DNA from: Oscarella lobularis
Taxonomy: Eukaryota
Reading direction: 5' to 3'
DNA length: 64,000 bases
Assembly (NCBI RefSeq): GCF_947507565.1
Contig: NC_089177.1
Coordinates: 490,648 to 554,647 of the forward strand
Shown here in pieces: positions 1-64,000 of the stretch; the stretch's first letter is position 1; each line of letters begins with the position of its first letter. The notes below the pieces were generated by a model. The model worked only from the letters and a program-made list of their open reading frames with translations. It made no database searches and was not told the DNA's origin. A program made the translations under genes and the position numbers.

Positions 1-2622
<2,622 letters not shown>

Positions 2623-3712
2623 GTGACATTTTTTGTCTCCGTGCGTGCCCCTTCTGTGTACTGTATATACTTTGGTGGTCTGCGGTGCGTGGGCGCGCCT
2701 ACGTGTTGACGTCGGCGAAGAGGACCTCCGGGCGTCGAAACCTTAGCAACGCGAAAAATCCCGCCCCGATCGCCCGACTTCCTCTTCGCAATTACTGATA
2801 TTCCAATGAGAATTGACCTCCGCTCGCTTCCCTCCGACTAGGTTCCCTTCGGACAAGGATTCTATTTTTGTTCTCGTGCATACCCGCCCTTTGACTCCCT
2901 TTGACGGTGTTCGCTGCCCAGCGCAGCCCACTAAAGTTCACACGATGTTGTCCGAAGCGCACAATAGGCTTCTACGCTCCTTTTCCGGTGTACGAGAGAA
3001 CAATGGGTGTCGTCGCAGACTGCATTCACTGCACGTCGACGCCGCGAAACAGAAACCAGCTCCGAGCTTAGTAGCAGTTTCCAATAGCTAGCGCTTCGTG
3101 CAAGGCGGGCGGCCGACACGTGCGAAGGCGGCAGCGTTGTCGTATCGAGTTCCTACCTCTGCATAATCCAATTAGACTCTCCTCTGCGTCGTGCACACAA
3201 AGCTACCCAGCCTGATCGCCCGAATCGTTCGCATGGAGCTGGTCTCGTCCGTTCGATCGCTTCGAACGACCGACGTATTCGGAGCGAGCGCGGCGAAAGC
3301 GTAGCGCCTGTAGCGTCTATACGATGTCGTAATTAAGTGCCAGCAATTGCGATCAATTACGACGTGTTTTGAGTCAGTTCGGTCGAACCACAACATTGGT
3401 GCTCATCTCCACATTCCGTGCATCCTTGGATTAATTACGCGGAAGCAGTTGACGTTTGGCAAGTGTTGCCCTATTGGCTGTAAGTGGGTGCTCAAGTTAC
3501 ACTCCACGCATTGGCGTGGCGCACTGGCGCCACGGGGAGTGTTGGTAAACACTGATCATTTGCCTTATCTATCAACGACCACACACGCGAGATAATTTCC
3601 AAACCAACGACGCGATGATTCAATAGAGGTCCGACACCCGCGATTTGAAGCCCATCCGCTCGACGCCCGCCCTCATTCGCCGTCTCGTAAGCGCACGAGT
3701 AAGAACGTCGCG

Positions 3713-4498
3713 ATGGATTGGTCACCCTATTACGTTCCCTTCAACGTATCATCACTCTGCTCGAGCGCCTATCATCACCCTGCCTATCGTTATCACCCAT
3801 ACGCAGGCCACCCGGTCGTCTCGCCTACGGCTCATTCGTGGTCGACCGCCGCCGTCGCCGCAGCTGCCGCCGAACAAGCTGATCGCGACATCTACGCGCT
3901 ACTACGACCTCCCTACTCGTATAGCTCCCTGATCGCGCTAGCCATCCAATCGTCGTCGGAGAAGAAGATGACTCTGAGTGGCATCTACAATTTCATTATG
4001 GAAAAATTTCCCTACTACAAGAAGTGCAAGTCCGGCTGGCAGAATTCGATACGACACAATTTGTCGTTGAATGACTGCTTTCAAAAGGTCGCGCGCGAGG
4101 AGGGCGACCCGGGCAAAGGCAGCTATTGGACTATCGATCCCAATTGCGACAAGGCGTTCGAAAACGGCAGCTTTCGACGACGTCGCAAGAAGCGTGCTAA
4201 TAGTAGTCCGGCCCCTGAAAAACCCGCCGCCGCCGTCATCGGCGGCGAGAATGCGCGGAACGCCATCGAAGCCCTACCCCCGTATCTCTCAATGCCTGTC
4301 GCACCTGGACCCGTATCCGGTTACGGCACTGCCCACGGCGAGACGTCATCATCGAGCGACGCTTCCGATTCGGGTTGCGCGAGTCCCGTCTCGTCGCCGC
4401 GACTCGCCTACGGTGCGAGTTTGTCGGGACCGCCGCCAGCGGCGACGATTCAGTCGCGTCGGTACAGGACGTTTTCTGTCGCCGAATTGATGTCGTGA
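3713..4498 (+). CDS. Forkhead-box transcription factor (FoxL-like), single exon.
   Basis: Forkhead domain [15 protein letters not shown]...[76 protein letters not shown]. The subfamily assignment is tentative. Confidence 0.8.
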
Positions 4499-5100
4499 GT
4501 CGGTGTGAACGGAAGCCCTCACATTGTACAAAGACCCCCTTCCTTTTACTCAGATGAAAGTGCTTATATTTAATCGAACACGCTAATAAGACAATTTGCA
4601 TGGTTGAGCTGACCTTCTAACAGCATTTTGTGTACGAAAGGTTTCGACGAACAATAGTTTATTCAAATTTGAGCTTCCCTCTGACGCCAATCAGAGCGAT
4701 TACTAAGTGGCGAACTCTGCGTGCATTTTATATTGTGTTGTGGCAGCTGCGCTTGTCTAAGAAACCGAATTATCGATTATCAATTGACCGATATTTGATA
4801 AGGTCAGCCAAGGGGACCTCATCATTTGCGCGCGTGCTTGACACGCCACGGCCACGTGTGGCGCGCGCGGAAGGCGCACCCGCTGCGAGTCAGGAAGTCA
4901 TTGCGCGCGTAAAGAATCTAATACACTCGAAGCATCTCGCTTAAACAAACGATTTCCCGCGCAAAACAGTTATAACTACGTTCTCCAGTGGCTCCTTCGG
5001 ATATCTCCCGTGACCACCAAAGCTGCATTACGTCCAGCAGCTCCCATCACGCCGCCACCTGGATTATTCAAAACCAGATAATTAGGTCCAAATGCCACCC

Positions 5101-5101
5101 T

Positions 5102-5136
<35 letters not shown>
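5101..5136. repeat. (CA)n microsatellite
   Basis: cacacacacacacacacacacacacacacacaaacg. Confidence 0.95.
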
Positions 5137-5140
<4 letters not shown>

Positions 5141-5429
5141 ATGTCATGCTGTTTGTACCTGGGTGGGCTCCGCTGCCGCAGAGATAAAGCCCCTTCACGG
5201 GACACCGATAGGCCGGACGCGCGAAATAGAGCTGATCGAGCGACATGGCTCCGTGAAAAATATTCTATGCATGTAATGAATAAAACACTGGCACTTGTCT
5301 GTGACTTGAGGGGATCTCCTACTCCGCCTGTGAGGCCGAAGATGGCTTCGAGGTCGGGCGGTGTCAAAACCTCGCGACCCACAACGGAAGCGGTAAAGCC
5401 CGGCGCATAAACGTCGATCAGATCGAATA

Positions 5430-7768
5430 CTACAAAGAGAGGCGATAGGGTTGATATATGTACTGTATCTTCGTCAGACCTCTGTCTGCAAACGCGTTCT
5501 TCGTTTCGTCGGTCCACGTCGCCGCGTACGGCGTGTATTGAACGAAGAGCGACGCTACGTGTTTTCCCGGCGGAGCCAGCGTCGAATCGAGCACGGACGG
5601 AATCGTCATTTCGACGAGCGGCACCGTCGACGCGCGACCGCACTCGGCGTCGAGATAGGCGCCGTGGAGACTTGCCATCGTCTCGCAGCCCAGATGGATC
5701 GTGCAGGCGAGATGAGGCCCCGGTCGAGGAAGCGTCGCGAACGACGGCAGACGATCGAGAGCGACTAGGAGGGCAAAAAAAAGATGGGATTTCACCAACA
5801 AAAAGTATCATCAAAGGTACCGTTAATCTTCGTGACAGGTGAGCGATAATCAATGCCACTGATCTCCTTTCGAAAGCCTTCAGGCAACGCTTCCTAGACC
5901 AGTTACATTCCCTCCCCCGCCGAATTCCTGTCCTTTTTGTCTCGATTCACCTTTGCTACGAGTCTTCCGAACGTCACCTCCGGCGTCGCGTTAGACAAAA
6001 CAACGTTGGCCCTTATTTCCGTTCCATCTTCGAGCAACACCCCGCGCGCCGCACCGGTGCGATCATCCGTCAAAATCGACGTGACAGGCTTCAACGTCAT
6101 GTGCAGCAAAGGCGATGAATTAGACAAAAAAGAGCACCGCAATTCGCTGACTGACTGACCGCATTTGTTTTTATGGTTGCGCCGAGCGTCTCCGCCGCTT
6201 TGGCCAACGCCGCCGACAGGCCACCCATGCCACCCTCTACGAAGCCCCATGCGTTTCTAATACCGTCCACTTCGCCCGAGACGTGATGGAGCAGAACGTA
6301 TCTGAGAATTGAGACAATTCGTATTTCGGAAATTGAAAAACGCGTTCAGTCTTCATTTACCCCGTGCCCGCCGAGTATGGACTCAGCGACGCGCCTATGA
6401 CGGCGTCCGTTGCTAGCGTGCATTTTAGCGGCTCCGATTCAAACCACGAGTCTAAGAACTTTTTTTTTGCACGGTGACCCCCAATCTCTCCCAAGCGCTA
6501 CAGAACCCATAAACCTTTGCAGCTGGAGACGTCATCAATTTGTACAATTCGACCGAATCTTTTCCAAGGTTCCGAACTAAAAAAAGAAGCTAGTTCCACT
6601 TCCGGTTTTCACATCCGGTGCTCGTACTAACTCGCTCTAAATAGATTCGACGCTGAGGCGAGCGTTTCGAGCCGTTCAACCCAGCGCCCCGACGCCAATC
6701 GCGAGAAATCGGGAGGCGGCAGATCGACGAGAGGATCGAGAGAATCGACTGCGGGAGAAAAGAAAAAGGCGCGTCAGCTGTTCGTGGAATGCTCGCGTGG
6801 CCGGGAAGTGAAGAACGCGCGTGGTTAGCATTGTCAACAAATAAGTGGGGCGAGAACACCCGCGAAAATGAAAGAGACGCGCAGTAAAGTAAACGAACGA
6901 TAACGACAGCCCATCCCATACGAGGAAAGACTTTAGATGCGATCCGTTCAAGACCAACAAAGCGAAGGACAATTGACATATCCAATTAGCGTGCATTTCT
7001 CTCACCAAATCGCCTAAGGAGTTCCTCGTATCGATCATAAGCCTTCGAAAAGGGAACGACAAGAATGCGCGGCATTTGAATCGGTTAGGTTAGTTGCGTT
7101 TAGAGAGAGAGACGACGAACTTGGGCGTCGTTCGGCGAGAATTTCGCGATCTCGCGCGCGTTCGGCTCCGCGTCCAAGCCGAGTAGCAGATACTTCGTCG
7201 AGTCGGCGAGCGGCGTGAACGACGACGGATTACGAAGAAAGATCTTCAATCCGCATTCCTCCAATAAATAAATAAATAAATAAATAAATAGTATACCCCA
7301 TATCGCCGGTTCTGGTTACTTTGAGTCGAAGGTCGTTCACGATCTTAGGACGAAATAGACTGAGAAGGTACGATGCTCGGGAAAATTTAAAGCCTTTTTT
7401 TCAGGGTTATACGGTTCTGACGTGACTTTTATTTTTCTCTCTACCGGGTACGATTTCTTCAGTGACGGCCGCTCCTCCAACAATGTGCCGTTTTTCGAGT
7501 ACAGCGACGTTGATTCCCGCCTTTTGGAGGTATCCCGCCTTGAGAGGAAGAACCCGTAAGAGAAGGTGATGCTTCGCGGTTACGGCAACTTACAGCCACC
7601 AGACCGTTGTGACCTAAAGCACAGAAATGTACTAAAGCGAGCACTCTTCTATCCTATCTGCTGACCAGCTCCAACTACAACTGCGTCGTATTGACTCTTC
7701 AGTGGCGTTTCGTTGTAAGAAGCGCGACTGGAAAAGGCTCTGCATCGCTGAAGAAATCTCGACGACAT
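5430..7768 (-). CDS. PYROXD2: Pyridine nucleotide-disulfide oxidoreductase domain protein 2-like (PYROXD2), multi-exon.
   Basis: On the minus strand: [11 protein letters not shown] | GHNGLVAV | [31 protein letters not shown], then [43 protein letters not shown] and LFVQYTPY...W.DE.K. These are separated by short GT-AG introns. The in-frame ATG is at 7768-7766 and the stop at 5430-5432. Confidence 0.7.
7263..7291. repeat. (AAAT)n microsatellite inside a PYROXD2 intron
   Basis: aaataaataaataaataaataaataaata. Confidence 0.9.
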
Positions 7769-7817
7769 GAATAAGAGTTCCCGGATTATTTATGGAATAC
7801 GCCTCGTGAAAAACAGC

Positions 7818-9810
7818 ATGGTTCACACTCTCGTCGACATTTGCCTACGTTCGGTTGGCCAGTGCATTGGCATACTAAGCCAAGTGCGTCGTTTCTTGCC
7901 GTGGAAGGACAAGGAACGGCTGATCGAGCGAATGTGCAGCCATCGTCTCTTTACGCCCACTCTCCTGCCCTCCGTGACGTATCACCTATTCGCACCCGAG
8001 CTAAAAAGCGTCTGCTTGGAGTGGAACGATCAGGTGATCGACGGCGTTCTCGTGCAATTGAGCAAATGCGGTTGCCAGCTCCGTTATCTAAAAATCGACG
8101 GATGCAAGAAAATCACAGGCAAGACCGTAACGTCCAAGGTTTCTGATTTTCTATTTAATTCCTCAAACAGACGACGGCATCTCCGCTCTGTTGAAAAGCC
8201 AATTCGAACTCGTTCATCTCGAGTTGAAAAACCTCGCTTCCGGCCTGAAAATGATCGGGTTGAGAGAACTCCACGCGGAAAATCTCGCCTACGTCGAGTT
8301 GAAATCGCTTGACGCGCTCGCCGACGAGACGCTCAAATGCTTCACGGAAAATTGCCCCTGCATAAAGGTCCTTCTACTAAAGAACTGCAGAAAGGTTTCG
8401 TCACTCGGAATAGCAGCCGTCGCTGCCACACTAAAGGAGAGCCTTGTAAGAGATAAAGGGAGTCGACTAAACCTTAGTATATGCACTTTGGCACAGGAGT
8501 GTATAAATTTGACTGGAGTTCATGACGTTTCAGATGATGCTATATTGGCTTTGGCCGAGCATTGTCCTAATTTGACGAAGGCGTTATGTCATGGATGCAG
8601 CCGTGTGAGTGGATCAGCTTTTGTTAAGGTGAGCCTACAATCCTAAGATCTTTATCTTGTTATTATTTATTCATTTCTAAGCTTGTTGAAGCGACGAGCG
8701 TTGCGAGTATTGAGCTCTCGTTTTGCTTTGGGGTGTCTGACACCGACATCTTGTCACTGGCCAAATCGCCCGTCATTCGATCTCAACTAAAGTGCCTAGA
8801 ACTGTACGGTCTTCAGATTATGGAGTCGACGCTAATTCGAGCCTTGGGCGACGGCGGCTTGAACCGACTCGCTGAACTTCACTTGTCTAGCAGTGTGTCC
8901 GTAACGGATGCAGCCGTTGAGACAGTGAGTACTTCTTGGCAATTTTTGATTAATTTTAGTCGATTATTTTTAGATTGTTTCTCATTGTGGAGATCATTTG
9001 GCTGTGCTGGACCTGAGCACGTGCTCGCAGCTCACCGATCGCTGTTGCCAGCACGTATCTCGTCATTGTCGCGTCTTGCAGAATATCAACTTTTCTCTGT
9101 GCTCGGAAATTACGGCTATAGATCTGCTCCCGCTTATTCGAGATCGGGAGAGAGGAGAAAAAATTAAAGTGCTGACCTTTACTGGCTGCCGACGGGTAAG
9201 GAGAATTTAATCAATCAATTGATCAATGACTTCTCCTTTTTCACTAGATATGTTTGGAATTTATTAATGCTATAGCAGATCACTGTCCGTTTATTGAAGT
9301 TTTGTTGCTTGCTGGCGTTGCAGCAGTCGACGATGGGGCACTGCAAGGAATATCTCGCCACTGCAGACAGTTAAGATTTGTTGGCCTCAAGGGATGCACC
9401 CAGGTCTCTACGATTTTTTAAATCTGTGTAACGTCAAATATTTATTGTGTGTACAGGTGACTGACGAGGGTGTCTGCGCTCTTGCTCAGTACTGCCCGCT
9501 TCGTATGCTTGTCATCTCGGGCATTCACGCGCTTACGGATAAGGTGATCTTTTCTCTCGCCTCTCACTGCTGCTCAAGACTTGAAGAAATCTACATGGCT
9601 GGCTGTGCTCAGATTACCCCTGCTGCTGTCCGATATTTGCAGGTAAACGCTTGTACTCCCTCTCCAACCGCTGTACGTAGGTTTTTTTGTGGCTATTGCA
9701 GGATTGCTGCGTGAAGCGACCGTGGGTACATCACAAAATACCAAATGCGGCACCAGACCTACTAATGGCAAAAAACCTGGACACGGGAGAATTTTGTAAG
9801 GTCAGTAGCA
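7818..9810 (+). CDS. Leucine-rich-repeat protein, AMN1/FBXL-like, about 8 exons. Exon boundaries are approximate.
   Basis: The N-terminus MVHTLVDICLRSVGQCIG resembles the AMN1 start. Successive cysteine-containing LRRs follow: CGCQLRYLKIDGCKKITG, ITDDGISALL, CPCIKVLLLKNCRKVS, CPNLTKALCHGCSRVS, LDLSTCSQLTD, LVISGIHALTD, CSRLEEIYMAGCAQIT. The exons are carried by several ORFs in alternating frames. Confidence 0.6.
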
Positions 9811-9982
9811 GCTAGCTGTCCCTCGCGACTGACACTTGATACATACGATAGATAATAAATGTATAATTTAACATGGCAAAGAAAACTATTTGGTGAACAT
9901 ACACGTACAAGGCCAAATGGCAATGAAAAACAGTTCTAGCAAAGGACAACAACACAGTTACTACAGTAGTTCTTATATGGTA

Positions 9983-12900
9983 CTAATACTTCCTCCTCCT
10001 TTTGGGTATAAGCTTGTGTTCAACGACGTCGTTAAAGCTAATGGTCGTCGTTCGCTTGCGCTTGGGCCTTTCCGGGGTTACGTAGTAATTCTCCGGCGCT
10101 TTCAGTATTCCCTGATCGTTTTCATCATTCTTTTTCACCAGCCGTCGAGAGCTACGCTTGATATCCATCGCTACAGGAGCGGGATCAACGTTGACCTTCT
10201 TTCCCCGACGAGTTGACTTCGTGGCAGCCGGCATCAGCGCCGCCACATCCTGACCGGCAGCCGTTCGCGATCGAACTCTCGCGCTCCGCCTCAACGTCGG
10301 CGGATTCTCTTCAGCAGATTCCGGTGCAGCGGCCGCTCGCTTCGTCCTCCTCCTCGTCGTCGTCGTCACTTCAGCAGCCTGTTCCGCCATCGTCTCAACA
10401 GCTAGTGCCGCCGTTTGCTTTCTCGTTGTTCTCTTCTTCGTCACTTCAACAGCAACCGGTTTCGCATCAGCAACTGGTGCTTGCTTCTTCGTCGTTCTCT
10501 TTCTCGTTGTCACTTTGGCAGCAGGTTCGGGTACCGTCGCTACTTCAGGAGCTGGTGCGGCCCCTCGTCTCCTAGTCGCCCGCGTGACCCTCTGCGCCGT
10601 CGCTACTCGAACAGAAGGAGCCCGATTTCGCGCCGATCGTCTCAGGACCATTCCGCCGCCACAGTCCGGGATTGCAAAGAGCGCTGACTCAAAGTTCTTC
10701 TCCGGCGAGGCATCGTTCTTCATCTTTGGCATTCTGAACAATCGCGTCAGCCCATCAAACGCCGAAAGCGACTCTTTCTTCTCTTTCAACGGGCTCGGCC
10801 ACTTCGGCGTAGCAAACATAGTCGGGCAGAAATTTGCCTCGACGTCCTCTTGAGCGTTTTTACTCTTTCGCTGCGGCGTCTTGAACAAATTCGCCTCGTA
10901 CACGTCCTCAACGTTGATTTCCGTCGCGACGGCCTTTTCCTCGACGAGACAAGCTCGTTTTGCAACCGGCGACATAACAAAGTCCGAAGATTTGCGACCG
11001 GAAGCGCCGGTAAATCGAAAAACTGGCTTTGTCGTCGTCGTCGTCGTCGTCGTCGGCGGCGGCTTTTTCAATCGTCTCACACCCTTCAATACCTTTCGTC
11101 CGGCAATCTCCGCTTTCTTTCGCGACACCGTCGATCGCATGATCTCTGACCCGTCAACCGTTTCATTGAACGGAATTCTCTCCACCATCTTTACGCGCTC
11201 AATGGCCGCCGCTTTCTTCTGCGCCGCTCGTCGCAGCGTCATTCCGCCTTCGATCGCTTTACGCAGCGGCGTCTGCATCTTTCGTTTTGCGCGTCGCAAC
11301 AGAGACCGAGCCGCCACGCGGCCAATCTCCTCTCGAATCGGAGTAGCGAGACGTTTCTTCTTCTTCAACGATATCCCCGCTTTGATTTCGTTTCTCATTG
11401 GAGTCGCCATCTTTCTCTTCGTCGTCTTCAGTTGGAGTCCCTGTGCAATTGCCTTTCTCAACGGAGTGAGCATACGTTTCTTCTTTGTCTTCAATTCCAG
11501 TCCCTCTTCTATTTCTTTCCTCATTGGCGTATTCATTCGTTTCCTCGTCGGCTTCAAGTTGAAACCCTTTTGAATTTCCTTCCTCATTGGAGTCGCCAGT
11601 CTCTTCTTTGTCTTTCTCAAAGCAACCCCGGCCTTTATTTCTTTCCGAACGGGAGTAGCCATCTTCTGTTTCGTCTTTCTCAAGTCAAGCCCCTCTTCTA
11701 TTTCCTTCCTCATCGGAGTAGCCATTCTCTTCTTCGTCTGCTTCAAAGTCACCCCGGATTCAATTTCCGTTCTAACAGGAGTAGCCAATTTCTTTTTCGT
11801 TTTTCTCAATTCAATTCCCTCTTCTATTTCTTCTCGCATCGGAGTCTCCATTCTTTTCTTTGTTGGCCTCAGTTCAAGTCCTTCTTGAATTTCCTTTCTC
11901 ACGGGAGTAGCCAATCTCTTCTTTGTCTCCTTCAAAGTGATGCCAGCTTCTATTTCTTTCCTCACAGGAGTAGCCATCTTCTTCTTCGTCTCCCTCAATT
12001 CCGTCCCCTTTTCAATTTCCTTCCTCATGGGAGTAGCCATCCTTTTCTTTGTCTCCTTCAATGCAGTCCCTGACTCGATTTCTTTTCTCAGAGGAGTATA
12101 TAGTCTCTTCTTCGTTGGCCTCAATTCGACGCCCTCTTCTATTTCCTTTCTCACAGGCGTAGCCATCTTCATCTTCGTCTCCTTCAAAGGAACGCCCGAT
12201 TCAATTTCCTCGCGCATAGGCGTAGCCATTCTTTTCTTAGTCGCTTTCATTTCCAAACCCTCTTCGATCTCCTTTCTCATAGGAGTAGCCATTCTCTTTG
12301 GAACGGCGCTGCGATCAATTTTTGAGCTATCGGCTTCATCCATTTTCTCATCGTCAAAGTCGAGATGCGGAGGATCCAGCGTTTTCCGGCGAATCTGACT
12401 GCGCTTTGGCGTCTTCAAAAAGCCCGGAGACGATCGTCGGCGTCCATCTGGAGTCCGCCCCAGCTTCACGGGCATCTTCGGTGGAAGATGCTTATCAAAA
12501 TATTCGGGACTCAGCATGGGACCGAAACGAATACTCCGTCGCGGCTCGAAAGCACTTCCGGCATCGACATCATTTACTTGATTCGTGACGTCAACGCTAT
12601 CGGTCTCCATGGAAATGACGTCATCAGTCCCCTCCCCCTCTTCGCACAAGGGCGCAAGCGGACGAAACGAATTGGACGATTTCGGCTTCGGTTTTCTCGG
12701 CGGCGTCGGCGTGCGTCGCTTCTGCTTCGACGACGGTATTTCCTTCAGCGGCGACGCGACGGGGACGTTTTCTCCGGGATATTCGAATCGAAAGTAACGG
12801 TCGGCGATCTTGATCATGTCCTTGTGAGCGAGACGCGCGCGACCCGTCAACGGCTTGTCGTTGACGTACGTATCGTATGCGTTGCTGAGATTCTCGATAT

Positions 12901-13196
12901 CGAACTGAATAGAATCGGGTTTCGCGGTGTGTTACGTTGTGTGTGGGGGCGTGGTTTGCTTACCGTTTTCTCCGCGTTCGCAGTCAATTTTGCGTGCTCT
13001 TGCGCGACTTTTGGCAGTTGAACGCGTATGTCGCAGTCTCTGTCTCTAATGCGAGTAGGAAATCGTTTGCTAGAGAACGCATTGCGTTGTTATGTTCGAC
13101 CTACCTGCCGAATAAGCAGATGTCAGCCGAAATGGGGAAAGCGCGGCCATCTCGACCGTTGCGATGAATGATTACGACGTTTCCAATGACGGACAT
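9983..13196 (-). CDS. MKI67: Ki-67-like proliferation marker protein. Exons (minus strand): 13105-13196, 12964-13045, 9983-12904.
   Basis: Exon 1 starts at ATG 13196 and reads MSVIGNVVIIHRNGRDGRAFPISADICLFGR, like the Ki-67 FHA start MWPTRRLVTIKRSGVDGPHFPLSLSTCLFGR. Exon 2 reads DCDIRVQLPKVAQEHAKL. Exon 3 reads FDIENLSNAYDTYVNDKPLTGRARLAHKDMIKIADRYFRFEYP, followed by a long array of KKRMATPMRKEIEEG(L/V)ELK repeats that carry S/T-P-x-K/R CDK sites, and a basic C-terminus. Confidence 0.7.
11150..12300 (-). repeat. Coding tandem repeat array: about 24 copies of a 48-nt (16-aa) unit, T-K-K-R-M-A-T-P-M-R-K-E-I-E-E-G.
   Basis: The repeated peptide units are visible in the 955-aa ORF. The opposite strand shows shadow ORFs. 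Confidence 0.85.
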
Positions 13197-13338
13197 GCCG
13201 AGAATTTGGCGAGAAACAACTAGCAGACGCAGTTACTGCCAGTTAGTAGTTTGAATTGACGGCTGCGCGCTCGCTGGCGTCTGATTGGTCCGCTCGTCGG
13301 TGCTTCAACGCCCGTAGGCACGGGACTTGGGAAGCCAA

Positions 13339-14990
13339 GATGGCAGACGTACGAACTCTCGAACACGCGACTTTGAAGGTACAGCAAAGATTCTATTCAA
13401 CAAAACGCATTTAAAACACTACTCGAAACGCTTTGGAGTTCCTTTTATTCGAATTCGTCACGTTTCTAGGTTCCTTACGAACTTCTCAACAAAAAATTCC
13501 GCATGTCGCAACGCTCTATCGACCGCGAAATAACCTACGTAACGACAGCGGCTAACGAACTAACAGATCGGCTCATAAACGACGGGCGCAAGATGAGAAT
13601 TTCCGAAGCGAAGACCGCAATCACGGGCGTGGTGGAAAAACTTCAAAACCTCAAAAGAAAAGTACACACAGAAAGGACGCGCATGGCATAGAACGACGTG
13701 CCTTTGTTCGCGTAGGCGGAGGAGTGCTTCGATCAGGAAGACGAATGCCTTCGTCTGTGCAAAACGCGTATCAGTCATTTGGAGGAATATGCGTCTTCCG
13801 ATGGCGGTGTCACGGGCGTTTCGTCAAGCGACGTGCGAGCGTGGAAGGAAAAGAGAATCGATCGGATGCTCGTTGATCATTGTTTGAGATCGGGGTTTTA
13901 CGACACGGCGTCTCTATTGGCTAAAGAGGCTGATATTGAGGTGAGAGAGTGTGTGTTGGGGGCTATTGAAAATTTTTTCTTAGAATCTGGTTGATACGGA
14001 AGTGTTTATGGTGTCAAGAAAAGTTGAGGAGGCGCTGAGGAGACGGGAAACGGGACCCTGCTTGGCGTGGTGCTACGAGAATCGATACAAATTGAGAAAA
14101 ATAAAGGTGAGACTGACTATGAGGTAGTGGGAAAAATTGCTCCTCAAGACTCGTTTCCGCGCAGAGCACACTAGAATTCAATGTCAAAGTACAAGATTTT
14201 GTAGAGCTTGTTCGATCGAGGCGAACAGCAGATGCTTTAAAGTAATTAAATAACTGTATTAATTTTCTCAGCGATCAACTACATGTAGATACGCAAAGAA
14301 GTACTTCAGCTCAGTGGAGGAGAGTCTTCTAGGAGAAATGCAATCTGTCATGGCTCTTCTTGCATTTTCAGACAGCACTCAGTGTCCTCCATATAAGGTA
14401 TGATTACTTGCTATATTAGCTTATCATCGTTTCATACACGTAGAGACTGTTTGATGAAAGCAGATGGCGTCTTCTCATTGATCAATTCCGTCAGGACAAT
14501 TTTTCCTTGCATCAGCTCAACGGCCGCTCACTGCTCTCCGTAACGCTCCAGGCTGGATTGACAGCTCTCAAAACGAGGTAGCAAGTGCATGAAAGACAAC
14601 TTTTAGTGTATCACACGAGATCCATATCAGGCAATGCTACAAGGAACAGGAACGGAATCCCGAGTGTCCGGTCTGCATTGCACCGCTCAACGAATTGGCT
14701 CGTCCTCTTCCCTTTGCTCACTTCAGCCAATCCCGTCTCATTTGTGCCATAAGCGGGCAACGCATGGATGAGCACAATCCCCCCATAGTTCTTCCCAATG
14801 GTCAAGTGTACAGCAAAACGGTGATAACAGTCTAGCACTTGCCCACTTGACTTCCCTAGTCACTTGACTATATGTGTTCTCATAGGCTCTGGCTAGTGCT
14901 GCTGCTCATTCAAGTGAGAACAAGGTCACCTGCCCCAAAACGCAAGAACAATTTCACATCAACGATGCGAAAAAGTTATACATTATGTAG
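13339..14990 (+). CDS. MAEA: MAEA/GID9-like E3 ligase subunit (LisH-CTLH-RING-Gid). Exon 1 is 13339-13377 and exon 2 is 13470-13661. Further exons run to the stop TAG at 14988-14990.
   Basis: The spliced product reads [13 protein letters not shown]|[21 protein letters not shown]...[18 protein letters not shown]...[23 protein letters not shown]...[52 protein letters not shown]. Confidence 0.8.
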
Positions 14991-15227
14991 TTAACTGCAA
15001 ATACAACAAGAGATGTATAGTTAGATTACTGCTATTTTGTTCGTACGTCTACGTAGCTAGGTAGTTTTGGCTCGCAAAGGAATTGCGTTTCGTGTTTTGT
15101 CAAAGACGTAGTTGAATAGAGCGAGAACGCCATGACGTCGGCTTCGTTTGCCTGACAAGAGATTGTCACTTGGATCAAGGCTCACTGCAAAGAAACGGTA
15201 TGATAAAAACTAAAACTGCACTTTCTA

Positions 15228-15915
<688 letters not shown>

Positions 15916-16022
15916 TGACCTAGCGTGCGCTTCGTTTCGTCATGCTGACATCATGCTGACATCACACGAGCCAAAATATTGAATTCCCTACACGTGTTCT
16001 TCTCGTGCTACGGTTCAACTGG

Positions 16023-17579
16023 CATGAGCTCTTGCTGTTCTCCCGCGAAGAAGAACTGCCCGTCAGGGGCTTCCGTGACCGATTCGGTGAAGGAGTATTA
16101 CGGAAAACGGCTAACCGGATCGTCTGATCTGAAAACGAACGCGTGCACGACGTCGAACGTCGGAAAATGGCCCAAACACATTCGCGAAGCAATTTCACAG
16201 TGTCACGACGAAGTGCAAAGCAAGTAAACTGTCATTTAGCGCAAATAGATTTACGGCAGTCTGTGAGTACCATCGCACTTTGAACAGATACTATGGCTGC
16301 GGTTTGACAATTCCCGAGAGCTTGATTGGCGTGCATGTGCTTGATCTCGGCAGTGGATCTGGCCTCGACTGTTTCGTTTTGAGCAAATTGGTCGGAGAAG
16401 GGGGAAGCGTCGTTGGCATTGACATGACAGATGAACAGGTAAAAGCAAAGTCATTAGCGCAAATAATAACCCCTTTCTAAGCCGCATGTTCACTCCTTTT
16501 AGCTGGCTGTGGCAAACAAGCACGTTGATTATCACATGGAAAAATTTGGCTTGCCAAAGCCGAATGTCAGATTCGTTAAGGGCTATATCGAGCGACTAGG
16601 CGAAGCAGGCTTGGAGGACAATTCATTTGATATCGTAGTGTAAGAATGTTTTCTGATCAATGAACCCCTACTTACTTTGTTTCTAGATCCAACTGTGTGA
16701 TCAATTTGAGCCCCGATAAGAAGTCTGTGCTAAAAGAAGCGTTCAGAGTTCTAAAAGTGCGCATAGGTGCTCTCTTCTCGGGTTCTAATAATCATTTCTT
16801 GTTGGTTTCCAGTCCGGCGGGGAGCTCTATTTCAGCGACGTCTATTCTGATAGGGCTGTACCGGAAGAGGCTAAAAAAGATGAAGTCTTGTGGGGTGAAT
16901 GCGTATCGGGTGCAATGGTGTGGAGCGAGTTGGTGCAGTATGCGCAAGAGGTTGGCTTTGAGGAGCCGAGACTTGTCACCGCTTCGGGATATAGCATTGA
17001 AGATGAAAAGCTAAAGAAGATCCAGGAGAAATTAGGTAGAGAAATGACAGAGCTTATGGGTAAGAAGACACCGTTTGCGTGGTTTCTTAGGTGGAGCCCA
17101 GTTTTGCTCTGCAACGTATCGTATTGTAAAAATTGGTGACGACAAGGCAAGAGATGCCAAGCCAATGAAAGTAATCTATAAAGGTACGTTAGGTAGTCTT
17201 GGAAACTTATAGTCCGTGTGGGGGAAAAGTACAGGTTTCTTCTTTAGGCGACATTCTTGGTTTTGAAAAGCGTTTGGAGTTTGACGCTTTTAACGTCTTT
17301 GAGGCTGGAATTCCAAAGCAAGGTACTTGCATGAGGGGGAAAAGTGTAGTGTACGGGTTTCCAAATCCTCCCTATCCCTGTTGACAAAATCCCTGCACCC
17401 TAGTGGCGTCGCCTCTTGCAAAGATTCTCAAAGGTACTCGCTACGCTAATCATTTTAATTTTGAAAGCACCGACGGCGAAGAGAAGGAGACCAATGGAGC
17501 TAGCAAAGTATCTCTCGTCAATCCATTTCCTCATATTACAAAGACGCAGCCGCTTAGCAAAGGAGGTTGCTGCTCCTAA
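16023..17579 (+). CDS. AS3MT: Arsenite methyltransferase (AS3MT), multi-exon.
   Basis: Reads KEYYGKRLTGSSDLKTNACTTSNVGKWPKHIREA | YYGCGLTIPESLIGVHVLDLGSGSGLDCFVLSKLVGEGGSVVGIDMT | [48 protein letters not shown] | GGELYFSDVYSDRAVPEE...VLWGEC...LVTASGYSIEDEKL. It ends ...KGGCCS, stop at 17577-17579, like the human C-terminal GGCCG. Confidence 0.85.
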
Positions 17580-17774
17580 GCAAGAACCCATAGAACGTCG
17601 ACTTCGTGCATTTTTGCGGTAAAATAGGTAGAGCTCAGCTGGATATGTCTATCAGTTGTCAGACTCGTCGCTGATTGCACTAACTAGTATTTCTGTCACA
17701 CGATTATACTGAGTAGCAAAGAAACCGTTTGCTGGCCCCGGTAGTTTGACGTAGGCACTCCCCAATCCAATAGC

Positions 17775-19579
17775 CTATAGAAATAGCCGTTCTCTGCATG
17801 AAACCGCGTGATGATCATTTGTTCTTACCAAATCAACGAGGCAATCAATGTCTTCCAAGTCCGAAAACCCGAGAGCAATTTTCTCGTCCGTTGCGCTTGT
17901 GCTGAACGTGCGCGACAAGTGAGATACTGTTTGGAATTCGTTCCAGTTGTAGGAACGAACGACTGGCTGGATATCTTCCTGTGGTTCCGTTTCGGTCTCG
18001 CCCTCCTCACCTTGAGATGGGAGAGACGGGACGGTCATCTCATAGCTACAAAGTAGCGTGCATTTCTCGTTTAGACGCTCCCTCAGCTTAGTCCAACCAG
18101 CAACGTCCTAAAAAAACAAAGGTGTGCACATCTGATGGCTACATTTGTTTGAGCTAGTACTGATTTAGCTAGGGGATCTTCCAGAAGTTGAATGTGAGGC
18201 TTTTGAGCGATGAGATCGGCGTAGAAATTTATTAAATCGTCGGAGCTTTTCAACTGGCCAACAGTGAGTTCGTATTTATTCTTTTCCTATTAATAACGGG
18301 CTCATTCTCGTACTACTGCGCACAGTGTTTGCGTACCGTATTGAAGCACGTTTGAGCGTCGATATTTACGCCCAGGATTAGATGCGTGTCCCATTCGAGA
18401 TCAGCAGCGGTCAATGCATCTTGCATTAAATCTAGCGCCTGCTCAATTCTATCCAAGCTGGGAGCGTAGGATCCGTCCGGAAGAGTTGCTCTTGAACTAG
18501 GCTATGTATAAAGCCGAATTTATACCTCTACTGAGGTACGTAGTTCTATGAACTGACCCCGCTTTTCAGTGATAGCACGTTGCCCAAACTAGCGTGAAAT
18601 CGTAGAATGTATTGAAGCCCCTATGGTCATTGGTTAATAATTTAGCTCCCAAGGTACATACCTAACTAATTTTGTGACTTACCTTTTGACAGTCAACTTC
18701 CTTTGATGGCATTACATAAAATTGCCTTACTTTCAGTTTTCCGTTTGCGTGTCTCCCGCCGCTTAGTACTTTACTCATAACAATTGGGCAAATTGGGTCC
18801 CTTTCCTTGTTTTTGCTCACAATCGTTGCTAGCGGTTCTTTCCGCAATTGGCTTATGCTTTGAGCCAGAGCTAGAGAAACGGCCATTGTGGCCCTCTTGT
18901 TCCCTATTTCGGCACCACTATCTTCCACTTGTTTGTCTAGGTCTTCTAAGTTCGTCAATGGTTTTCCCATCAGAACTTTGGCTGCCTTGGCAATGACTTC
19001 CGCCACAGCCTCAGGTGTAACCGCGGGCGTTGGCGGTCGATCTACAGCCACTTCGCTGGAGGGTCTCGATTTATTGCGCTTCCCAAATGAAGAAGTGCTC
19101 TTTTCTGCTATGGGCTCAGGCGGCGGAGGCGGGGGACAGACGGAGGAGCCGATCACCTGAAAAATAGAAGATGCCTTTAGGTAAGTAAGCGACGTTCACT
19201 TGAGATACCTGTTGAATTCCATGAAGGACACAGTGCACCTCTACCTTCGATGTCTTTCCGTCCACGCAAGCCACACTTTCTACGGCTGTTACTACAGGCT
19301 CCTGAGCTAATTTTGCAAAGCTCCTTGCCTAAAGGTAGAAAATCAATTTCTTCTTTTTACGCTATATGTTTTTTATACAAGGAATCCGTAAAAATCGTCT
19401 GGTTTGACTCGACACGCTTCGTTGAGAACTTTCTCGCACTCAGCTTGTCCGCGGTTTTCGTTCAGATAAATCAGCGCTTTCTCCTTTTCTCTCTGACGCT
19501 CCAATCGCCGCCGCTCGAGGTCCGTACGACTTTCCATCATACGGGGGAGGATATCTGATTGTGTATTCGTGGCCGTCAT
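17775..19579 (-). CDS. ENO4: Divergent enolase-like protein (ENO4-like), multi-exon. The 3' limit is approximate.
   Basis: Enolase-like blocks: IGNKRATMAVSLALAQSISQLRKEPL...ICPIVMSKVLSGGRHANGKLKVRQFYVMP; SYAPSLDRIEQALDLMQDALTAADLEWDTHLILGVNIDAQTCFN; KNKYELTVGQLKSSDDLINFYADLIAQKPHIQLLEDP. The N-terminal extension is proline-rich. Confidence 0.55.
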
Positions 19580-19831
19580 AGAAACGCCGTCGTTAGGGAA
19601 ACGCTACGGGACCCCGACTGCACAAAGAAACAAAGATGGCAGTTAGTCTCTCTCTCTAGCGCTCCACGATGGCTCCAAACTGTGTTTCTAGGCGCAAGAA
19701 AGCAAAGACAAGCCGGCAATCGACGACACGCTATTCGAAAATATCGAAAAAGACTTCCAAGATGTCGGTTTTTCGCGTCGTTTCGTCCCCGCTCGTTTTT
19801 CACGTTCGAAACTAAGGTCCTATCGAATCTT

Positions 19832-22800
19832 ATGGGCGACAAGAGCTTCGAAAAGTTTCGCGTCGAGTACGAGAAGCTTCATCGGGCGCTGAAGAAGTCG
19901 CACGACAGCGAAAAACGTCTCATGCAACGATGTCGCGAGCTCAACGCCGAAATCGTCGCCAACGCGTCCAAAGTGAGCCAGGCGCTCAAGATATCGCAGG
20001 AAGATCAGAACACGATAACGCAATTGAAAAAAGTACGAAAAGGCGGGCGCGAATTGAAATGGAAAATTTGATTTTTTTTCCCAATAAAGGAAATCGATAA
20101 AGCTTGGAAAATGGTCGAGGCGTCGCACGACAAGGAGCAGCGCGCTCGCGAGACGATTCAGCATTTGAAGCAGGAGATACAGAATTTGACGCGACTCGTT
20201 GAACAGGGTGCCGGTTTGACGATGGGACAAGAACACAGCGTTCAGGAGCTGCTCAGACTCAAAGACGAATTGACGCAGGATAGAGATGAAAAGTTGGCCG
20301 AAGTTGTTCAGGTACCAGTATCACACTATGAGACCACCACTCATATTACATCGCATTTATTTCTATAGTTGAGACAGCAGCTTGGTGAAGTGACCGACAG
20401 GCAGAAATTCTTAGAGCAGGAGCGCGAAGACACTGAACTGAAAACGGCAGAGGTGGGGATTTTTTATAACCAGGGGTAGCTAAGCTTAGCTGTCATTCTG
20501 CAGCTGAAAGAGGAGATACAGAGGAGGCAGCACGAAGCGCAGAGGGAAATACGAAAGAAGGACAAGTTGGAACGCGAGCTCAAAGTGGCCAAAGTGGATC
20601 TCGATTCGAGAACCGGTGAAGTTAAAGCAAAGCAGTCGCAAGTCCAAAAGCTTCAAGATGACGTGACGAGACTGGAAATGGAATTGAAGGAATCAAAGGT
20701 AAGAAAAGAAGCGGTAAGGATACGTCATTCACAACAAACGCATTTCTTTGGCAGACTTTAAACGAAAGAGCTCAAAAGGACAACGATTCTCTGCATCAAA
20801 AATTAGCTCGAGTCCAGCAAGATTACGAACAGCAGCTACTCAATGCTGACTCTCTGGCTGGGGAAAACGCCCAGCGATTGGCTGAGCTCAAGGCAATGCA
20901 GCAACTTCTATTTTTAGTTGTATTTATTATTATTATTATTATTATTATTTTAGGCGAAGGAAGACGAAGTGTCTTCGATGAGACAGGAGACGAGTCGCGT
21001 TACAAGACAGAAAGAATCGTTGCAGAGAAACCTGAGACGAATCGACGAGCAAAAGATGGACGTTGAAAGAGATCGAGACAATTTGAAGGGCGTCATTCAA
21101 GCTCTCGAAAGAGGTAGATAACCATCCGACTCAACGCCTCTTGAAAAAAATCCACCAATTGGCGAATTTAGAACTGGAGCAAGCGAAGAAGCAAGCGGAA
21201 ATGGACCACAAGTCCTTCGACGATCTAATGAGAGAGAGAGACATATTGACTAAGGTAGCCGTTTTAGAGTGTACAATTGCAATGACGGCAACAGCAAAAG
21301 TCGATTTAGAATTTGAAAAAAGCGGAAGGCGCCACGGAGAAAGCGTCCAACATGGTGAAGCTTCACGAACAGGCTCGAAAGAATCTCGAACAGGAGATAC
21401 AGGTAGAAAAAAAATAAACGTAAGTTCTTTAGCCTCGGCTTCTAGAGTCGATTTCTTTTAGAACTACAAAGACGAGGCGGCGAAGCAACGCAAACTGATA
21501 CATCATCTGGAAAAGGAGCGCGATCGCTACATCAACGAAGCGAGCGACATGACGCAGAAGTGCCTGAAGAGCACGGAAGAGGTGAAGATGCGCGAAATGC
21601 GCATATTCGACTTCAAGAAAAAGATCGCCGAATCGGAGACGAAGTTGAAGCAGCAGCAGAACCTGTACGAAGCGGTGCGAAGCGATCGAAATCTCTACAG
21701 CAAGAATCTGATCGAGGCGCAAGACGAAATAGCCGAAATGAAGCGAAAGTTGAAGATAATGAATCATCAGATCGATCAGCTGAAGGAGGAGATAACGGCG
21801 AAGGAGGCGGCGCTCGTGAAAGAGCACATGGAGCATCAGCGCGTCGAGAAGGAGAAGGAATCGTTGAAGCAGGATCTGATGAAGATGAAGTTGGAGAAGG
21901 ATCGAACGAAGCAGTACATGGAGAGCCAGCAGGCGGAGGAGCGAAAACTCTTGAAGATCATCGCCGAAGCGGATTCGGAGAAGTTGCGACAGAAGAAGGA
22001 GCTCGATCAGGTGATCAACGAGAGGGACATATTGGGGACGCAGTTGATTCGACGAAACGACGAGCTGGCGTTGCTCTATGAGAAGATTAAGATTCAGCAG
22101 TCGACTTTGAACAAAGGTAGGATATATCGATTATTGAACCGGAGGCGCGAGTGAGAACTCTTCCTTATTTTCCAAGGTGAAATACAGTATCGTCAGCGAT
22201 TAGAAGATATACGCATATTGAAGCTTGAGATTAAGAAGCTTCGGAGAGAGAAGGCCATGCTGAGTCGGAGTGTATCCAATGCTGACGAACTCAGGTCTGT
22301 TTACTCTCTGTGTCTTATTAATGGCTATTATTTGCCTTGTTTTCTCAGACGCGAACTCTATCACGCTCAGCGAGAGTTGCTGCGCGAACGAACGCGTTGC
22401 AAGGCGCTGGAAGAGGAGCTTGAGAGCCCGATGAACATTCACAGATGGAGAAAATTGGAGGTGCGCAAAAAGACATGACTCTGTGTTCATATATAGAAAA
22501 TGAGCTTCGTACAATTCGCAGGGAAGTGATCCGAGCACTTTTGAAATGATACAGAAGGTGCAAACACTTCAGAAGCGCCTCATACAGAAGACGGAAGAGG
22601 CGAGACAGCGAAAATGAAACTCTTCACATCGTTATTTCTGATCGTACAGGTCGTCGAGAAAGAGTTGCTGATACAGGAGAAAGAAAAACTCTACGTGGAA
22701 CTAAAGCAAATCCTATCGCGACAACCGGGCCCCGAAGTCGCCGAACAGTTGCAAGTGTATCAGCAGACTCTGAAAGAGAAAACTCGACAGATGAAGGTAA

Positions 22801-23199
22801 GAGGCGGAAGGGACTCGGTATCACTTTCAAGCGGGGACTTGGGGACTCGTAGAGCATGGCCTCCGAGCTGAATATGTACGAGGCACAGGTGACCGACCAC
22901 AAGTACGAAATGGAGCGGCTCGCCAGGGAATTGCAAGACGTCAAGAAGAAGTACTTTCTCCAGAAACGGAAAGAGCAGCAAATACGGTAAGTGGCGCGGA
23001 TGTGCATGGCAACCGCGTTTTCACACTAATTCCGCGCTTTTCTCTCGGGAACTGTAGAGAGAAAGAGCGAGCGCTCGGCCACGTCGCTGCGGCGACCGAG
23101 CCGCCCATGATCCACGCCCAACGGTCGGCCGACGCGCCGCGATTCACGGGTGGCGGCTTCAATCTAAAGCAGCCGGCGAGCAGCAAAGTCGTAGCTTAG
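19832..23199 (+). CDS. CFAP58: CFAP58-like coiled-coil ciliary protein, multi-exon. The start is uncertain.
   Basis: GDKSFEKFRVEYEKLHRALKKSHDSEKRLMQRCRELNAEIVANASKVSQALKISQEDQNTITQLKK...EIDKAWKMVEASHDKEQRARETIQHLKQEI matches the CFAP58 N-terminal region. Coiled-coil exons continue to the stop at 23197-23199. AATAAA lies at 23225. Confidence 0.7.
20917..20950. repeat. (ATT)n microsatellite (intronic)
   Basis: tattattattattattattattattatttt. Confidence 0.9.
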
Positions 23200-23782
23200 G
23201 AACACAAAGAACTTGGTACTTATTCAATAAAAGTGGCAAGGGAGGTAAGATAGGTGTTTAGTGACTACTATCAGTCTTCCTTCTTTCATCGATTGTGACG
23301 TTACTTGGAAGTTCCACTTGAATCCGAGATGATTCAAGTGTTACGCCCTTTCCAGACTTTCCACGCGGTACCAAGCCTGCAGAGCCCTAGCAAGGAAAGT
23401 CATAGTTGGCGCTTCTTTGAACGATAATTCTAGCTACCTTTACGTAGATACCACCTGTTGATTTCTGAGCCCTCTTTCCCGTCTGCAAATAAGAGAATGT
23501 CATAGGATTCATTAGATATCGTCTCCTTCTACCGTTTCTCTCTGTTGCTTTGAACTGGGTGTCACGTCTTCTTGAAACATCAAGGAGTGAAGCTAGAAAA
23601 AAAAGAGAAAATGACGTACAGTCAAAACGAGCATTCCAACTGTACCCCTCGCCGAAGATGAGACAACTGGGACTCGTAGCTTCGATTCTGTCTCTGAAGC
23701 GCCTCAACTTCAGACAGCGCCGATCGCAATTCAACGTCCGCCTGCCGTCTTGCAGCAACAGCATCTCTCATCTACAATAAAG

Positions 23783-24868
23783 TCAACTTAGGTACTGACA
23801 CCGATATAAGAGCTCTCCTACTCTCTGCTTGAGTCTTTCAATGTTTTCAGTATTGGTACGCTCCTCTTGCTCATGTCTGTCCAAGACGGAGTTGAGCTGG
23901 TGCCGTGAGCCCTCCAATTCCAGCTTCACGTTGGCGAGTTGAGCCCGAAGAGCTTGGACTTCTCTTCTGGCCTCGTCTCGTTCGCGCTCCACCATGCTCG
24001 CCTTTGCCTCAGCGGCAATGATAGCGCGTCTGACGTCGTCAGAAGTATGTTGGCTTTCTTCTATTTGGCCTAGTTGAGCTTTGAGTTCATCAATTTTTGA
24101 ATTCTTTGTTGCTTCCATTTTCTTGTAATCCTCCTTCCACTTCTTGTTTACGTCAATGACCTAAGGTACCTTAGATTGATCTTTTTTTGTAGTCTATTTC
24201 TATAGCTACAAACCGTTCTCAAATGTTCTTGAAGTCGCGAGATTTCCTCTTGTAGAAATTTGACGTCATCTGACTTGATGGCTGCAGGGGGAGCACGTTG
24301 CATTGGAGTTGAATGCAAAGGTCTTGAAATGACGGACGACTGAAGAGTTGAATAGACAGAGGACTCGAGTGACGTTGACAGGTAGGAAGAATCAGCCATA
24401 GAAAGTTGGTCCTTGGAGAAAAATAAAGAACGTAATACAGATAACGAGGATGTGACAAATTGCTTATTACCATAGAAGAAAGAAGGCTTTCACACGCATT
24501 TTCTTGGAGAATAGCTCGGAGTTTGTCATCAGGAATTCCCAACTTGGCAATAATCATCTTGGTTTCCTGCAATTCTTTTGACAGAGAAGCGCAGGTAAGT
24601 TCTTTTGCCTCTAATTTCTCCTCCAATCGTTTGATTTCATCATTTTTCTCCTTTGAAAAGCAATCTCTTGAGTCACGTAGAAAGATCCTCACCAAATCAA
24701 TTTCACCTCAATGCACAGTCGAATTTCATCGTTAATCGTAGCAACAAACTCTTTAACTCGTTCCACAGAAGGCACGAGCTGCTCCAGAGCTTTGACTCTA
24801 CCCAAGACGTCACCACGTCCAGTTCCGGGTGAAGAAATTTGCACAGAACTGGTCGGTGTATCGGTCAT
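23783..24868 (-). CDS. Coiled-coil protein, family unassigned, multi-exon. It is convergent with CFAP58.
   Basis: ATG at 24868 reads MTDTPTSSVQISSPGTGRGDVLGRVKALEQLV. Heptad-rich exons follow: EKNDEIKRLEEKLEAKELTCASLSKELQETKMIIAKLGI and KIDELKAQLGQIEESQHTSDDVRRAIIAAEAKASMVERERDEARREVQALRAQLANVKLELE. The stop TGA is at 23783. Confidence 0.45.
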
Positions 24869-25682
24869 CTCCAGCAGGTAAAACTAAAAGTCAATGCAGA
24901 GGACTTCGGGTACAAATGACGCATGATGATCTAAGGTGTACGCCCCCACAAATTTCCCGAGGGACATGCCCCTTTAGTAACAGTACCCTTACGTAGTCGC
25001 GCTACGGTACTCGCGTACAGTGGACGAGTCGATTCACAGCAGAACGTGCGCCTGTCATTAGTTAACGTTTTTAGGTCGATGCTTTAGTTTCGTGCGAGCG
25101 CGTGCGTTAATTCTTCGCTCCTGTACGCGTAAGTGTACGCGTAGGGTCACTCTACTCTACCTTCGCAAGTCTTCAACATGTGCTCAATCTTGGAGCGGCG
25201 ATTGATTTCAGGCTTTGACAAGCGAAGACCTGCTCAGACTCGCCTCCGAAAATGGCGATGAGCAACTGGCACGGGGACTTCCCATTGTGTCATTTTTACT
25301 CTGATTGGCTACTCCTCACATTATGGGCAGAACAGCGGCAAAGCGAAGTAGGAAAAGATCCGGTATAGCGCGGAAGTTTTATCATTTCAGAGAAGTTCTC
25401 TTTAATTAATTAAAGAACTTCTCCTCTGATTTATCTGCTATGATAATATCAAGTTTGTTTTTCTTTACGACAGTGCGACTAAGCCGACAGGAATATTCCC
25501 AACGCTAGCATGGCTTTCTTTGATTTTTCCCCAACGAAATTTCTATTCGTTGGGACGAATTGTAGCGCACGATGCTCTCACGTGAGTCAAAAATTCACGT
25601 GGTGAACATCCGCCTTTCGCGCGTATGAGGCTGTATGACGTCGTCACGCGAAGTCACGACTCAACGATCGTCGTAGAAGCAA
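24869..25682. promoter_or_regulatory. Divergent (bidirectional) promoter region between the minus-strand coiled-coil gene and the plus-strand SLC26 gene. It contains a near-palindromic element at 25388-25425.
   Basis: Both flanking genes start here and point away from each other. The element is agaaGTTCtcttTAATTAATTAaagaacTTCtcc: tandem homeodomain TAAT cores flanked by inverted GAAnnTTC (HSE-like) half-sites. Confidence 0.4.
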
Positions 25683-27956
25683 ATGGAACTGAGACACATG
25701 CCCTCGCATCCGTCGGGCGGCCCCCGAACGATCATAGACCGTCCAACCTACAACGAAGACCAATTCCACAGCGGATTTCGACCAGCGCCGACACCGACAC
25801 CCAAAACTCTGATTCAACGCCTCAAATGCGCTCGTCCGAGTCGCGCCAGTTTGACTCGCTTTCTCCTAGCCCACTTCCCCATCGTCACAACCCTAATGAA
25901 TTACAAAATCAGCTGGAAAGACAAAATAATCGGCGATCTCGCCGGCGGCCTAACAACAGGCATCATGACAATACCTCAGGGTCTCGCTTACGCATCTCTA
26001 GCTAACGTCAATTCAGTCTACGGACTCTATACGGGAATATTTCCAGTTATCATCTACGTTCTCCTAGGCACATCGCAACACTTGTCTATGGGTGTCTTCG
26101 CCGTTGTGACGATCATGATCGGCGATGCTGTCCTAGCACAACTCCATGGAGCCAAATCTATTATTGCAAATGAGACTGCAGCTAATACATGTAATGGAAC
26201 CATCCTTACAGTTACTAATCTCACCAATAATGGAGCTATCCTCAATGGGACGATATCTGATGAAATTCCACTTCAGAAGGAGGATATTGCTATTGCTCTC
26301 ACTTTGGTGGTGGGCGTCGTTCAAATACTTTTCTACGTATTTCGACTTGGTTTTGTAACGCGATTCATGTCCGATGCAATGGTGAGCGGTTTCACGACGG
26401 GCGCCGCCTTTCACGTTGCCGCGTCGCAAATCCGTCACGTGTTCGGCTTGGAACTCAGCTATCGGAGCCCCTTCGTCGTACCCAAAACAATCTACGGCGT
26501 TTTCAAGAATATTGCCGATACGAACGCCGCCGCCTTTATTATTGCCGTCATCTCGATCGTCTTTCTTGTTATTGTGAAATACGTCAATCAGCGTTATCAG
26601 AAGAAACTTCGATTTCCCATACCCGGCGAACTCATCATCGTGATAATCGGAACTGGCGTCTCATACGGCGGAAAATTTGAAGAGAATTTCGACGTGAAAG
26701 TCGTCGCCGATTTGAGATCCGGCGTGCCGACTCCGCGCGCGCCGCGTTTTGACGTCATTGTGGACTTGCTTTCCACCTCGTATCCCTACGTGATTGCCGT
26801 CGTTTCGTTCGCCGTCAATATGTCCATAGCGAAATTGTTTGCAAAGAAGTTTCGTTATCAGATGAACAGCAACCAGGAACTACTCGCCTATGGAACGTCG
26901 AACATATTCGGCTCCTTTTTCAATTGTCTCGTTGCGAGCGGTTCGCTCTCGCGCTCGGCCGTCTACGCGTCGTGCGGCGGTCGAACGATAGTCGGAAGCT
27001 CGTTTTCGGCGCTTCTCATTCTCATCGTCGTTCTCGCTATCGCGCAGCTGTTCGCCGCCCTACCGAAGGCCGTGCTCGCCGCCGTCATTTTCGTCGGCCT
27101 TCGCGGTCTCTTCGTCCAATTTCGCGACGTAAAGCGTCTCTATCGACTCAGTCTCAGCGACATGTTCGTCTGGATTGTTACGTGGCTTGCGACTGCCGTC
27201 GTTTCCGTCGACATCGGTCTCGCCGTCGGGATCGGTTTCTCCCTACTCGTCATCATCTATCGAACGGCGTGGCCTCACCACACGCTTCTCGGTCGAATGT
27301 CCGATACGGATTTGTATCGCGAAGTGAGTCGCTATTACATGTGCGAAGAGGTCGACGGCATCAAGATATTTCGCTACGAGGCGTCGCTCTGTTTCGCCAA
27401 CGCCGAGTCGTTCAAAGCGGCCCTACTCAAGTCGCTGGGATCCATCAATTTGGATGACCCCGATTCTGCATTGGGGGAGAGCGTACAGACGACGCGTTCG
27501 AACGCCGTCAACGACGACGACGACGATTCTCCGCCCGAGTATAGACGCAATTTATCGGCAAGGGAATTAGCTCCTCAAAGGAAGTCTCCTATTCATACAG
27601 TTGTCGTCGATTGCACCGTTGTTACGTATTTGGACTCGCTTGGGGTTGGGCTGCTTATAGAGCTGACGAAGGATCTTGAGGAGGCCGGCTTGCAGATGCT
27701 CTTAGCCGGTTGCCGTTGGCGTGTAAGGCAGAGTCTCAAGCAAGGGCTCTATCTCGACAAAGTCGGGTCGGATCATCTTTTTGTCACGATTCATGATGCT
27801 GTAGTATTTGCTCAGACGGGGCTTAGACTGATGCGTAAGAGCGGCAGTGGTGAGGTGAGTTGTCAACCGGCTGACGAGGCTGGAGAAGGGTCTGGTGACA
27901 AGAGTTCCTCTATTTCTAGTACTCATAGCAATATTCTTTCCGAAACTTCTGTCTAG
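25683..27956 (+). CDS. SLC26/SulP-family anion transporter with a C-terminal STAS domain, single exon.
   Basis: 757-aa ORF with many TM helices: GDLAGGLTTGIMTIPQGLAYASLANV, GLYTGIFPVIIYVLLGTSQHLSMG. The STAS-like C-terminus reads HTVVVDCTVVTYLDSLGVGLLIELTKDLEEAGLQMLLAGC. Confidence 0.8.
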   Translation: MELRHMPSHPSGGPRTIIDRPTYNEDQFHSGFRPAPTPTPKTLIQRLKCARPSRASLTRFLLAHFPIVTTLMNYKISWKDKIIGDLAGGLTTGIMTIPQGLAYASLANVNSVYGLYTGIFPVIIYVLLGTSQHLSMGVFAVVTIMIGDAVLAQLHGAKSIIANETAANTCNGTILTVTNLTNNGAILNGTISDEIPLQKEDIAIALTLVVGVVQILFYVFRLGFVTRFMSDAMVSGFTTGAAFHVAASQIRHVFGLELSYRSPFVVPKTIYGVFKNIADTNAAAFIIAVISIVFLVIVKYVNQRYQKKLRFPIPGELIIVIIGTGVSYGGKFEENFDVKVVADLRSGVPTPRAPRFDVIVDLLSTSYPYVIAVVSFAVNMSIAKLFAKKFRYQMNSNQELLAYGTSNIFGSFFNCLVASGSLSRSAVYASCGGRTIVGSSFSALLILIVVLAIAQLFAALPKAVLAAVIFVGLRGLFVQFRDVKRLYRLSLSDMFVWIVTWLATAVVSVDIGLAVGIGFSLLVIIYRTAWPHHTLLGRMSDTDLYREVSRYYMCEEVDGIKIFRYEASLCFANAESFKAALLKSLGSINLDDPDSALGESVQTTRSNAVNDDDDDSPPEYRRNLSARELAPQRKSPIHTVVVDCTVVTYLDSLGVGLLIELTKDLEEAGLQMLLAGCRWRVRQSLKQGLYLDKVGSDHLFVTIHDAVVFAQTGLRLMRKSGSGEVSCQPADEAGEGSGDKSSSISSTHSNILSETSV

Positions 27957-28348
27957 ATTTTTTTGAATGTTCATGTTGTAGAAGAGAGTGGAGAAATAGG
28001 ATTGAAAATTTTTTCCAGTGGCGCAACTAGACAGGAATAAGCGGGGTCAGACCGGAGCGGTAAATAAACACACAATTCAATATCTAACTAATTGTTTTTG
28101 AGCACCCCGGCGGTTTATAACGGCTTGTGTGTCTTGGCGCATGCGCAATCGATGTTTGCTAGACTTTGAGTACTACTCGGAATCCCGTCCTACTTTAGCG
28201 ATCCTTCATTCTAGTTTCTTGCTCTATGATTTAAACTATAGTCGATTGACAATGTGGAAGGTTCGAGAGCTCGGCGACAAGATGTAAGCCGTTTTCGAAA
28301 CGCGTCACGCCCGAACGTCTTATCTCCCCCGCACATAGCGCCAACGTA

Positions 28349-30434
28349 GTGATGAACTACACCGAAGTCGAAGCGAAGGTTCGCGAGGCAACGAACGACG
28401 AAACGTGGGGTCCCCACGGCACGCTCATGCAAGAAATCGCGAAATTCACGTTCACGTACGAACACTTTCCCGAAGTCATGGCAATGCTCTGGAAACGAAT
28501 GCTCGAAAACAATCCCAAGCACTGGCGACGTTGCTACAAGGTACGAAATAGATCGTCGCTAGTTTTATCCAGGCCGAATGCCGGATCCTTCTCGAAGGCG
28601 CTTCTCCTATTGGCCTATTTGCTTCGAAACGGGAGCGAACGAGTCGTTTCGAGCGCACGCGATCATCTCTACGATATGCGACCTCTCGAAGACTTCCAGT
28701 ATCGCGACGATCGCGGCAAGGATCAGGGAATCAACGGTAAAGGGAACTACACGGTTTCGTGCCACGCCCCTCATTCATCTCTTGCAAATAGTGCGTCAAA
28801 AGGCGAGGGAGGTCGTTGGACTGCTGCAGGACGACGAGAAAATACGCGAAGAGCGAAAGAAGGCGAAAAAGTCGAGGGATAAATATGTTGGCGTTTCATC
28901 TGACCAATTCCAAAGGGGTTACGGTAAATTTTTAAATTAATTGATAGATGATAAATAGTGTTATAAATCGTTACTTTTAGGCGATTACGGCGATGAGCCC
29001 AGGCGACGCGGACGGGATCGTTACGATGAATATGATGACGAATTGAGACGGGATTCGAGTGGGTGGAAAAGTTCGCGAGATCGTCGCAATCGCTACAATG
29101 ACGACGATGACGACTACGATAGTGATTCCTACAGAGGTCGCCGGCAGCATAGAAAACCGTATAAAGATGAAGAATCGTATGTAGAGAAATGACAGTTCTT
29201 AGAGTTTTAAAGTTTTTTTCTTTAGTGGCGACGAGAATGATGCTGCTGCAACGCAGGAGGAGGAGGAGCCAAAGAAGCCAGTAGCAGCTCCAGCTCCCAG
29301 CGCAGCGCAGCCTCAGCCGCTGAAATTGGTTCAGCTAAGTGGAATCAAGCCGGCTGCTGAACCGGATGATCCCTTTGGGCAGTTCAGTGCCGGTAGAGCG
29401 GCTCAGCCCGCTGCACCTGCTCCCCCTGCAAGTTCGGGTAAACTTTACGATGGCTGGTGTTGATTAGTGATTGAGGTAAACTTAGGTGCTGGTGATTTTG
29501 CTGCTTTTCAGTCCGCTGCTCCGGTTCCTGCTCCTGCTCCAGCTCCAGCTGCTTCTTCCACTTTCAACGCTTTTGCTGACTTCCAGTCAGCTCCAGTTGC
29601 AGCGGCTCCCGCTCCCGTCCCAGTGCAGCCAGTAGCATCTCAGCAACCATCATCCGGCTTTGCAGATTTTGCGGGATTTCAATCAGCTCCTCCTGCTCCT
29701 GCTGCTCCAGCACAACCACTATCAGCCATTCAGATAATGCAACAGCAGCCACTTCTAATGGAGGCAAGGAAATCTTACTTTAGTTGGTTTTTTTGTCATT
29801 GCGCTATGTAATCGTTTTTTAGCCTGCTACTAGTCCGCCACCCCAGAAGCAAGCTGAGCCTTTACCTGCAATGTCAACAACGGTACGCCGGGACTAAGCA
29901 TTGATTTTATGTGTATGCATCTCTTTCTTTTAGCCGTCGCATTCCTCCAAATCGACGTTGTGGAGCGGTGCTAGCGTTGATATTAGCCTTGATAGTTTGA
30001 GCCCGAATGCAGCGAAAGGCAAAACCCAGTCGTCTCAGCCGAGCATGAATCAACTTGCTCAGCAATCGCAACCGCCGGCTCAGACAACCGTAACGGGCAT
30101 GATGTCAGGAATGTCGTTGGGAGGTGCAGGGATGTCGCCGCAACAGACCCCACCGCAGAGAATGGGAATGGGCATGGGTATGCCGATGATGGGAATGGGA
30201 GCGTCGCCTCAGATGATGGCGCCCGGAATGGCTGGCTATCGGCAGCCAATGGGAATGGGCATGGGAATGGGCATGGGAATGGGCATGGGAATGGGAATGG
30301 GAATGCAGGGCGGAGGAATGATGGGAGGCATGCCAGCTGGTGCCGGTGCCGGTATGATGTATCAGCAAGGGCGAATGGGCGCGCCGCAGACTTATCCCGG
30401 CGGCATGGGAGGCTATGGAGGCGGCTTTCAATGA
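28349..30434 (+). CDS. CLINT1: Clathrin interactor 1 / epsinR (ENTH-domain protein), multi-exon, with a Met/Gly-rich C-terminus.
   Basis: ENTH domain: NYTEVEAKVREATNDETWGPHGTLMQEIAKFTFTYEHFPEVMAMLWKRMLENNPKHWRRCYK | ALLLLAYLLRNGSERVVSSARDHLYDMRPLEDFQYRDDRGKDQGIN | QKAREVVGLLQDDEKIREERKKAKKSRDKYVG. The tail is P/A/Q-rich with (MG)n, ...PMGMGMGMGMGMGMGMGMQGGGMMGGM. Confidence 0.85.
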
Positions 30435-30648
30435 TTTTTTTTTCGATGTAGTGTATTATTCTTTGTCGAGCAAGTTGTGTACATGCTGACCCTTCCCCAA
30501 GCCCTTTTTGTTAGGCAGCCCCTTATCTTTTTTTCCTATGTCATGAATTAGCGTAGAAGGACGAAAAAGACCTGAAAACGAAATCGTGTCAATCTGCTTA
30601 CGGCATTTTGCGATATCAATTTGTCACGTGCTACTGCAGGGGCGGAAC

Positions 30649-33213
30649 ATGGCATCGGTGATCGGTCTAAAACCGCTCGAGTACGTTCACATATTGGACG
30701 TTAACACGAGCGTCTCGTATGTGGAAACTGGCCCTCAAACAATATCTCTGCAAGACAACGAACGACTGACGGCGGGCCCCCATCCGTTCGTCGTCGTGCC
30801 CCCGGGTCGTTTCTGCATCGTTGAAGATCCCATCGATGCTACGACGTACGAAAAAGGAAAGCAGCCGCGCGTGCGCTTCGGCTCGCTCGACGTGCGCTTC
30901 CACGGCGAGCCTTTCTTTCTCTATCCGGGAGAACGACTTCAAGGAGCACCCAATTTAGCCAATTACAAGCCGGCACTCAAACCGCTTCCAGTCATAAAAC
31001 CGAACCACGGCCTCCGCCTCCGCGCTCGACACGATCACGTCGACGAAAACGGAACGAAACACGTTGCAGGCGAAGAATGGCACCTGGAGGGTCCCCTCAC
31101 CTACAAACCGACTCCGGACGCGGAAATCGTCGACACGATTTCTCCCGCCATCGTCGGCCCAAATCAAGCGCTTCGCTTTCGCGCGCGCGAGCGTTTCGTC
31201 GATCGCACGGGCGCCGAACGCGTCACAGGCGAAGAGTGGCTCGTTCGCGAAGCGGGCGCCTACGTGCCGCACGTCAGCGAAGAAGTCGTCGGCGTCGAGT
31301 CGGCGCACACGCTCACGCGCGATCGGGCGCTGCACGTGCGCGCGCGCGTTACGATCGACGGCGACTCGGCTCTCGGAAGCGCGCGCAAAACCGGCGAGGA
31401 GTGGCCTGTCACGTGCGAAAACGTATCCACCTTTATACCGGACGTGACGGAGGAAGTCGTCAAAGTCGTCAACAAAACGATTCTGACGAATATTCAATAT
31501 TGCGTTGTCGTCAATCCGGTTATCGACGGGAAAAATCGTCTCAGTCAACGACAGCTGCGTCGAGGTCCCGCCGAGTTTTTCCTATCGCCCGGGGAACACC
31601 TGGAACGCGGCATTCAGTCGGCGTTCATACTCGCCGTCGACGAGGCGCTCGTTCTCCGCGCAACGGAGGCGTTCGTCGACGACGAAACGCATCGCGCGCC
31701 CGGCGATCGATGGATGATCGAAGGTCCGACGTCGTACGTGCCGCCGACTCAAGTCGTCGTCGAGCGTCAATCGAAAGCGATACCGCTGGGCGAGAACGAA
31801 GGCGTTTACGTGCAAGACACGCAGACGGGTGCAGTGATCGCCGTCATGGGACCCCAGTCCTATCTACTCAAAGAACACGAGCAGCTCTTTGAGAAAAAAC
31901 TACCGGACGACGTCGAGGAGATGCTGCGACGCGGCGGCGCCATCGGCGACGACGACATTCGCAAGGTCGCTTATTTCGAATCGTCGATCGATCCGAGTCT
32001 CGTTCGATCCGGTGCGCGCGACGCGACGCGCGTCGTTTCCTATCGTTGCCCGGGCAACGCAGCGGTGCAGGTATACGATTATCAGCGTCGCACGGCGCGC
32101 GTCGTTTTTGGCCCAGATATGGTCATATTGGGTCCCCACGAGGATTTCAATGTGTTGAGCTTGAGCGCTGGGAAGCCGAAGCGTGAGAATGCGCTTCGCT
32201 GTCTCGCGCTCATGCTCGGACCCGATTTCATCACCGACATCATCGTCGTGGAGACGGCGGATCACGCGCGTCTGCGCATCAAACTTGCGTTCAATAATTA
32301 TTTTGACGTGAATTGCGACGACGTGGCGGACGCGGCGAAGATTTTCGCCGTGCCGGATTTCATTGGATTCGCCTGTCGCGACGTCGGGAGTCGCATTCGA
32401 AGTGCCGTCGCGCAGACGCCGTTCGACGAGTTCCATCGGCACTCGTCGCGGATTATACGAGCGTCCGTTTTCGGGCTCGACGCTCGGGGCAAAGTGAAGA
32501 ACGAGTTGCGATTCGCCGCGAATAATCTCGTCGTGACGAACATCGACGTGCAGAGCATCGAGCCCGTCGATCGTCAGATGAGCGATAGTTTGAGCAAGAG
32601 CGTTCAAATGGCTATCGAGATTGCCACGCAGGCGATCGAGCGTCAGGCGTCGCAGGAGGCGCGGAGACGCGAGCAGGAAGCGCGCGGCGTCCTGGAGCGG
32701 GAGAAATTGAAGGGGGAAATGGACGCGGAACGCGCCCGCATGGAGCTCTATGAATTACAGGCGATCAGTGCGGCCGTGGAGTCGACCGGTCAAGCGCAGG
32801 CCGAAGCCCAAGCGCAGGCTGAACGGCTTCTCATCGAAGGCGAGAGTGCGATCGAGTCGACGAAGCTTTTCGCCGAGGCGCAGGATGTTGAACATTCGGC
32901 GCTTCTCGACGCGAAGAAGAGATCGAATGAGGGCGAGTTGGGTTACGTGCGCGCGACGAATGAGCTCGAGTTGGCGAAGGCGAAAGCGTTGGCTGGGATC
33001 GAGGTCGGGAAGTTTCGGTCAATGGTGAGCGCGTTGGGATCGGAGACGGTTGCGGCGATCGCCCGCGCTGGGCCCGAGTCGGACATGCGTTTGTTGAAGT
33101 CGCTGGGGCTGCAGTCAACGTTGCTGACGGATGGGAAGAGTCCTGTCAATCTGTTCAACGTCGCTGGGGGATTGGTTGGAGCCACGATGGCAACGTCAGG
33201 CGATGCCCAGTGA
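30649..33213 (+). CDS. MVP: Major vault protein, intronless.
   Basis: Single 875-aa ORF. The N-terminus MASVIGLKPLEYVHILDVNTSVSYVETGPQTISLQDNERL matches the MVP start [37 protein letters not shown]. MVP repeats, a shoulder and a coiled-coil cap-helix region follow. Confidence 0.9.
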   Translation: MASVIGLKPLEYVHILDVNTSVSYVETGPQTISLQDNERLTAGPHPFVVVPPGRFCIVEDPIDATTYEKGKQPRVRFGSLDVRFHGEPFFLYPGERLQGAPNLANYKPALKPLPVIKPNHGLRLRARHDHVDENGTKHVAGEEWHLEGPLTYKPTPDAEIVDTISPAIVGPNQALRFRARERFVDRTGAERVTGEEWLVREAGAYVPHVSEEVVGVESAHTLTRDRALHVRARVTIDGDSALGSARKTGEEWPVTCENVSTFIPDVTEEVVKVVNKTILTNIQYCVVVNPVIDGKNRLSQRQLRRGPAEFFLSPGEHLERGIQSAFILAVDEALVLRATEAFVDDETHRAPGDRWMIEGPTSYVPPTQVVVERQSKAIPLGENEGVYVQDTQTGAVIAVMGPQSYLLKEHEQLFEKKLPDDVEEMLRRGGAIGDDDIRKVAYFESSIDPSLVRSGARDATRVVSYRCPGNAAVQVYDYQRRTARVVFGPDMVILGPHEDFNVLSLSAGKPKRENALRCLALMLGPDFITDIIVVETADHARLRIKLAFNNYFDVNCDDVADAAKIFAVPDFIGFACRDVGSRIRSAVAQTPFDEFHRHSSRIIRASVFGLDARGKVKNELRFAANNLVVTNIDVQSIEPVDRQMSDSLSKSVQMAIEIATQAIERQASQEARRREQEARGVLEREKLKGEMDAERARMELYELQAISAAVESTGQAQAEAQAQAERLLIEGESAIESTKLFAEAQDVEHSALLDAKKRSNEGELGYVRATNELELAKAKALAGIEVGKFRSMVSALGSETVAAIARAGPESDMRLLKSLGLQSTLLTDGKSPVNLFNVAGGLVGATMATSGDAQ

Positions 33214-33428
33214 TTTTTTATTTCTAGCTGCTGCTGAATAATCAATATGCGTTTAACGGCTGTGCGCTTCTTGTGTTTTTTATTCCCTGCCTCTTTTTTG
33301 CTAAATGCTGGTGAGCACGTGATATGCAAGCATGTGATATGCGAGGACACCGTCATTTGTTGTTTGTGACGTCGGACTTTATTGAGCACGTGACCCCAAG
33401 TTTCCCAACGCGAGTTTGAACGACGACT

Positions 33429-35216
33429 TTGGGCGCCAATAGAGTTATGAGCGACTTCTATGAGGACTTTATTCGGCCCCAGCTAACGGAGCTGATGAAG
33501 AAAATTGACGTTACCGACCATCAAATGTTGAGCTACATGTACCAGGAAAAAATGATAACGGAGGACGACCAACACAATCTGGCAGCCACGTCGCAGATGT
33601 CACCCTCGGAGAAACAAAGATTGTTTTTTCAGACCATTCTAGCACGCGGGCTGGGCTCGGAAGCCAAATTCCGCACGTTTTGTACCGCTTTGACGAAACG
33701 ACGGGGAGCCCACATGGACGATTTGGCTCAGTTGCTTTTGGCCCACGCTAAGCTAGAAGGTAAGCTCATGAATGTGTTGTTCTAACAAGTTAGTGAGGCA
33801 TATCTGCTAGATAGAACACAGCACTCCATGACGTCACGAGGTACCTTACTCTTTTTTATCGCGCTTCGGTACGTGAGGAAACATGACCTGTTGTACAGTA
33901 GGTTTGAAGCGGTCCAGAGCACATGGCGAGTTGCAAACAGCAAAAAAATCAAAGGCTTCTTCACCTGCACCTGAAGGTACCGCAGGCCCGTCATTAGCTG
34001 CGGCGACCATGTTGAATTTAAATCTTTGAGTTTTTTTGTTGCAGATGAACCAGACGGGCCAAGCCGCCGTCGACGCATGAAGCGAAAAAATCCCAGTCGA
34101 AAAGCGATGCGAGAAGGTCGCCGTTCGCAAGAAGCGAAGCGAAAAATTCATCTCTTGGTAGTTTGTGCTCTACCAAAAGAGTTGGAAGCCGCAAAGGATG
34201 CTATAGGAGCACAAGAATGGGAAGAAATCAGGAGTGGAACAATGGGCTATCGCGTCTTTGTTGCTGATGTAACGTGGAAGAATCATTCAAAGAAAAACGA
34301 AATTCGTGTGACTGTAGGAGTTGTAGCTCAATCAAAATCAGGGGGTCAAGAGACTTCCAACTTGCTTGGATCTCTTAACAGTCAATTTGATGTCAATTTT
34401 CTTGCCATGACCGGCTGCTGCGCTGGTGTTGAAGACGTTGACTGCTACAGCGTTATAGTAGCGGATAAGACCACCGCTTTGGAAAGAGAAAAGCATCTCG
34501 AAAGCGCAGTTCAACATCAAGTGGGCCCTGGTGGTGATCTAGAGCACGAATTAATTCAAGCTGTGAATTCACTTCTGATGGATTTGAAGACGTCAGACTG
34601 GCTTGATCCAGAGGTTTCTAGCACTGCTCCACCAAGTCCTCGGCTAGTCCGCGAGTCATTGCTCAAAGCAATTGAGGACAGTGGGAAATCCAGCAAGGAC
34701 GCCATAGAAAAAGCCGTACAGGAGATAAAAAATGTCAACAAAGATATCTACCCAAACATCCTAAATAAGCTCGTCAAAGAAGGCTTGATAGAAAAGCGAG
34801 AAGAAAAAGAGCCTCAGATGCGAATCCTATACTGCCTGTCTGCCGAAGGTGCCAAACACGTTAGTGAGCTTCCCTTCGGTCTTCTATCGCCGGACAAAGA
34901 TCCTTCTGTGCGTGTAACGACACTGTTCACGTGTCAGGACGTTCTCGTCAATCTTAAGAGTGTTCTTCCGAAATTGAAGGAAGCCACAGGCCAACGAAAG
35001 ATAACCGGTGTTGACATGGAAGCTCATCATTTTATGGTGCAGGCAAAGCATTTTTTCCCCAAGTCTTCGTGCATTGTAATGAAAGGGGTTTCTGACCACG
35101 GATCGCCAGAATCAAAAGAAAAATACAATCAAGAGTATGCGTCCAAGTGTGCGACATTGTTTTTGAAGTATTTCTTGGAAAAGAACTTTGAGTATCTGGA
35201 GAAGAAAAAGAACTAA
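33429..35216 (+). CDS. CARD (death-fold) - PNP_UDP nucleoside-phosphorylase/nucleosidase fusion protein. Exons 33429-33759 and 34045-35216, joined by a 285-bp phase-1 GT-AG intron.
   Basis: Exon 1 is a CARD-like domain that is about 65% identical to the CARD of the CRADD-like gene at 37338: FYEDFIRPQLTELMKKIDVTDHQMLSYMYQEKMITEDDQHNL...FRTFCTALTKRRGAHMDDLAQLLL. Exon 2 is a PNP_UDP_1 domain: IHLLVVCALPKELEAAKD...VFVADV...VGVVAQSKSGG...FLAMTGCCAGVEDVDCYSVIVAD...ITGVDMEAHHFMVQAK...CIVMKGVSDHGS. MTAN-type catalytic E/E/D positions appear conserved. The splice frame was verified: G + at gives GAT. Confidence 0.7.
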
Positions 35217-35316
35217 TTTTTTTGACTTTTGATGTCTTTGCGTTTTTGCTTGCTCGTTGCACCTTGTTGCGCTCCCATTGGTACAGGTATGGATACAAGG
35301 CTGAGCATGCGCAAAG

Positions 35317-37233
35317 ATGGACGCTATTTTGAGAAAGAACTTCGTGTTTCTGCGTCGCAATCTTCGCCTGAAGAAGGAATTGTTAGCTTATATGTTTCAG
35401 GAACATTTAATCGATGACGAGGAATATGATCAGTTGGAAAACGAAGCCAAATCAGAGCCGGAAAGAGTTAGGTACTTCATTATGACGGCAATGAGAGGAA
35501 AAACGAAGTCCGATTTACGAAGACTCGTTCAAATGCTCAGAAAAACAAACCAAGAGCCAGTCGCTCACCGTCTCGAACGTGCAAACGTCAGAAAAAAGAA
35601 ATGGTCGAAACGACTGAGGAAAAGGGCGATGCCTTACCTTTCTAGTCTGGTAGTATTTGTGTTTGTACACAAGTTGCTCTGGCGTACGTACCAGGCGAAC
35701 AAACCGCACGTTGAAAAGGTCCTCAAAATAATCTTCGGTAAAAGGCCAGAAATTAAAGAAGGAATTATGCCGGAGAACTCCAATAGCGACACTTCTGACC
35801 CATCAAAAAACCACACACTTGAGATTAAGGAAAGAGTAAAACTGCGCTTTTATTTTCCAAATCTACCAAAAGACACCTACAAAATAGTGGAAGAAGGTCT
35901 CCGATCCAGTCTTTCACTTTCTCTGGATCTTCCCAGAGACCTCTTAGAGGTGTTTGCAAAACCGTTTTCGTCAGTTCTTGTCATTGTCATTCTACCTGGC
36001 GCTGCTGCGCTGAAATTGTTTTCCATTTTGTCTAAGCCTCTACCTAATTTTCTGTATGAAAAATACGGGCCAACTCGTCTTAAGATTGAGAGTTTGCGCC
36101 CAATGAATATTTTATTTGAGAAGGCTTTTGGTATGTAACTTGTCAGAAGATAGAGTATAACAGTACATTTTCTATTTCCTGTAGAGCGGAACTGGGGCTC
36201 ACGAGCTTGGATCCAAGGTCAAGTGGCCCGTCTAAACGAATGTAGGAAAAATTTTCATCAACTCAAGACTCAGTTATCTTACTGGCTACCCCCTCCGTGG
36301 TGGCAAAAAGCAACAAAAAACCGTTTCAGGAAATTTCAGAGTCAACTGGATCACGTTCAAGATGAAATGCAGGCCTTGAAGGACAGTTTCAGCAAGCTGA
36401 GTCTCCTGCCTAAACCCCAGGCTGTTGAAGTTTCTACGCAAACCGAATTACAAGAAGGTACAGGGAACGCCTAGTAGGTGCAATGATTGATTAATTAGTT
36501 ATTAATCCTAGACGATGGCAGATGGTCAGAGACAATAATGTTTCGGGAGTCTTTTTCTCCACAAAGCGGTTTTGCCCTAATAATTAACACCGTTTCACCT
36601 GAAAGTGAATTACATTCTCAAGCACAATCAGAGACAAATAGTCTTCTGTCTACGTTCAAAAAGTTGGGTCTTGTTTGCAAAACAGAAACAAGCGTTAAAT
36701 CAGGTGACGTGAGCGATACACTCGAAAATTTTGGCAATTGCGACTACGCAAAGTACGACTGGCTAGTGTGCTGTCTCCTGGTAGCCATGGAGAAGATGAA
36801 AACAGGCCGTGACTCAGCGGAAGACTGCTCGCCTCTGTGTCTTCACGACATTATGGCGCCGTTTAGAGAATCTAGATGCCCTACCCTTAGTGGAAAGCCT
36901 CGCGTTTTTATTATCATTTCGCCAGCTGGAAGGTCAATTGATGAAACTGGCGATATGCACGTGGAATTCAAAGACGATGAATGGACTTTGCGAGAGGGTT
37001 ATGTTCCCAAAGACTGCCTGCTGCTAGTGTTTCATTACCCCGCTCCAGAGGACAAGCGCTCTTCTTTCGCTACATCATTGCTTGATAATCTACAACAACA
37101 AGGTGGGCAGTTGAACGATGTGGAAGAACTGCTCTTTATGGCATATGATCAACTAATTGATAGTCTGCTTTGGTCTTCGGTGTGGAGTAAGAATACGTTG
37201 AGTAAGGCAATAGAGGTGGCTCTTGAGACTTGA
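35317..37233 (+). CDS. CARD - coiled-coil - caspase-like (peptidase C14 fold) protein that lacks the catalytic dyad, i.e. a pseudo-caspase. Exons 35317-36130, 36185-36457 and 36512-37233, all joined by about 54-bp phase-1 introns.
   Basis: N-terminal death-fold: ILRKNFVFLRRNLRLKKELLAYMFQEHLIDDEEYDQLENEAKSEPERVRYFIMTAMRGKTKSDLRRLVQMLRK. Middle exon is a coiled coil. Last exon aligns to caspase p20/p10: GFALIINTVSPESE...LLSTFKKLGLVC...YDWLVCCLLVAMEK (AME where caspases have SHG) ...RCPTLSGKPRVFIIISPAGRS (SPAG where caspases have QACRG). Donor, acceptor and phase were checked at each junction. Confidence 0.65.
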
Positions 37234-37337
37234 CAAGTTCTACATTTTTTTGCGCGATGATGTTTTATAGACTTTTTCAGACTTTTATTTTGCCCATTGG
37301 AGTTGAAGGGGAGCACACGTGATCTGCTGCGAGGACT

Positions 37338-37946
37338 ATGAGCCGCTACTACGAAAAGTGCATTCGGCCTCGACTAACGGAGCTGATGAAGAGAATCGAC
37401 GTTACTGATCATCAAATGCTGAGCTTCATGAACCAGGAAAAGATGCTGTCGGACAACGACCAACACAATCTGGAATCCACTTCCCTGATGCGACCCTCTG
37501 AGAAAGATAATCTATTCTTTCACACCATTCTAAGAACCGGACTGGCCACGGAAACTCAGTTCCGCGCGTTTTGCGCCGCTTTGACGAAACGACGAGGAGC
37601 CGAAAAGGACGATTTGGCTCAATCTCTTTTGAAAGGCGCCGGCCTCGAAAGTGAAAGCGCGTCGCGTACTTCGTTTGAAAGGAAGCCAACTTCTAAAGAG
37701 CTGAACAACTTATCGAAGCTAATAGCGAGCGACGACATGTGGAAGCCGCTCGGCAGATGTCTCGATGTTCCGGACTCGAAGTTGACCGAAATCGCAGCCA
37801 CGCATCATTCTCCTCGAGAACGAGCGTACCAAATGCTACAGTCGTGGGTCGAAAAGAACTCGAACGCCGCAACGGTGAAACTACTGTGCGAAGCACTCTG
37901 TGAAGAGGGTCGCGACGATACGGCAAAGGAAATTTTTGGCTGGTGA
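37338..37946 (+). CDS. CRADD: CRADD/RAIDD-like adaptor (CARD + death domain), single exon.
   Basis: 202 aa. The N-terminal CARD is a paralogue of the CARD at 33429. The C-terminal death domain reads ELNNLSKLIASDDMWKPLGRCLDVPDSKLTEIAATHHSPRERAYQMLQSWVEKNSNAATVKLLCEALCEEGRDDTAKEIFG. Size and architecture match human CRADD (199 aa). Confidence 0.65.
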   Translation: MSRYYEKCIRPRLTELMKRIDVTDHQMLSFMNQEKMLSDNDQHNLESTSLMRPSEKDNLFFHTILRTGLATETQFRAFCAALTKRRGAEKDDLAQSLLKGAGLESESASRTSFERKPTSKELNNLSKLIASDDMWKPLGRCLDVPDSKLTEIAATHHSPRERAYQMLQSWVEKNSNAATVKLLCEALCEEGRDDTAKEIFGW

Positions 37947-38158
37947 CGATCGAGCATGCAGACGCGGAATATCGCGGCTTCGTTTTGTGTGGTAGAATTC
38001 TAAGAAACGCTATCTGATGAGGGAAAAAAAAGGAAAAGAACGCACGCAGAACCCCAGGACAACCACATACATTACATAGAATAAGAACGGTAAGATTGAA
38101 GAACGGTAAGAAAAGTTGGTAGTCATAGTTCTTATACGAGTTTTGTTTTTCTCCGCGA

Positions 38159-40776
38159 TCAAGACGCCGTTTTTGTCCAGCTAGGAACTCCGTATGCCGG
38201 ATCGTCGACCGCACTCTGCTTCAGCCTATTTCCGGCCATCATATCGTCCGCCGTCACTTCGCTATACGCTTCGTCGTCCTCTTCACCGTCATTCGTAACA
38301 TTGATGTATCCAGGTTGATCCCTAGCCACATCCTCGTACGCTCCTAGACCTTCTTCCTCAGGAAAATCGACGTTGTGATACGGTATTCTTCCTCTTGCTC
38401 CTGCCGCCGCAGGAGCAATCGGTCTGTCCTCGGGATAGTTAACGTTGAAGTAAGGCGGATTATCGGCGGGCGGCATCTCGTACGGCGATTCCTGAGTGGC
38501 AAAACGTCTTGGCTTAGGAATCGTCGCGTCATCAATCGTCATTTCGTCCAAAATACTATCAATGACGTCAATTTCCTCCTTGCTAATCGTTAAGGTTTTG
38601 TTCGACGGCGTAATTTGTCGGGGCATCGGAACTGAAGCGGACGCCGCAATCGCCGCCGCAACCGCCGCTCGATCGGTACTCAGTTTTCGTTTACTTGTCG
38701 GAAACTCGTCCCTCGCTAATGTACTGTAAGGACTCATAGTGCGATTGGCATGTTCGGCCAGACCGGCCATTAGGTCGTCGAGCTCAGCGTCGTCATAAAG
38801 CGGGGCGTCATCGTCAGGAGCAACAGCGGCGACGGCAGCGGCGGCGACTTTCTCGTTCGGAAGAACCAATCGATCGTATCCGACAGATCCTCTCTTCGGT
38901 TTGGGAGGAACGACTTTTTCTTCTCTCGGTGGCAGCGGATTTTTCTTCGGCGGAGGAGGTTGATGCCGCGGCGGTGATTCCGCAATTGCAAATTTTCCGT
39001 CGCCAGCCGAAAAGAGAGTATCGTACGGCGTGACCGGCTTCACCGCACCGGCGTCAATCTGATCCTCCGTTTCGTAAAAGTGCTCTTCAGGATTTTCCGG
39101 AATCGACGTCGTCTCGTTGACCGTCACAGTCTGAACAAATCGCTGTTTGAGGGAACCGTGCGACGGCACCGCAGGCGGCTCCGTCACTGTACTTGAACGC
39201 GGTTTAGCTACAGGGGGAACGGGCTGCGGTGCTCTTGCACTCCCTGGTCGATTCGGTAGGGGATTTGCTGGCGTCGGCTGCGCTTGTACCATGTCGGCTT
39301 GGCGAAGGCTCGTGTGCTGTTGGGAGCCGATTAGTTTCACGTTGTTGTGCACGTGGTGAAAGATTTCGTTTCCCAGTCGGGTGCCGAAGTAGAAGACGCC
39401 CGGGCCCGTTTCGCATTTTCTGCCCGCTTCGAATGTGAATTTCGTGTAGTCGCGACCGTAGCGTCGCAGATACTTGAGCGGCCAAACGCAGATGATTTCG
39501 TTGGAGAGAACACTGGCAAGAGTTATGTTCAGTCCCGATATGACGAGATGGTATTCGCCGACCAGTTGCAGTGCCGTCGAAGCTTCAGTCGGGATAATCG
39601 ACACACGATAACGTTTTTCTGTAACAAAAAAGGCGTCATTTTGAGGTAAAAAATCTATCCCTGGCTATTTATAGGAAGTAAGTGTACATGTCATTTCTTT
39701 ATATTATTCTGTGCTAGAAACCCGTTCACAAGGGATCTCGTCTTCTTACCAAGCTCCATACTGCTATAAAGCGTGTTCTCCTGGACGCCCAGCGGCTGAT
39801 TGGGAACAAGAAACGGGTTTCCTTCGGGAGGCGGCATCGCCATTTGCGGTTGCGGCTGCACAAAAGGATTACCGGCACCTCCTTCCATTGCAAACGGCAT
39901 TGGTGCTTGCGACGGCGGCTGCAACGCCAACGGATAACCGGCGTCTCTTCCGCCCTGGATTGCAAACGGGGGCGGCGACAAAGGTGGCTTTCCTCCGAAA
40001 CCGTCGCTTGGAGAACCGAACGAACCGAACGAAGAATTCTGAGGTTCTGACATGTATGCGGGTGGCGGCGATCCCGGCGGAAGCGAACCGGCGTCGTCGC
40101 CGAAGGCGACTCGCGATATACCGTCGATCCAAACGTCGAGATCGCGTTGAGTCGGCAGAGCGAATCGATAGTGCAGCACGGGCGTGAGAAGGTCGAGAAC
40201 GAAGCTTTTCGATTTATGCGTCGTCTGATTGACGGCCGTCACTTCGCGCAGGGGAATGATTCGTCGGCTGTTCTGTCGACGAGCGTGGTTCATGTCGGGA
40301 TAGTACTCGAGTCGCGCGCTGCCTAACGAGCCGGCACTGCGCAATACGAACCACCTCTTGTTCCACGTCTATAAAGCGAAAACGTTATTTGTTTGCGGTG
40401 AGAGCCTTTTGATTTCGGGGAAGGACGCGCGGTGGGGGAGGAGTCGCGAGGATAAGATCTAGCTGACCCAAACGCTGCAAAAATGGCAGCATTTGGCTCT
40501 GAGTTTGTTGACTTTATACCCATACCAGAGACTCGGACTTAGTCAACGGACTGGGGGGACTGCGTTGTAATGGGAGGGGCTTCGTGCTTGCAAAACGATC
40601 TATATTTAGTTTTCATTCAGATCTCTTTTTAAGTTTTGCTACGATAGCAGTATTCTTCGGTTTGCTGCTGGAGTGCGCTTTCGCAGGGGATTAGATTTTC
40701 GTTGCCGTTTTACCTTGAAGGCTCCTGGTTGTTGAGGGCATTTTTCCATGTAGCCCTCTAATGCCACGTCGGTCAT
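38159..40776 (-). CDS. DOK/FRS-like docking protein (PH + IRS-type PTB). Exons (minus strand): 40714-40776, 39750-40368, 38159-39618.
   Basis: Exon 1 reads MTDVALEGYMEKCPQQPGAFK. Exon 2 reads TWNKRWFVLRSAGSLGSARLEYYPD...FALPTQRDLDVWIDGI and completes the PH domain. Exon 3 is the PTB: VGEYHLVISGLNITLASVLSNEIICVWPLKYLRRYGRDYTKFTFEAGRKCETGPGVFYFGTRLGNEIFHHV. A Pro/Tyr-rich tail follows. Introns are phase 0 then phase 1, GT-AG, verified. Confidence 0.65.
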
Positions 40777-40979
40777 TATTGAGTTGGACTTGTTACTCGC
40801 TTGAAAACTCGGTCGCCGACACGTCCAAGGGGGCGGCTGTTGTGTGCAAAAAATAACACAGCACGAGATTATGGACCACGCCTTCTCCAAATGTCATTAG
40901 GGGCGTCGTGCGTTAGTCGTCTCGAAGAGGTTGACGCAACCATTGTTCTTTCGTTTTCGAAGTCCCCTCATTGAAGCGA

Positions 40980-43900
40980 ATGGAAACTCTGGACGAAACT
41001 CTTGGACACGAGCGAGATTTCGCTAAAGGAAGGTAATGTTATTCTCAACGGCAGCGTCTAGGCGAACATCGCGCGTGTTTCGACAGAATATTCGTCAACA
41101 GAAGCCTCAATCTGCAGCGAATCAAATTCTTCGGCTTCGACATGGACTACACATTGGCCGGTAGGCCTAAAAAGAGCACTTCGACGAAGAAAAGAAGGAA
41201 AACTGTTTCTCTTCTACATCCGGTGATATAGAATATCGATCTCCCGAGTACGAGGAACTCGGGACCGAACTCGTAGTCGAACGACTCCTTTCTATTGGAT
41301 ATCCTCAAGTAGGAAGTTACAAGGAAACGATTTCATACTATTTATGAAATTAATTCAGGATCTGAAGGAAGCGAAGTACGACCCCACGTTTCCGACCAGG
41401 TAAGGTTTTGGTGGTTTTAATTAAATAGTAGCGTGTGATCTACAAATTATTTTCTCTTGACCATACACAGAGGCATGTTTTTTGACAAAGTTTATGGAAA
41501 TCTCTTGAAGGCACGGTCTTTTGTCTGTCTGCATGGATTCTTTATTAGAAGTAATAGATTAGGTGGATCAGTTTGGTAACATATTGGCGTGCTATCACGG
41601 CTTCAAACTCTACACAAGGCAAGTCGACTTTCATTTTTCTGTGCAAATGTCTGAGCTGAAATTCTCCAGCACCGAAGTACGAGACGTCTATCCGAATAAA
41701 AAAGTTCAAGTTTGTCTATTTCTCTGCAAATTAAAAAACGCGGTGGCTAGTCGTCTTTTGCATAGGCGTCGGAGCCTCGTTATTTTATATTGAATACTCT
41801 GTTCAATCTTCCTGGTACAGATTCTCTTTCTCTACTAGTCTTTGTCTTATCTTACCCCTAGAAACGTTTCTTATGGCATACCTCGTGAATTATTTTGACA
41901 CTCACGAAGATTATCGAGAGTACGTGACAGTAATAATTATGGACATCTCTCTCTCTCTCTTACGCTTGGACGTGATTTTAGGTTACCCACGCGAAAGGGA
42001 GTAGAGAGCGGCAACGTGCTCATCTCGTACAGCAGCATGCATCAGGACCTTCGTGGAGCCGTCGATTGGGTTCACATGAGAGTAAGAGGGATGTCTCAAG
42101 GAACGTGCTTTTATTCCCAAGTGTATAGGGAACAATGAAACAAATCACTCTCGACAATCTCGACAAATACGTAGTAAAAGACGTAAGGCAATAATAATTC
42201 GTCGTTTTTAGTCATTTCGTGTTGACCAGATTCTTGTGATTTTCTAGTCCAGACTTCCTCTGCTTCTTCGACGGTACGAGCCTCGCGCTCTCGCATCCTT
42301 TCTTTATACGTGCATCGATTCACAGGATGAGAGAGAATGAGAGAAAAGTATTTCTCATTACGAACAGCGACTACGACTACACGAACGCGAGTGACGACAC
42401 CAGACGTGCCGATCTCTTTCGAACGATTATTTTCTTTAGAAGCTAATGAAACATCTGCTCGATGACTCAGCGACACTACCTCCTCCCGGAACGGTGAGTC
42501 GGCACGTCTCTCCGCCACCGAACACACTCGGACGGGTATCCAAAAAATTTTTCATCAAGCGATCGTTTAGGAGCTAAACGATCGCTTGATTATGCCTTTG
42601 CACGTCGCGCGTCTGTAACCAGCTGGCAATAAGTATCCACACGCAAAGCTGCGACGGCCACCCGGCCTCTACTTGGAATGTCTGATATATACCTCTGGGG
42701 TGCATTGTTTTATAGGGAAGCGATTCCTTTGCCGGATGGAAGTCGTTTTTTGACTATATTGTCGTCGATGCGCGGAAGCCCTTGTTTTTTGGCGAAGGCA
42801 CCGTGCTTCGTCAGATCGATGAGGTGATTGGGGTGGGTAATTTGTCGCTTGCTTTTTTTTTATTTTTCTGCTGCGCTTCTCTAAGGCGACGGGTACGCCG
42901 AAAATCGGAACGTTCAAGGGTCAGATTGAGACTGGAAGCGTCTATACCGGAGGTTAGGACTAGTCAAATTAGCTGCTTCTGTACGTTTTATTGAATTATA
43001 AGGGAATTCGGAGCAGTTCTGTGACATGATTGGCGCCGCAGGAGAGGTAGGAAGGGACCCCTTCTGCGAGTGTTTTTGTTTTTGCCTACAATGTTTCCTT
43101 TCTCTCAGGATGTCCTCTACGTCGGCGATCACATTTTTGGCGATATACTAAAATCGAAGAAGCAACACGGATGGAGGTGGGCCATTCGAATGACGTTACT
43201 AGGAAATGACGCGGTATTTCCAGGACGTATCTGGTTGTACGAGAAGTTGACGAAGATCTACAGGTTCTCGTTGACAATGCAGGTGGGGTTGGGTGGGGTT
43301 CCGGGAATCCTTATCGCAGTCCGTTAGTCAGCATTGGGTATCTGTGACAATTAGATATTCAGCAGAAGATGACAGCATTGGAGGACGAACTCGATCATCT
43401 ATTCAGGTACGCATATGTTAGTACTGTACCACTTCCGAATCCTGTCCCAAGGCGAAATCAATTCGGGGGGCGGATGTTATAACTGTTCTCTGTATTAGGA
43501 GCTATAGTTGTCCGCTCTTAGAGGTGTCTCCCCTGTATTATAGATCCTTTTCTGGGCGCTGCTAGGGAGAGACAGAGACACACACTCCTTTGTGTTCACT
43601 CACGAAGGATTCCTCTTGAAAATTCTAATCCATATGGCACTTTTTCGTTTGATAGTGGACTCGACTCGCACCACACGGCTCGTCCAAACAGTCGCCCTAT
43701 CCTAGAAAAGCTGAAACGTCTCGCCTTTGATTTCGATTCCTGTTTTCCTTCGAAACAGGGAAGCATATTTCGAAGCGGTACACGTTACACACACGCATCG
43801 TCACGTTATATATACGCCGTTCCCTATATAGGATCGCGCCAGACCTTTTTCGCTATGCAGGCGGCTCGCTACGCCGACCTCTACGCGTCCTCGTGCACGA

Positions 43901-44214
43901 ACCTCATCAACTATCCCTTCAGCTTCTTTTTTCGAGCCAAAGCTCAATTGGTATGCGACCCAGATGTCTTCCTTTTTGTTCCCCTGCGAGTGGTCCCACG
44001 TGTGTGCCAGATGCCCCACGAATATGACGTCTCCCATCATGCCAACGTGTCCTCCGGACAAATGACGAGTACGCCGAGAGCGCTGCGTCGTTCTCCCGTT
44101 GCCGGCAAGGAGACGAGCAAAAGACGACCGTCGCCTTCGACGCAACTACGACGCTTTCAGTCGTTCGTCCACGACGAAGATGACGAAGACGTCTACGACG
44201 GCGAAAAGAAATAA
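40980..44214 (+). CDS. NT5C2: Cytosolic purine 5'-nucleotidase (NT5C2-like), about 12 exons, with an acidic C-terminal tail.
   Basis: Exons read [24 protein letters not shown]; [21 protein letters not shown]; [13 protein letters not shown]; [24 protein letters not shown]; [22 protein letters not shown]; [23 protein letters not shown]; GSIFRSG|[30 protein letters not shown]. It ends ...[14 protein letters not shown], stop at 44212-44214. Confidence 0.8.
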
Positions 44215-45158
44215 GTTCAGTTGAAAAAAAAACCTTTTCTTCTTTTCTTCGCTACCGTATTTTAGTGAGAGCACTCTAAATAAAATCACGCGTACGGATG
44301 CGTACGTTCCGCCGGAACCGTCCGCCAACGTATTTTTTAAAAACAGCGGCCTCTATTCTAGGTTTTTGTTTTTTTTTTCGCGTGCGCGCGGGAAGTCGAA
44401 TTGCGACTTGCTTTTTATTAGATTTCGACGCATGCCCTGGACACATGCGTGCAAAGAAAAGGTGGGCGGTGATTTCCGTAATAAAGACTAGCGCGCGACT
44501 CGCACCAACACACCTTGTTCTCACAGGGCCCTGCCTTGTTCAGGGCAGTTTCTCCGTCGTCGCTCGCCCTTATGGACGTTCGGGTTCGCTATCGCGGCAG
44601 CGTGGCCGTCGCCGCCGCGTCGAACGAAGGCGCTCGAGCCGCGAAGCTCGATTTAAACTTTCTCACGGCTATCGCAGCAACGGACGCAATTGTCGCCGTT
44701 CGCGACGAACGACTCGCAATTGGCGAAGCGATCGCGCTCTCCTACGATCGCATCACGAGCTGTCGAAGTCACGAGGCGGTCGTCGTCTTTCTCCTGCACG
44801 GAGCGCGACGAGAAGAAGGCGCGGCGACGATCGACGAGGAAGCGACGTGTCACATCGTGCAGTGTTCGACCGAAACGGAGGTAAGAGTTGATATAGATCG
44901 CACGAGAAAAGCTTGGCCGCGAAAGCCGAAGCGTCGCTTCCGTCCGTCGCATGGGGTCGTCGATTAGCATGCGCTATTCGTCAAGCGATATCCCATCCTC
45001 CTTTTACTTTTTATTAGGCTCGTCGCTTAGTCGTCGCCGTACGCGAGCGACTCGCTACGACTCGTGGGCGTGTCTACGGCTCTAGTGACGCACGTGTACG
45101 CCTCGTCACTCACGAAGCCGACGCCGACTCGGAAGCCATCGAAACGCGTCGTCCGGGA

Positions 45159-48100
45159 ATGAACGACTCGATCGACGACCCGTCCCTACTCGCCGTCGCC
45201 GACGGCGCGTGCGCGCGCTCGTCATCGTCGTCGTCTTCGGTCCGATCGGACACATACGTTCAAGATGGACCAAATATCGAAGAATCGGTGCCGTCGCCGC
45301 CGCCTCCGCCGCCGCCGCCGCCCGAGTCGCGATCCGTCGCCGCCGCCGCTTCGATCGACGTCGTCGCCCAATACGATCGTCTTCTCGACGGTATACGAAA
45401 TCGAGACTTGACGGCCGTCACGTCGCTGCTCAACGAAACTCCCGATCTATTGAAATCGCCGGCGGAGTTTCATTCGTCCAAAGACGACGTCAGCGCGCGG
45501 GGGCGCGGTCAAAACATGACAGCGGCACGTGCCTTGTCGGCGGCCATATGCGCGGATTCGTTTCACATGGTTAGCTTCCTTTTGGAAAGGGGAGCTCATC
45601 TGGTTCCGGATGCGAAACGTCCGCCCACGCCTATTGGGAGCGAAGAGAACGACGACGACGACGAAATGATCGATCCGTTGATATTGGCAACGCGTCGCGG
45701 CGACGGCGATCTCGTGCGACTTCTTCTGCGCGGCGGCGCGACGCCGATTGCGCGCGATCGTCAAGGACGCACGGCGATGCATTGGGCCGCCGAGCGACGC
45801 GCGCGCGACTGCGTCGTCGCGCTGCTCGAAGCCGGCGCGCCGATTCGCGTCGACGACGACGACGGCGTTCAAGCCGTCGATCTGATGCCCGACTTGGAAG
45901 CGCGACAATCTCGTCTCGTGCGCGATTCGCTCGAAATTTTCGAACAGAAGCAGACGTCGAAGGATCCGACGGCGTTGATACGGAAACGACGGCGCGGCAC
46001 GATTGGAATCGATTCGTTGATTTTTGCCGCCGTCGATCCGGCGTCGTCGCTTGGCGGCGGCGGCGGAAGCGCCGTTTCGGACGAGGTGAAAGCGTTGGAA
46101 ATTTTGACGGGACTTTCGCGAAACGACGAGTGTCTGCCGACGATCTTGGCCGGCCTGCCCGACTGCATACCGGGCATCATACTTCACTCGCAACTCAGCT
46201 GGGGATCGGATATGAGCGACGCCGTCACGAAATTCATGAGAAGTATACGCAAGGTACTATCGAACAGCTGGCCTCATTAACACATTTGACGTTGATTGGG
46301 TTTTTTTTTTGAAGGCGACTTTGAAGAGTCTCAATAATAATCAAGGTCTCTTGATGCAGTGCGCTTTGGAGTTCGTTCAAGGCGGTCAGGAAATGCAGGC
46401 GGAAGCGCTTTGCATTATCGACGATTTGATTGAAGCGAATCGAGCCGATTTTACGCCGTCATCGTCGCCGTCGTCGTCGTCGTCGTGCAACTTTCGTCTT
46501 CACGTCTCGCATCGTCCCGTCGAGGCCGTTCTCTCGTCCGCCTCGTCGTCGTCTACAGCGACGTCGTCGTCGTCGACGGCAACCGAACGTACGATGACGG
46601 CGACAGCGGAATGTCCGTCGTCGCCAATTGACGTTCTCTGCATGACCGATCCGTCGCCGCTTCTTCACGTCCTCTCCAGCGCGCTCGCGATTCACTTCCG
46701 ATCCGGTATCGGGGGACAGTGCGCCAAAGGAGTCAATTCCATGCAGCTAATCGTCGCAAAGGCTCTCGCCGTCGCCAGCCTATCGCCGACCATGCAAAGC
46801 CGACTCGCAAAAGATCATCACGCAAAGTCTTTATTGGAAGTGTTAGAGAAAGCGACGAATCCGGTAAGAACCAGTCTTAAAGAGACCACCTGTCTATTGT
46901 GATCGCTCTCGCTATTATTTTTATAGCGGTCGCAATAGGCAGCAATTTGACACTTCCACACTCTATTTCTCTCTCCCTCCCTCACGCAGGTTGTCATTGA
47001 CTTGACGCTCTGCATATTGGCCTCCCTCGTCGAAAATCCTCAGCATCACGAAGCGCTCGCGCGTCTCCAAGCGTCCGATCGCCTGCGCGCCTTTCTCCAA
47101 TCCGCCTCTCTTCGTGTTGGGGGCAGTGCGGATAGCGGCGCGCGCGCTCTCCTACCCCAACTCCGTCATCGCGTCGCCTATCTCCTCGTCGCGCTCGGCG
47201 CCGTCGCCACCGAAGCCGATCAACTCGACGGCGTCTATCTGTTCGCGTCGATGGTGAAAAAATCCCAAAGCGGAGTCAGCTGTTTTTCGATTCCCGAAGA
47301 CGACACCAACGTATTCAATCTGCGTCAACGATTCGGTTCCCAAGGAAACGGCGACGACGACGACGACGACGAAACGTCGAAACGATTCGTCGCCTCTCTA
47401 CCCAACGTTCTCGCCCCCGTTTCCATAATACGTCATTTGACGTCAAATTCCGAAATAGACACGGACGCCTTTTTGGACTTTTTTCTTGGCGTCGCCGTGA
47501 CGGCACTCCATCCGGTCATATTTCTTCGTCTTCTACGTCACAGTCTCTTCTCGCATCCCGCCTTCGTTCTGCTCCTTCGACCGTCGAGACGACGTTCGAG
47601 TCAGAATTCGTCGCTTCGAAGCGGACGCCGTAGCGTCGTGTCGCTGTCGTTGCCGTCCGGCGGCGGTGGCGACGACGCGTGGGAAGGCGTCGCGATGCCG
47701 GAGTTTCATCGGCGCGTTTTGCGAGTGTTGACCGAGTGGATGAAACGCTACGGGGCCGACGTGATGGACAGTTCGCTCGCCGCCGAAGAGATTAAGCATT
47801 TTATGTTGGATTTGCAGGCAGTCGGGTTTGGCTACGAAGTGTGGGTTGAGCACGTCAATTCTCTGCTCGTCGCTCAGGTGAGGGAATATTTGGCCACCAA
47901 AGTGAATAAATATATGATCATTTCTTTGTTTTTATTAGGATGTTCGATTGATTAAGAAAAAGTCGAGTTTGTGTTTGATGACGGAAGACGATCTACGAAG
48001 TCACTACGAGAAAGTAAGTGTCGTCGTATCTAAAAAGAAATAAAAAAAACACTATCTTCTTTTAGTTAAAAATTCAAATTCTTTCCGACGAATTACCGTG

Positions 48101-48881
48101 TCCGCCTGCGAGTGCGACCAAGCTGGCCAGTCTTCAAATGATCATCGAAACGATTGGATCGTCGAAGCCGAGCCAAGACGAAAAGAGTCGGTCACCGTCG
48201 CCCGGCGTCGCGCTTCGGCACAAGTCGATTCACGACATCGGATTCAGATTGTCGAAGGCGACGCTATTCAGCACCCTCGTCGGCGGCAACAAGGCCGACT
48301 ACACGACGGCGAAATTGAAAGCCTATCTGCCGAAAAATCTCGTATAATTGATCGTTGTTTTTCCTTATCGCTTATTTTTTGTTTTTTTTTTCTCTCTTTA
48401 GGCTCGAACTCGTCGCTGGCGCGAGGAAGTCGAAAAGCATCACAAACTCCTCGCGGCGACGTTCGCCGCCGATCCGGACGACACGGAACTCCGCGCGATG
48501 GAGCAGTACGTCGACGCGTGCGAACAGCTGCCCGCTTACGATTGCCAGCTCTTTCGCTTGAAACAGATAACGAAGAAACGCAAGGTAAGAAAAGAGGAAA
48601 TCGTAACTCTCCTTTTTTTTTATAAACGAGTTTTCAGGAATTGCGCGTTTTCGGTCTCGGCACCGATCAGGCGATCATTCTCAACGGTTCCGACTACAGC
48701 CTTCTCGCAACGCATCCCCTCTCGACTCTCGTCCTGCCGCGCCAACGCAAGGGCAGCGGCGGGACAAACGAGAGCGAAATACAAATCGAATTCAAATCCC
48801 AAGAAGTCTACGCCTTCACCTCATCCAAACCCGTCCTTAAATCTCTCCGCGAAGCCGTGCAGCTATGCATTCGGGATATCC

Positions 48882-48924
<43 letters not shown>

Positions 48925-49536
48925 CGGCGGGCGTTCCAGCAGCACTAGCGGCGTCGACGGCGAAGAAACCGACTCATTCGACGATACGGTCATGATGCGA
49001 ATGACGGCGGCGGCGGCGGCCGGAGCGGCCACGGCGGCGACAAGAAAGACGTTCAAGACGTCGTCGAACTCGTCGTTGCGATCGGTTCACGACGAATTCG
49101 CCTCGTCGAACGAGAGGCTCGCCAACTTGGCGTCGTTTATCGGTTTTCCTGAGGAAGTCGCGCGACGGTTGACGGAGCGCGAGGAGAAATTGTTTCGACT
49201 CGTTGCGCCCGCCGCCTACGTGCGACACGCGCTCATTGAACGAACGGAGTCGGCGCGACGATCGCGAACGTCGAAGAGTCATACGACCGTGTTGAATTTG
49301 GCGAAGCGTTTTGGAAATGTTCGTTGAAGGAGGAAAAAATGAAGGGGAGCGACTAATTCGTTTTTTTAGGTTAGTGGATGGGTGAGTCGGTTGGTTGCTT
49401 CTGCGGCGAAGGTGGGCGATCGTCGCGTTGCGATTTCGTCGCTGCTTCGCGTCGCCGCGGCCTGTCGCAATTTGGGAAATCTCATGGGAATGATGGAAGT
49501 TCTGACTGGACTAACGTACGTAGAATCATCTCTAAA

Positions 49537-49578
<42 letters not shown>

Positions 49579-52500
49579 TATATCGATTCCTTAGATCTCA
49601 ACACGAGGACGTTCTCAATTCGTCGCTCTCGCCCAAAGATCAAGAGCTTCTCGCCGGAATGATCAAACGATATCCCGTCGACGCCGAACTCGACGATCTG
49701 CTCGACGCAATGCAACGCACGCGCGAAATGAACGGCGGTCACGTCGTTCCCTACTACGGTTGGTTTCTCAAACGATTGAGGGACATCATGGCAAGCGTTC
49801 CGTCAATCGTATTGATTCCTTCGGGTAATAATATTAATAATTAGACGATAAGCGCTTACGCGTTATTCTTTTATTTCAGGAAACGAATCGCGCTCGTTGG
49901 AACGCACTATCAATGTCAATAAACTCAAGCGTCTACGCGAAGTCTTGAACAAAATCAGCCTATTCACCGGAGAAGCGAAAGACGATCTCACGTACGCACT
50001 CCACTCAATTCGCACAGCACATCACTTTTCACCCTCTCCTAGTTCTCCATCGGCGCTTCCCATCGACGAACACGCGGGACCCGATTTCGAAGAGTGCGAA
50101 GACTCGCACGTCTTTCTTCCCATCATCCCGTTCGCCTGCACGGGACTTCGTCCGCACGAGCATCGTCGTCTCCTCTTCGGCAGCACGTTCATTCGCTGGG
50201 AGGACGGCGGCCTTCGTTCGACGGCGAGCGTCCTCAAACTCTACAAGTGCAACTCGCGATTGAAATATTCGCCGGCGCGCTGGGCCGAAGAGAAGCCGCG
50301 CGGTCGCGACGAGCAAAACGACGTGAACAAGCCGGGAGACGACGATTCGTCGACCGGCGGAATGATATCCGTTTTTCACATCAAAGACATTCGTCTCGGC
50401 GTCGCGCCCAAAGACGAGAAGACGCTCGTTCGTCGTCACGGCATCAATTGGTTCAACGCCGTCGATTGCTGTCTGATGATCGTCTACGGCGCCGGCGGCG
50501 TCGCCGACGTCCACTACGCGAATTTCGTCGCGCCGGCGGCAATCGTGCGATTCTGGTACGACGCGTTGGCGCGTCTGCTCGACGCCGTACGCGCGCACGT
50601 TCAACGACCCGATCAGCGTCCGCTCTGGCTTCGAAAGACCTACTACGGTATCGAATCTCAGAAGAAGGGTTTGCCGACTGTGAGCGAGAGTTGCTTTGAG
50701 TTTGGCGGTCGCATTTGGGCTCGACCGGCTTTAACAGTTCAGGTATGGGTAGAAAAAATCGATTAATTATTAAAATTAATTCTTTATTTTTTTAGGAATC
50801 GTTTGACGGTGATAGTGAAGTCGATTTGTCGCGGCAGCTTCGCAAGCGCTACACGTCGTCTACTTCCTGGCGTGCGGTTGCCTCCGCTATCGCCGACGGC
50901 GACGCGAACGGGAGTCGTCGCACGTTTCGAAAGACCGACATGCGTCGAGTCGTTTTGCCGGCGCTCGCCGAGTTGGGCGACGAATTCTCGCCCGATCGGG
51001 AACTCGATTTCGCGTCGTTTTGCCGACTCTACGAAAGCCTCTCGGCGCTACATCGTCCCGACGTGCGACGTCTCTTCGATCTCTTCGCCTCCGTCGATTT
51101 GAACGACAAAGGTGACAGCGGCGGTAGCGAGAACGGCGACGAGTCAAAACGACACATGGGTCTTCAACGAAAACAAGCCGTCATCAGAATGATGACGTCG
51201 TCGGCGACGATGACGACGACGGGAACCGGTTCCGTGGCTACGTTGCCGACTCCAGGGAGAAAATTGAGCCGAGGCGCCGTTGGGTCTTCGTCGCCGACGA
51301 CGAGTAGCAAATCGAAAGGGAGTTCCGGTTTTAGTTTGCTCTCCGTCGTGCAAATGGCGATGTCGTCGCCGACGATGCGTTCTCGAGCGGAGACGGGGGG
51401 CGTGACGGGGGCGTCCGACGCGCGGCAGAAGTGGAAAATGGCGGCGATAGCGAAGAGGGGCGGCAGCGGGAGGAATTCGGCGGCAGTGCACGTTCGAAGT
51501 GGATCGGAGCCGGATACGAGCGAATTGGACGATGGCGTTAGCGCGGCGGCTGCAGCTGCGGCTGCAGCTGCAGCGGCCAAGTTGAAGCGGATGAAAATGA
51601 ATGGCAGAGATCTGGTACGTTTTATGAAGTGCGAGCAGTGCGAGACATTGACAGAAAAAGAGGCCGAAGAAAAGATAAAGGTGAGAGAAATTGACGCAGA
51701 GAGTTGAACAAAAGAATTAACATTTTTTGTAAAGAAATACGAAACGGATAAGGATCTGGTCGAGAAAAAGTTGCTTTCTTACGAAGGCTTCATGCGGTAA
51801 GTAAGAGCTGATTGTTTTTATTCGTTCTTATAAACTTCGCTGTTAGAATGATGTTGTCTGATGAAAATTATGCATATGAAGTTGAGAAATCGATTGTAAA
51901 TGAAGACGTACGTTAATTGATTATTATATCAATCTTTGTCATTCTATACTCTCGTTTCGTAGGAAATGACTCATCCCCTGTCGCACTATTATATCTCCTC
52001 GTCGCACAATACTTACCTTACAGGCTATCAGCTCCGCGGCGAGTCATCCGTAGAGATATACAGACAGGTAAAAAATCACATATACGGTATTAATTGAAAG
52101 TCATTACGTATTTAATTTTTTAGATACTGCTCTCCGGCTGCCGCTGTATCGAACTCGACTGCTGGGACGGCGATGACGGCTATCCCATCATCACGCACGG
52201 GCACACGTGGACGACGAAGATTAAATTCAAAGTCAGTCAATAGATATTGTGAAACGTTAGAAAACGAGATCGTGTTTTTTAATTAAGGACGTCATTTACG
52301 CAATCAACGAGACGGCGTTCGTGACGTCGCCCTATCCGGTAATACTTTCGTTCGAAAATCACTGCTCCATACCGAAGCAGCAAGAAATGGCTAGAATATG
52401 CGAAGTAGGATAAAAGAATTGCACTCTTTTGATTCAAAATTTAACGTTTCCTCTGGTTGAAGGACGTCTTCGGCAGCAAACTCGTCAAAAGTTGTCTCTT

Positions 52501-54796
52501 CGACGCCGACTATCAGCCTGATCCGCGACTGCCCTCGCCCGAGCAGCTCAAGTACAAGATCCTCATCAAAAACAAGAAAAAGCCGCCGGATGCGTTTTCG
52601 CAGCAACAACTGTTAGCACGAAACGTTGAACCGGACTTTGATGACATCGAGGAAGAACTCGGCGACGACGGCGACGGTAAGTCGCTTGCATTCTTGTTTA
52701 TAATTATAACCCCATAATGCATGCAGACACTCAAGGCAAATACGGAACGCTCTCAAGACGTCAAAATCCGTCTGGAAGCGGTCTTCTTGACGACGACAGC
52801 GGCGGCGCGACGGAAGGCACCGGCACGCTATCTCGCATGAGAGGTCTCGATTTTCGAATGTCATTGGACCGTGCGAGCTACGACGCCGCCGCCGATCCCA
52901 TGGGCGTCGGCGGCAATCTCATGTCGCCTGAACCGACGTACAAACGGCAAAAGGAGACGAACAAAATCGCCGACGAACTATCTCGTCTCGTCATCTACAC
53001 GCAGGCGATCAAATTCACCGGTTTATCGTCCGGACTTCCAACGTCTATTTCCTTTCCCGGCGGCACGAGCGGTGCGAGCGGTGTGAGCACGACTATGCTC
53101 AGCTCTTTGCTCGAAGACCAATCGTCGTATACTCCGCCGTCGCGACGCTCCTCGTTTGCCGTGCCGCCGCCGACGCAGCGACCGCGTGCCGCCTCGGAGG
53201 TTAATCCGGCGACGATCAGTCTGATTTCGCGCAAGGCGAGCGATCGGAAATTGTCGTCGCCCGAACCGCTGCCCACGTGGTCGTCGCCGGGGCAACGACG
53301 ACCGTCGATTTGCAGTCGAGCGTCGTCGATGAATTCGTCGACTGCAAGTAGCTGCGGCTACGATGGACTCGTCGCGTTTCGGCTCTCCGGTTCGGGCTCC
53401 GCGCCCGGATCTTCGTACGATTTGGCGAGAATGAGTGAAACGCCGCGCGCCTTTCAAATGTCGTCCGTCGGCGAAAGCACGGGAAAGAAATTGGTTAAGA
53501 AGCAGTCGAATGAGCTTATCGTGTAAGATAAAGGACGTTTCGCGTTGGGACGCAATTCCACTTGTGATCGATCCCTTGTTTATAATTGTTCTCTTTTTAT
53601 CTGTAGTCACACTGAGCTGCAGCTGATGCGCGTTTATCCGGCAGCGAAACGCATCGACTCGTCGAATTTTAATCCGCTTCAGTTTTGGCTGTGCGGACTG
53701 CAATTTGTCGCTTTGAATTATCAGACTGAGGGTACGTCGATTTTATTAATTAATGTATTCGTTGTTGAGTGTTCCTTAGATTCGGCTATGCAACTAAATC
53801 GCTCCATGTTCAGTCAGAACGGCGGCTGCGGTTACGTTCTGAAACCGTATGTCTACTGGAGTCACTCGGCTCCATTTACGACGTTCAATCCTTTTGAAAC
53901 CGAACAGCCAAACGTCGCCCCGTTGACAGTTACCGTAAAGGTAAATAGGAACATCTACATGAAAAGAGAATAGGCACACGACGCTTTTTCTTTATAGGTT
54001 GTATCTGGTCAGCGGCTAAGTTCCAATTTTACCACGAGCGTTTCGGTTGAGGTGGAATTGACGGGCATCCCCTCGGATTACAACAAACACAAAACGAAAC
54101 AGTCTAACCGAAATGCGTTGAATCCCGTGTGGGACGAAACGTTCGTCTATAAGGTAAAGAGAGATCTCGCGTTGCTTGCTGCAAAAGGGCACGTGCAATT
54201 CTTTTTTTCAGGTGGCCTTCCGTGAGCTTGCTTTTGTTCGATTTACCGTGTGGGAGTCGAATTCTCAGACACTGCTTGCCCAGCGAGTCGTTCCTTTGCG
54301 GCATCTCAGACAAGGTTTGAAGAGAAATAAATAGCTATAGTGTAGTTACATGTATATTAAACGCTCTCTTTTTTTTTTCCCCCTATAGGATATAGACACC
54401 TTCGGTTGCACTCAGCACAGGACAGTCCCCTGGAGGTTGCAACGCTTTTTATTGCTACTCGAATGACAGAAGATTACGAAGAAAGCGACGACGGCACCTG
54501 CACTGGCGGGTGGGATTATCAGCGTTTACATCACGAAATTTGGCGTGAAAAAAATGTGCCGGTAAGTTGTTCGAGCGTCTGCGTGCGCTCCGCCTTTTAC
54601 GCCGCGTGTCTTCATGCAGACTTGTCCGGAAGAGCGACGCAGTTCCGCAGATAGCATTGATTGTGAGCGAGTCACTGAGGAGGAAAAAGGAACGTCGGAA
54701 GGTACCAGTAACGACAAAAACAAAAACAAGAATTCGAACTCCGAAACGGACAGTTGGACTCGAAAGGAATTTAACATTGTAAGGTACGACGTGTAA
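45159..54796 (+). CDS. PLCE1: PLC-epsilon-like phosphoinositide phospholipase C with an N-terminal ankyrin-repeat region. Architecture: ANK - RasGEF(CDC25) - PH - EF - X - Y - C2. Many exons.
   Basis: ANK: [59 protein letters not shown]25-like: [34 protein letters not shown]...[20 protein letters not shown]: [17 protein letters not shown]...[14 protein letters not shown]: [35 protein letters not shown] / [36 protein letters not shown] / [12 protein letters not shown]: [42 protein letters not shown]...[10 protein letters not shown]2: ...[11 protein letters not shown]...GYRHLRLHS. No RA domains follow the C2. Confidence 0.7.
48889..48935 (+). repeat. (GGC)n coding microsatellite (poly-Gly) inside the PLC-like gene
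   Basis: ggcggcggcggcggc... Confidence 0.9.
49531..49575. repeat. (GA)n microsatellite, intronic
   Basis: agagagagagagagagagagagag. Confidence 0.9.
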
Positions 54797-54990
54797 AACT
54801 GAGATTAATTCGACACCTATTTTTAATTGTACTTGAACATGTTTAAATAAGTAAGTAATTAATCGATTAATTAAGCATTGTAATTGAAATGAACACTGGC
54901 AGTTTCGAAATTGCCACGCTCGCGTTGAATACCCTATTAGCGTAGATTACGTGACGACGTTACGGACTGCCGTATCGTTCTTTACTCACA

Positions 54991-57302
54991 ATGGCCGTCA
55001 ATCTTTCCAAGTACGGCAAAGAACTCAAAGCGGCGTACGAAGACGTCATCAGCAACTCGTCGGACACCGACTGGTATTGAAACAGGGACGACGTCGCTTT
55101 CGCACGTCCAATTTGCATGTGCAGGGCTCTTTTCGGCTACGACAAGCAGTCGAACGACCTGAAAGTCGTCTCGACGGGCGGTAAGACCTGGAAAGAGTGC
55201 AAGAACCCAAGGAGATCCTCCGCTTTAGACGGCGGATTCGACGAGCTCGTCGACGAAGTAAACGGCTCTAAAGTTCAGTATGCCTGGTGCAAAGTGACCG
55301 ACCCGAACACGAATCTACCGAAATTCGTTCTCGTCAATTGGGTGAGCGTATCGTGCACCCAAAAGGGGGCCCCTTCTCTATTTCTCCTCGCAGTTCGCCG
55401 AAGGAGCGCCGAGTTCGCGACTGGGCGTGTGTCAGAGACACGTTCGCGACGTGGCGTCGTTTTTACGCGTACGTGGGTGCCCGTGCCGTCGATTTTCGCA
55501 TTTCCTCTCGATTCCGCTTTCTAGGGGGCCCACGTCACGATCAACGCGCGAAACGAAGGCGATCTCGACTCGGACGTGATCGTCGACAAAGTTTCGAAGT
55601 CGTCCGGGTCGAATTACAGCTTCCACAAGGAGAAAGCTCGACCCGTCGAGCCCCAAGGACCCGTGGTAAGAAATTCCTAATTTTCAATTAATTAATCAAA
55701 AAGTTAATTAAAGCAGTGCCTAAAACGTTTTATGACGTCATAATTCAGCAATGACCCTCACATGTTTCGTTTTTCAGGGTTCTGTGTATAAGAAGGCAGA
55801 CGCCCGGACTGATATCGTTCCAGAGAAAAGAGATGAGTTCTGGGCTGCGCAAGATGTTGGGATTTTTAAAAATTGACGTTGACTTGTGAGAGACTATTCA
55901 GTCTTTTGATATAGAAAGCCGAGGAGCAGAGAAGAGTGGCTGATCGTAAGGCTCAAGCTGAGGCGACTCGAAGAAAGGAGGCGGAACGAAAAGAACGCGA
56001 GGTCAGACCTAGGCTCATCTATAGTCCTCTTTGCAAGAGGAGTGTCATCTGACCTATTCTGTGTTTTTTAGGTCCAAGAGACTGCTCGTCGTGATCAGAG
56101 AGTTGCTGAACGGGCTCAAGCAGTTGAAACGCAGAGGCAATACATTTCTATTCTCGAATTTCACTGTACTACCATAACAATTGGACGTGCGTTTCTTCAG
56201 AAAGAAAGAGAGGGAGGAATTGAAGAGGCGACAGGAGGATGAGAAGGCTCACTACAAGGCCAGAATGGAGGAACTGGACGCAGAGACGGAAAGAGACAAG
56301 AGACGAGCAGAGGAATCGCGGCGACGTCAGAGAGAAGAGGTAAGAAAACCAAGACAAAAAACATACATACAAGTCAATACTGAAATCTCTTTGTGTCTAA
56401 AAGGAACGTCAAGCCATTGGAGCTGCAGTTCGTCAGACGAAGGAAACGGTCGCCGAACGGCAGGCCGAAGCGCGCGAGGCTCAAGATGAAGCCGAACGAG
56501 CCAGACAGGCCGCCGAAGATGCGAGGAGAGCCGTAGACGAGGCCCGTCGACAGAGGGACGCCGAAGCGGAAGCGGAAGTAAGTGGCCCTGAGAACGAATC
56601 TTAGAGCGTTTGGAATATATGTATTAGGCCGAAGCGGAAGCTGCGGCGGCTGAAGAGGCTGCTCGCGAAGCGGAAGAAGCGGCAGCTCAGGCGGAGGAAG
56701 CAGCCCAGCAGGCAGAAGAAGAACTGGTTAATTAAACATGCGTTTACGGTATATATCTATATATCTATATGTATTGTAGGAAGCAGAACCTGAACCTGAA
56801 GCTGAACCTGAACCTGAACCCGAACCGGAGCCAGAGCCAGAGCCGGACGAGGCTATGTACGGAAACGTTGAACCAGAAGCCGCTGCAGTTCCAGCTGATG
56901 AACCTGAAGAGGCTCTTTACGATGACGTAGATGAGCAGCAGCCCGTTCAGCAAGAAGCAGACGATGGCCTGTACGATACAGTTGAACCGAAAGAAGAAGG
57001 AGGAGGAGGAGGAGGAGACGAAAGCCAAGTGAGTGGATACAGATATTCTATATAATAGATTTATCTCTTTGTTTTAGTCTGCTCGGGCTGTTTATGATTA
57101 CCAAGCTAGTATGGAATCTTTTCTCTGGTAATTCTCGTTGGTTACTTTGCGTTGCTTTTTTCTAGCCGATGACACCGAGATCTCGTTTGATCCTGATGAT
57201 GTCATAACGGAAATTGAACAAATTGATGAAGGTTGGTGGAAGGGCCGTGCCCCTGATGGATCTTTTGGGATGTTTCCGGCCAACTACGTCGAGCTTATTT
57301 GA
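54991..57302 (+). CDS. DBNL: Drebrin-like / Abp1 actin-binding protein (ADF-H domain, charged coiled region, C-terminal SH3), multi-exon.
   Basis: [19 protein letters not shown] | [27 protein letters not shown]...[25 protein letters not shown] | ...[15 protein letters not shown]|[36 protein letters not shown]. An E/R-rich exon and EPEPEP hexanucleotide repeats follow. SH3: [35 protein letters not shown], stop at 57300-57302. Confidence 0.8.
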
Positions 57303-58282
57303 TTCGACAACCAAAAAACGTCGGACGTTCTTTTTTCATTTCAATGTCTTTCTTTTGCATAGTGGAGTCATTCATTTGTCACAAGCTACACCATAGCGCC
57401 CTCGTGCTCATAATTTGTGACGTCATATTTTTGCTTTGGTACACGTCGCGAAATAATTTGAAGTTCACGCCATGAAAATAAGGTCAGAAAAGCTGTGTTT
57501 CGCCTTATCTAATCTAGGTAGCGCACGCTCAGCCACGCTGTTTTCAAGCACGGAACGAAACGAAGGCGAACGTAGGCCAACAGAAGCCCGATCGGTGCTC
57601 AAAAAGACGACTTCTTGTACTCCGGCTGATTTGCAGGGAAAGGGATTCGAGCGGGGGCCCTCGAACCATCAAACTTTGTTCCAGGGTCGCGTTCATGCTT
57701 TTGCGCGTTATCCTAGCCTCCAATTCACGACAGAGGGGGCTACAGTTGTCCGTATGATTCCTTGCGGTCTCAAATTGGCCTCAAATAGTAAATTTTGGCA
57801 TTTTGTAGATCCACCTGACTGGAACTGAATGAAGGTGATTATCGTTCCAACTCCTTTTCTCTCTTTGGTGTGAAGAAGAGGTTGACCGCGGTTCCAACGT
57901 CCTCGGCAGGACGGGTCGGTCCAACTACCGGATCGCGGTGATTTGTAGCTCAATTATAGCTGCAATCACCTTAAACTGCCTGTATGCCTCCTTTTGGTAT
58001 GAGGCAATAACGTCTAAACGGCCAACGTCTCCTGGGCAGGCCTATATCAATTGCTGAAGCGATTGTGCGGCCCAGAGCAGAAAAACTGCCTAATTTCACG
58101 GCGTGAATCTCCACGGAGAGACTACATCCTTATTGTAGTCTTCCTAGGAGAATGACGCCCAAATCGAAAACGTGCCTGCACTCGTTTCAGATGACAGTGC
58201 AGACACACATCAGTCTCAGTCTCTCCATCCAAGGATTTCTCTGGTAAGCAAATTCATTGCCTCCTATTGGGCTAACTGTTTC

Positions 58283-58582
58283 TTTTCAGGATTGGGGTCC
58301 TGGGCATGACCCCGTCATTAAAAACTGCTGCATCGGGGTCCTGGGCAAGACCCCGTCATCAAAAACTGCCTCACAGGGGGTCCTGGGCATGACCCCGTCA
58401 AAACTGCCCATGCATGAAACGCGAAGGGAAACTCTGTGCATTTTTTTCAAATTTATTAAATAAATTGACCGTCCCTCCCCTTCAATTTACGAGCAGTTTT
58501 TGATCACGGGGTCATGCTCAGGACCCCGGGCGAGAGCAGTTTTTACCTACGGGGTCATGCTCAGGACCCCGACTCCTAAAAA
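58283..58582. repeat. Inverted-repeat / hairpin cluster. Three direct copies of a 35-bp unit (GGGGTCCTGGGCATGACCCCGTCAttAAAAACTGC) are followed about 95 bp later by two copies in the opposite orientation. It could be a foldback or MITE-like element.
   Basis: 58292-58400 versus 58493-58580 are reverse complements (ggggtcctgggcatgaccccgt / acggggtcatgctcaggacccc). Each unit is itself an imperfect hairpin, GGGGTC-N8-GACCCC. Confidence 0.6.
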
Positions 58583-58924
58583 AACGAACGTTAATAACAA
58601 ACAATGCTGTCTATTGTCTAATATGGCTACCTGATGGTCGAACGCTGATGCGGTGGAACACTTCGCGCGCGAAAGAATTCCGAAGTCTCACGACAGGCTG
58701 CTTTTGTCTCCACTAGTTCTGGAGATCAAAAGCGCATGCAAGCAAGTCTACTTTCGCGAAAAAAAACAAAAAACAAACATGCAACTGAAATAAAGTTCTC
58801 TTCTTCCTCGCCATCATTGTCTTCGACGCCGACGACGCCGACGAAAATGACGTGAGACGTCGGCGCAAGGCTCGCTGTGCTGCATGGAGTCGAGTCGCGG
58901 CGTGACGAATTGGCAGAACTTCGG

Positions 58925-59012
58925 CTTGCGTCCCTTTAGATCTGTGCTCGAAACAAGAAACAAAACGATTTTTTTCCCTTTAGATCTGTGCGCGAAACAA
59001 GAAACAAAACGA
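58925..59012. repeat. Direct tandem duplication of a 44-bp unit
   Basis: cctttagatctgtgc(t/g)cgaaacaagaaacaaaacgattt appears twice back to back. Confidence 0.8.
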
Positions 59013-60159
59013 TTTCGCGACGACGCTTTCTACGTCGTTTACACTGCAAATGCCACGAACGCCATATGCCGTTGTTGAGTCGAAGTCGCTCGTTTCGCTC
59101 TGGAACGTCGTCATGTTCTTCCAGTGTTTCCATTTGCGGATGAACGAGCCCCGTGCTGCCAAGACGACGACGTCAGAGGCGACGAAACGCGACGCAATTC
59201 GCTTGCCTGCAAGTAGCTCCGGCGATTCAGAATGCAATCGGGACGCTCTGTATTTCCATGAGCCCCTTCCTCAAGGACGTCGCGCACATGCGATGTCAGA
59301 GAAACTCGACACTCAAAACGGCCGAGGTCCCCTAAGGGGAAACGAGCGGAGAAAAACGCTACAAAGGCTTGCGAAGAAGGAAGACTCCAGATACCTTGGA
59401 CTCAAGCTTGGCACGGCTTCCGAACAGCGAAGAGCAACCTCTTGCAACAGCGAACAGCCGCATGCTCGCTCGAGCGCAATCTAAAAAGAGCTTCATGCTA
59501 AACTGGATGCGTCAGTGTGTAGAAAACGAACCCGAATGAGCCGAGGAGTCTCCGGTATCGATGAGGAGCGTTCGAGAGAAATCTCCTGCTCGAGGCGTCG
59601 AAGCAGCTACAGTACGGGACGTGAAGCACGTGATCAGAGTACATGTAATAGGACTGCATCAGCAGCTCCCGTACAAGTAAATTTGCTGCAGTACTTGGTG
59701 TTCAGATTTCTTTCTTTAGACATTTATTTTTTCCCCCGAGGGGATGCACCGAGCCCGGAGGTAGTGCAAAACCGGGACGATGCGCGAGAGAGGCGCAGCA
59801 AGCTGCATTCCTCATCTCTAATTCCAAAGATTAAGTTAATCTTGGAGCCGGGCGATGCCCGGCGTCTCAGAGATTAAACTGAGAAGAACAGATACTACAC
59901 TTGATCTTAGCCAAAAGGCCGAGAAGCGATAACGATGACTGCTTCGCGCTCGGTTATATACCCTTTCTAGGGTTACTTCAATTGTTGAGGATGGCGCACA
60001 AAAGTGATTCTAACGCAGCCGTAAGCACCAGATTCTATCTATATCTTTCATCTGTGCACAACGCTGTTTCGCTTTGGCTTATCTTTCGCCTGCTTCTTAC
60101 GTTCAGCTGACGACGTTCTGAGAGGAACGTTCTAACGTACTCGATTGTCACGTGATAAG

Positions 60160-62101
60160 ATGGGCTGGACATTGCTACTTCTGTTCCTCGTTTTCGGCGC
60201 TTCCGGCGCGTCTGAATGCCACGGAAAGGTGAATTCTATCTGTTAGCGACGTTTTGCAACGTCTTCGTTGTTGCAGCCGTCGCCGACGGCGCGTCCTAAT
60301 TCGAATCCGATACAAACCGGAGCGCCGCGCTTCGTTCGGAGCGTGAAAAATGCCAAGCTGTATAGCGTCGGCGAACAAGACGAAGAAACGGCTCTGGTGC
60401 ATCTGTGGGGTAGGAAAAAGAGTGAAAACCGCGGTCACAAAATATTCCGCCGTCATCAGGAACTCCTTACGAGATGGGCGTAGCTCAAGGCACGCTCATG
60501 AAGGAAGAGGTGTCGTCGTTTTTTGCTGCAGTATGGGCCTACATGGAAGAGCAAGTGGTAAACGAAAGAACTAGAATAAAAAGTAATGATATCATTAATT
60601 AATTAATTAATTAGGAGGAGGCAGTCAATTCGTCAGTGCCGAGTTTAAAATTGCAATCGTGGTTTTTGAAAGACGTTGCTAATCTAGGGTAAGCAGCATG
60701 CTGAAACGCCACAAAAACTCGAGTCGCCTGTCTTTAGCTTGGAAGCTGCGCTTGACTTGGAAATTGTAGCGACCAAACGTTTTACAGGTACTAAGCAACT
60801 TTTCTTCTCACGTACTATGATGACACGGGCTTCTTTAGGAAAATATTTTTATGAGGAACTGCAGGGATTGGCCGACAGTTCAGGAGTCGACGTCAAGGTC
60901 ATAATCGACTTTGACTACTAACTGACAAAACCTTTGAGAAATTCTTTCCTTAGACATTGGAAAGAATTCACATGATTGGGGAACTAACGTAGGATTGGCA
61001 AAATCAAATGCTGAAAAAAGAGTACCTGATTTTGGCAGGAAAGGTCACTGCTCCATGTTTGGCGCGTGGGGAGCAGCTGTAGCTAATACTCCGTCAAAGC
61101 TTCTCCAGCTCAGAGCTCTGGACTGGAACATCGATGGTATATTGACATGTATCCAGATGAATTGAATTGAATTTCTTTTCTTACAGGCCCTTTTAGAAAT
61201 CATCCTCAGATCACCGTTTACCATCCGACACCTGGATCGGGAAACGGTTATGACTTTGTCAATGTTGGCTGGACTGGCTGGATTGGATCGATTACGGGAA
61301 TTTCAGCCAATCAAATGGCCATATCGGAAATTGGCGTCTCTTTTCCGGACGACTCCTTTGGCTCCGACTCAAGATTTGGCGTTCCATTCACAGTACATGC
61401 ATATCTAAAATTTTAGTTATTCTTTCATTTAGTTGGTTCTCTAGTACTTCTTGAGAGATATCCTTCAGTTTGAGAAAGACTTGGCCGGCGCAATGAATAG
61501 GACTTCAAGCGTTGAACGCACGTGTTCTCTGATCCTAGGATATGGAGACGGAAAGGTGATTAGATATACGCTATTTAGTGTTGGCTTTCGCTAATTTTCG
61601 CGCAGTCATCTGAATTTCGAGGAGTTGAATACTCGGCTTCCGTGGCAAACTTTTACACGGACACAAATCTGAAACCTGAAGCAGATTGGCATCCAAAGAT
61701 TGAAAATATTGTTTACTGGGGTACAAAGATAAATACTGGTAGTACTAAATCAGTATTTTGATTGTGATCAAGGAATGGATTGGCTGTGTCCTGGCTATAC
61801 CCAAGTCTTAGGAGAACAGTTGAAGAAGTTTCATGGCAACATCAGCGCCGATGTCACAATTCACGAAATTCTTCCCGTCGTTCAATCGGGCGATACCCAC
61901 GTTGCCGTCTACGATTTGACAAATATGATGCTCTACGTTTCGAATGCAAAGGGCGACAGTGAAAAGGGGCCTCCTTTCGCTTACGACAGGTAAACTGCAT
62001 AACTCTGGGGAATAGCGAATGGGACTAACTGAGATGTTCAATTTAGACCGTTCATTCAAATGAATGTGACGGAATTGTTTTCTGTATCGCCTTCTGTTTA
62101 A
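60160..62101 (+). CDS. Secreted Ntn-hydrolase-type protein (peptidase C45 / Tan- / acyltransferase-like), multi-exon. Family assignment is tentative.
   Basis: Signal peptide MGWTLLLLFLVFGASGA. A putative autoprocessing nucleophile sits in GHCSMFGAWGAAVANTPSKLLQLRALDWNIDG, followed by NHPQITVYHPTPGSGNGYDFVNVGWTGWIGSITGISANQMAISEIG. Further exons run to the stop at 62099-62101. Confidence 0.4.
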
Positions 62102-62261
62102 ATAACAACTAAGACGATTTTTTTGAGTGGGTGCATCTATGTATCTGGTGCACGTTTTTTTATGTTATGTTACCTGATTGCTGCAGCGAAAGTTGCTGTC
62201 CGCCGAGTCCACTGAAAAGCACAGGAACACCGTAGTCTACGTAAGCAGTACCTTCGAGGTT

Positions 62262-63578
62262 TTATTCCCACCAAAAACTTACCGAAAAGCTGACGCTCAA
62301 TGATTTTACAAAGTGCCAGCACATCGGCGGTATGTACAACATCTCGCCCTCCTTTAGCACACCATCCCAATAGACAGCATCGCAGAACAAAGGATGCTCT
62401 GCTACGTCAACGCACTCCACGTCGACTTGACTCGTATTCTTCAACATATCCGACCGATGAGCATATAAGAAGTCCGTCTGCGATTTCTCGTACAGTCGCA
62501 CATACTTGGACCCCACGACCTGAGCCAACAGATTCCGCTTGGGATCATAGTGAAGTGGCGATACCGTTCCCTGGGGACCAAACCAAGCGTTGACGTCGAC
62601 GTCATCGTCGCTACTACTGATACAGCAATAATCCGGTATACATATATCTCTTTTGAGTTCGGGAATTTGATCGAATAGACGATGCTGAGCCAAGTAGCCC
62701 TTTTCCACGGACTCTCCACCGGCTACGTATTTATCAATAAACTCATTCATCGTTATTAGTGATTGTCCCCACGTTTCGTCGGTATATCGAGCGCCCAATT
62801 CGACGGGAACAGTACGCGAACCGGCAACGCGTTTTATATAGTCCAGCGTCCATCGGCGATCGTTGGGGGCGGGCCTAAGTGCCGGCCAGTGAGTCATAGC
62901 ACCCTCGACGATGATTGGCTGCTCTCGATTCATATATCGCGTTTGAAACGAGTGCAACGAGGGCACGCGAATTCGTTCGAGAGTCGATCCTTTTCCTTGG
63001 TATCCGATCGACGCCGGCTCGGCGTTTCGATCTCCTTCGTCGAGCCTATAGCGTTTCGATTCGCTCGTCTCGCTTGCGCGTATGAATGCGTTGAGTCTCG
63101 ATGCTACTTTGGTGAGCAGATCGTCCTGAATGGGAGCTCCCATCAATAAGCCGCGATCGCACGCTTCTAACGCCTTCCGAATCGATTCCAATTCGACGAC
63201 GATGGCGTTTACGCACGTGGTCATCGTTCGTAGTAGGCTCGCGTGAGAATAGGCGATTCGCCATCCCATTTCGACGTCTTTCCAATAGCCCGTGTTCAGC
63301 TTTTCCCAGATGAAATCGAGCGCCGCGTCAACGCGAGTCGACGCCTCGTCGAGATTTTGCTTCGTCTTCACTAAGCGAGCGGCTTCGTCTAGGAGATGAA
63401 GGAGGGGTTTTGAGCCCGGGAGACGATCGATTTTCGCTCTGTCGTCGTCTTGGAGCTGTAATTGAACTTTTAGGTCAGCGAAAATGTCTTCGAGATGGTA
63501 GGTAAGTGAGCTGGATCCCGATGGAGTCTCCCTTGCCATCCCTAAAAGACTTTTAAACTCCAACGATGTCCCGGACAA
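62262..63578 (-). CDS. KDM8: JmjC-domain lysine demethylase/hydroxylase KDM8 (JMJD5), single exon.
   Basis: 438 aa. FIWEKLNTGYWKDVEMGWRIAY...RTVPVELGARYTDETWGQSLITMNEFIDKY...GYLAQHRLFDQIPELKRDICIPDYC...AWFGPQGTVSPLHYDPKRNLLAQVVGSKYVRLY...NTSQVDVE...FSVSFWWE is near-collinear with human KDM8. Confidence 0.9.
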   Translation of the reverse strand: MSGTSLEFKSLLGMARETPSGSSSLTYHLEDIFADLKVQLQLQDDDRAKIDRLPGSKPLLHLLDEAARLVKTKQNLDEASTRVDAALDFIWEKLNTGYWKDVEMGWRIAYSHASLLRTMTTCVNAIVVELESIRKALEACDRGLLMGAPIQDDLLTKVASRLNAFIRASETSESKRYRLDEGDRNAEPASIGYQGKGSTLERIRVPSLHSFQTRYMNREQPIIVEGAMTHWPALRPAPNDRRWTLDYIKRVAGSRTVPVELGARYTDETWGQSLITMNEFIDKYVAGGESVEKGYLAQHRLFDQIPELKRDICIPDYCCISSSDDDVDVNAWFGPQGTVSPLHYDPKRNLLAQVVGSKYVRLYEKSQTDFLYAHRSDMLKNTSQVDVECVDVAEHPLFCDAVYWDGVLKEGEMLYIPPMCWHFVKSLSVSFSVSFWWE

Positions 63579-63722
63579 CGTATGTCAACCGATATAGATA
63601 CTTCAACAACTCTGAGTATATTGTACATGCAGAATCTAGTCATCTACTTGCTTTCCAGAACTGTAAGCAGCTCGTTGCTCTCTTTGAGTTCCTGTGAAAC
63701 AATCTAGACCTAGCCAGTTGCT

Positions 63723-64000
63723 TTATCTTATGTTTTTATTAACCTTCACAATGTCTAGTCCACCAATCAGCTCGCCTTTGATGTAGAGCTGTGGATACGA
63801 TGGCCAATCGGAGTATTTCTTTAATCCTTGTCGAACCTCTTCATCTTGCAAAATATCAAACGTACTGTACTTCACACTAAAAGAATTGACTTTATATAAA
63901 GTTAAATGATATCGATCTGACTTTGTACCCAGTCTCATTGAGAATACCACAAATAGTCTTACTAAATCCACACCGAGGAGCCTATCAAAATACAGCAATT
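63723..64000 (-). CDS. Monothiol glutaredoxin (GLRX5/GLRX3-like), 3' exon(s) only. The gene runs past the window end.
   Basis: ...[44 protein letters not shown], followed by a gttaat donor. The CGFS active site would lie beyond 64000. Confidence 0.6.

Follow-up and report, generated by a model that had tools for sequence, protein, structure and literature searches.

A single-exon gene with CRADD-like CARD and death-domain architecture beside two CARD genes in the sponge Oscarella lobularis

Adaptors of the CRADD type, which combine a CARD with a death domain (DD), connect death-domain sensors with CARD effectors; their early evolutionary history has yet to be settled. In the PIDDosome, the DD of CRADD (RAIDD) binds the DD of PIDD1, while its CARD binds the CARD of caspase-2. 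Molluscs, annelids and brachiopods are reported to have CRADD homologues but no detected PIDD (PMC11463336), CARD phylogenies of cnidarians have also drawn on CRADD homologues (PMC7586219), and microbial patterns induce a "CRADD-like" DEATH gene in the demosponge Dysidea avara (PMC6208332). These invertebrate homologues have been proposed to activate CARD caspases, with PIDD undetected in the surveys concerned (PMC11463336, PMC7586219, PMC6208332). Sponges are also known to carry Death-superfamily domains fused to caspase or PNPase C-termini, with expansions in Amphimedon (PMC8195603). Because both CRADD homologues and sponge fusions of death folds to effectors are already published, the CARD-DD architecture that we describe here is of a known kind.

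The locus lies in a stretch of 64,000 nucleotides of O. lobularis DNA (contig NC_089177.1, positions 490,648 to 554,647; hereafter the window). On its forward strand, an open reading frame runs from ATG to TGA at exactly 37338–37946, a complete single-exon coding sequence of 202 codons plus TGA whose 202-aa product is referred to below as the adaptor. An in-frame TGA is present 18 nt 5' of this ATG (37320–37322), and the start methionine lines up in the alignment with that of the paralogous gene A, so that the whole N-terminal domain is contained in the ORF and an extra 5' coding exon is neither needed nor possible in frame. The product comprises a CARD (approximately residues 2–100, at 37341–37637, with six helices at residues 3–19, 25–33, 39–47, 53–68, 72–86 and 92–100), a flexible linker of about 18 residues (approximately 101–118, at 37638–37691) that lacks regular secondary structure and has AF2 pLDDT values below 50 at residues 106–116, and a six-helix DD (approximately residues 119–200, at 37692–37937), with no catalytic or any further domain. 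The preliminary description of this DNA had proposed a CARD followed by a DD, in about 200 residues and one exon and with CARD genes adjoining, and the ORF, domain and neighbour evidence bears this architecture out. A fusion of the adaptor with gene B, directly upstream, was ruled out by the differing frames, the stop at 37320, the methionine alignment with gene A and the NCBI model of gene B, which ends at 37233.

Compared with human CRADD, whose 199-aa sequence (P78560) was checked against PDB chains 3crd, 2of5 and 2o71, the adaptor has the same layout of N-terminal CARD (structure 3crd), short linker and C-terminal DD (structures 2o71 and 2of5) and nothing else; it is of nearly the same length (202 versus 199 aa), its domain boundaries coincide with those of CRADD, and the two proteins have the helix-2/3 motif L-x-(Y/F)-(L/M)-x-Q-E-x-(I/M)-L in common. 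An hhalign comparison was colinear, placing adaptor residues 24–189 on CRADD residues 23–186 at 21% identity, with a probability of just 11.6%, and BLASTP aligned the DD alone (19% identity over 72 residues, single-comparison E = 5e-4). The adaptor differs from CRADD in being only about 19–21% identical to it, with no sequence match at database level: CRADD chains were absent among the PDB sequence matches of the ORF at E ≤ 10, and the homologue searches yielded no named CRADD relatives, returning the haplotig copy alone for the ORF and, for a 16-row alignment, only sequences already in the query. It also differs in that its CARD is a local duplicate of the CARD exon of neighbouring gene A. 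Moreover, CRADD has PIDD1 and caspase-2 as partners, whereas the 64-kb window holds no PIDD1-like or active caspase-2-like gene and the neighbour is a pseudocaspase. The earlier label "CRADD/RAIDD-like" is therefore apt for architecture, size and boundaries; as a statement of CRADD identity it finds no support in the DD-only BLASTP alignment, the low hhalign probability and the missing CRADD match in the PDB. With the invertebrate CRADD homologues, to which the adaptor is likened by description, it shares the character of a CARD plus DD adaptor in a non-vertebrate (PMC11463336, PMC7586219, PMC6208332).

Assignment of the C-terminal half was straightforward. The preliminary description had staked its reading on a match of this half to death-domain profiles, and the match was decisive: Pfam Death (PF00531) gave residues 123–200 a score of 57.6 bits, above its 22.6-bit cut-off (E = 1.4e-15), and covered model positions 5–83 of 86. 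The nearest PDB sequences were the death domains of THOC1, RIPK1, NRADD and TRADD, the first three being closer in sequence to the adaptor DD than is that of CRADD. With the AF2 model obtained from the 16-row alignment, in which the DD had pLDDT values of 63–75, Foldseek matched the C-terminal half to the DDs of ankyrin, FADD, TRADD and DR3.

The profile check that had been proposed for both halves came out differently for the N-terminal one: Pfam CARD (PF00619, gathering threshold 23.9 bits) matched neither the ORF nor its first 111 aa, even at E ≤ 10, whereas family-profile and external-HMM evidence identified a CARD. The paralogous N-terminal domains of genes A and B themselves gave sub-threshold Pfam CARD scores (16.6 and 16.2 bits). 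An exhaustive search of 1.84 billion representative proteins with a profile of the three paralogous domains (adaptor, A and B) yielded 19 matching proteins, two of which were haplotig copies of the locus; 11 of the other 17 were above the Pfam CARD threshold and two were borderline, the remaining four being repetitive proteins judged to be spurious matches. The matched stretch sits on the CARD in all 13 external proteins, at E values of 4e-11 to 7e-4 for the 11 that pass the threshold. An HMM built from the CARD regions of these 13 external proteins alone scored the first 111 aa of the adaptor at 46 bits (residues 2–97). The enlarged CARD profile matched 103 PDB sequences at E ≤ 1, the best 60 of which were all CARDs or CARD-based designs, with the RAIDD CARD at the top (3.8e-11) and the Apaf-1 CARD nearly equal to it (1.2e-10). 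The three-sequence family profile, when searched against the PDB, had given spurious matches only (AUGMIN and a designed coiled coil).

Structure prediction was consistent with these assignments. AF2 with a four-sequence family alignment reached a pLDDT of 54.6, which makes the model unusable for fold search, yet six helices, a linker and six further helices were visible in it. With the 16-row alignment, from which DD fragments were left out because MAFFT had stacked them on CARD columns, pLDDT rose to 81–91 over residues 1–80, and residues 106–116 of the linker were disordered. Foldseek gave the N-terminal half a TM score of 0.80 to the Apaf-1 CARD, and the six-helix bundle of the predicted model resembles CARD structures more closely than those of the DD, DED or PYD type. 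Because the external CARDs that entered both the HMM and the AF2 alignment had been picked for their resemblance to the adaptor/A/B family, these two tests are partly circular and not fully independent; taken together, the N-terminal half is considered securely identified as a CARD.

Two CARD-bearing genes, A and B, lie immediately upstream on the same strand, in agreement with the preliminary description. Exon 1 of gene A (33447–33759, forward strand) encodes the paralogous CARD, which is 68% identical to the adaptor CARD in amino acids and 77% in nucleotides (64–68% for the N-terminal domains overall), and which reaches E = 0.0079 with Pfam CARD and 59.9 bits with the external CARD HMM. A phase-1 GT-AG intron (33760–34044), which leaves the reading frame open in window and haplotig alike, separates it from exon 2 (34045–35216, forward strand), giving a spliced product of 494 aa. 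Exon 2 encodes an effector region that is like the phosphorylase/nucleosidase superfamily and may contain a wHTH insert: of the anti-phage models in PADLOC, PDC-M60C (E = 9.6e-18) and "Effector PN-superfamily" (E = 1.1e-8) match the C-terminal region, which also has weak Pfam matches to PNP_UDP_1 and PadR. To judge from these profile matches, the gene A product looks like a CARD-tethered effector of phosphorylase/nucleosidase type in a sponge. The exact 494-aa spliced model was not in the protein collection searched, and gene A may be modelled differently or not at all by NCBI.

Gene B (35317–37233, forward strand) consists of three exons (35317–36130, 36185–36457 and 36512–37233), whose 602-aa spliced product is identical to NCBI XP_065828206.1, an "uncharacterized protein". 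It encodes a CARD (22–26% identical to the N-terminal domain of the adaptor), a strongly hydrophobic segment at about residues 217–238 and a caspase-like domain (Pfam Peptidase_C14, E = 4.7e-10). In an alignment with caspase-3, SHG is replaced by VA- and QACRG by ISPAG, so that the catalytic histidine has become alanine and the catalytic cysteine proline; the haplotig copy likewise lacks the catalytic cysteine. The "caspase" that had been put forward as the putative partner of the adaptor is thus a pseudocaspase and, with its catalytic residues gone, likely a regulator or scaffold rather than a protease. A separate caspase gene starting at 36538 was rejected, since that methionine is an arginine in the haplotig and the exon is part of XP_065828206.1; this "caspase ORF" represents an internal gene B exon. 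NCBI isoform X2 (XP_065828209.1, 367 aa) departs at the junction of exons 2 and 3, probably via an alternative acceptor, and stops before the caspase-like domain. Similar to c-FLIP, a DED-containing pseudocaspase, gene B joins a death-fold recruitment domain to a caspase-like domain without the catalytic cysteine and histidine, and proteins of the c-FLIP type regulate and do not execute. It differs from c-FLIP in having a CARD in place of tandem DEDs and a hydrophobic segment, possibly a membrane one, and in lacking any sequence relation to it beyond the caspase fold.

Genes A (CARD plus PNPase-like) and B (CARD plus caspase-like) fit the theme described for sponges of a death-fold adaptor domain joined to a swappable effector, and like the proteins of that study they evolve fast and have lineage-specific architectures (PMC8195603). 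Those proteins usually carry a TRADD-N domain, whereas TRADD-N was not detected at this locus; the adaptor departs from them further in having two adaptor domains and no effector. Within the 64-kb window, there was no second DD, further CARD, ZU5, PIDD-like or active caspase gene: tblastn for more DD or CARD genes returned weak matches only (E > 0.1), in whose ORFs Pfam found nothing. Upstream of gene A lies an intronless MVP gene (30649–33213, forward strand; 854 aa), which is 100% identical to O. lobularis XP_065828200.1 and whose next matches, at 65–66% identity, include that of the homoscleromorph Corticium candelabrum; a second MVP paralogue, 50% identical, is found elsewhere in the O. 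lobularis genome (P0135). The other genes of the window encode Forkhead, PP1-binding, SLC26, ENTH, Dok-like PH+PTB, 5'-nucleotidase, ankyrin, RasGEF and JmjC proteins, and a full-length U2 spliceosomal snRNA gene is located at 59739–59930 on the reverse strand (Rfam RF00004, 181 bits).

The O. lobularis reference apparently lacks an annotation for the adaptor gene. A search that would have found any embedding protein turned up no NCBI protein with the ORF in it, and the exact ORF sequence occurred only among ENA gene calls, whereas the neighbouring MVP gene and gene B match NCBI models exactly. The adaptor ATG is 104 nt past the gene B stop (37233), and a regex scan found no AATAAA-like poly(A) hexamer between the two; the sole hexamer resembling a poly(A) signal on the forward strand between the gene B stop and the convergent Dok-like gene was AATAAG at 38080–38085. 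Given this missing hexamer, the adaptor might lie in the 3' untranslated region (UTR) of gene B, which may also explain how automated annotation came to absorb it there. A purine occupies position -3 of the adaptor ATG, and a CACGTG E-box, a candidate promoter-proximal element, is located 17–22 nt 5' of it (37316–37321). The window contains 26 CACGTG sites (e.g. at 25579, 25596, 30625, 33316, 33387, 37316 and 45091) compared with 13.8 expected, a number reached in none of 100 shuffles. Such sites often lie within 100 nt 5' of a start codon, as they do in SLC26, MVP, gene A, the adaptor and the ankyrin gene. CACGTG may therefore be a common promoter-proximal element in this genome, and its recurrence weakly supports a promoter of the adaptor's own. 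The longer GCACGTGA was rejected as a specific shared motif (5 sites versus 2.6 expected, no enrichment), only the core CACGTG being enriched.

Comparison with haplotig L001 revealed the adaptor to be the best-conserved segment of the cluster, intact and without indels at 97.4% nucleotide identity, compared with 92–95% in gene A and gene B exons and 94–97% in introns and spacers, while the flanking intergenic DNA has indels. Its dN/dS was 0.36 (one-sided binomial P = 0.044), a value that derives from 16 substitutions only (7 synonymous and 9 non-synonymous), and of the eight amino acids that differ in the haplotig, five are at residues 99–118, in or beside the linker. The corresponding dN/dS values were 0.77 for gene A, 0.68 for gene B and 0.90 for the caspase-like exon. 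The exons of genes A and B (33447–37233) differ by 5–8% between haplotypes, at least as much as the introns, yet the frames are open and exon indel totals divisible by three, a pattern that indicates rapid or diversifying evolution, typical of immune genes. Copies at approximately 96% identity, resembling haplotigs, were found in ENA assembly ERZ18545485, in which the window is on a 1.18-Mb contig. The assembly is filed as a metagenome; among its contigs are sponge host sequences of megabase scale and their haplotigs (ptg000071l, atg000205l and ptg000273l), with prokaryote-style gene calls, as a result of which exons of spliced genes are listed there as separate "proteins".

The DNA similarity between the adaptor and gene A extends from the ATG to the exon-1 donor of gene A (GAAG|GTAAGC in gene A, GAAAGTGAAAGC in the adaptor), and the flanks are unrelated. 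Similarity confined in this way indicates an exon-sized genomic duplication or shuffling and not a copy of a spliced mRNA, and part of the best explanation of the locus is that the adaptor CARD arose by, or stays similar through, exon-sized duplication or gene conversion with gene A. In haplotig L001, the N-terminus of gene A (MSSYFKKCIRPRLMELM...) is nearer to that of the adaptor (MSRYYEKCIRPRLTELM...) than is that of gene A in the window (MSDFYEDFIRPQLTELM...), as seen when L001 exon 1 is compared with 33447–33530 and 37338–37420; this resemblance suggests continuing gene conversion between the CARD exons. With its CARD exon shared locally with gene A, the CRADD-like architecture of the adaptor may be lineage-specific and not inherited.

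The preliminary description had raised retroposition as a source of the intronless gene, which would make the adaptor a processed retrogene of an intron-containing CARD-DD parent. Its coding sequence is indeed one exon, and an A-rich tract (AAAAAAAAGGAAAAG, 38024–38038, forward strand) follows about 78 nt past the stop, within the 212 nt that separate the adaptor from the convergent Dok-like gene; against this, similarity to the only detectable paralogue, gene A, halts exactly at the exon-1 donor between unrelated flanks, as expected of duplication at the exon level, and no intron-containing CARD-DD parent was found in the window, the protein collection or the metagenome contigs, a scan of which for related loci confirmed none. 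Nor does a single exon set the adaptor apart, since the statement that most neighbouring genes have many introns did not hold: MVP has no intron, gene A one and gene B two, SLC26 (752 aa as called) and the 373-aa ankyrin gene each read as one long ORF, and only some more distant genes (ENTH/epsin and 5'-nucleotidase) appear to be broken into several pieces. With intronless and intron-poor coding sequences normal in the locus, a retrogene origin is extremely improbable. The lack of an NCBI protein for an ORF whose neighbours match NCBI models exactly, the gap of just 104 nt without a poly(A) hexamer and the fast evolution of the other cluster genes (dN/dS of 0.7–0.9) would also be compatible with a non-functional leftover, that is, a recent chimeric duplicate in the gene B 3' UTR that is transcribed but untranslated. 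Such a leftover would sit poorly with an ORF kept free of indels in both haplotypes amid intergenic DNA that has them, with the strongest conservation in the cluster, with two domains that both score as well-formed death folds, and with a purine at -3 and an upstream E-box like those of other genes in the window; we regard it as very unlikely.

The adaptor could, alternatively, be a true sponge orthologue of CRADD/RAIDD acting in a PIDDosome-like complex, in which its DD would bind a PIDD1-like ZU5-UPA-DD protein and its CARD would recruit and activate a CARD caspase of caspase-2-like type whose gene would lie elsewhere in the genome. The domain order, size and boundaries shared with human CRADD, the colinear alignment, the RAIDD CARD as the best PDB match of the enlarged CARD profile, with the motif LxYLYQExxL in common, and the homologues reported in molluscs, annelids and brachiopods (PMC11463336), in cnidarians (PMC7586219) and, as "CRADD-like", in Dysidea avara (PMC6208332) all speak in favour of orthology. 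They have to be set against the low overall identity, a DD closer to those of other proteins, a CARD exon of local origin and a neighbouring caspase-like gene without catalytic residues. Since a CARD-DD architecture can assemble locally through duplication of a CARD exon, orthology or PIDDosome function should be deduced with caution from architecture alone, and we consider orthology with CRADD unlikely, if less so than either of the origins weighed above. Instead, the adaptor is probably a functional single-exon gene of O. lobularis for a minimal two-domain death-fold adaptor that would work in the manner of CRADD/RAIDD-type adaptors, with its CARD neighbours as likely clients.

Judged by sequence, the possession of two homotypic-interaction domains and nothing more makes a bipartite adaptor the best-supported predicted function. 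In such a mechanism, a sensor or receptor with a DD would act upstream and nucleate a homotypic DD oligomer; once the DD of the adaptor had joined this oligomer, its CARD would recruit CARD proteins through homotypic CARD-CARD assembly. The most plausible clients would be genes A and B, directly upstream on the same strand, whose adjacency, shared orientation and CARD relatedness make them putative partners of the adaptor. A more far-reaching proposal is that the three adjacent CARD genes form a sponge-specific death-fold cassette, in which the adaptor couples a DD receptor to the gene A effector, related to bacterial anti-phage effectors, the membrane-associated pseudocaspase of gene B regulates the response, and gene conversion between the CARD exons keeps the cassette coherent. 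This proposal is speculative and, as a whole, improbable; if true, it would mean that an early-branching animal has an immune or cell-death pathway that targets nucleotides and works independently of caspases.

The main value of the locus lies in an apparently missing annotation and an unusual CARD cluster. The adaptor provides a clean example of the CARD-DD architecture from a homoscleromorph sponge, apparently missing from the reference protein set, and its neighbours, one CARD-nucleosidase-like and the other a CARD pseudocaspase, are concrete candidates for the proteins that adaptors of this kind recruit in early animals.

Follow-up and report, generated by a model that had tools for sequence, protein, structure and literature searches.

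A putative long invertebrate-type PLC-epsilon gene without RA1 and RA2 domains in Oscarella lobularis

The window analysed here is a 64-kb stretch of Oscarella lobularis DNA, and positions 45159-54796 of its forward strand hold one gene that we modelled by hand, with predicted splicing, as 24 exons with a coding sequence of 8253 nt and a product of 2750 amino acids. The single reading frame of the model runs through its 2750 codons without interruption, the introns are GT-AG in 23 of 23 cases and 37-126 nt long, and tblastn finds the model collinear with the loci of two related species, called species B and species C below. An earlier note on this DNA had placed the gene at exactly these coordinates, and the ATG and TAA that bound the coding sequence can be read directly; in the related species the stop falls at the corresponding point. 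The encoded domains follow one another in the order ANK, ARM-like helical repeats, REM, FERM F2-F3, CDC25, PH, EF, X, Y and C2, ending in an 87-residue tail. The features of the locus are as follows.

45159 (+): start codon ATG
45159-46253, 46315-46863, 46990-47901, 47939-48013, 48066-48341, 48402-48584 (+): exons 1-6
48638-49318, 49370-49515, 49595-49824, 49880-50742, 50796-51680, 51735-51796 (+): exons 7-12
51847-51907, 51963-52067, 52124-52231, 52288-52404, 52463-52676, 52727-53522 (+): exons 13-18
53607-53731, 53780-53940, 53998-54153, 54212-54314, 54389-54561, 54620-54796 (+): exons 19-24
45336-45956 (+): ankyrin-repeat domain of about five repeats, aa 60-266
46080-47121 (+): ARM-like alpha-helical repeat region, aa 308-592, spanning the exon 1/2 and 2/3 junctions
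46254-46314 (+): intron 1, 61 nt, phase 0, GT...AG, joining the ankyrin exon in frame to exon 2
47413-47895 (+): REM (RasGEF N-terminal) helical domain, aa ~690-850
47939-48013 (+): micro-exon of 75 nt, included in the FERM module
47984-48883 (+): FERM F2-F3 module without F1 lobe, aa 868-1112
49154-49926 (+): CDC25-homology RasGEF domain, aa 1203-1398, Pfam RasGEF E 4e-17
50125-50607 (+): PH domain, aa ~1465-1625, aligned to PLC-epsilon orthologues
51591-51871 (+): EF-hand 3/4 (PLC EF-hand-like), aa 1936-1994, Pfam EF-hand_like E 8e-7
51966-52579 (+): catalytic X half of the TIM barrel, aa 2008-2155, Pfam PI-PLC-X E 5.5e-61
52580-53442 (+): long X-Y linker, aa 2156-2426
53443-53847 (+): catalytic Y half, aa 2427-2517, Pfam PI-PLC-Y E 3e-35
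53926-54474 (+): C2 domain, aa 2544-2663
54475-54793 (+): C-terminal tail replacing RA1-RA2, aa 2664-2750
54502-54543 (+): GW-x-Q-x5-[E/D/A]-W motif of the tail
54770-54793 (+): terminal FNIVRYDV
54794-54796 (+): stop codon TAA

The C-terminal half of the protein is that of a phospholipase C, and by sequence it is closer to PLC-epsilon than to the other PLC isozymes. Its best match among solved structures is rat PLC-epsilon (6PMP/9AX5, E ~1e-153), ahead of PLC-zeta (7e-101) and PLC-beta (~1e-100), and its nearest database proteins carry the PLC-epsilon annotation; the distance to the next isozyme (1e-153 against some 1e-101) bears out the earlier assignment to a PLC-epsilon-type gene. Both X and Y halves are present with their catalytic His/Asn/Glu/Asp/Ser/Arg motifs: SSHNTY, ELDCWDG, HGHT, ENHCS and RIDSSN have aligned counterparts in rat PLC-epsilon, and the conserved catalytic-site residues are unchanged. 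Alignment to rat PLC-epsilon extends to a stretch of the X-Y linker (to 6PMP: ELSDLVIYCQAVKFPGLS) and to a segment of the Y half (rat RTYPAATRIDSSN). Pfam and the rat alignment place EF hands and C2 on either side of the TIM barrel, with EF-hand 3/4 aligning with rat EF3/4, the Pfam C2 match covering aa 2544-2635 (E 3e-11), and the rat C2 alignment stopping at ...RMTEDY, near aa 2663. N-terminal to the PH domain (Pfam PH_14, aa 1538-1621, E 3e-4), Pfam finds a CDC25 RasGEF domain, which every orthologue compared matches collinearly with its own RasGEF; the intron 8 junction within this region is supported by species B.

The N-terminal half is built from folded modules. Tandem 33-residue helix-turn-helix ankyrin repeats are recognised by Pfam, with an Ank/Ank_2 core at aa 129-233 (45543-45857, E 2.5e-10) and a further Ank_3 match, by the AlphaFold model (pLDDT mostly >90), and by Foldseek, which gives TMt ~0.75 to designed five-repeat ankyrins. 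The ARM-like region that follows is interrupted by a Ser/Thr-rich disordered loop (aa 416-462) and is otherwise predicted with confidence (pLDDT >90 at aa 308-411 and 469-592; pTM 0.75); its top Foldseek matches are DARPin-Armadillo fusions, and homologous blocks are present in the Asterias, spider and tick proteins. The domain order given in the earlier note was right for the modules that it named, but it overlooked REM and FERM F2-F3, both of which Pfam matches between ANK and CDC25. The RasGEF_N/REM match is weak (aa 693-813, 18.6 bits, below the Pfam threshold), the corresponding segment of the Capsaspora homologue reaches 43.6 bits, and AlphaFold predicts the region to be all-helical. FERM_M begins 20 residues past REM and spans aa 873-1020 with 45.7 bits against a Pfam cut-off of 23.8. 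In the AlphaFold model the module consists of a helical F2 lobe and an F3 lobe of seven strands and one C-terminal helix (pLDDT 85-95), and Foldseek matches it to talin F2-F3 (E 3e-8, TMt 0.68-0.78), merlin, radixin and KRIT1. F2 and F3 are thus both found by Pfam, AlphaFold and Foldseek; the ubiquitin-like F1 lobe is not, the AlphaFold stretch from REM to F2 containing helices only and no beta-grasp unit.

Where are the RA domains? Pfam detects no RA family in the whole protein at E <= 1, and the tails of the window protein and its relatives give no Pfam match at E <= 10, with a spider control returning RA at 3e-12. When 11 RA-bearing orthologue C-termini were used in tblastn, the alignments ended at C2 in both the window and species B. 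A PLC-epsilon RA1-RA2 profile built from 17 post-C2 regions, whose controls score 1e-23 to 1e-68, found nothing below E ~2 when the 64-kb window and the species B and species C loci (20-35 kb) were read in six frames. Pfam, tblastn and the custom profile thus bear out the claim that no C-terminal RA domains are present, and, measured by the two RA domains (RA1 and RA2) that follow C2 in PLC-epsilon, the window protein is an RA-less derivative and not a canonical PLC-epsilon. With the C2 fold ending near aa 2663, the tail comes to 87 aa, in line with the ~80 residues estimated before. From GYRxLRL to the stop there are exactly 116 aa in three of three species, from three assemblies, and the proteins end in ...IVRYDV, ...VVYYDL and ...VVLYNL. 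The terminal motif gives a weak profile alignment (3 bits) to the first RA1 strand, and MAFFT puts the motif elsewhere. Immediately downstream, an ADF-H/cofilin-type gene (55081-55521) begins ~300 nt past the stop and leaves no space for RA exons. The loss of RA1 and RA2 is real and common to the window species and the two related species; we rate the protein as a lineage-specific RA-less variant of a known enzyme.

We read the locus, with a probability of about 0.8, as a single functional animal gene, an orthologue of the long invertebrate-type PLC-epsilon from which RA1 and RA2 are absent. The earlier note had also considered that the ankyrin exon (45159-46280) might form an upstream gene of its own, with the PLC gene beginning downstream. 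A 373-aa ankyrin ORF does have its own ATG and, if intron 1 is retained, ends at an in-frame stop within that intron (46278-46280), and AATAAA strings occur in the introns (for example at 47906). Against this, just 34 nt lie between the in-intron stop and exon 2, the canonical 61-nt intron preserves the frame, and species B, only ~40% identical, shares the position and the phase 0 of this intron, as it also keeps intron 8 and the micro-exon, again of 25 codons. Spider and tick protein alignments cross the exon 1/2 junction without a break, the junction falls inside a helix predicted at pLDDT >90, orthologues from several phyla have ANK within the same protein chain, and a choanoflagellate transcriptome ORF joins ANK, FERM and RasGEF on one transcript. 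On the strength of the junction-crossing homology, the helix, the conserved intron and the 34-nt gap we reject a separate ankyrin gene as very improbable; for annotation, the locus is one gene of ~9.6 kb rather than an ankyrin gene and a PLC gene. It is just as hard to credit that we are dealing with a truncated copy in decay, an incipient pseudogene whose missing RA domains reflect degeneration. Such decay would fit the rather low RasGEF score (63 bits) and the long low-complexity insertions (poly-Gly, poly-Ala and Ser/Thr-rich runs), but neither haplotype has frameshifts or internal stops, the catalytic motifs are intact, and species only 35-45% identical over the N-terminal half retain both the whole architecture and the truncated end. 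The two haplotypes are 1.7% apart overall, and within this gene they differ by one change in 8253 exonic nt, which is synonymous, against five in 1385 intronic nt. The alternate haplotype keeps the frame, all frame-breaking indels (among the intronic differences is a 1-nt insertion in intron 1) lying in predicted introns and the exonic indels measuring 21 and 9 nt; because of this pattern the sequence reads as that of a gene under purifying selection.

Somewhat less far-fetched, though still unlikely, is that the RA domains are encoded elsewhere, in distant alternative 3' exons, a split-off gene or a second, canonical PLC-epsilon paralogue, in which case the locus would be only half of the system. 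Such sequences could lie outside the 64-kb window and the 20-35 kb loci of the two relatives that the RA searches covered, and the 3' side has been rearranged, since the downstream neighbour is the ADF-H gene here and a MOCS1-like gene in species B. The equivalent stop, the conserved terminal motif and the 116-aa tail shared by three species, however, argue for a real, selected C-terminus. From this assembly, an exhaustive protein search with aa 230-1413, a query that stops short of the RA region, returned only fragments ~100% identical to this locus; a second, diverged copy was not among them.

A single RA-less gene, our preferred reading, has close counterparts among the long invertebrate enzymes. 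As in these, ANK, a helical region, FERM_M and RasGEF lie on one polypeptide (phmmer and Pfam order), and phmmer finds collinearity from ANK to C2 with proteins of Asterias, Parasteatoda, Rhipicephalus, Mesorhabditis, Adelges and Trichinella. The order ANK...FERM_M...RasGEF...PLC is the usual one in the long PLC-epsilon models of Asterias rubens (XP_033632686, 3526 aa), Parasteatoda (XP_042900346, 2541 aa), Rhipicephalus (XP_075732545, 3505 aa), Adelges (XP_050438662) and Trichinella britovi (KRY51589). The ankyrin module, which the earlier note considered as a possible mark of a distinct PLC architecture, is therefore normal for the long invertebrate form, and the statement that PLC-epsilon has no ankyrin repeats holds for the vertebrate form only, because starfish, spider, tick, insect and nematode proteins carry them. 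These long models are the true orthologues; like the window protein they comprise ANK, FERM_M, RasGEF, PH, EF, X, Y and C2, but all have RA after C2 (Pfam E 1e-11 to 1e-24), whereas the window protein and its two relatives end 87 aa past C2.

Vertebrate PLC-epsilon (PLCE1; rat 6PMP, 9AX5 and 9B13) shares the order CDC25 - PH - EF - X - Y - C2 and, as the best match of the window protein's catalytic half, aligns with it through the catalytic motifs and the X-Y linker stretch LVIYxQAxKFxGLS. There, C2 is followed by two RA domains, RA1 belonging to the core and RA2 binding Ras/Rap1, whereas the window protein has neither; PLCE1 is not known to carry an annotated ANK or FERM domain. The protein encoded in the window reverses the vertebrate pattern, with ANK-ARM-REM-FERM present and RA1/RA2 absent. 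In the vertebrate enzyme the N-terminal ~300 residues contain no recognised domain, and a 2026 review of PLC-epsilon structure uses neither the word 'ankyrin' nor the word 'FERM' (PMC13022664). [quoted passage not shown]

The acanthocephalan Pomphorhynchus laevis offers a possible parallel. Its model KAI0989876 has the arrangement ANK - RasGEF - PLC - C2, as in the window protein, and neither the protein nor its 105-kb locus read in six frames showed any RA, although small RA exons could escape notice there because the genome is AT-rich and the introns are long; unlike the window gene, the model includes a fused catalase gene. This sequence does not group with that of the window in a rough distance tree, so any RA loss in Pomphorhynchus would be independent.

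Outside animals, two unicellular holozoans, the filasterean Capsaspora (CAOG_03360) and the choanoflagellate Salpingoeca urceolata (EP00051_P007637), encode stand-alone ANK-(REM)-FERM-RasGEF exchange factors in the same module order; the matches are weak but collinear, and unlike the window protein these have no PLC half. Their existence suggests that PLC-epsilon may have arisen by the joining of an ANK-REM-FERM-CDC25 exchange factor to a PLC core. Epac and PDZ-GEF (RAPGEF) also carry an extra domain between REM and CDC25; theirs is RA/ubiquitin-like, whereas the insert in the window protein is FERM F2-F3 without the ubiquitin-like F1.

What might an RA-less PLC-epsilon do? The window enzyme would be expected still to hydrolyse phosphoinositides and to act as an exchange factor for the Ras/Rap family. 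Work on mammalian PLC-epsilon assigns Ras/Rap1 docking to RA2 and counts RA1 among the components of the catalytic core (PMC7427993, PMC13022664). Without RA2, recruitment and activation by GTP-bound Ras or Rap through that domain would be lost, and without RA1 nothing would brace the core or bind scaffolds through it. Deletion of RA1 lowers the stability of rat PLC-epsilon and cuts its basal activity ~20-fold (PMC7427993), and because of that cost an RA-less enzyme might be a poor lipase unless something compensates. The C2-RA1 linker of the rat enzyme packs against the interface of TIM barrel and C2, and the conserved GW...W stretch after C2 may replace the function of that linker. A naturally RA-less orthologue that three species have conserved under purifying selection offers a direct way to ask which RA1 and RA2 roles are universal, and can reveal what compensates for the missing domains.

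A bolder picture, less likely than not, has PLC-epsilon start as a pre-animal ANK-REM-FERM(F2F3)-CDC25 exchange factor combined with a PLC core and bearing interchangeable regulatory ends: vertebrates would have kept RA1/RA2 and lost ANK-FERM, and the window lineage would have kept ANK-FERM and lost RA1/RA2. On this speculative scheme, FERM F2-F3 and a newly fixed Tyr-x-Val/Leu C-terminus, serving as a PDZ-type scaffold ligand, would be the main targeting input of the invertebrate enzyme. The F2-F3 fold is common to the window protein and the FERM domains of KRIT1 and talin (Foldseek E 1e-7 to 1e-8) at a sequence identity of 13-18%. KRIT1 likewise combines ankyrin repeats with FERM, but it binds Rap1 through an F1-F2 surface, whereas the window protein has F2 without the F1 lobe.

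The gene at 45159-54796 (+) encodes a PLC-epsilon orthologue that is missing one defining feature of the classical enzyme, its Ras-association (RA) domains, and which we therefore class as an RA-less derivative of the PLC-epsilon orthology group. The kind of gene is already known and has orthologues in public databases; what is new here is a conserved, selected form without RA. We regard this form as a useful natural experiment on PLC-epsilon regulation, not as a new kind of system.

Across the locus, long stop-to-stop segments join via 23 canonical GT-AG introns of 37-126 nt into a single uninterrupted frame of 8253 nt (2750 aa), and the limits that the earlier note had read from the sequence are exactly the ATG and stop of this spliced model. 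Three independent lines, from haplotypes, related species and orthologues, support the model as sound. Contig ptg000071l of the ENA assembly ERZ18545485 is 100% identical to the window, and the alternate haplotig is 98.3% identical. Between haplotypes, the exons of the PLC gene carry 1 substitution per 8253 nt, which is synonymous, and its introns 5 per 1385 nt; the only exonic indels, of 21 and 9 nt, are in frame and lie inside poly-Gly and poly-Asp runs, and those of 1, 2, 5 and 6 nt all fall inside predicted introns. The gene is under purifying selection. The model is collinear from the ankyrin exon through C2 with its counterparts in two related species, B (ERZ21742408) and C (ERZ25072854), at 35-45% identity in the N-terminal half and 55-80% in the X domain. 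Species B shares the position and phase (0) of intron 1, keeps the 25-codon micro-exon at 47939-48013, and has its intron 8 junction between GLR and SQN, versus GLT and SQH in the window. Full-length orthologous proteins match the model in one order throughout, and in a distance tree of X+Y+C2 the window protein and that of species B form a branch of their own.

The (GCG/GGC)n run at 48882-48930, coding for 13 glycines, has a 21-nt in-frame deletion on the other haplotype, and a (GA)19 microsatellite at 49537-49575, which fills intron 8, differs by 2 nt. The stretch 35159-56280 is 97.4-98.3% identical to alternate haplotigs (loci L002 and L003, hifiasm contigs of ERZ18545485), with many indels, which marks the organism as a fairly heterozygous diploid; divergence inside the PLC gene is far below that of the surrounding haplotigs.

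Pfam on the spliced product finds the following domains, in amino-acid positions:

129-233, ankyrin repeats (Ank/Ank_2)
693-813, RasGEF_N/REM (weak, 18.6 bits, below threshold)
873-1020, FERM_M (45.7 bits, above the 23.8-bit cut-off)
1203-1398, RasGEF
1538-1621, PH_14
1936-1994, PLC EF-hand-like
2008-2155, PI-PLC-X (5.5e-61)
2427-2517, PI-PLC-Y (3e-35)
2544-2635, C2

No RA family is found in the product at E <= 1. The order read earlier, from ankyrin repeats through CDC25 RasGEF, PH, EF, X and Y to C2, is borne out, except that the REM and FERM modules between the ankyrin repeats and CDC25 had been overlooked. Among solved structures the catalytic half matches rat PLC-epsilon best (6PMP, E 1e-153; also 9AX5 and 9B13), with PLC-zeta (7e-101) and PLC-beta well behind, and the active-site motifs and the X-Y linker stretch LVIYxQAxKFxGLS align with the rat enzyme. 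This alignment ends with the C2 domain (...RMTEDY, aa 2664), whereas the rat chain continues for ~128 residues that form RA1, the first of the two RA domains, and have no counterpart in the window protein. The EF3 residues that touch RA1 in rat (L1308, D1312, N1316) are unconserved even in RA-bearing invertebrates and so carry no information on co-variation with RA presence.

Does the ankyrin exon belong to this gene at all? The earlier note had allowed for a separate upstream ankyrin gene, and described canonical PLC-epsilon as an enzyme without ankyrin repeats. A word-indexed search was of little help here, being dominated by generic ankyrin proteins with an N-terminal query and by low-complexity words with a C-terminal one (2 matches only), and long PLC-epsilon orthologues came from an exhaustive HMMER search with aa 230-1413, which recovered them from six taxa: Asterias rubens (XP_033632686, 3526 aa), Parasteatoda (XP_042900346), Rhipicephalus microplus (XP_075732545, 3505 aa), Trichinella britovi, Mesorhabditis and Adelges cooleyi. 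In all five run through Pfam (Mesorhabditis was left out), ANK, RasGEF, EF, X, Y, C2 and RA lie on a single polypeptide; FERM_M is present in four, with none detected in Adelges. The phmmer alignments of the spider and tick proteins run unbroken over the exon 1/exon 2 junction, between aa 365 and 366. AlphaFold predicts for aa 60-663 (mean pLDDT 75.9, pTM 0.75) ~5 ankyrin repeats followed by ARM-like helical repeats, with the junction inside a helix of pLDDT > 90; the closest fold matches are engineered DARPin-Armadillo fusions. The stop that would close a stand-alone ankyrin ORF is only 34 nt from exon 2. Orthologues, junction-crossing alignments, predicted helix and short gap all contradict a separate ankyrin gene, which we consider very improbable, and we place the ankyrin exons in the PLC gene with high confidence. 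Since orthologues in several animals carry ankyrin repeats and PLC on one polypeptide, with alignments crossing the junction, the absence of ankyrin repeats holds for the vertebrate enzyme only.

At the other end, the loss of RA is seen by every approach taken. Pfam at E <= 10 reports no RA in the tail of either the window species or species B, with the equivalent spider segment scoring 3e-12 as a control, and tblastn alignments of eleven RA-bearing C-termini stop at C2 in both species. An RA profile built from the post-C2 regions of 17 orthologues (positive controls 1e-23 and 1e-68) reached a best E of about 2-5 in six frames of the 64-kb window and of the 35-kb species B and 21-kb species C loci. 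The earlier note's claim that both RA domains are missing after C2 is upheld in the window by Pfam, tblastn and the profile alike. RA domains encoded elsewhere, on a distant alternative exon, in a split gene or in a paralogue, are an unlikely alternative, though less so than the others that we weigh. In the window the PLC gene is followed ~300 nt downstream by an ADF-H type gene; in species B a radical-SAM/MoaC gene (MOCS1-like) takes that place, not ADF-H. From GYR(H/Q)LRL to the stop there are exactly 116 residues in all three species, which share a GW-x-Q-x5-[E/D/A]-W stretch directly after C2 and end in ...FNIVRYDV, ...KVVYYDL and ...KVVLYNL. Conservation of stop position and terminal motif across such divergent species argues that the short C-terminus is a selected feature rather than an artefact of assembly or annotation. 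A decaying pseudogene, the remaining reading, is contradicted by the haplotype, conservation and active-site evidence, and is most improbable.

FNIVRYDV may be a remnant of the first RA1 strand (KRRMFFLVVHGV in orthologues), but a profile alignment to that strand gains only 3 bits, and MAFFT aligns this peptide elsewhere. Other Y-C2 matches without RA, from a protein search with a Y-C2-tail query, were rejected as exon-bounded fragments. For the acanthocephalan Pomphorhynchus laevis, RA was found in neither the protein (P0076/P0319) nor the locus (WNNJ02000227.1), a weak test because the model is catalase-fused and the genome long-introned. In the deposited model a complete catalase is attached to the PLC-epsilon-like protein (ANK, RasGEF, X, Y, C2), which almost certainly reflects an annotation that merged two genes.

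The FERM module bears on the origin of PLC-epsilon. Searching this region by sequence against solved structures gave nothing useful, and a fold search was needed. In the AlphaFold model of aa 660-1112 (mean pLDDT 74.8; 85-95 across the FERM part), REM helices run directly into a helical F2 lobe, followed by an F3 lobe of seven strands and one helix; the ubiquitin-like F1 lobe is absent from this predicted structure. Foldseek ranks talin F2-F3 first (E 3e-8, TMt 0.68-0.78), followed by the FERM domains of merlin, radixin and KRIT1. Proteins with ANK-(REM)-FERM_M-RasGEF and no PLC part occur in Capsaspora owczarzaki (CAOG_03360) and, as a transcriptome-derived ORF, in the choanoflagellate Salpingoeca urceolata, both matching the N-terminal half of invertebrate PLC-epsilon in collinear order. 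These stand-alone proteins in unicellular relatives of animals suggest a fusion: on the simplest reading, PLC-epsilon would have arisen by joining an ANK-(REM)-FERM-RasGEF exchange factor to a PLC core, with the ANK-FERM end probably lost later in vertebrates. We found no description of the stand-alone architecture or of a fusion origin in the searchable literature, nor, in the same scope, anything relevant on PLC-epsilon with ankyrin or FERM, or without RA, and no account of the long invertebrate architecture seems to exist in the literature searched. According to a 2026 review of PLC-epsilon, the first ~300 residues of the vertebrate enzyme have no sequence homology; the words "ankyrin" and "FERM" are both absent from it (PMC13022664).

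How might such an enzyme work? In mammals, the lipase is recruited and activated when Ras-GTP or Rap1-GTP binds RA2, the second RA domain; RA1 stabilises the core and provides an anchor to scaffolds (PMC13022664, PMC7427993). The window protein has an intact PLC active site, CDC25, PH, EF and C2 domains and an ANK-ARM-REM-FERM(F2F3) front end, with no RA. We infer that it still makes IP3 and diacylglycerol and retains nucleotide exchange on a Ras/Rap-family GTPase. The mammalian RA1/RA2 circuit could not operate in it, and for targeting it would presumably depend on its N-terminal module and PH domain. FERM domains of the talin and KRIT1 type are established to use F3 for binding receptor cytoplasmic tails and F2-F3 for binding acidic lipids. 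Rat PLC-epsilon without RA1 is less stable and has ~20-fold lower basal activity, and in the rat enzyme the linker between C2 and RA1 docks where the TIM barrel meets C2 (PMC7427993); this linker's role may fall to the aromatic GW...W stretch conserved after C2. With its conserved Tyr-x-Val/Leu ending, the carboxy-terminus resembles a class II PDZ ligand and may act as one.

The DNA of the window is eukaryotic and comes from an animal genome, a compact one with few, very short introns. Neighbouring ORFs encode forkhead, major vault, SLC26, caspase and death-domain, IRS-type PTB and JmjC proteins, among them:

25683-27956 (+), SLC26 sulfate permease with STAS domain, one unbroken ORF (757 aa)
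30586-33213 (+), major vault protein, one unbroken ORF (875 aa)
36538-37946 (+), caspase ORF and, directly behind it, a death-domain ORF
38159-39604 (-), IRS-type PTB gene, on the other strand

Upstream, the PLC gene is accompanied by a 5'-nucleotidase fragment both in the window (~43090) and in species C. A RING-finger gene (zf-C3HC4_3) sits between the upstream genes and the ankyrin exon in species B and C (loci L005/L007 and L010), with none in the ORFs called on the upstream side of the PLC gene on the window's contig; the downstream gene is ADF-H in the window versus MOCS1-like in species B. A complete U2 spliceosomal snRNA gene at 59739-59930 (-) (RF00004, 181 bits, E 2e-38) is the sole Rfam match in the whole window at gathering threshold. 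Strong purine/pyrimidine strand asymmetry marks 20001-22000 (GC skew +0.195, AT skew +0.308), where no tandem repeat besides a short TTA run (20924-20949) would explain it. At 10-12 kb, strong strand asymmetry (GC skew -0.21, AT skew -0.32) coincides with a 63-nt (21-codon) unit repeated ~11 times in tandem at 11385-12298, with periods of 126 and 189 nt also present; the repeats lie inside a 955-aa ORF at 9983-12850 (-), in which Pfam also finds a protein-phosphatase-1 binding motif (PP1_bind).
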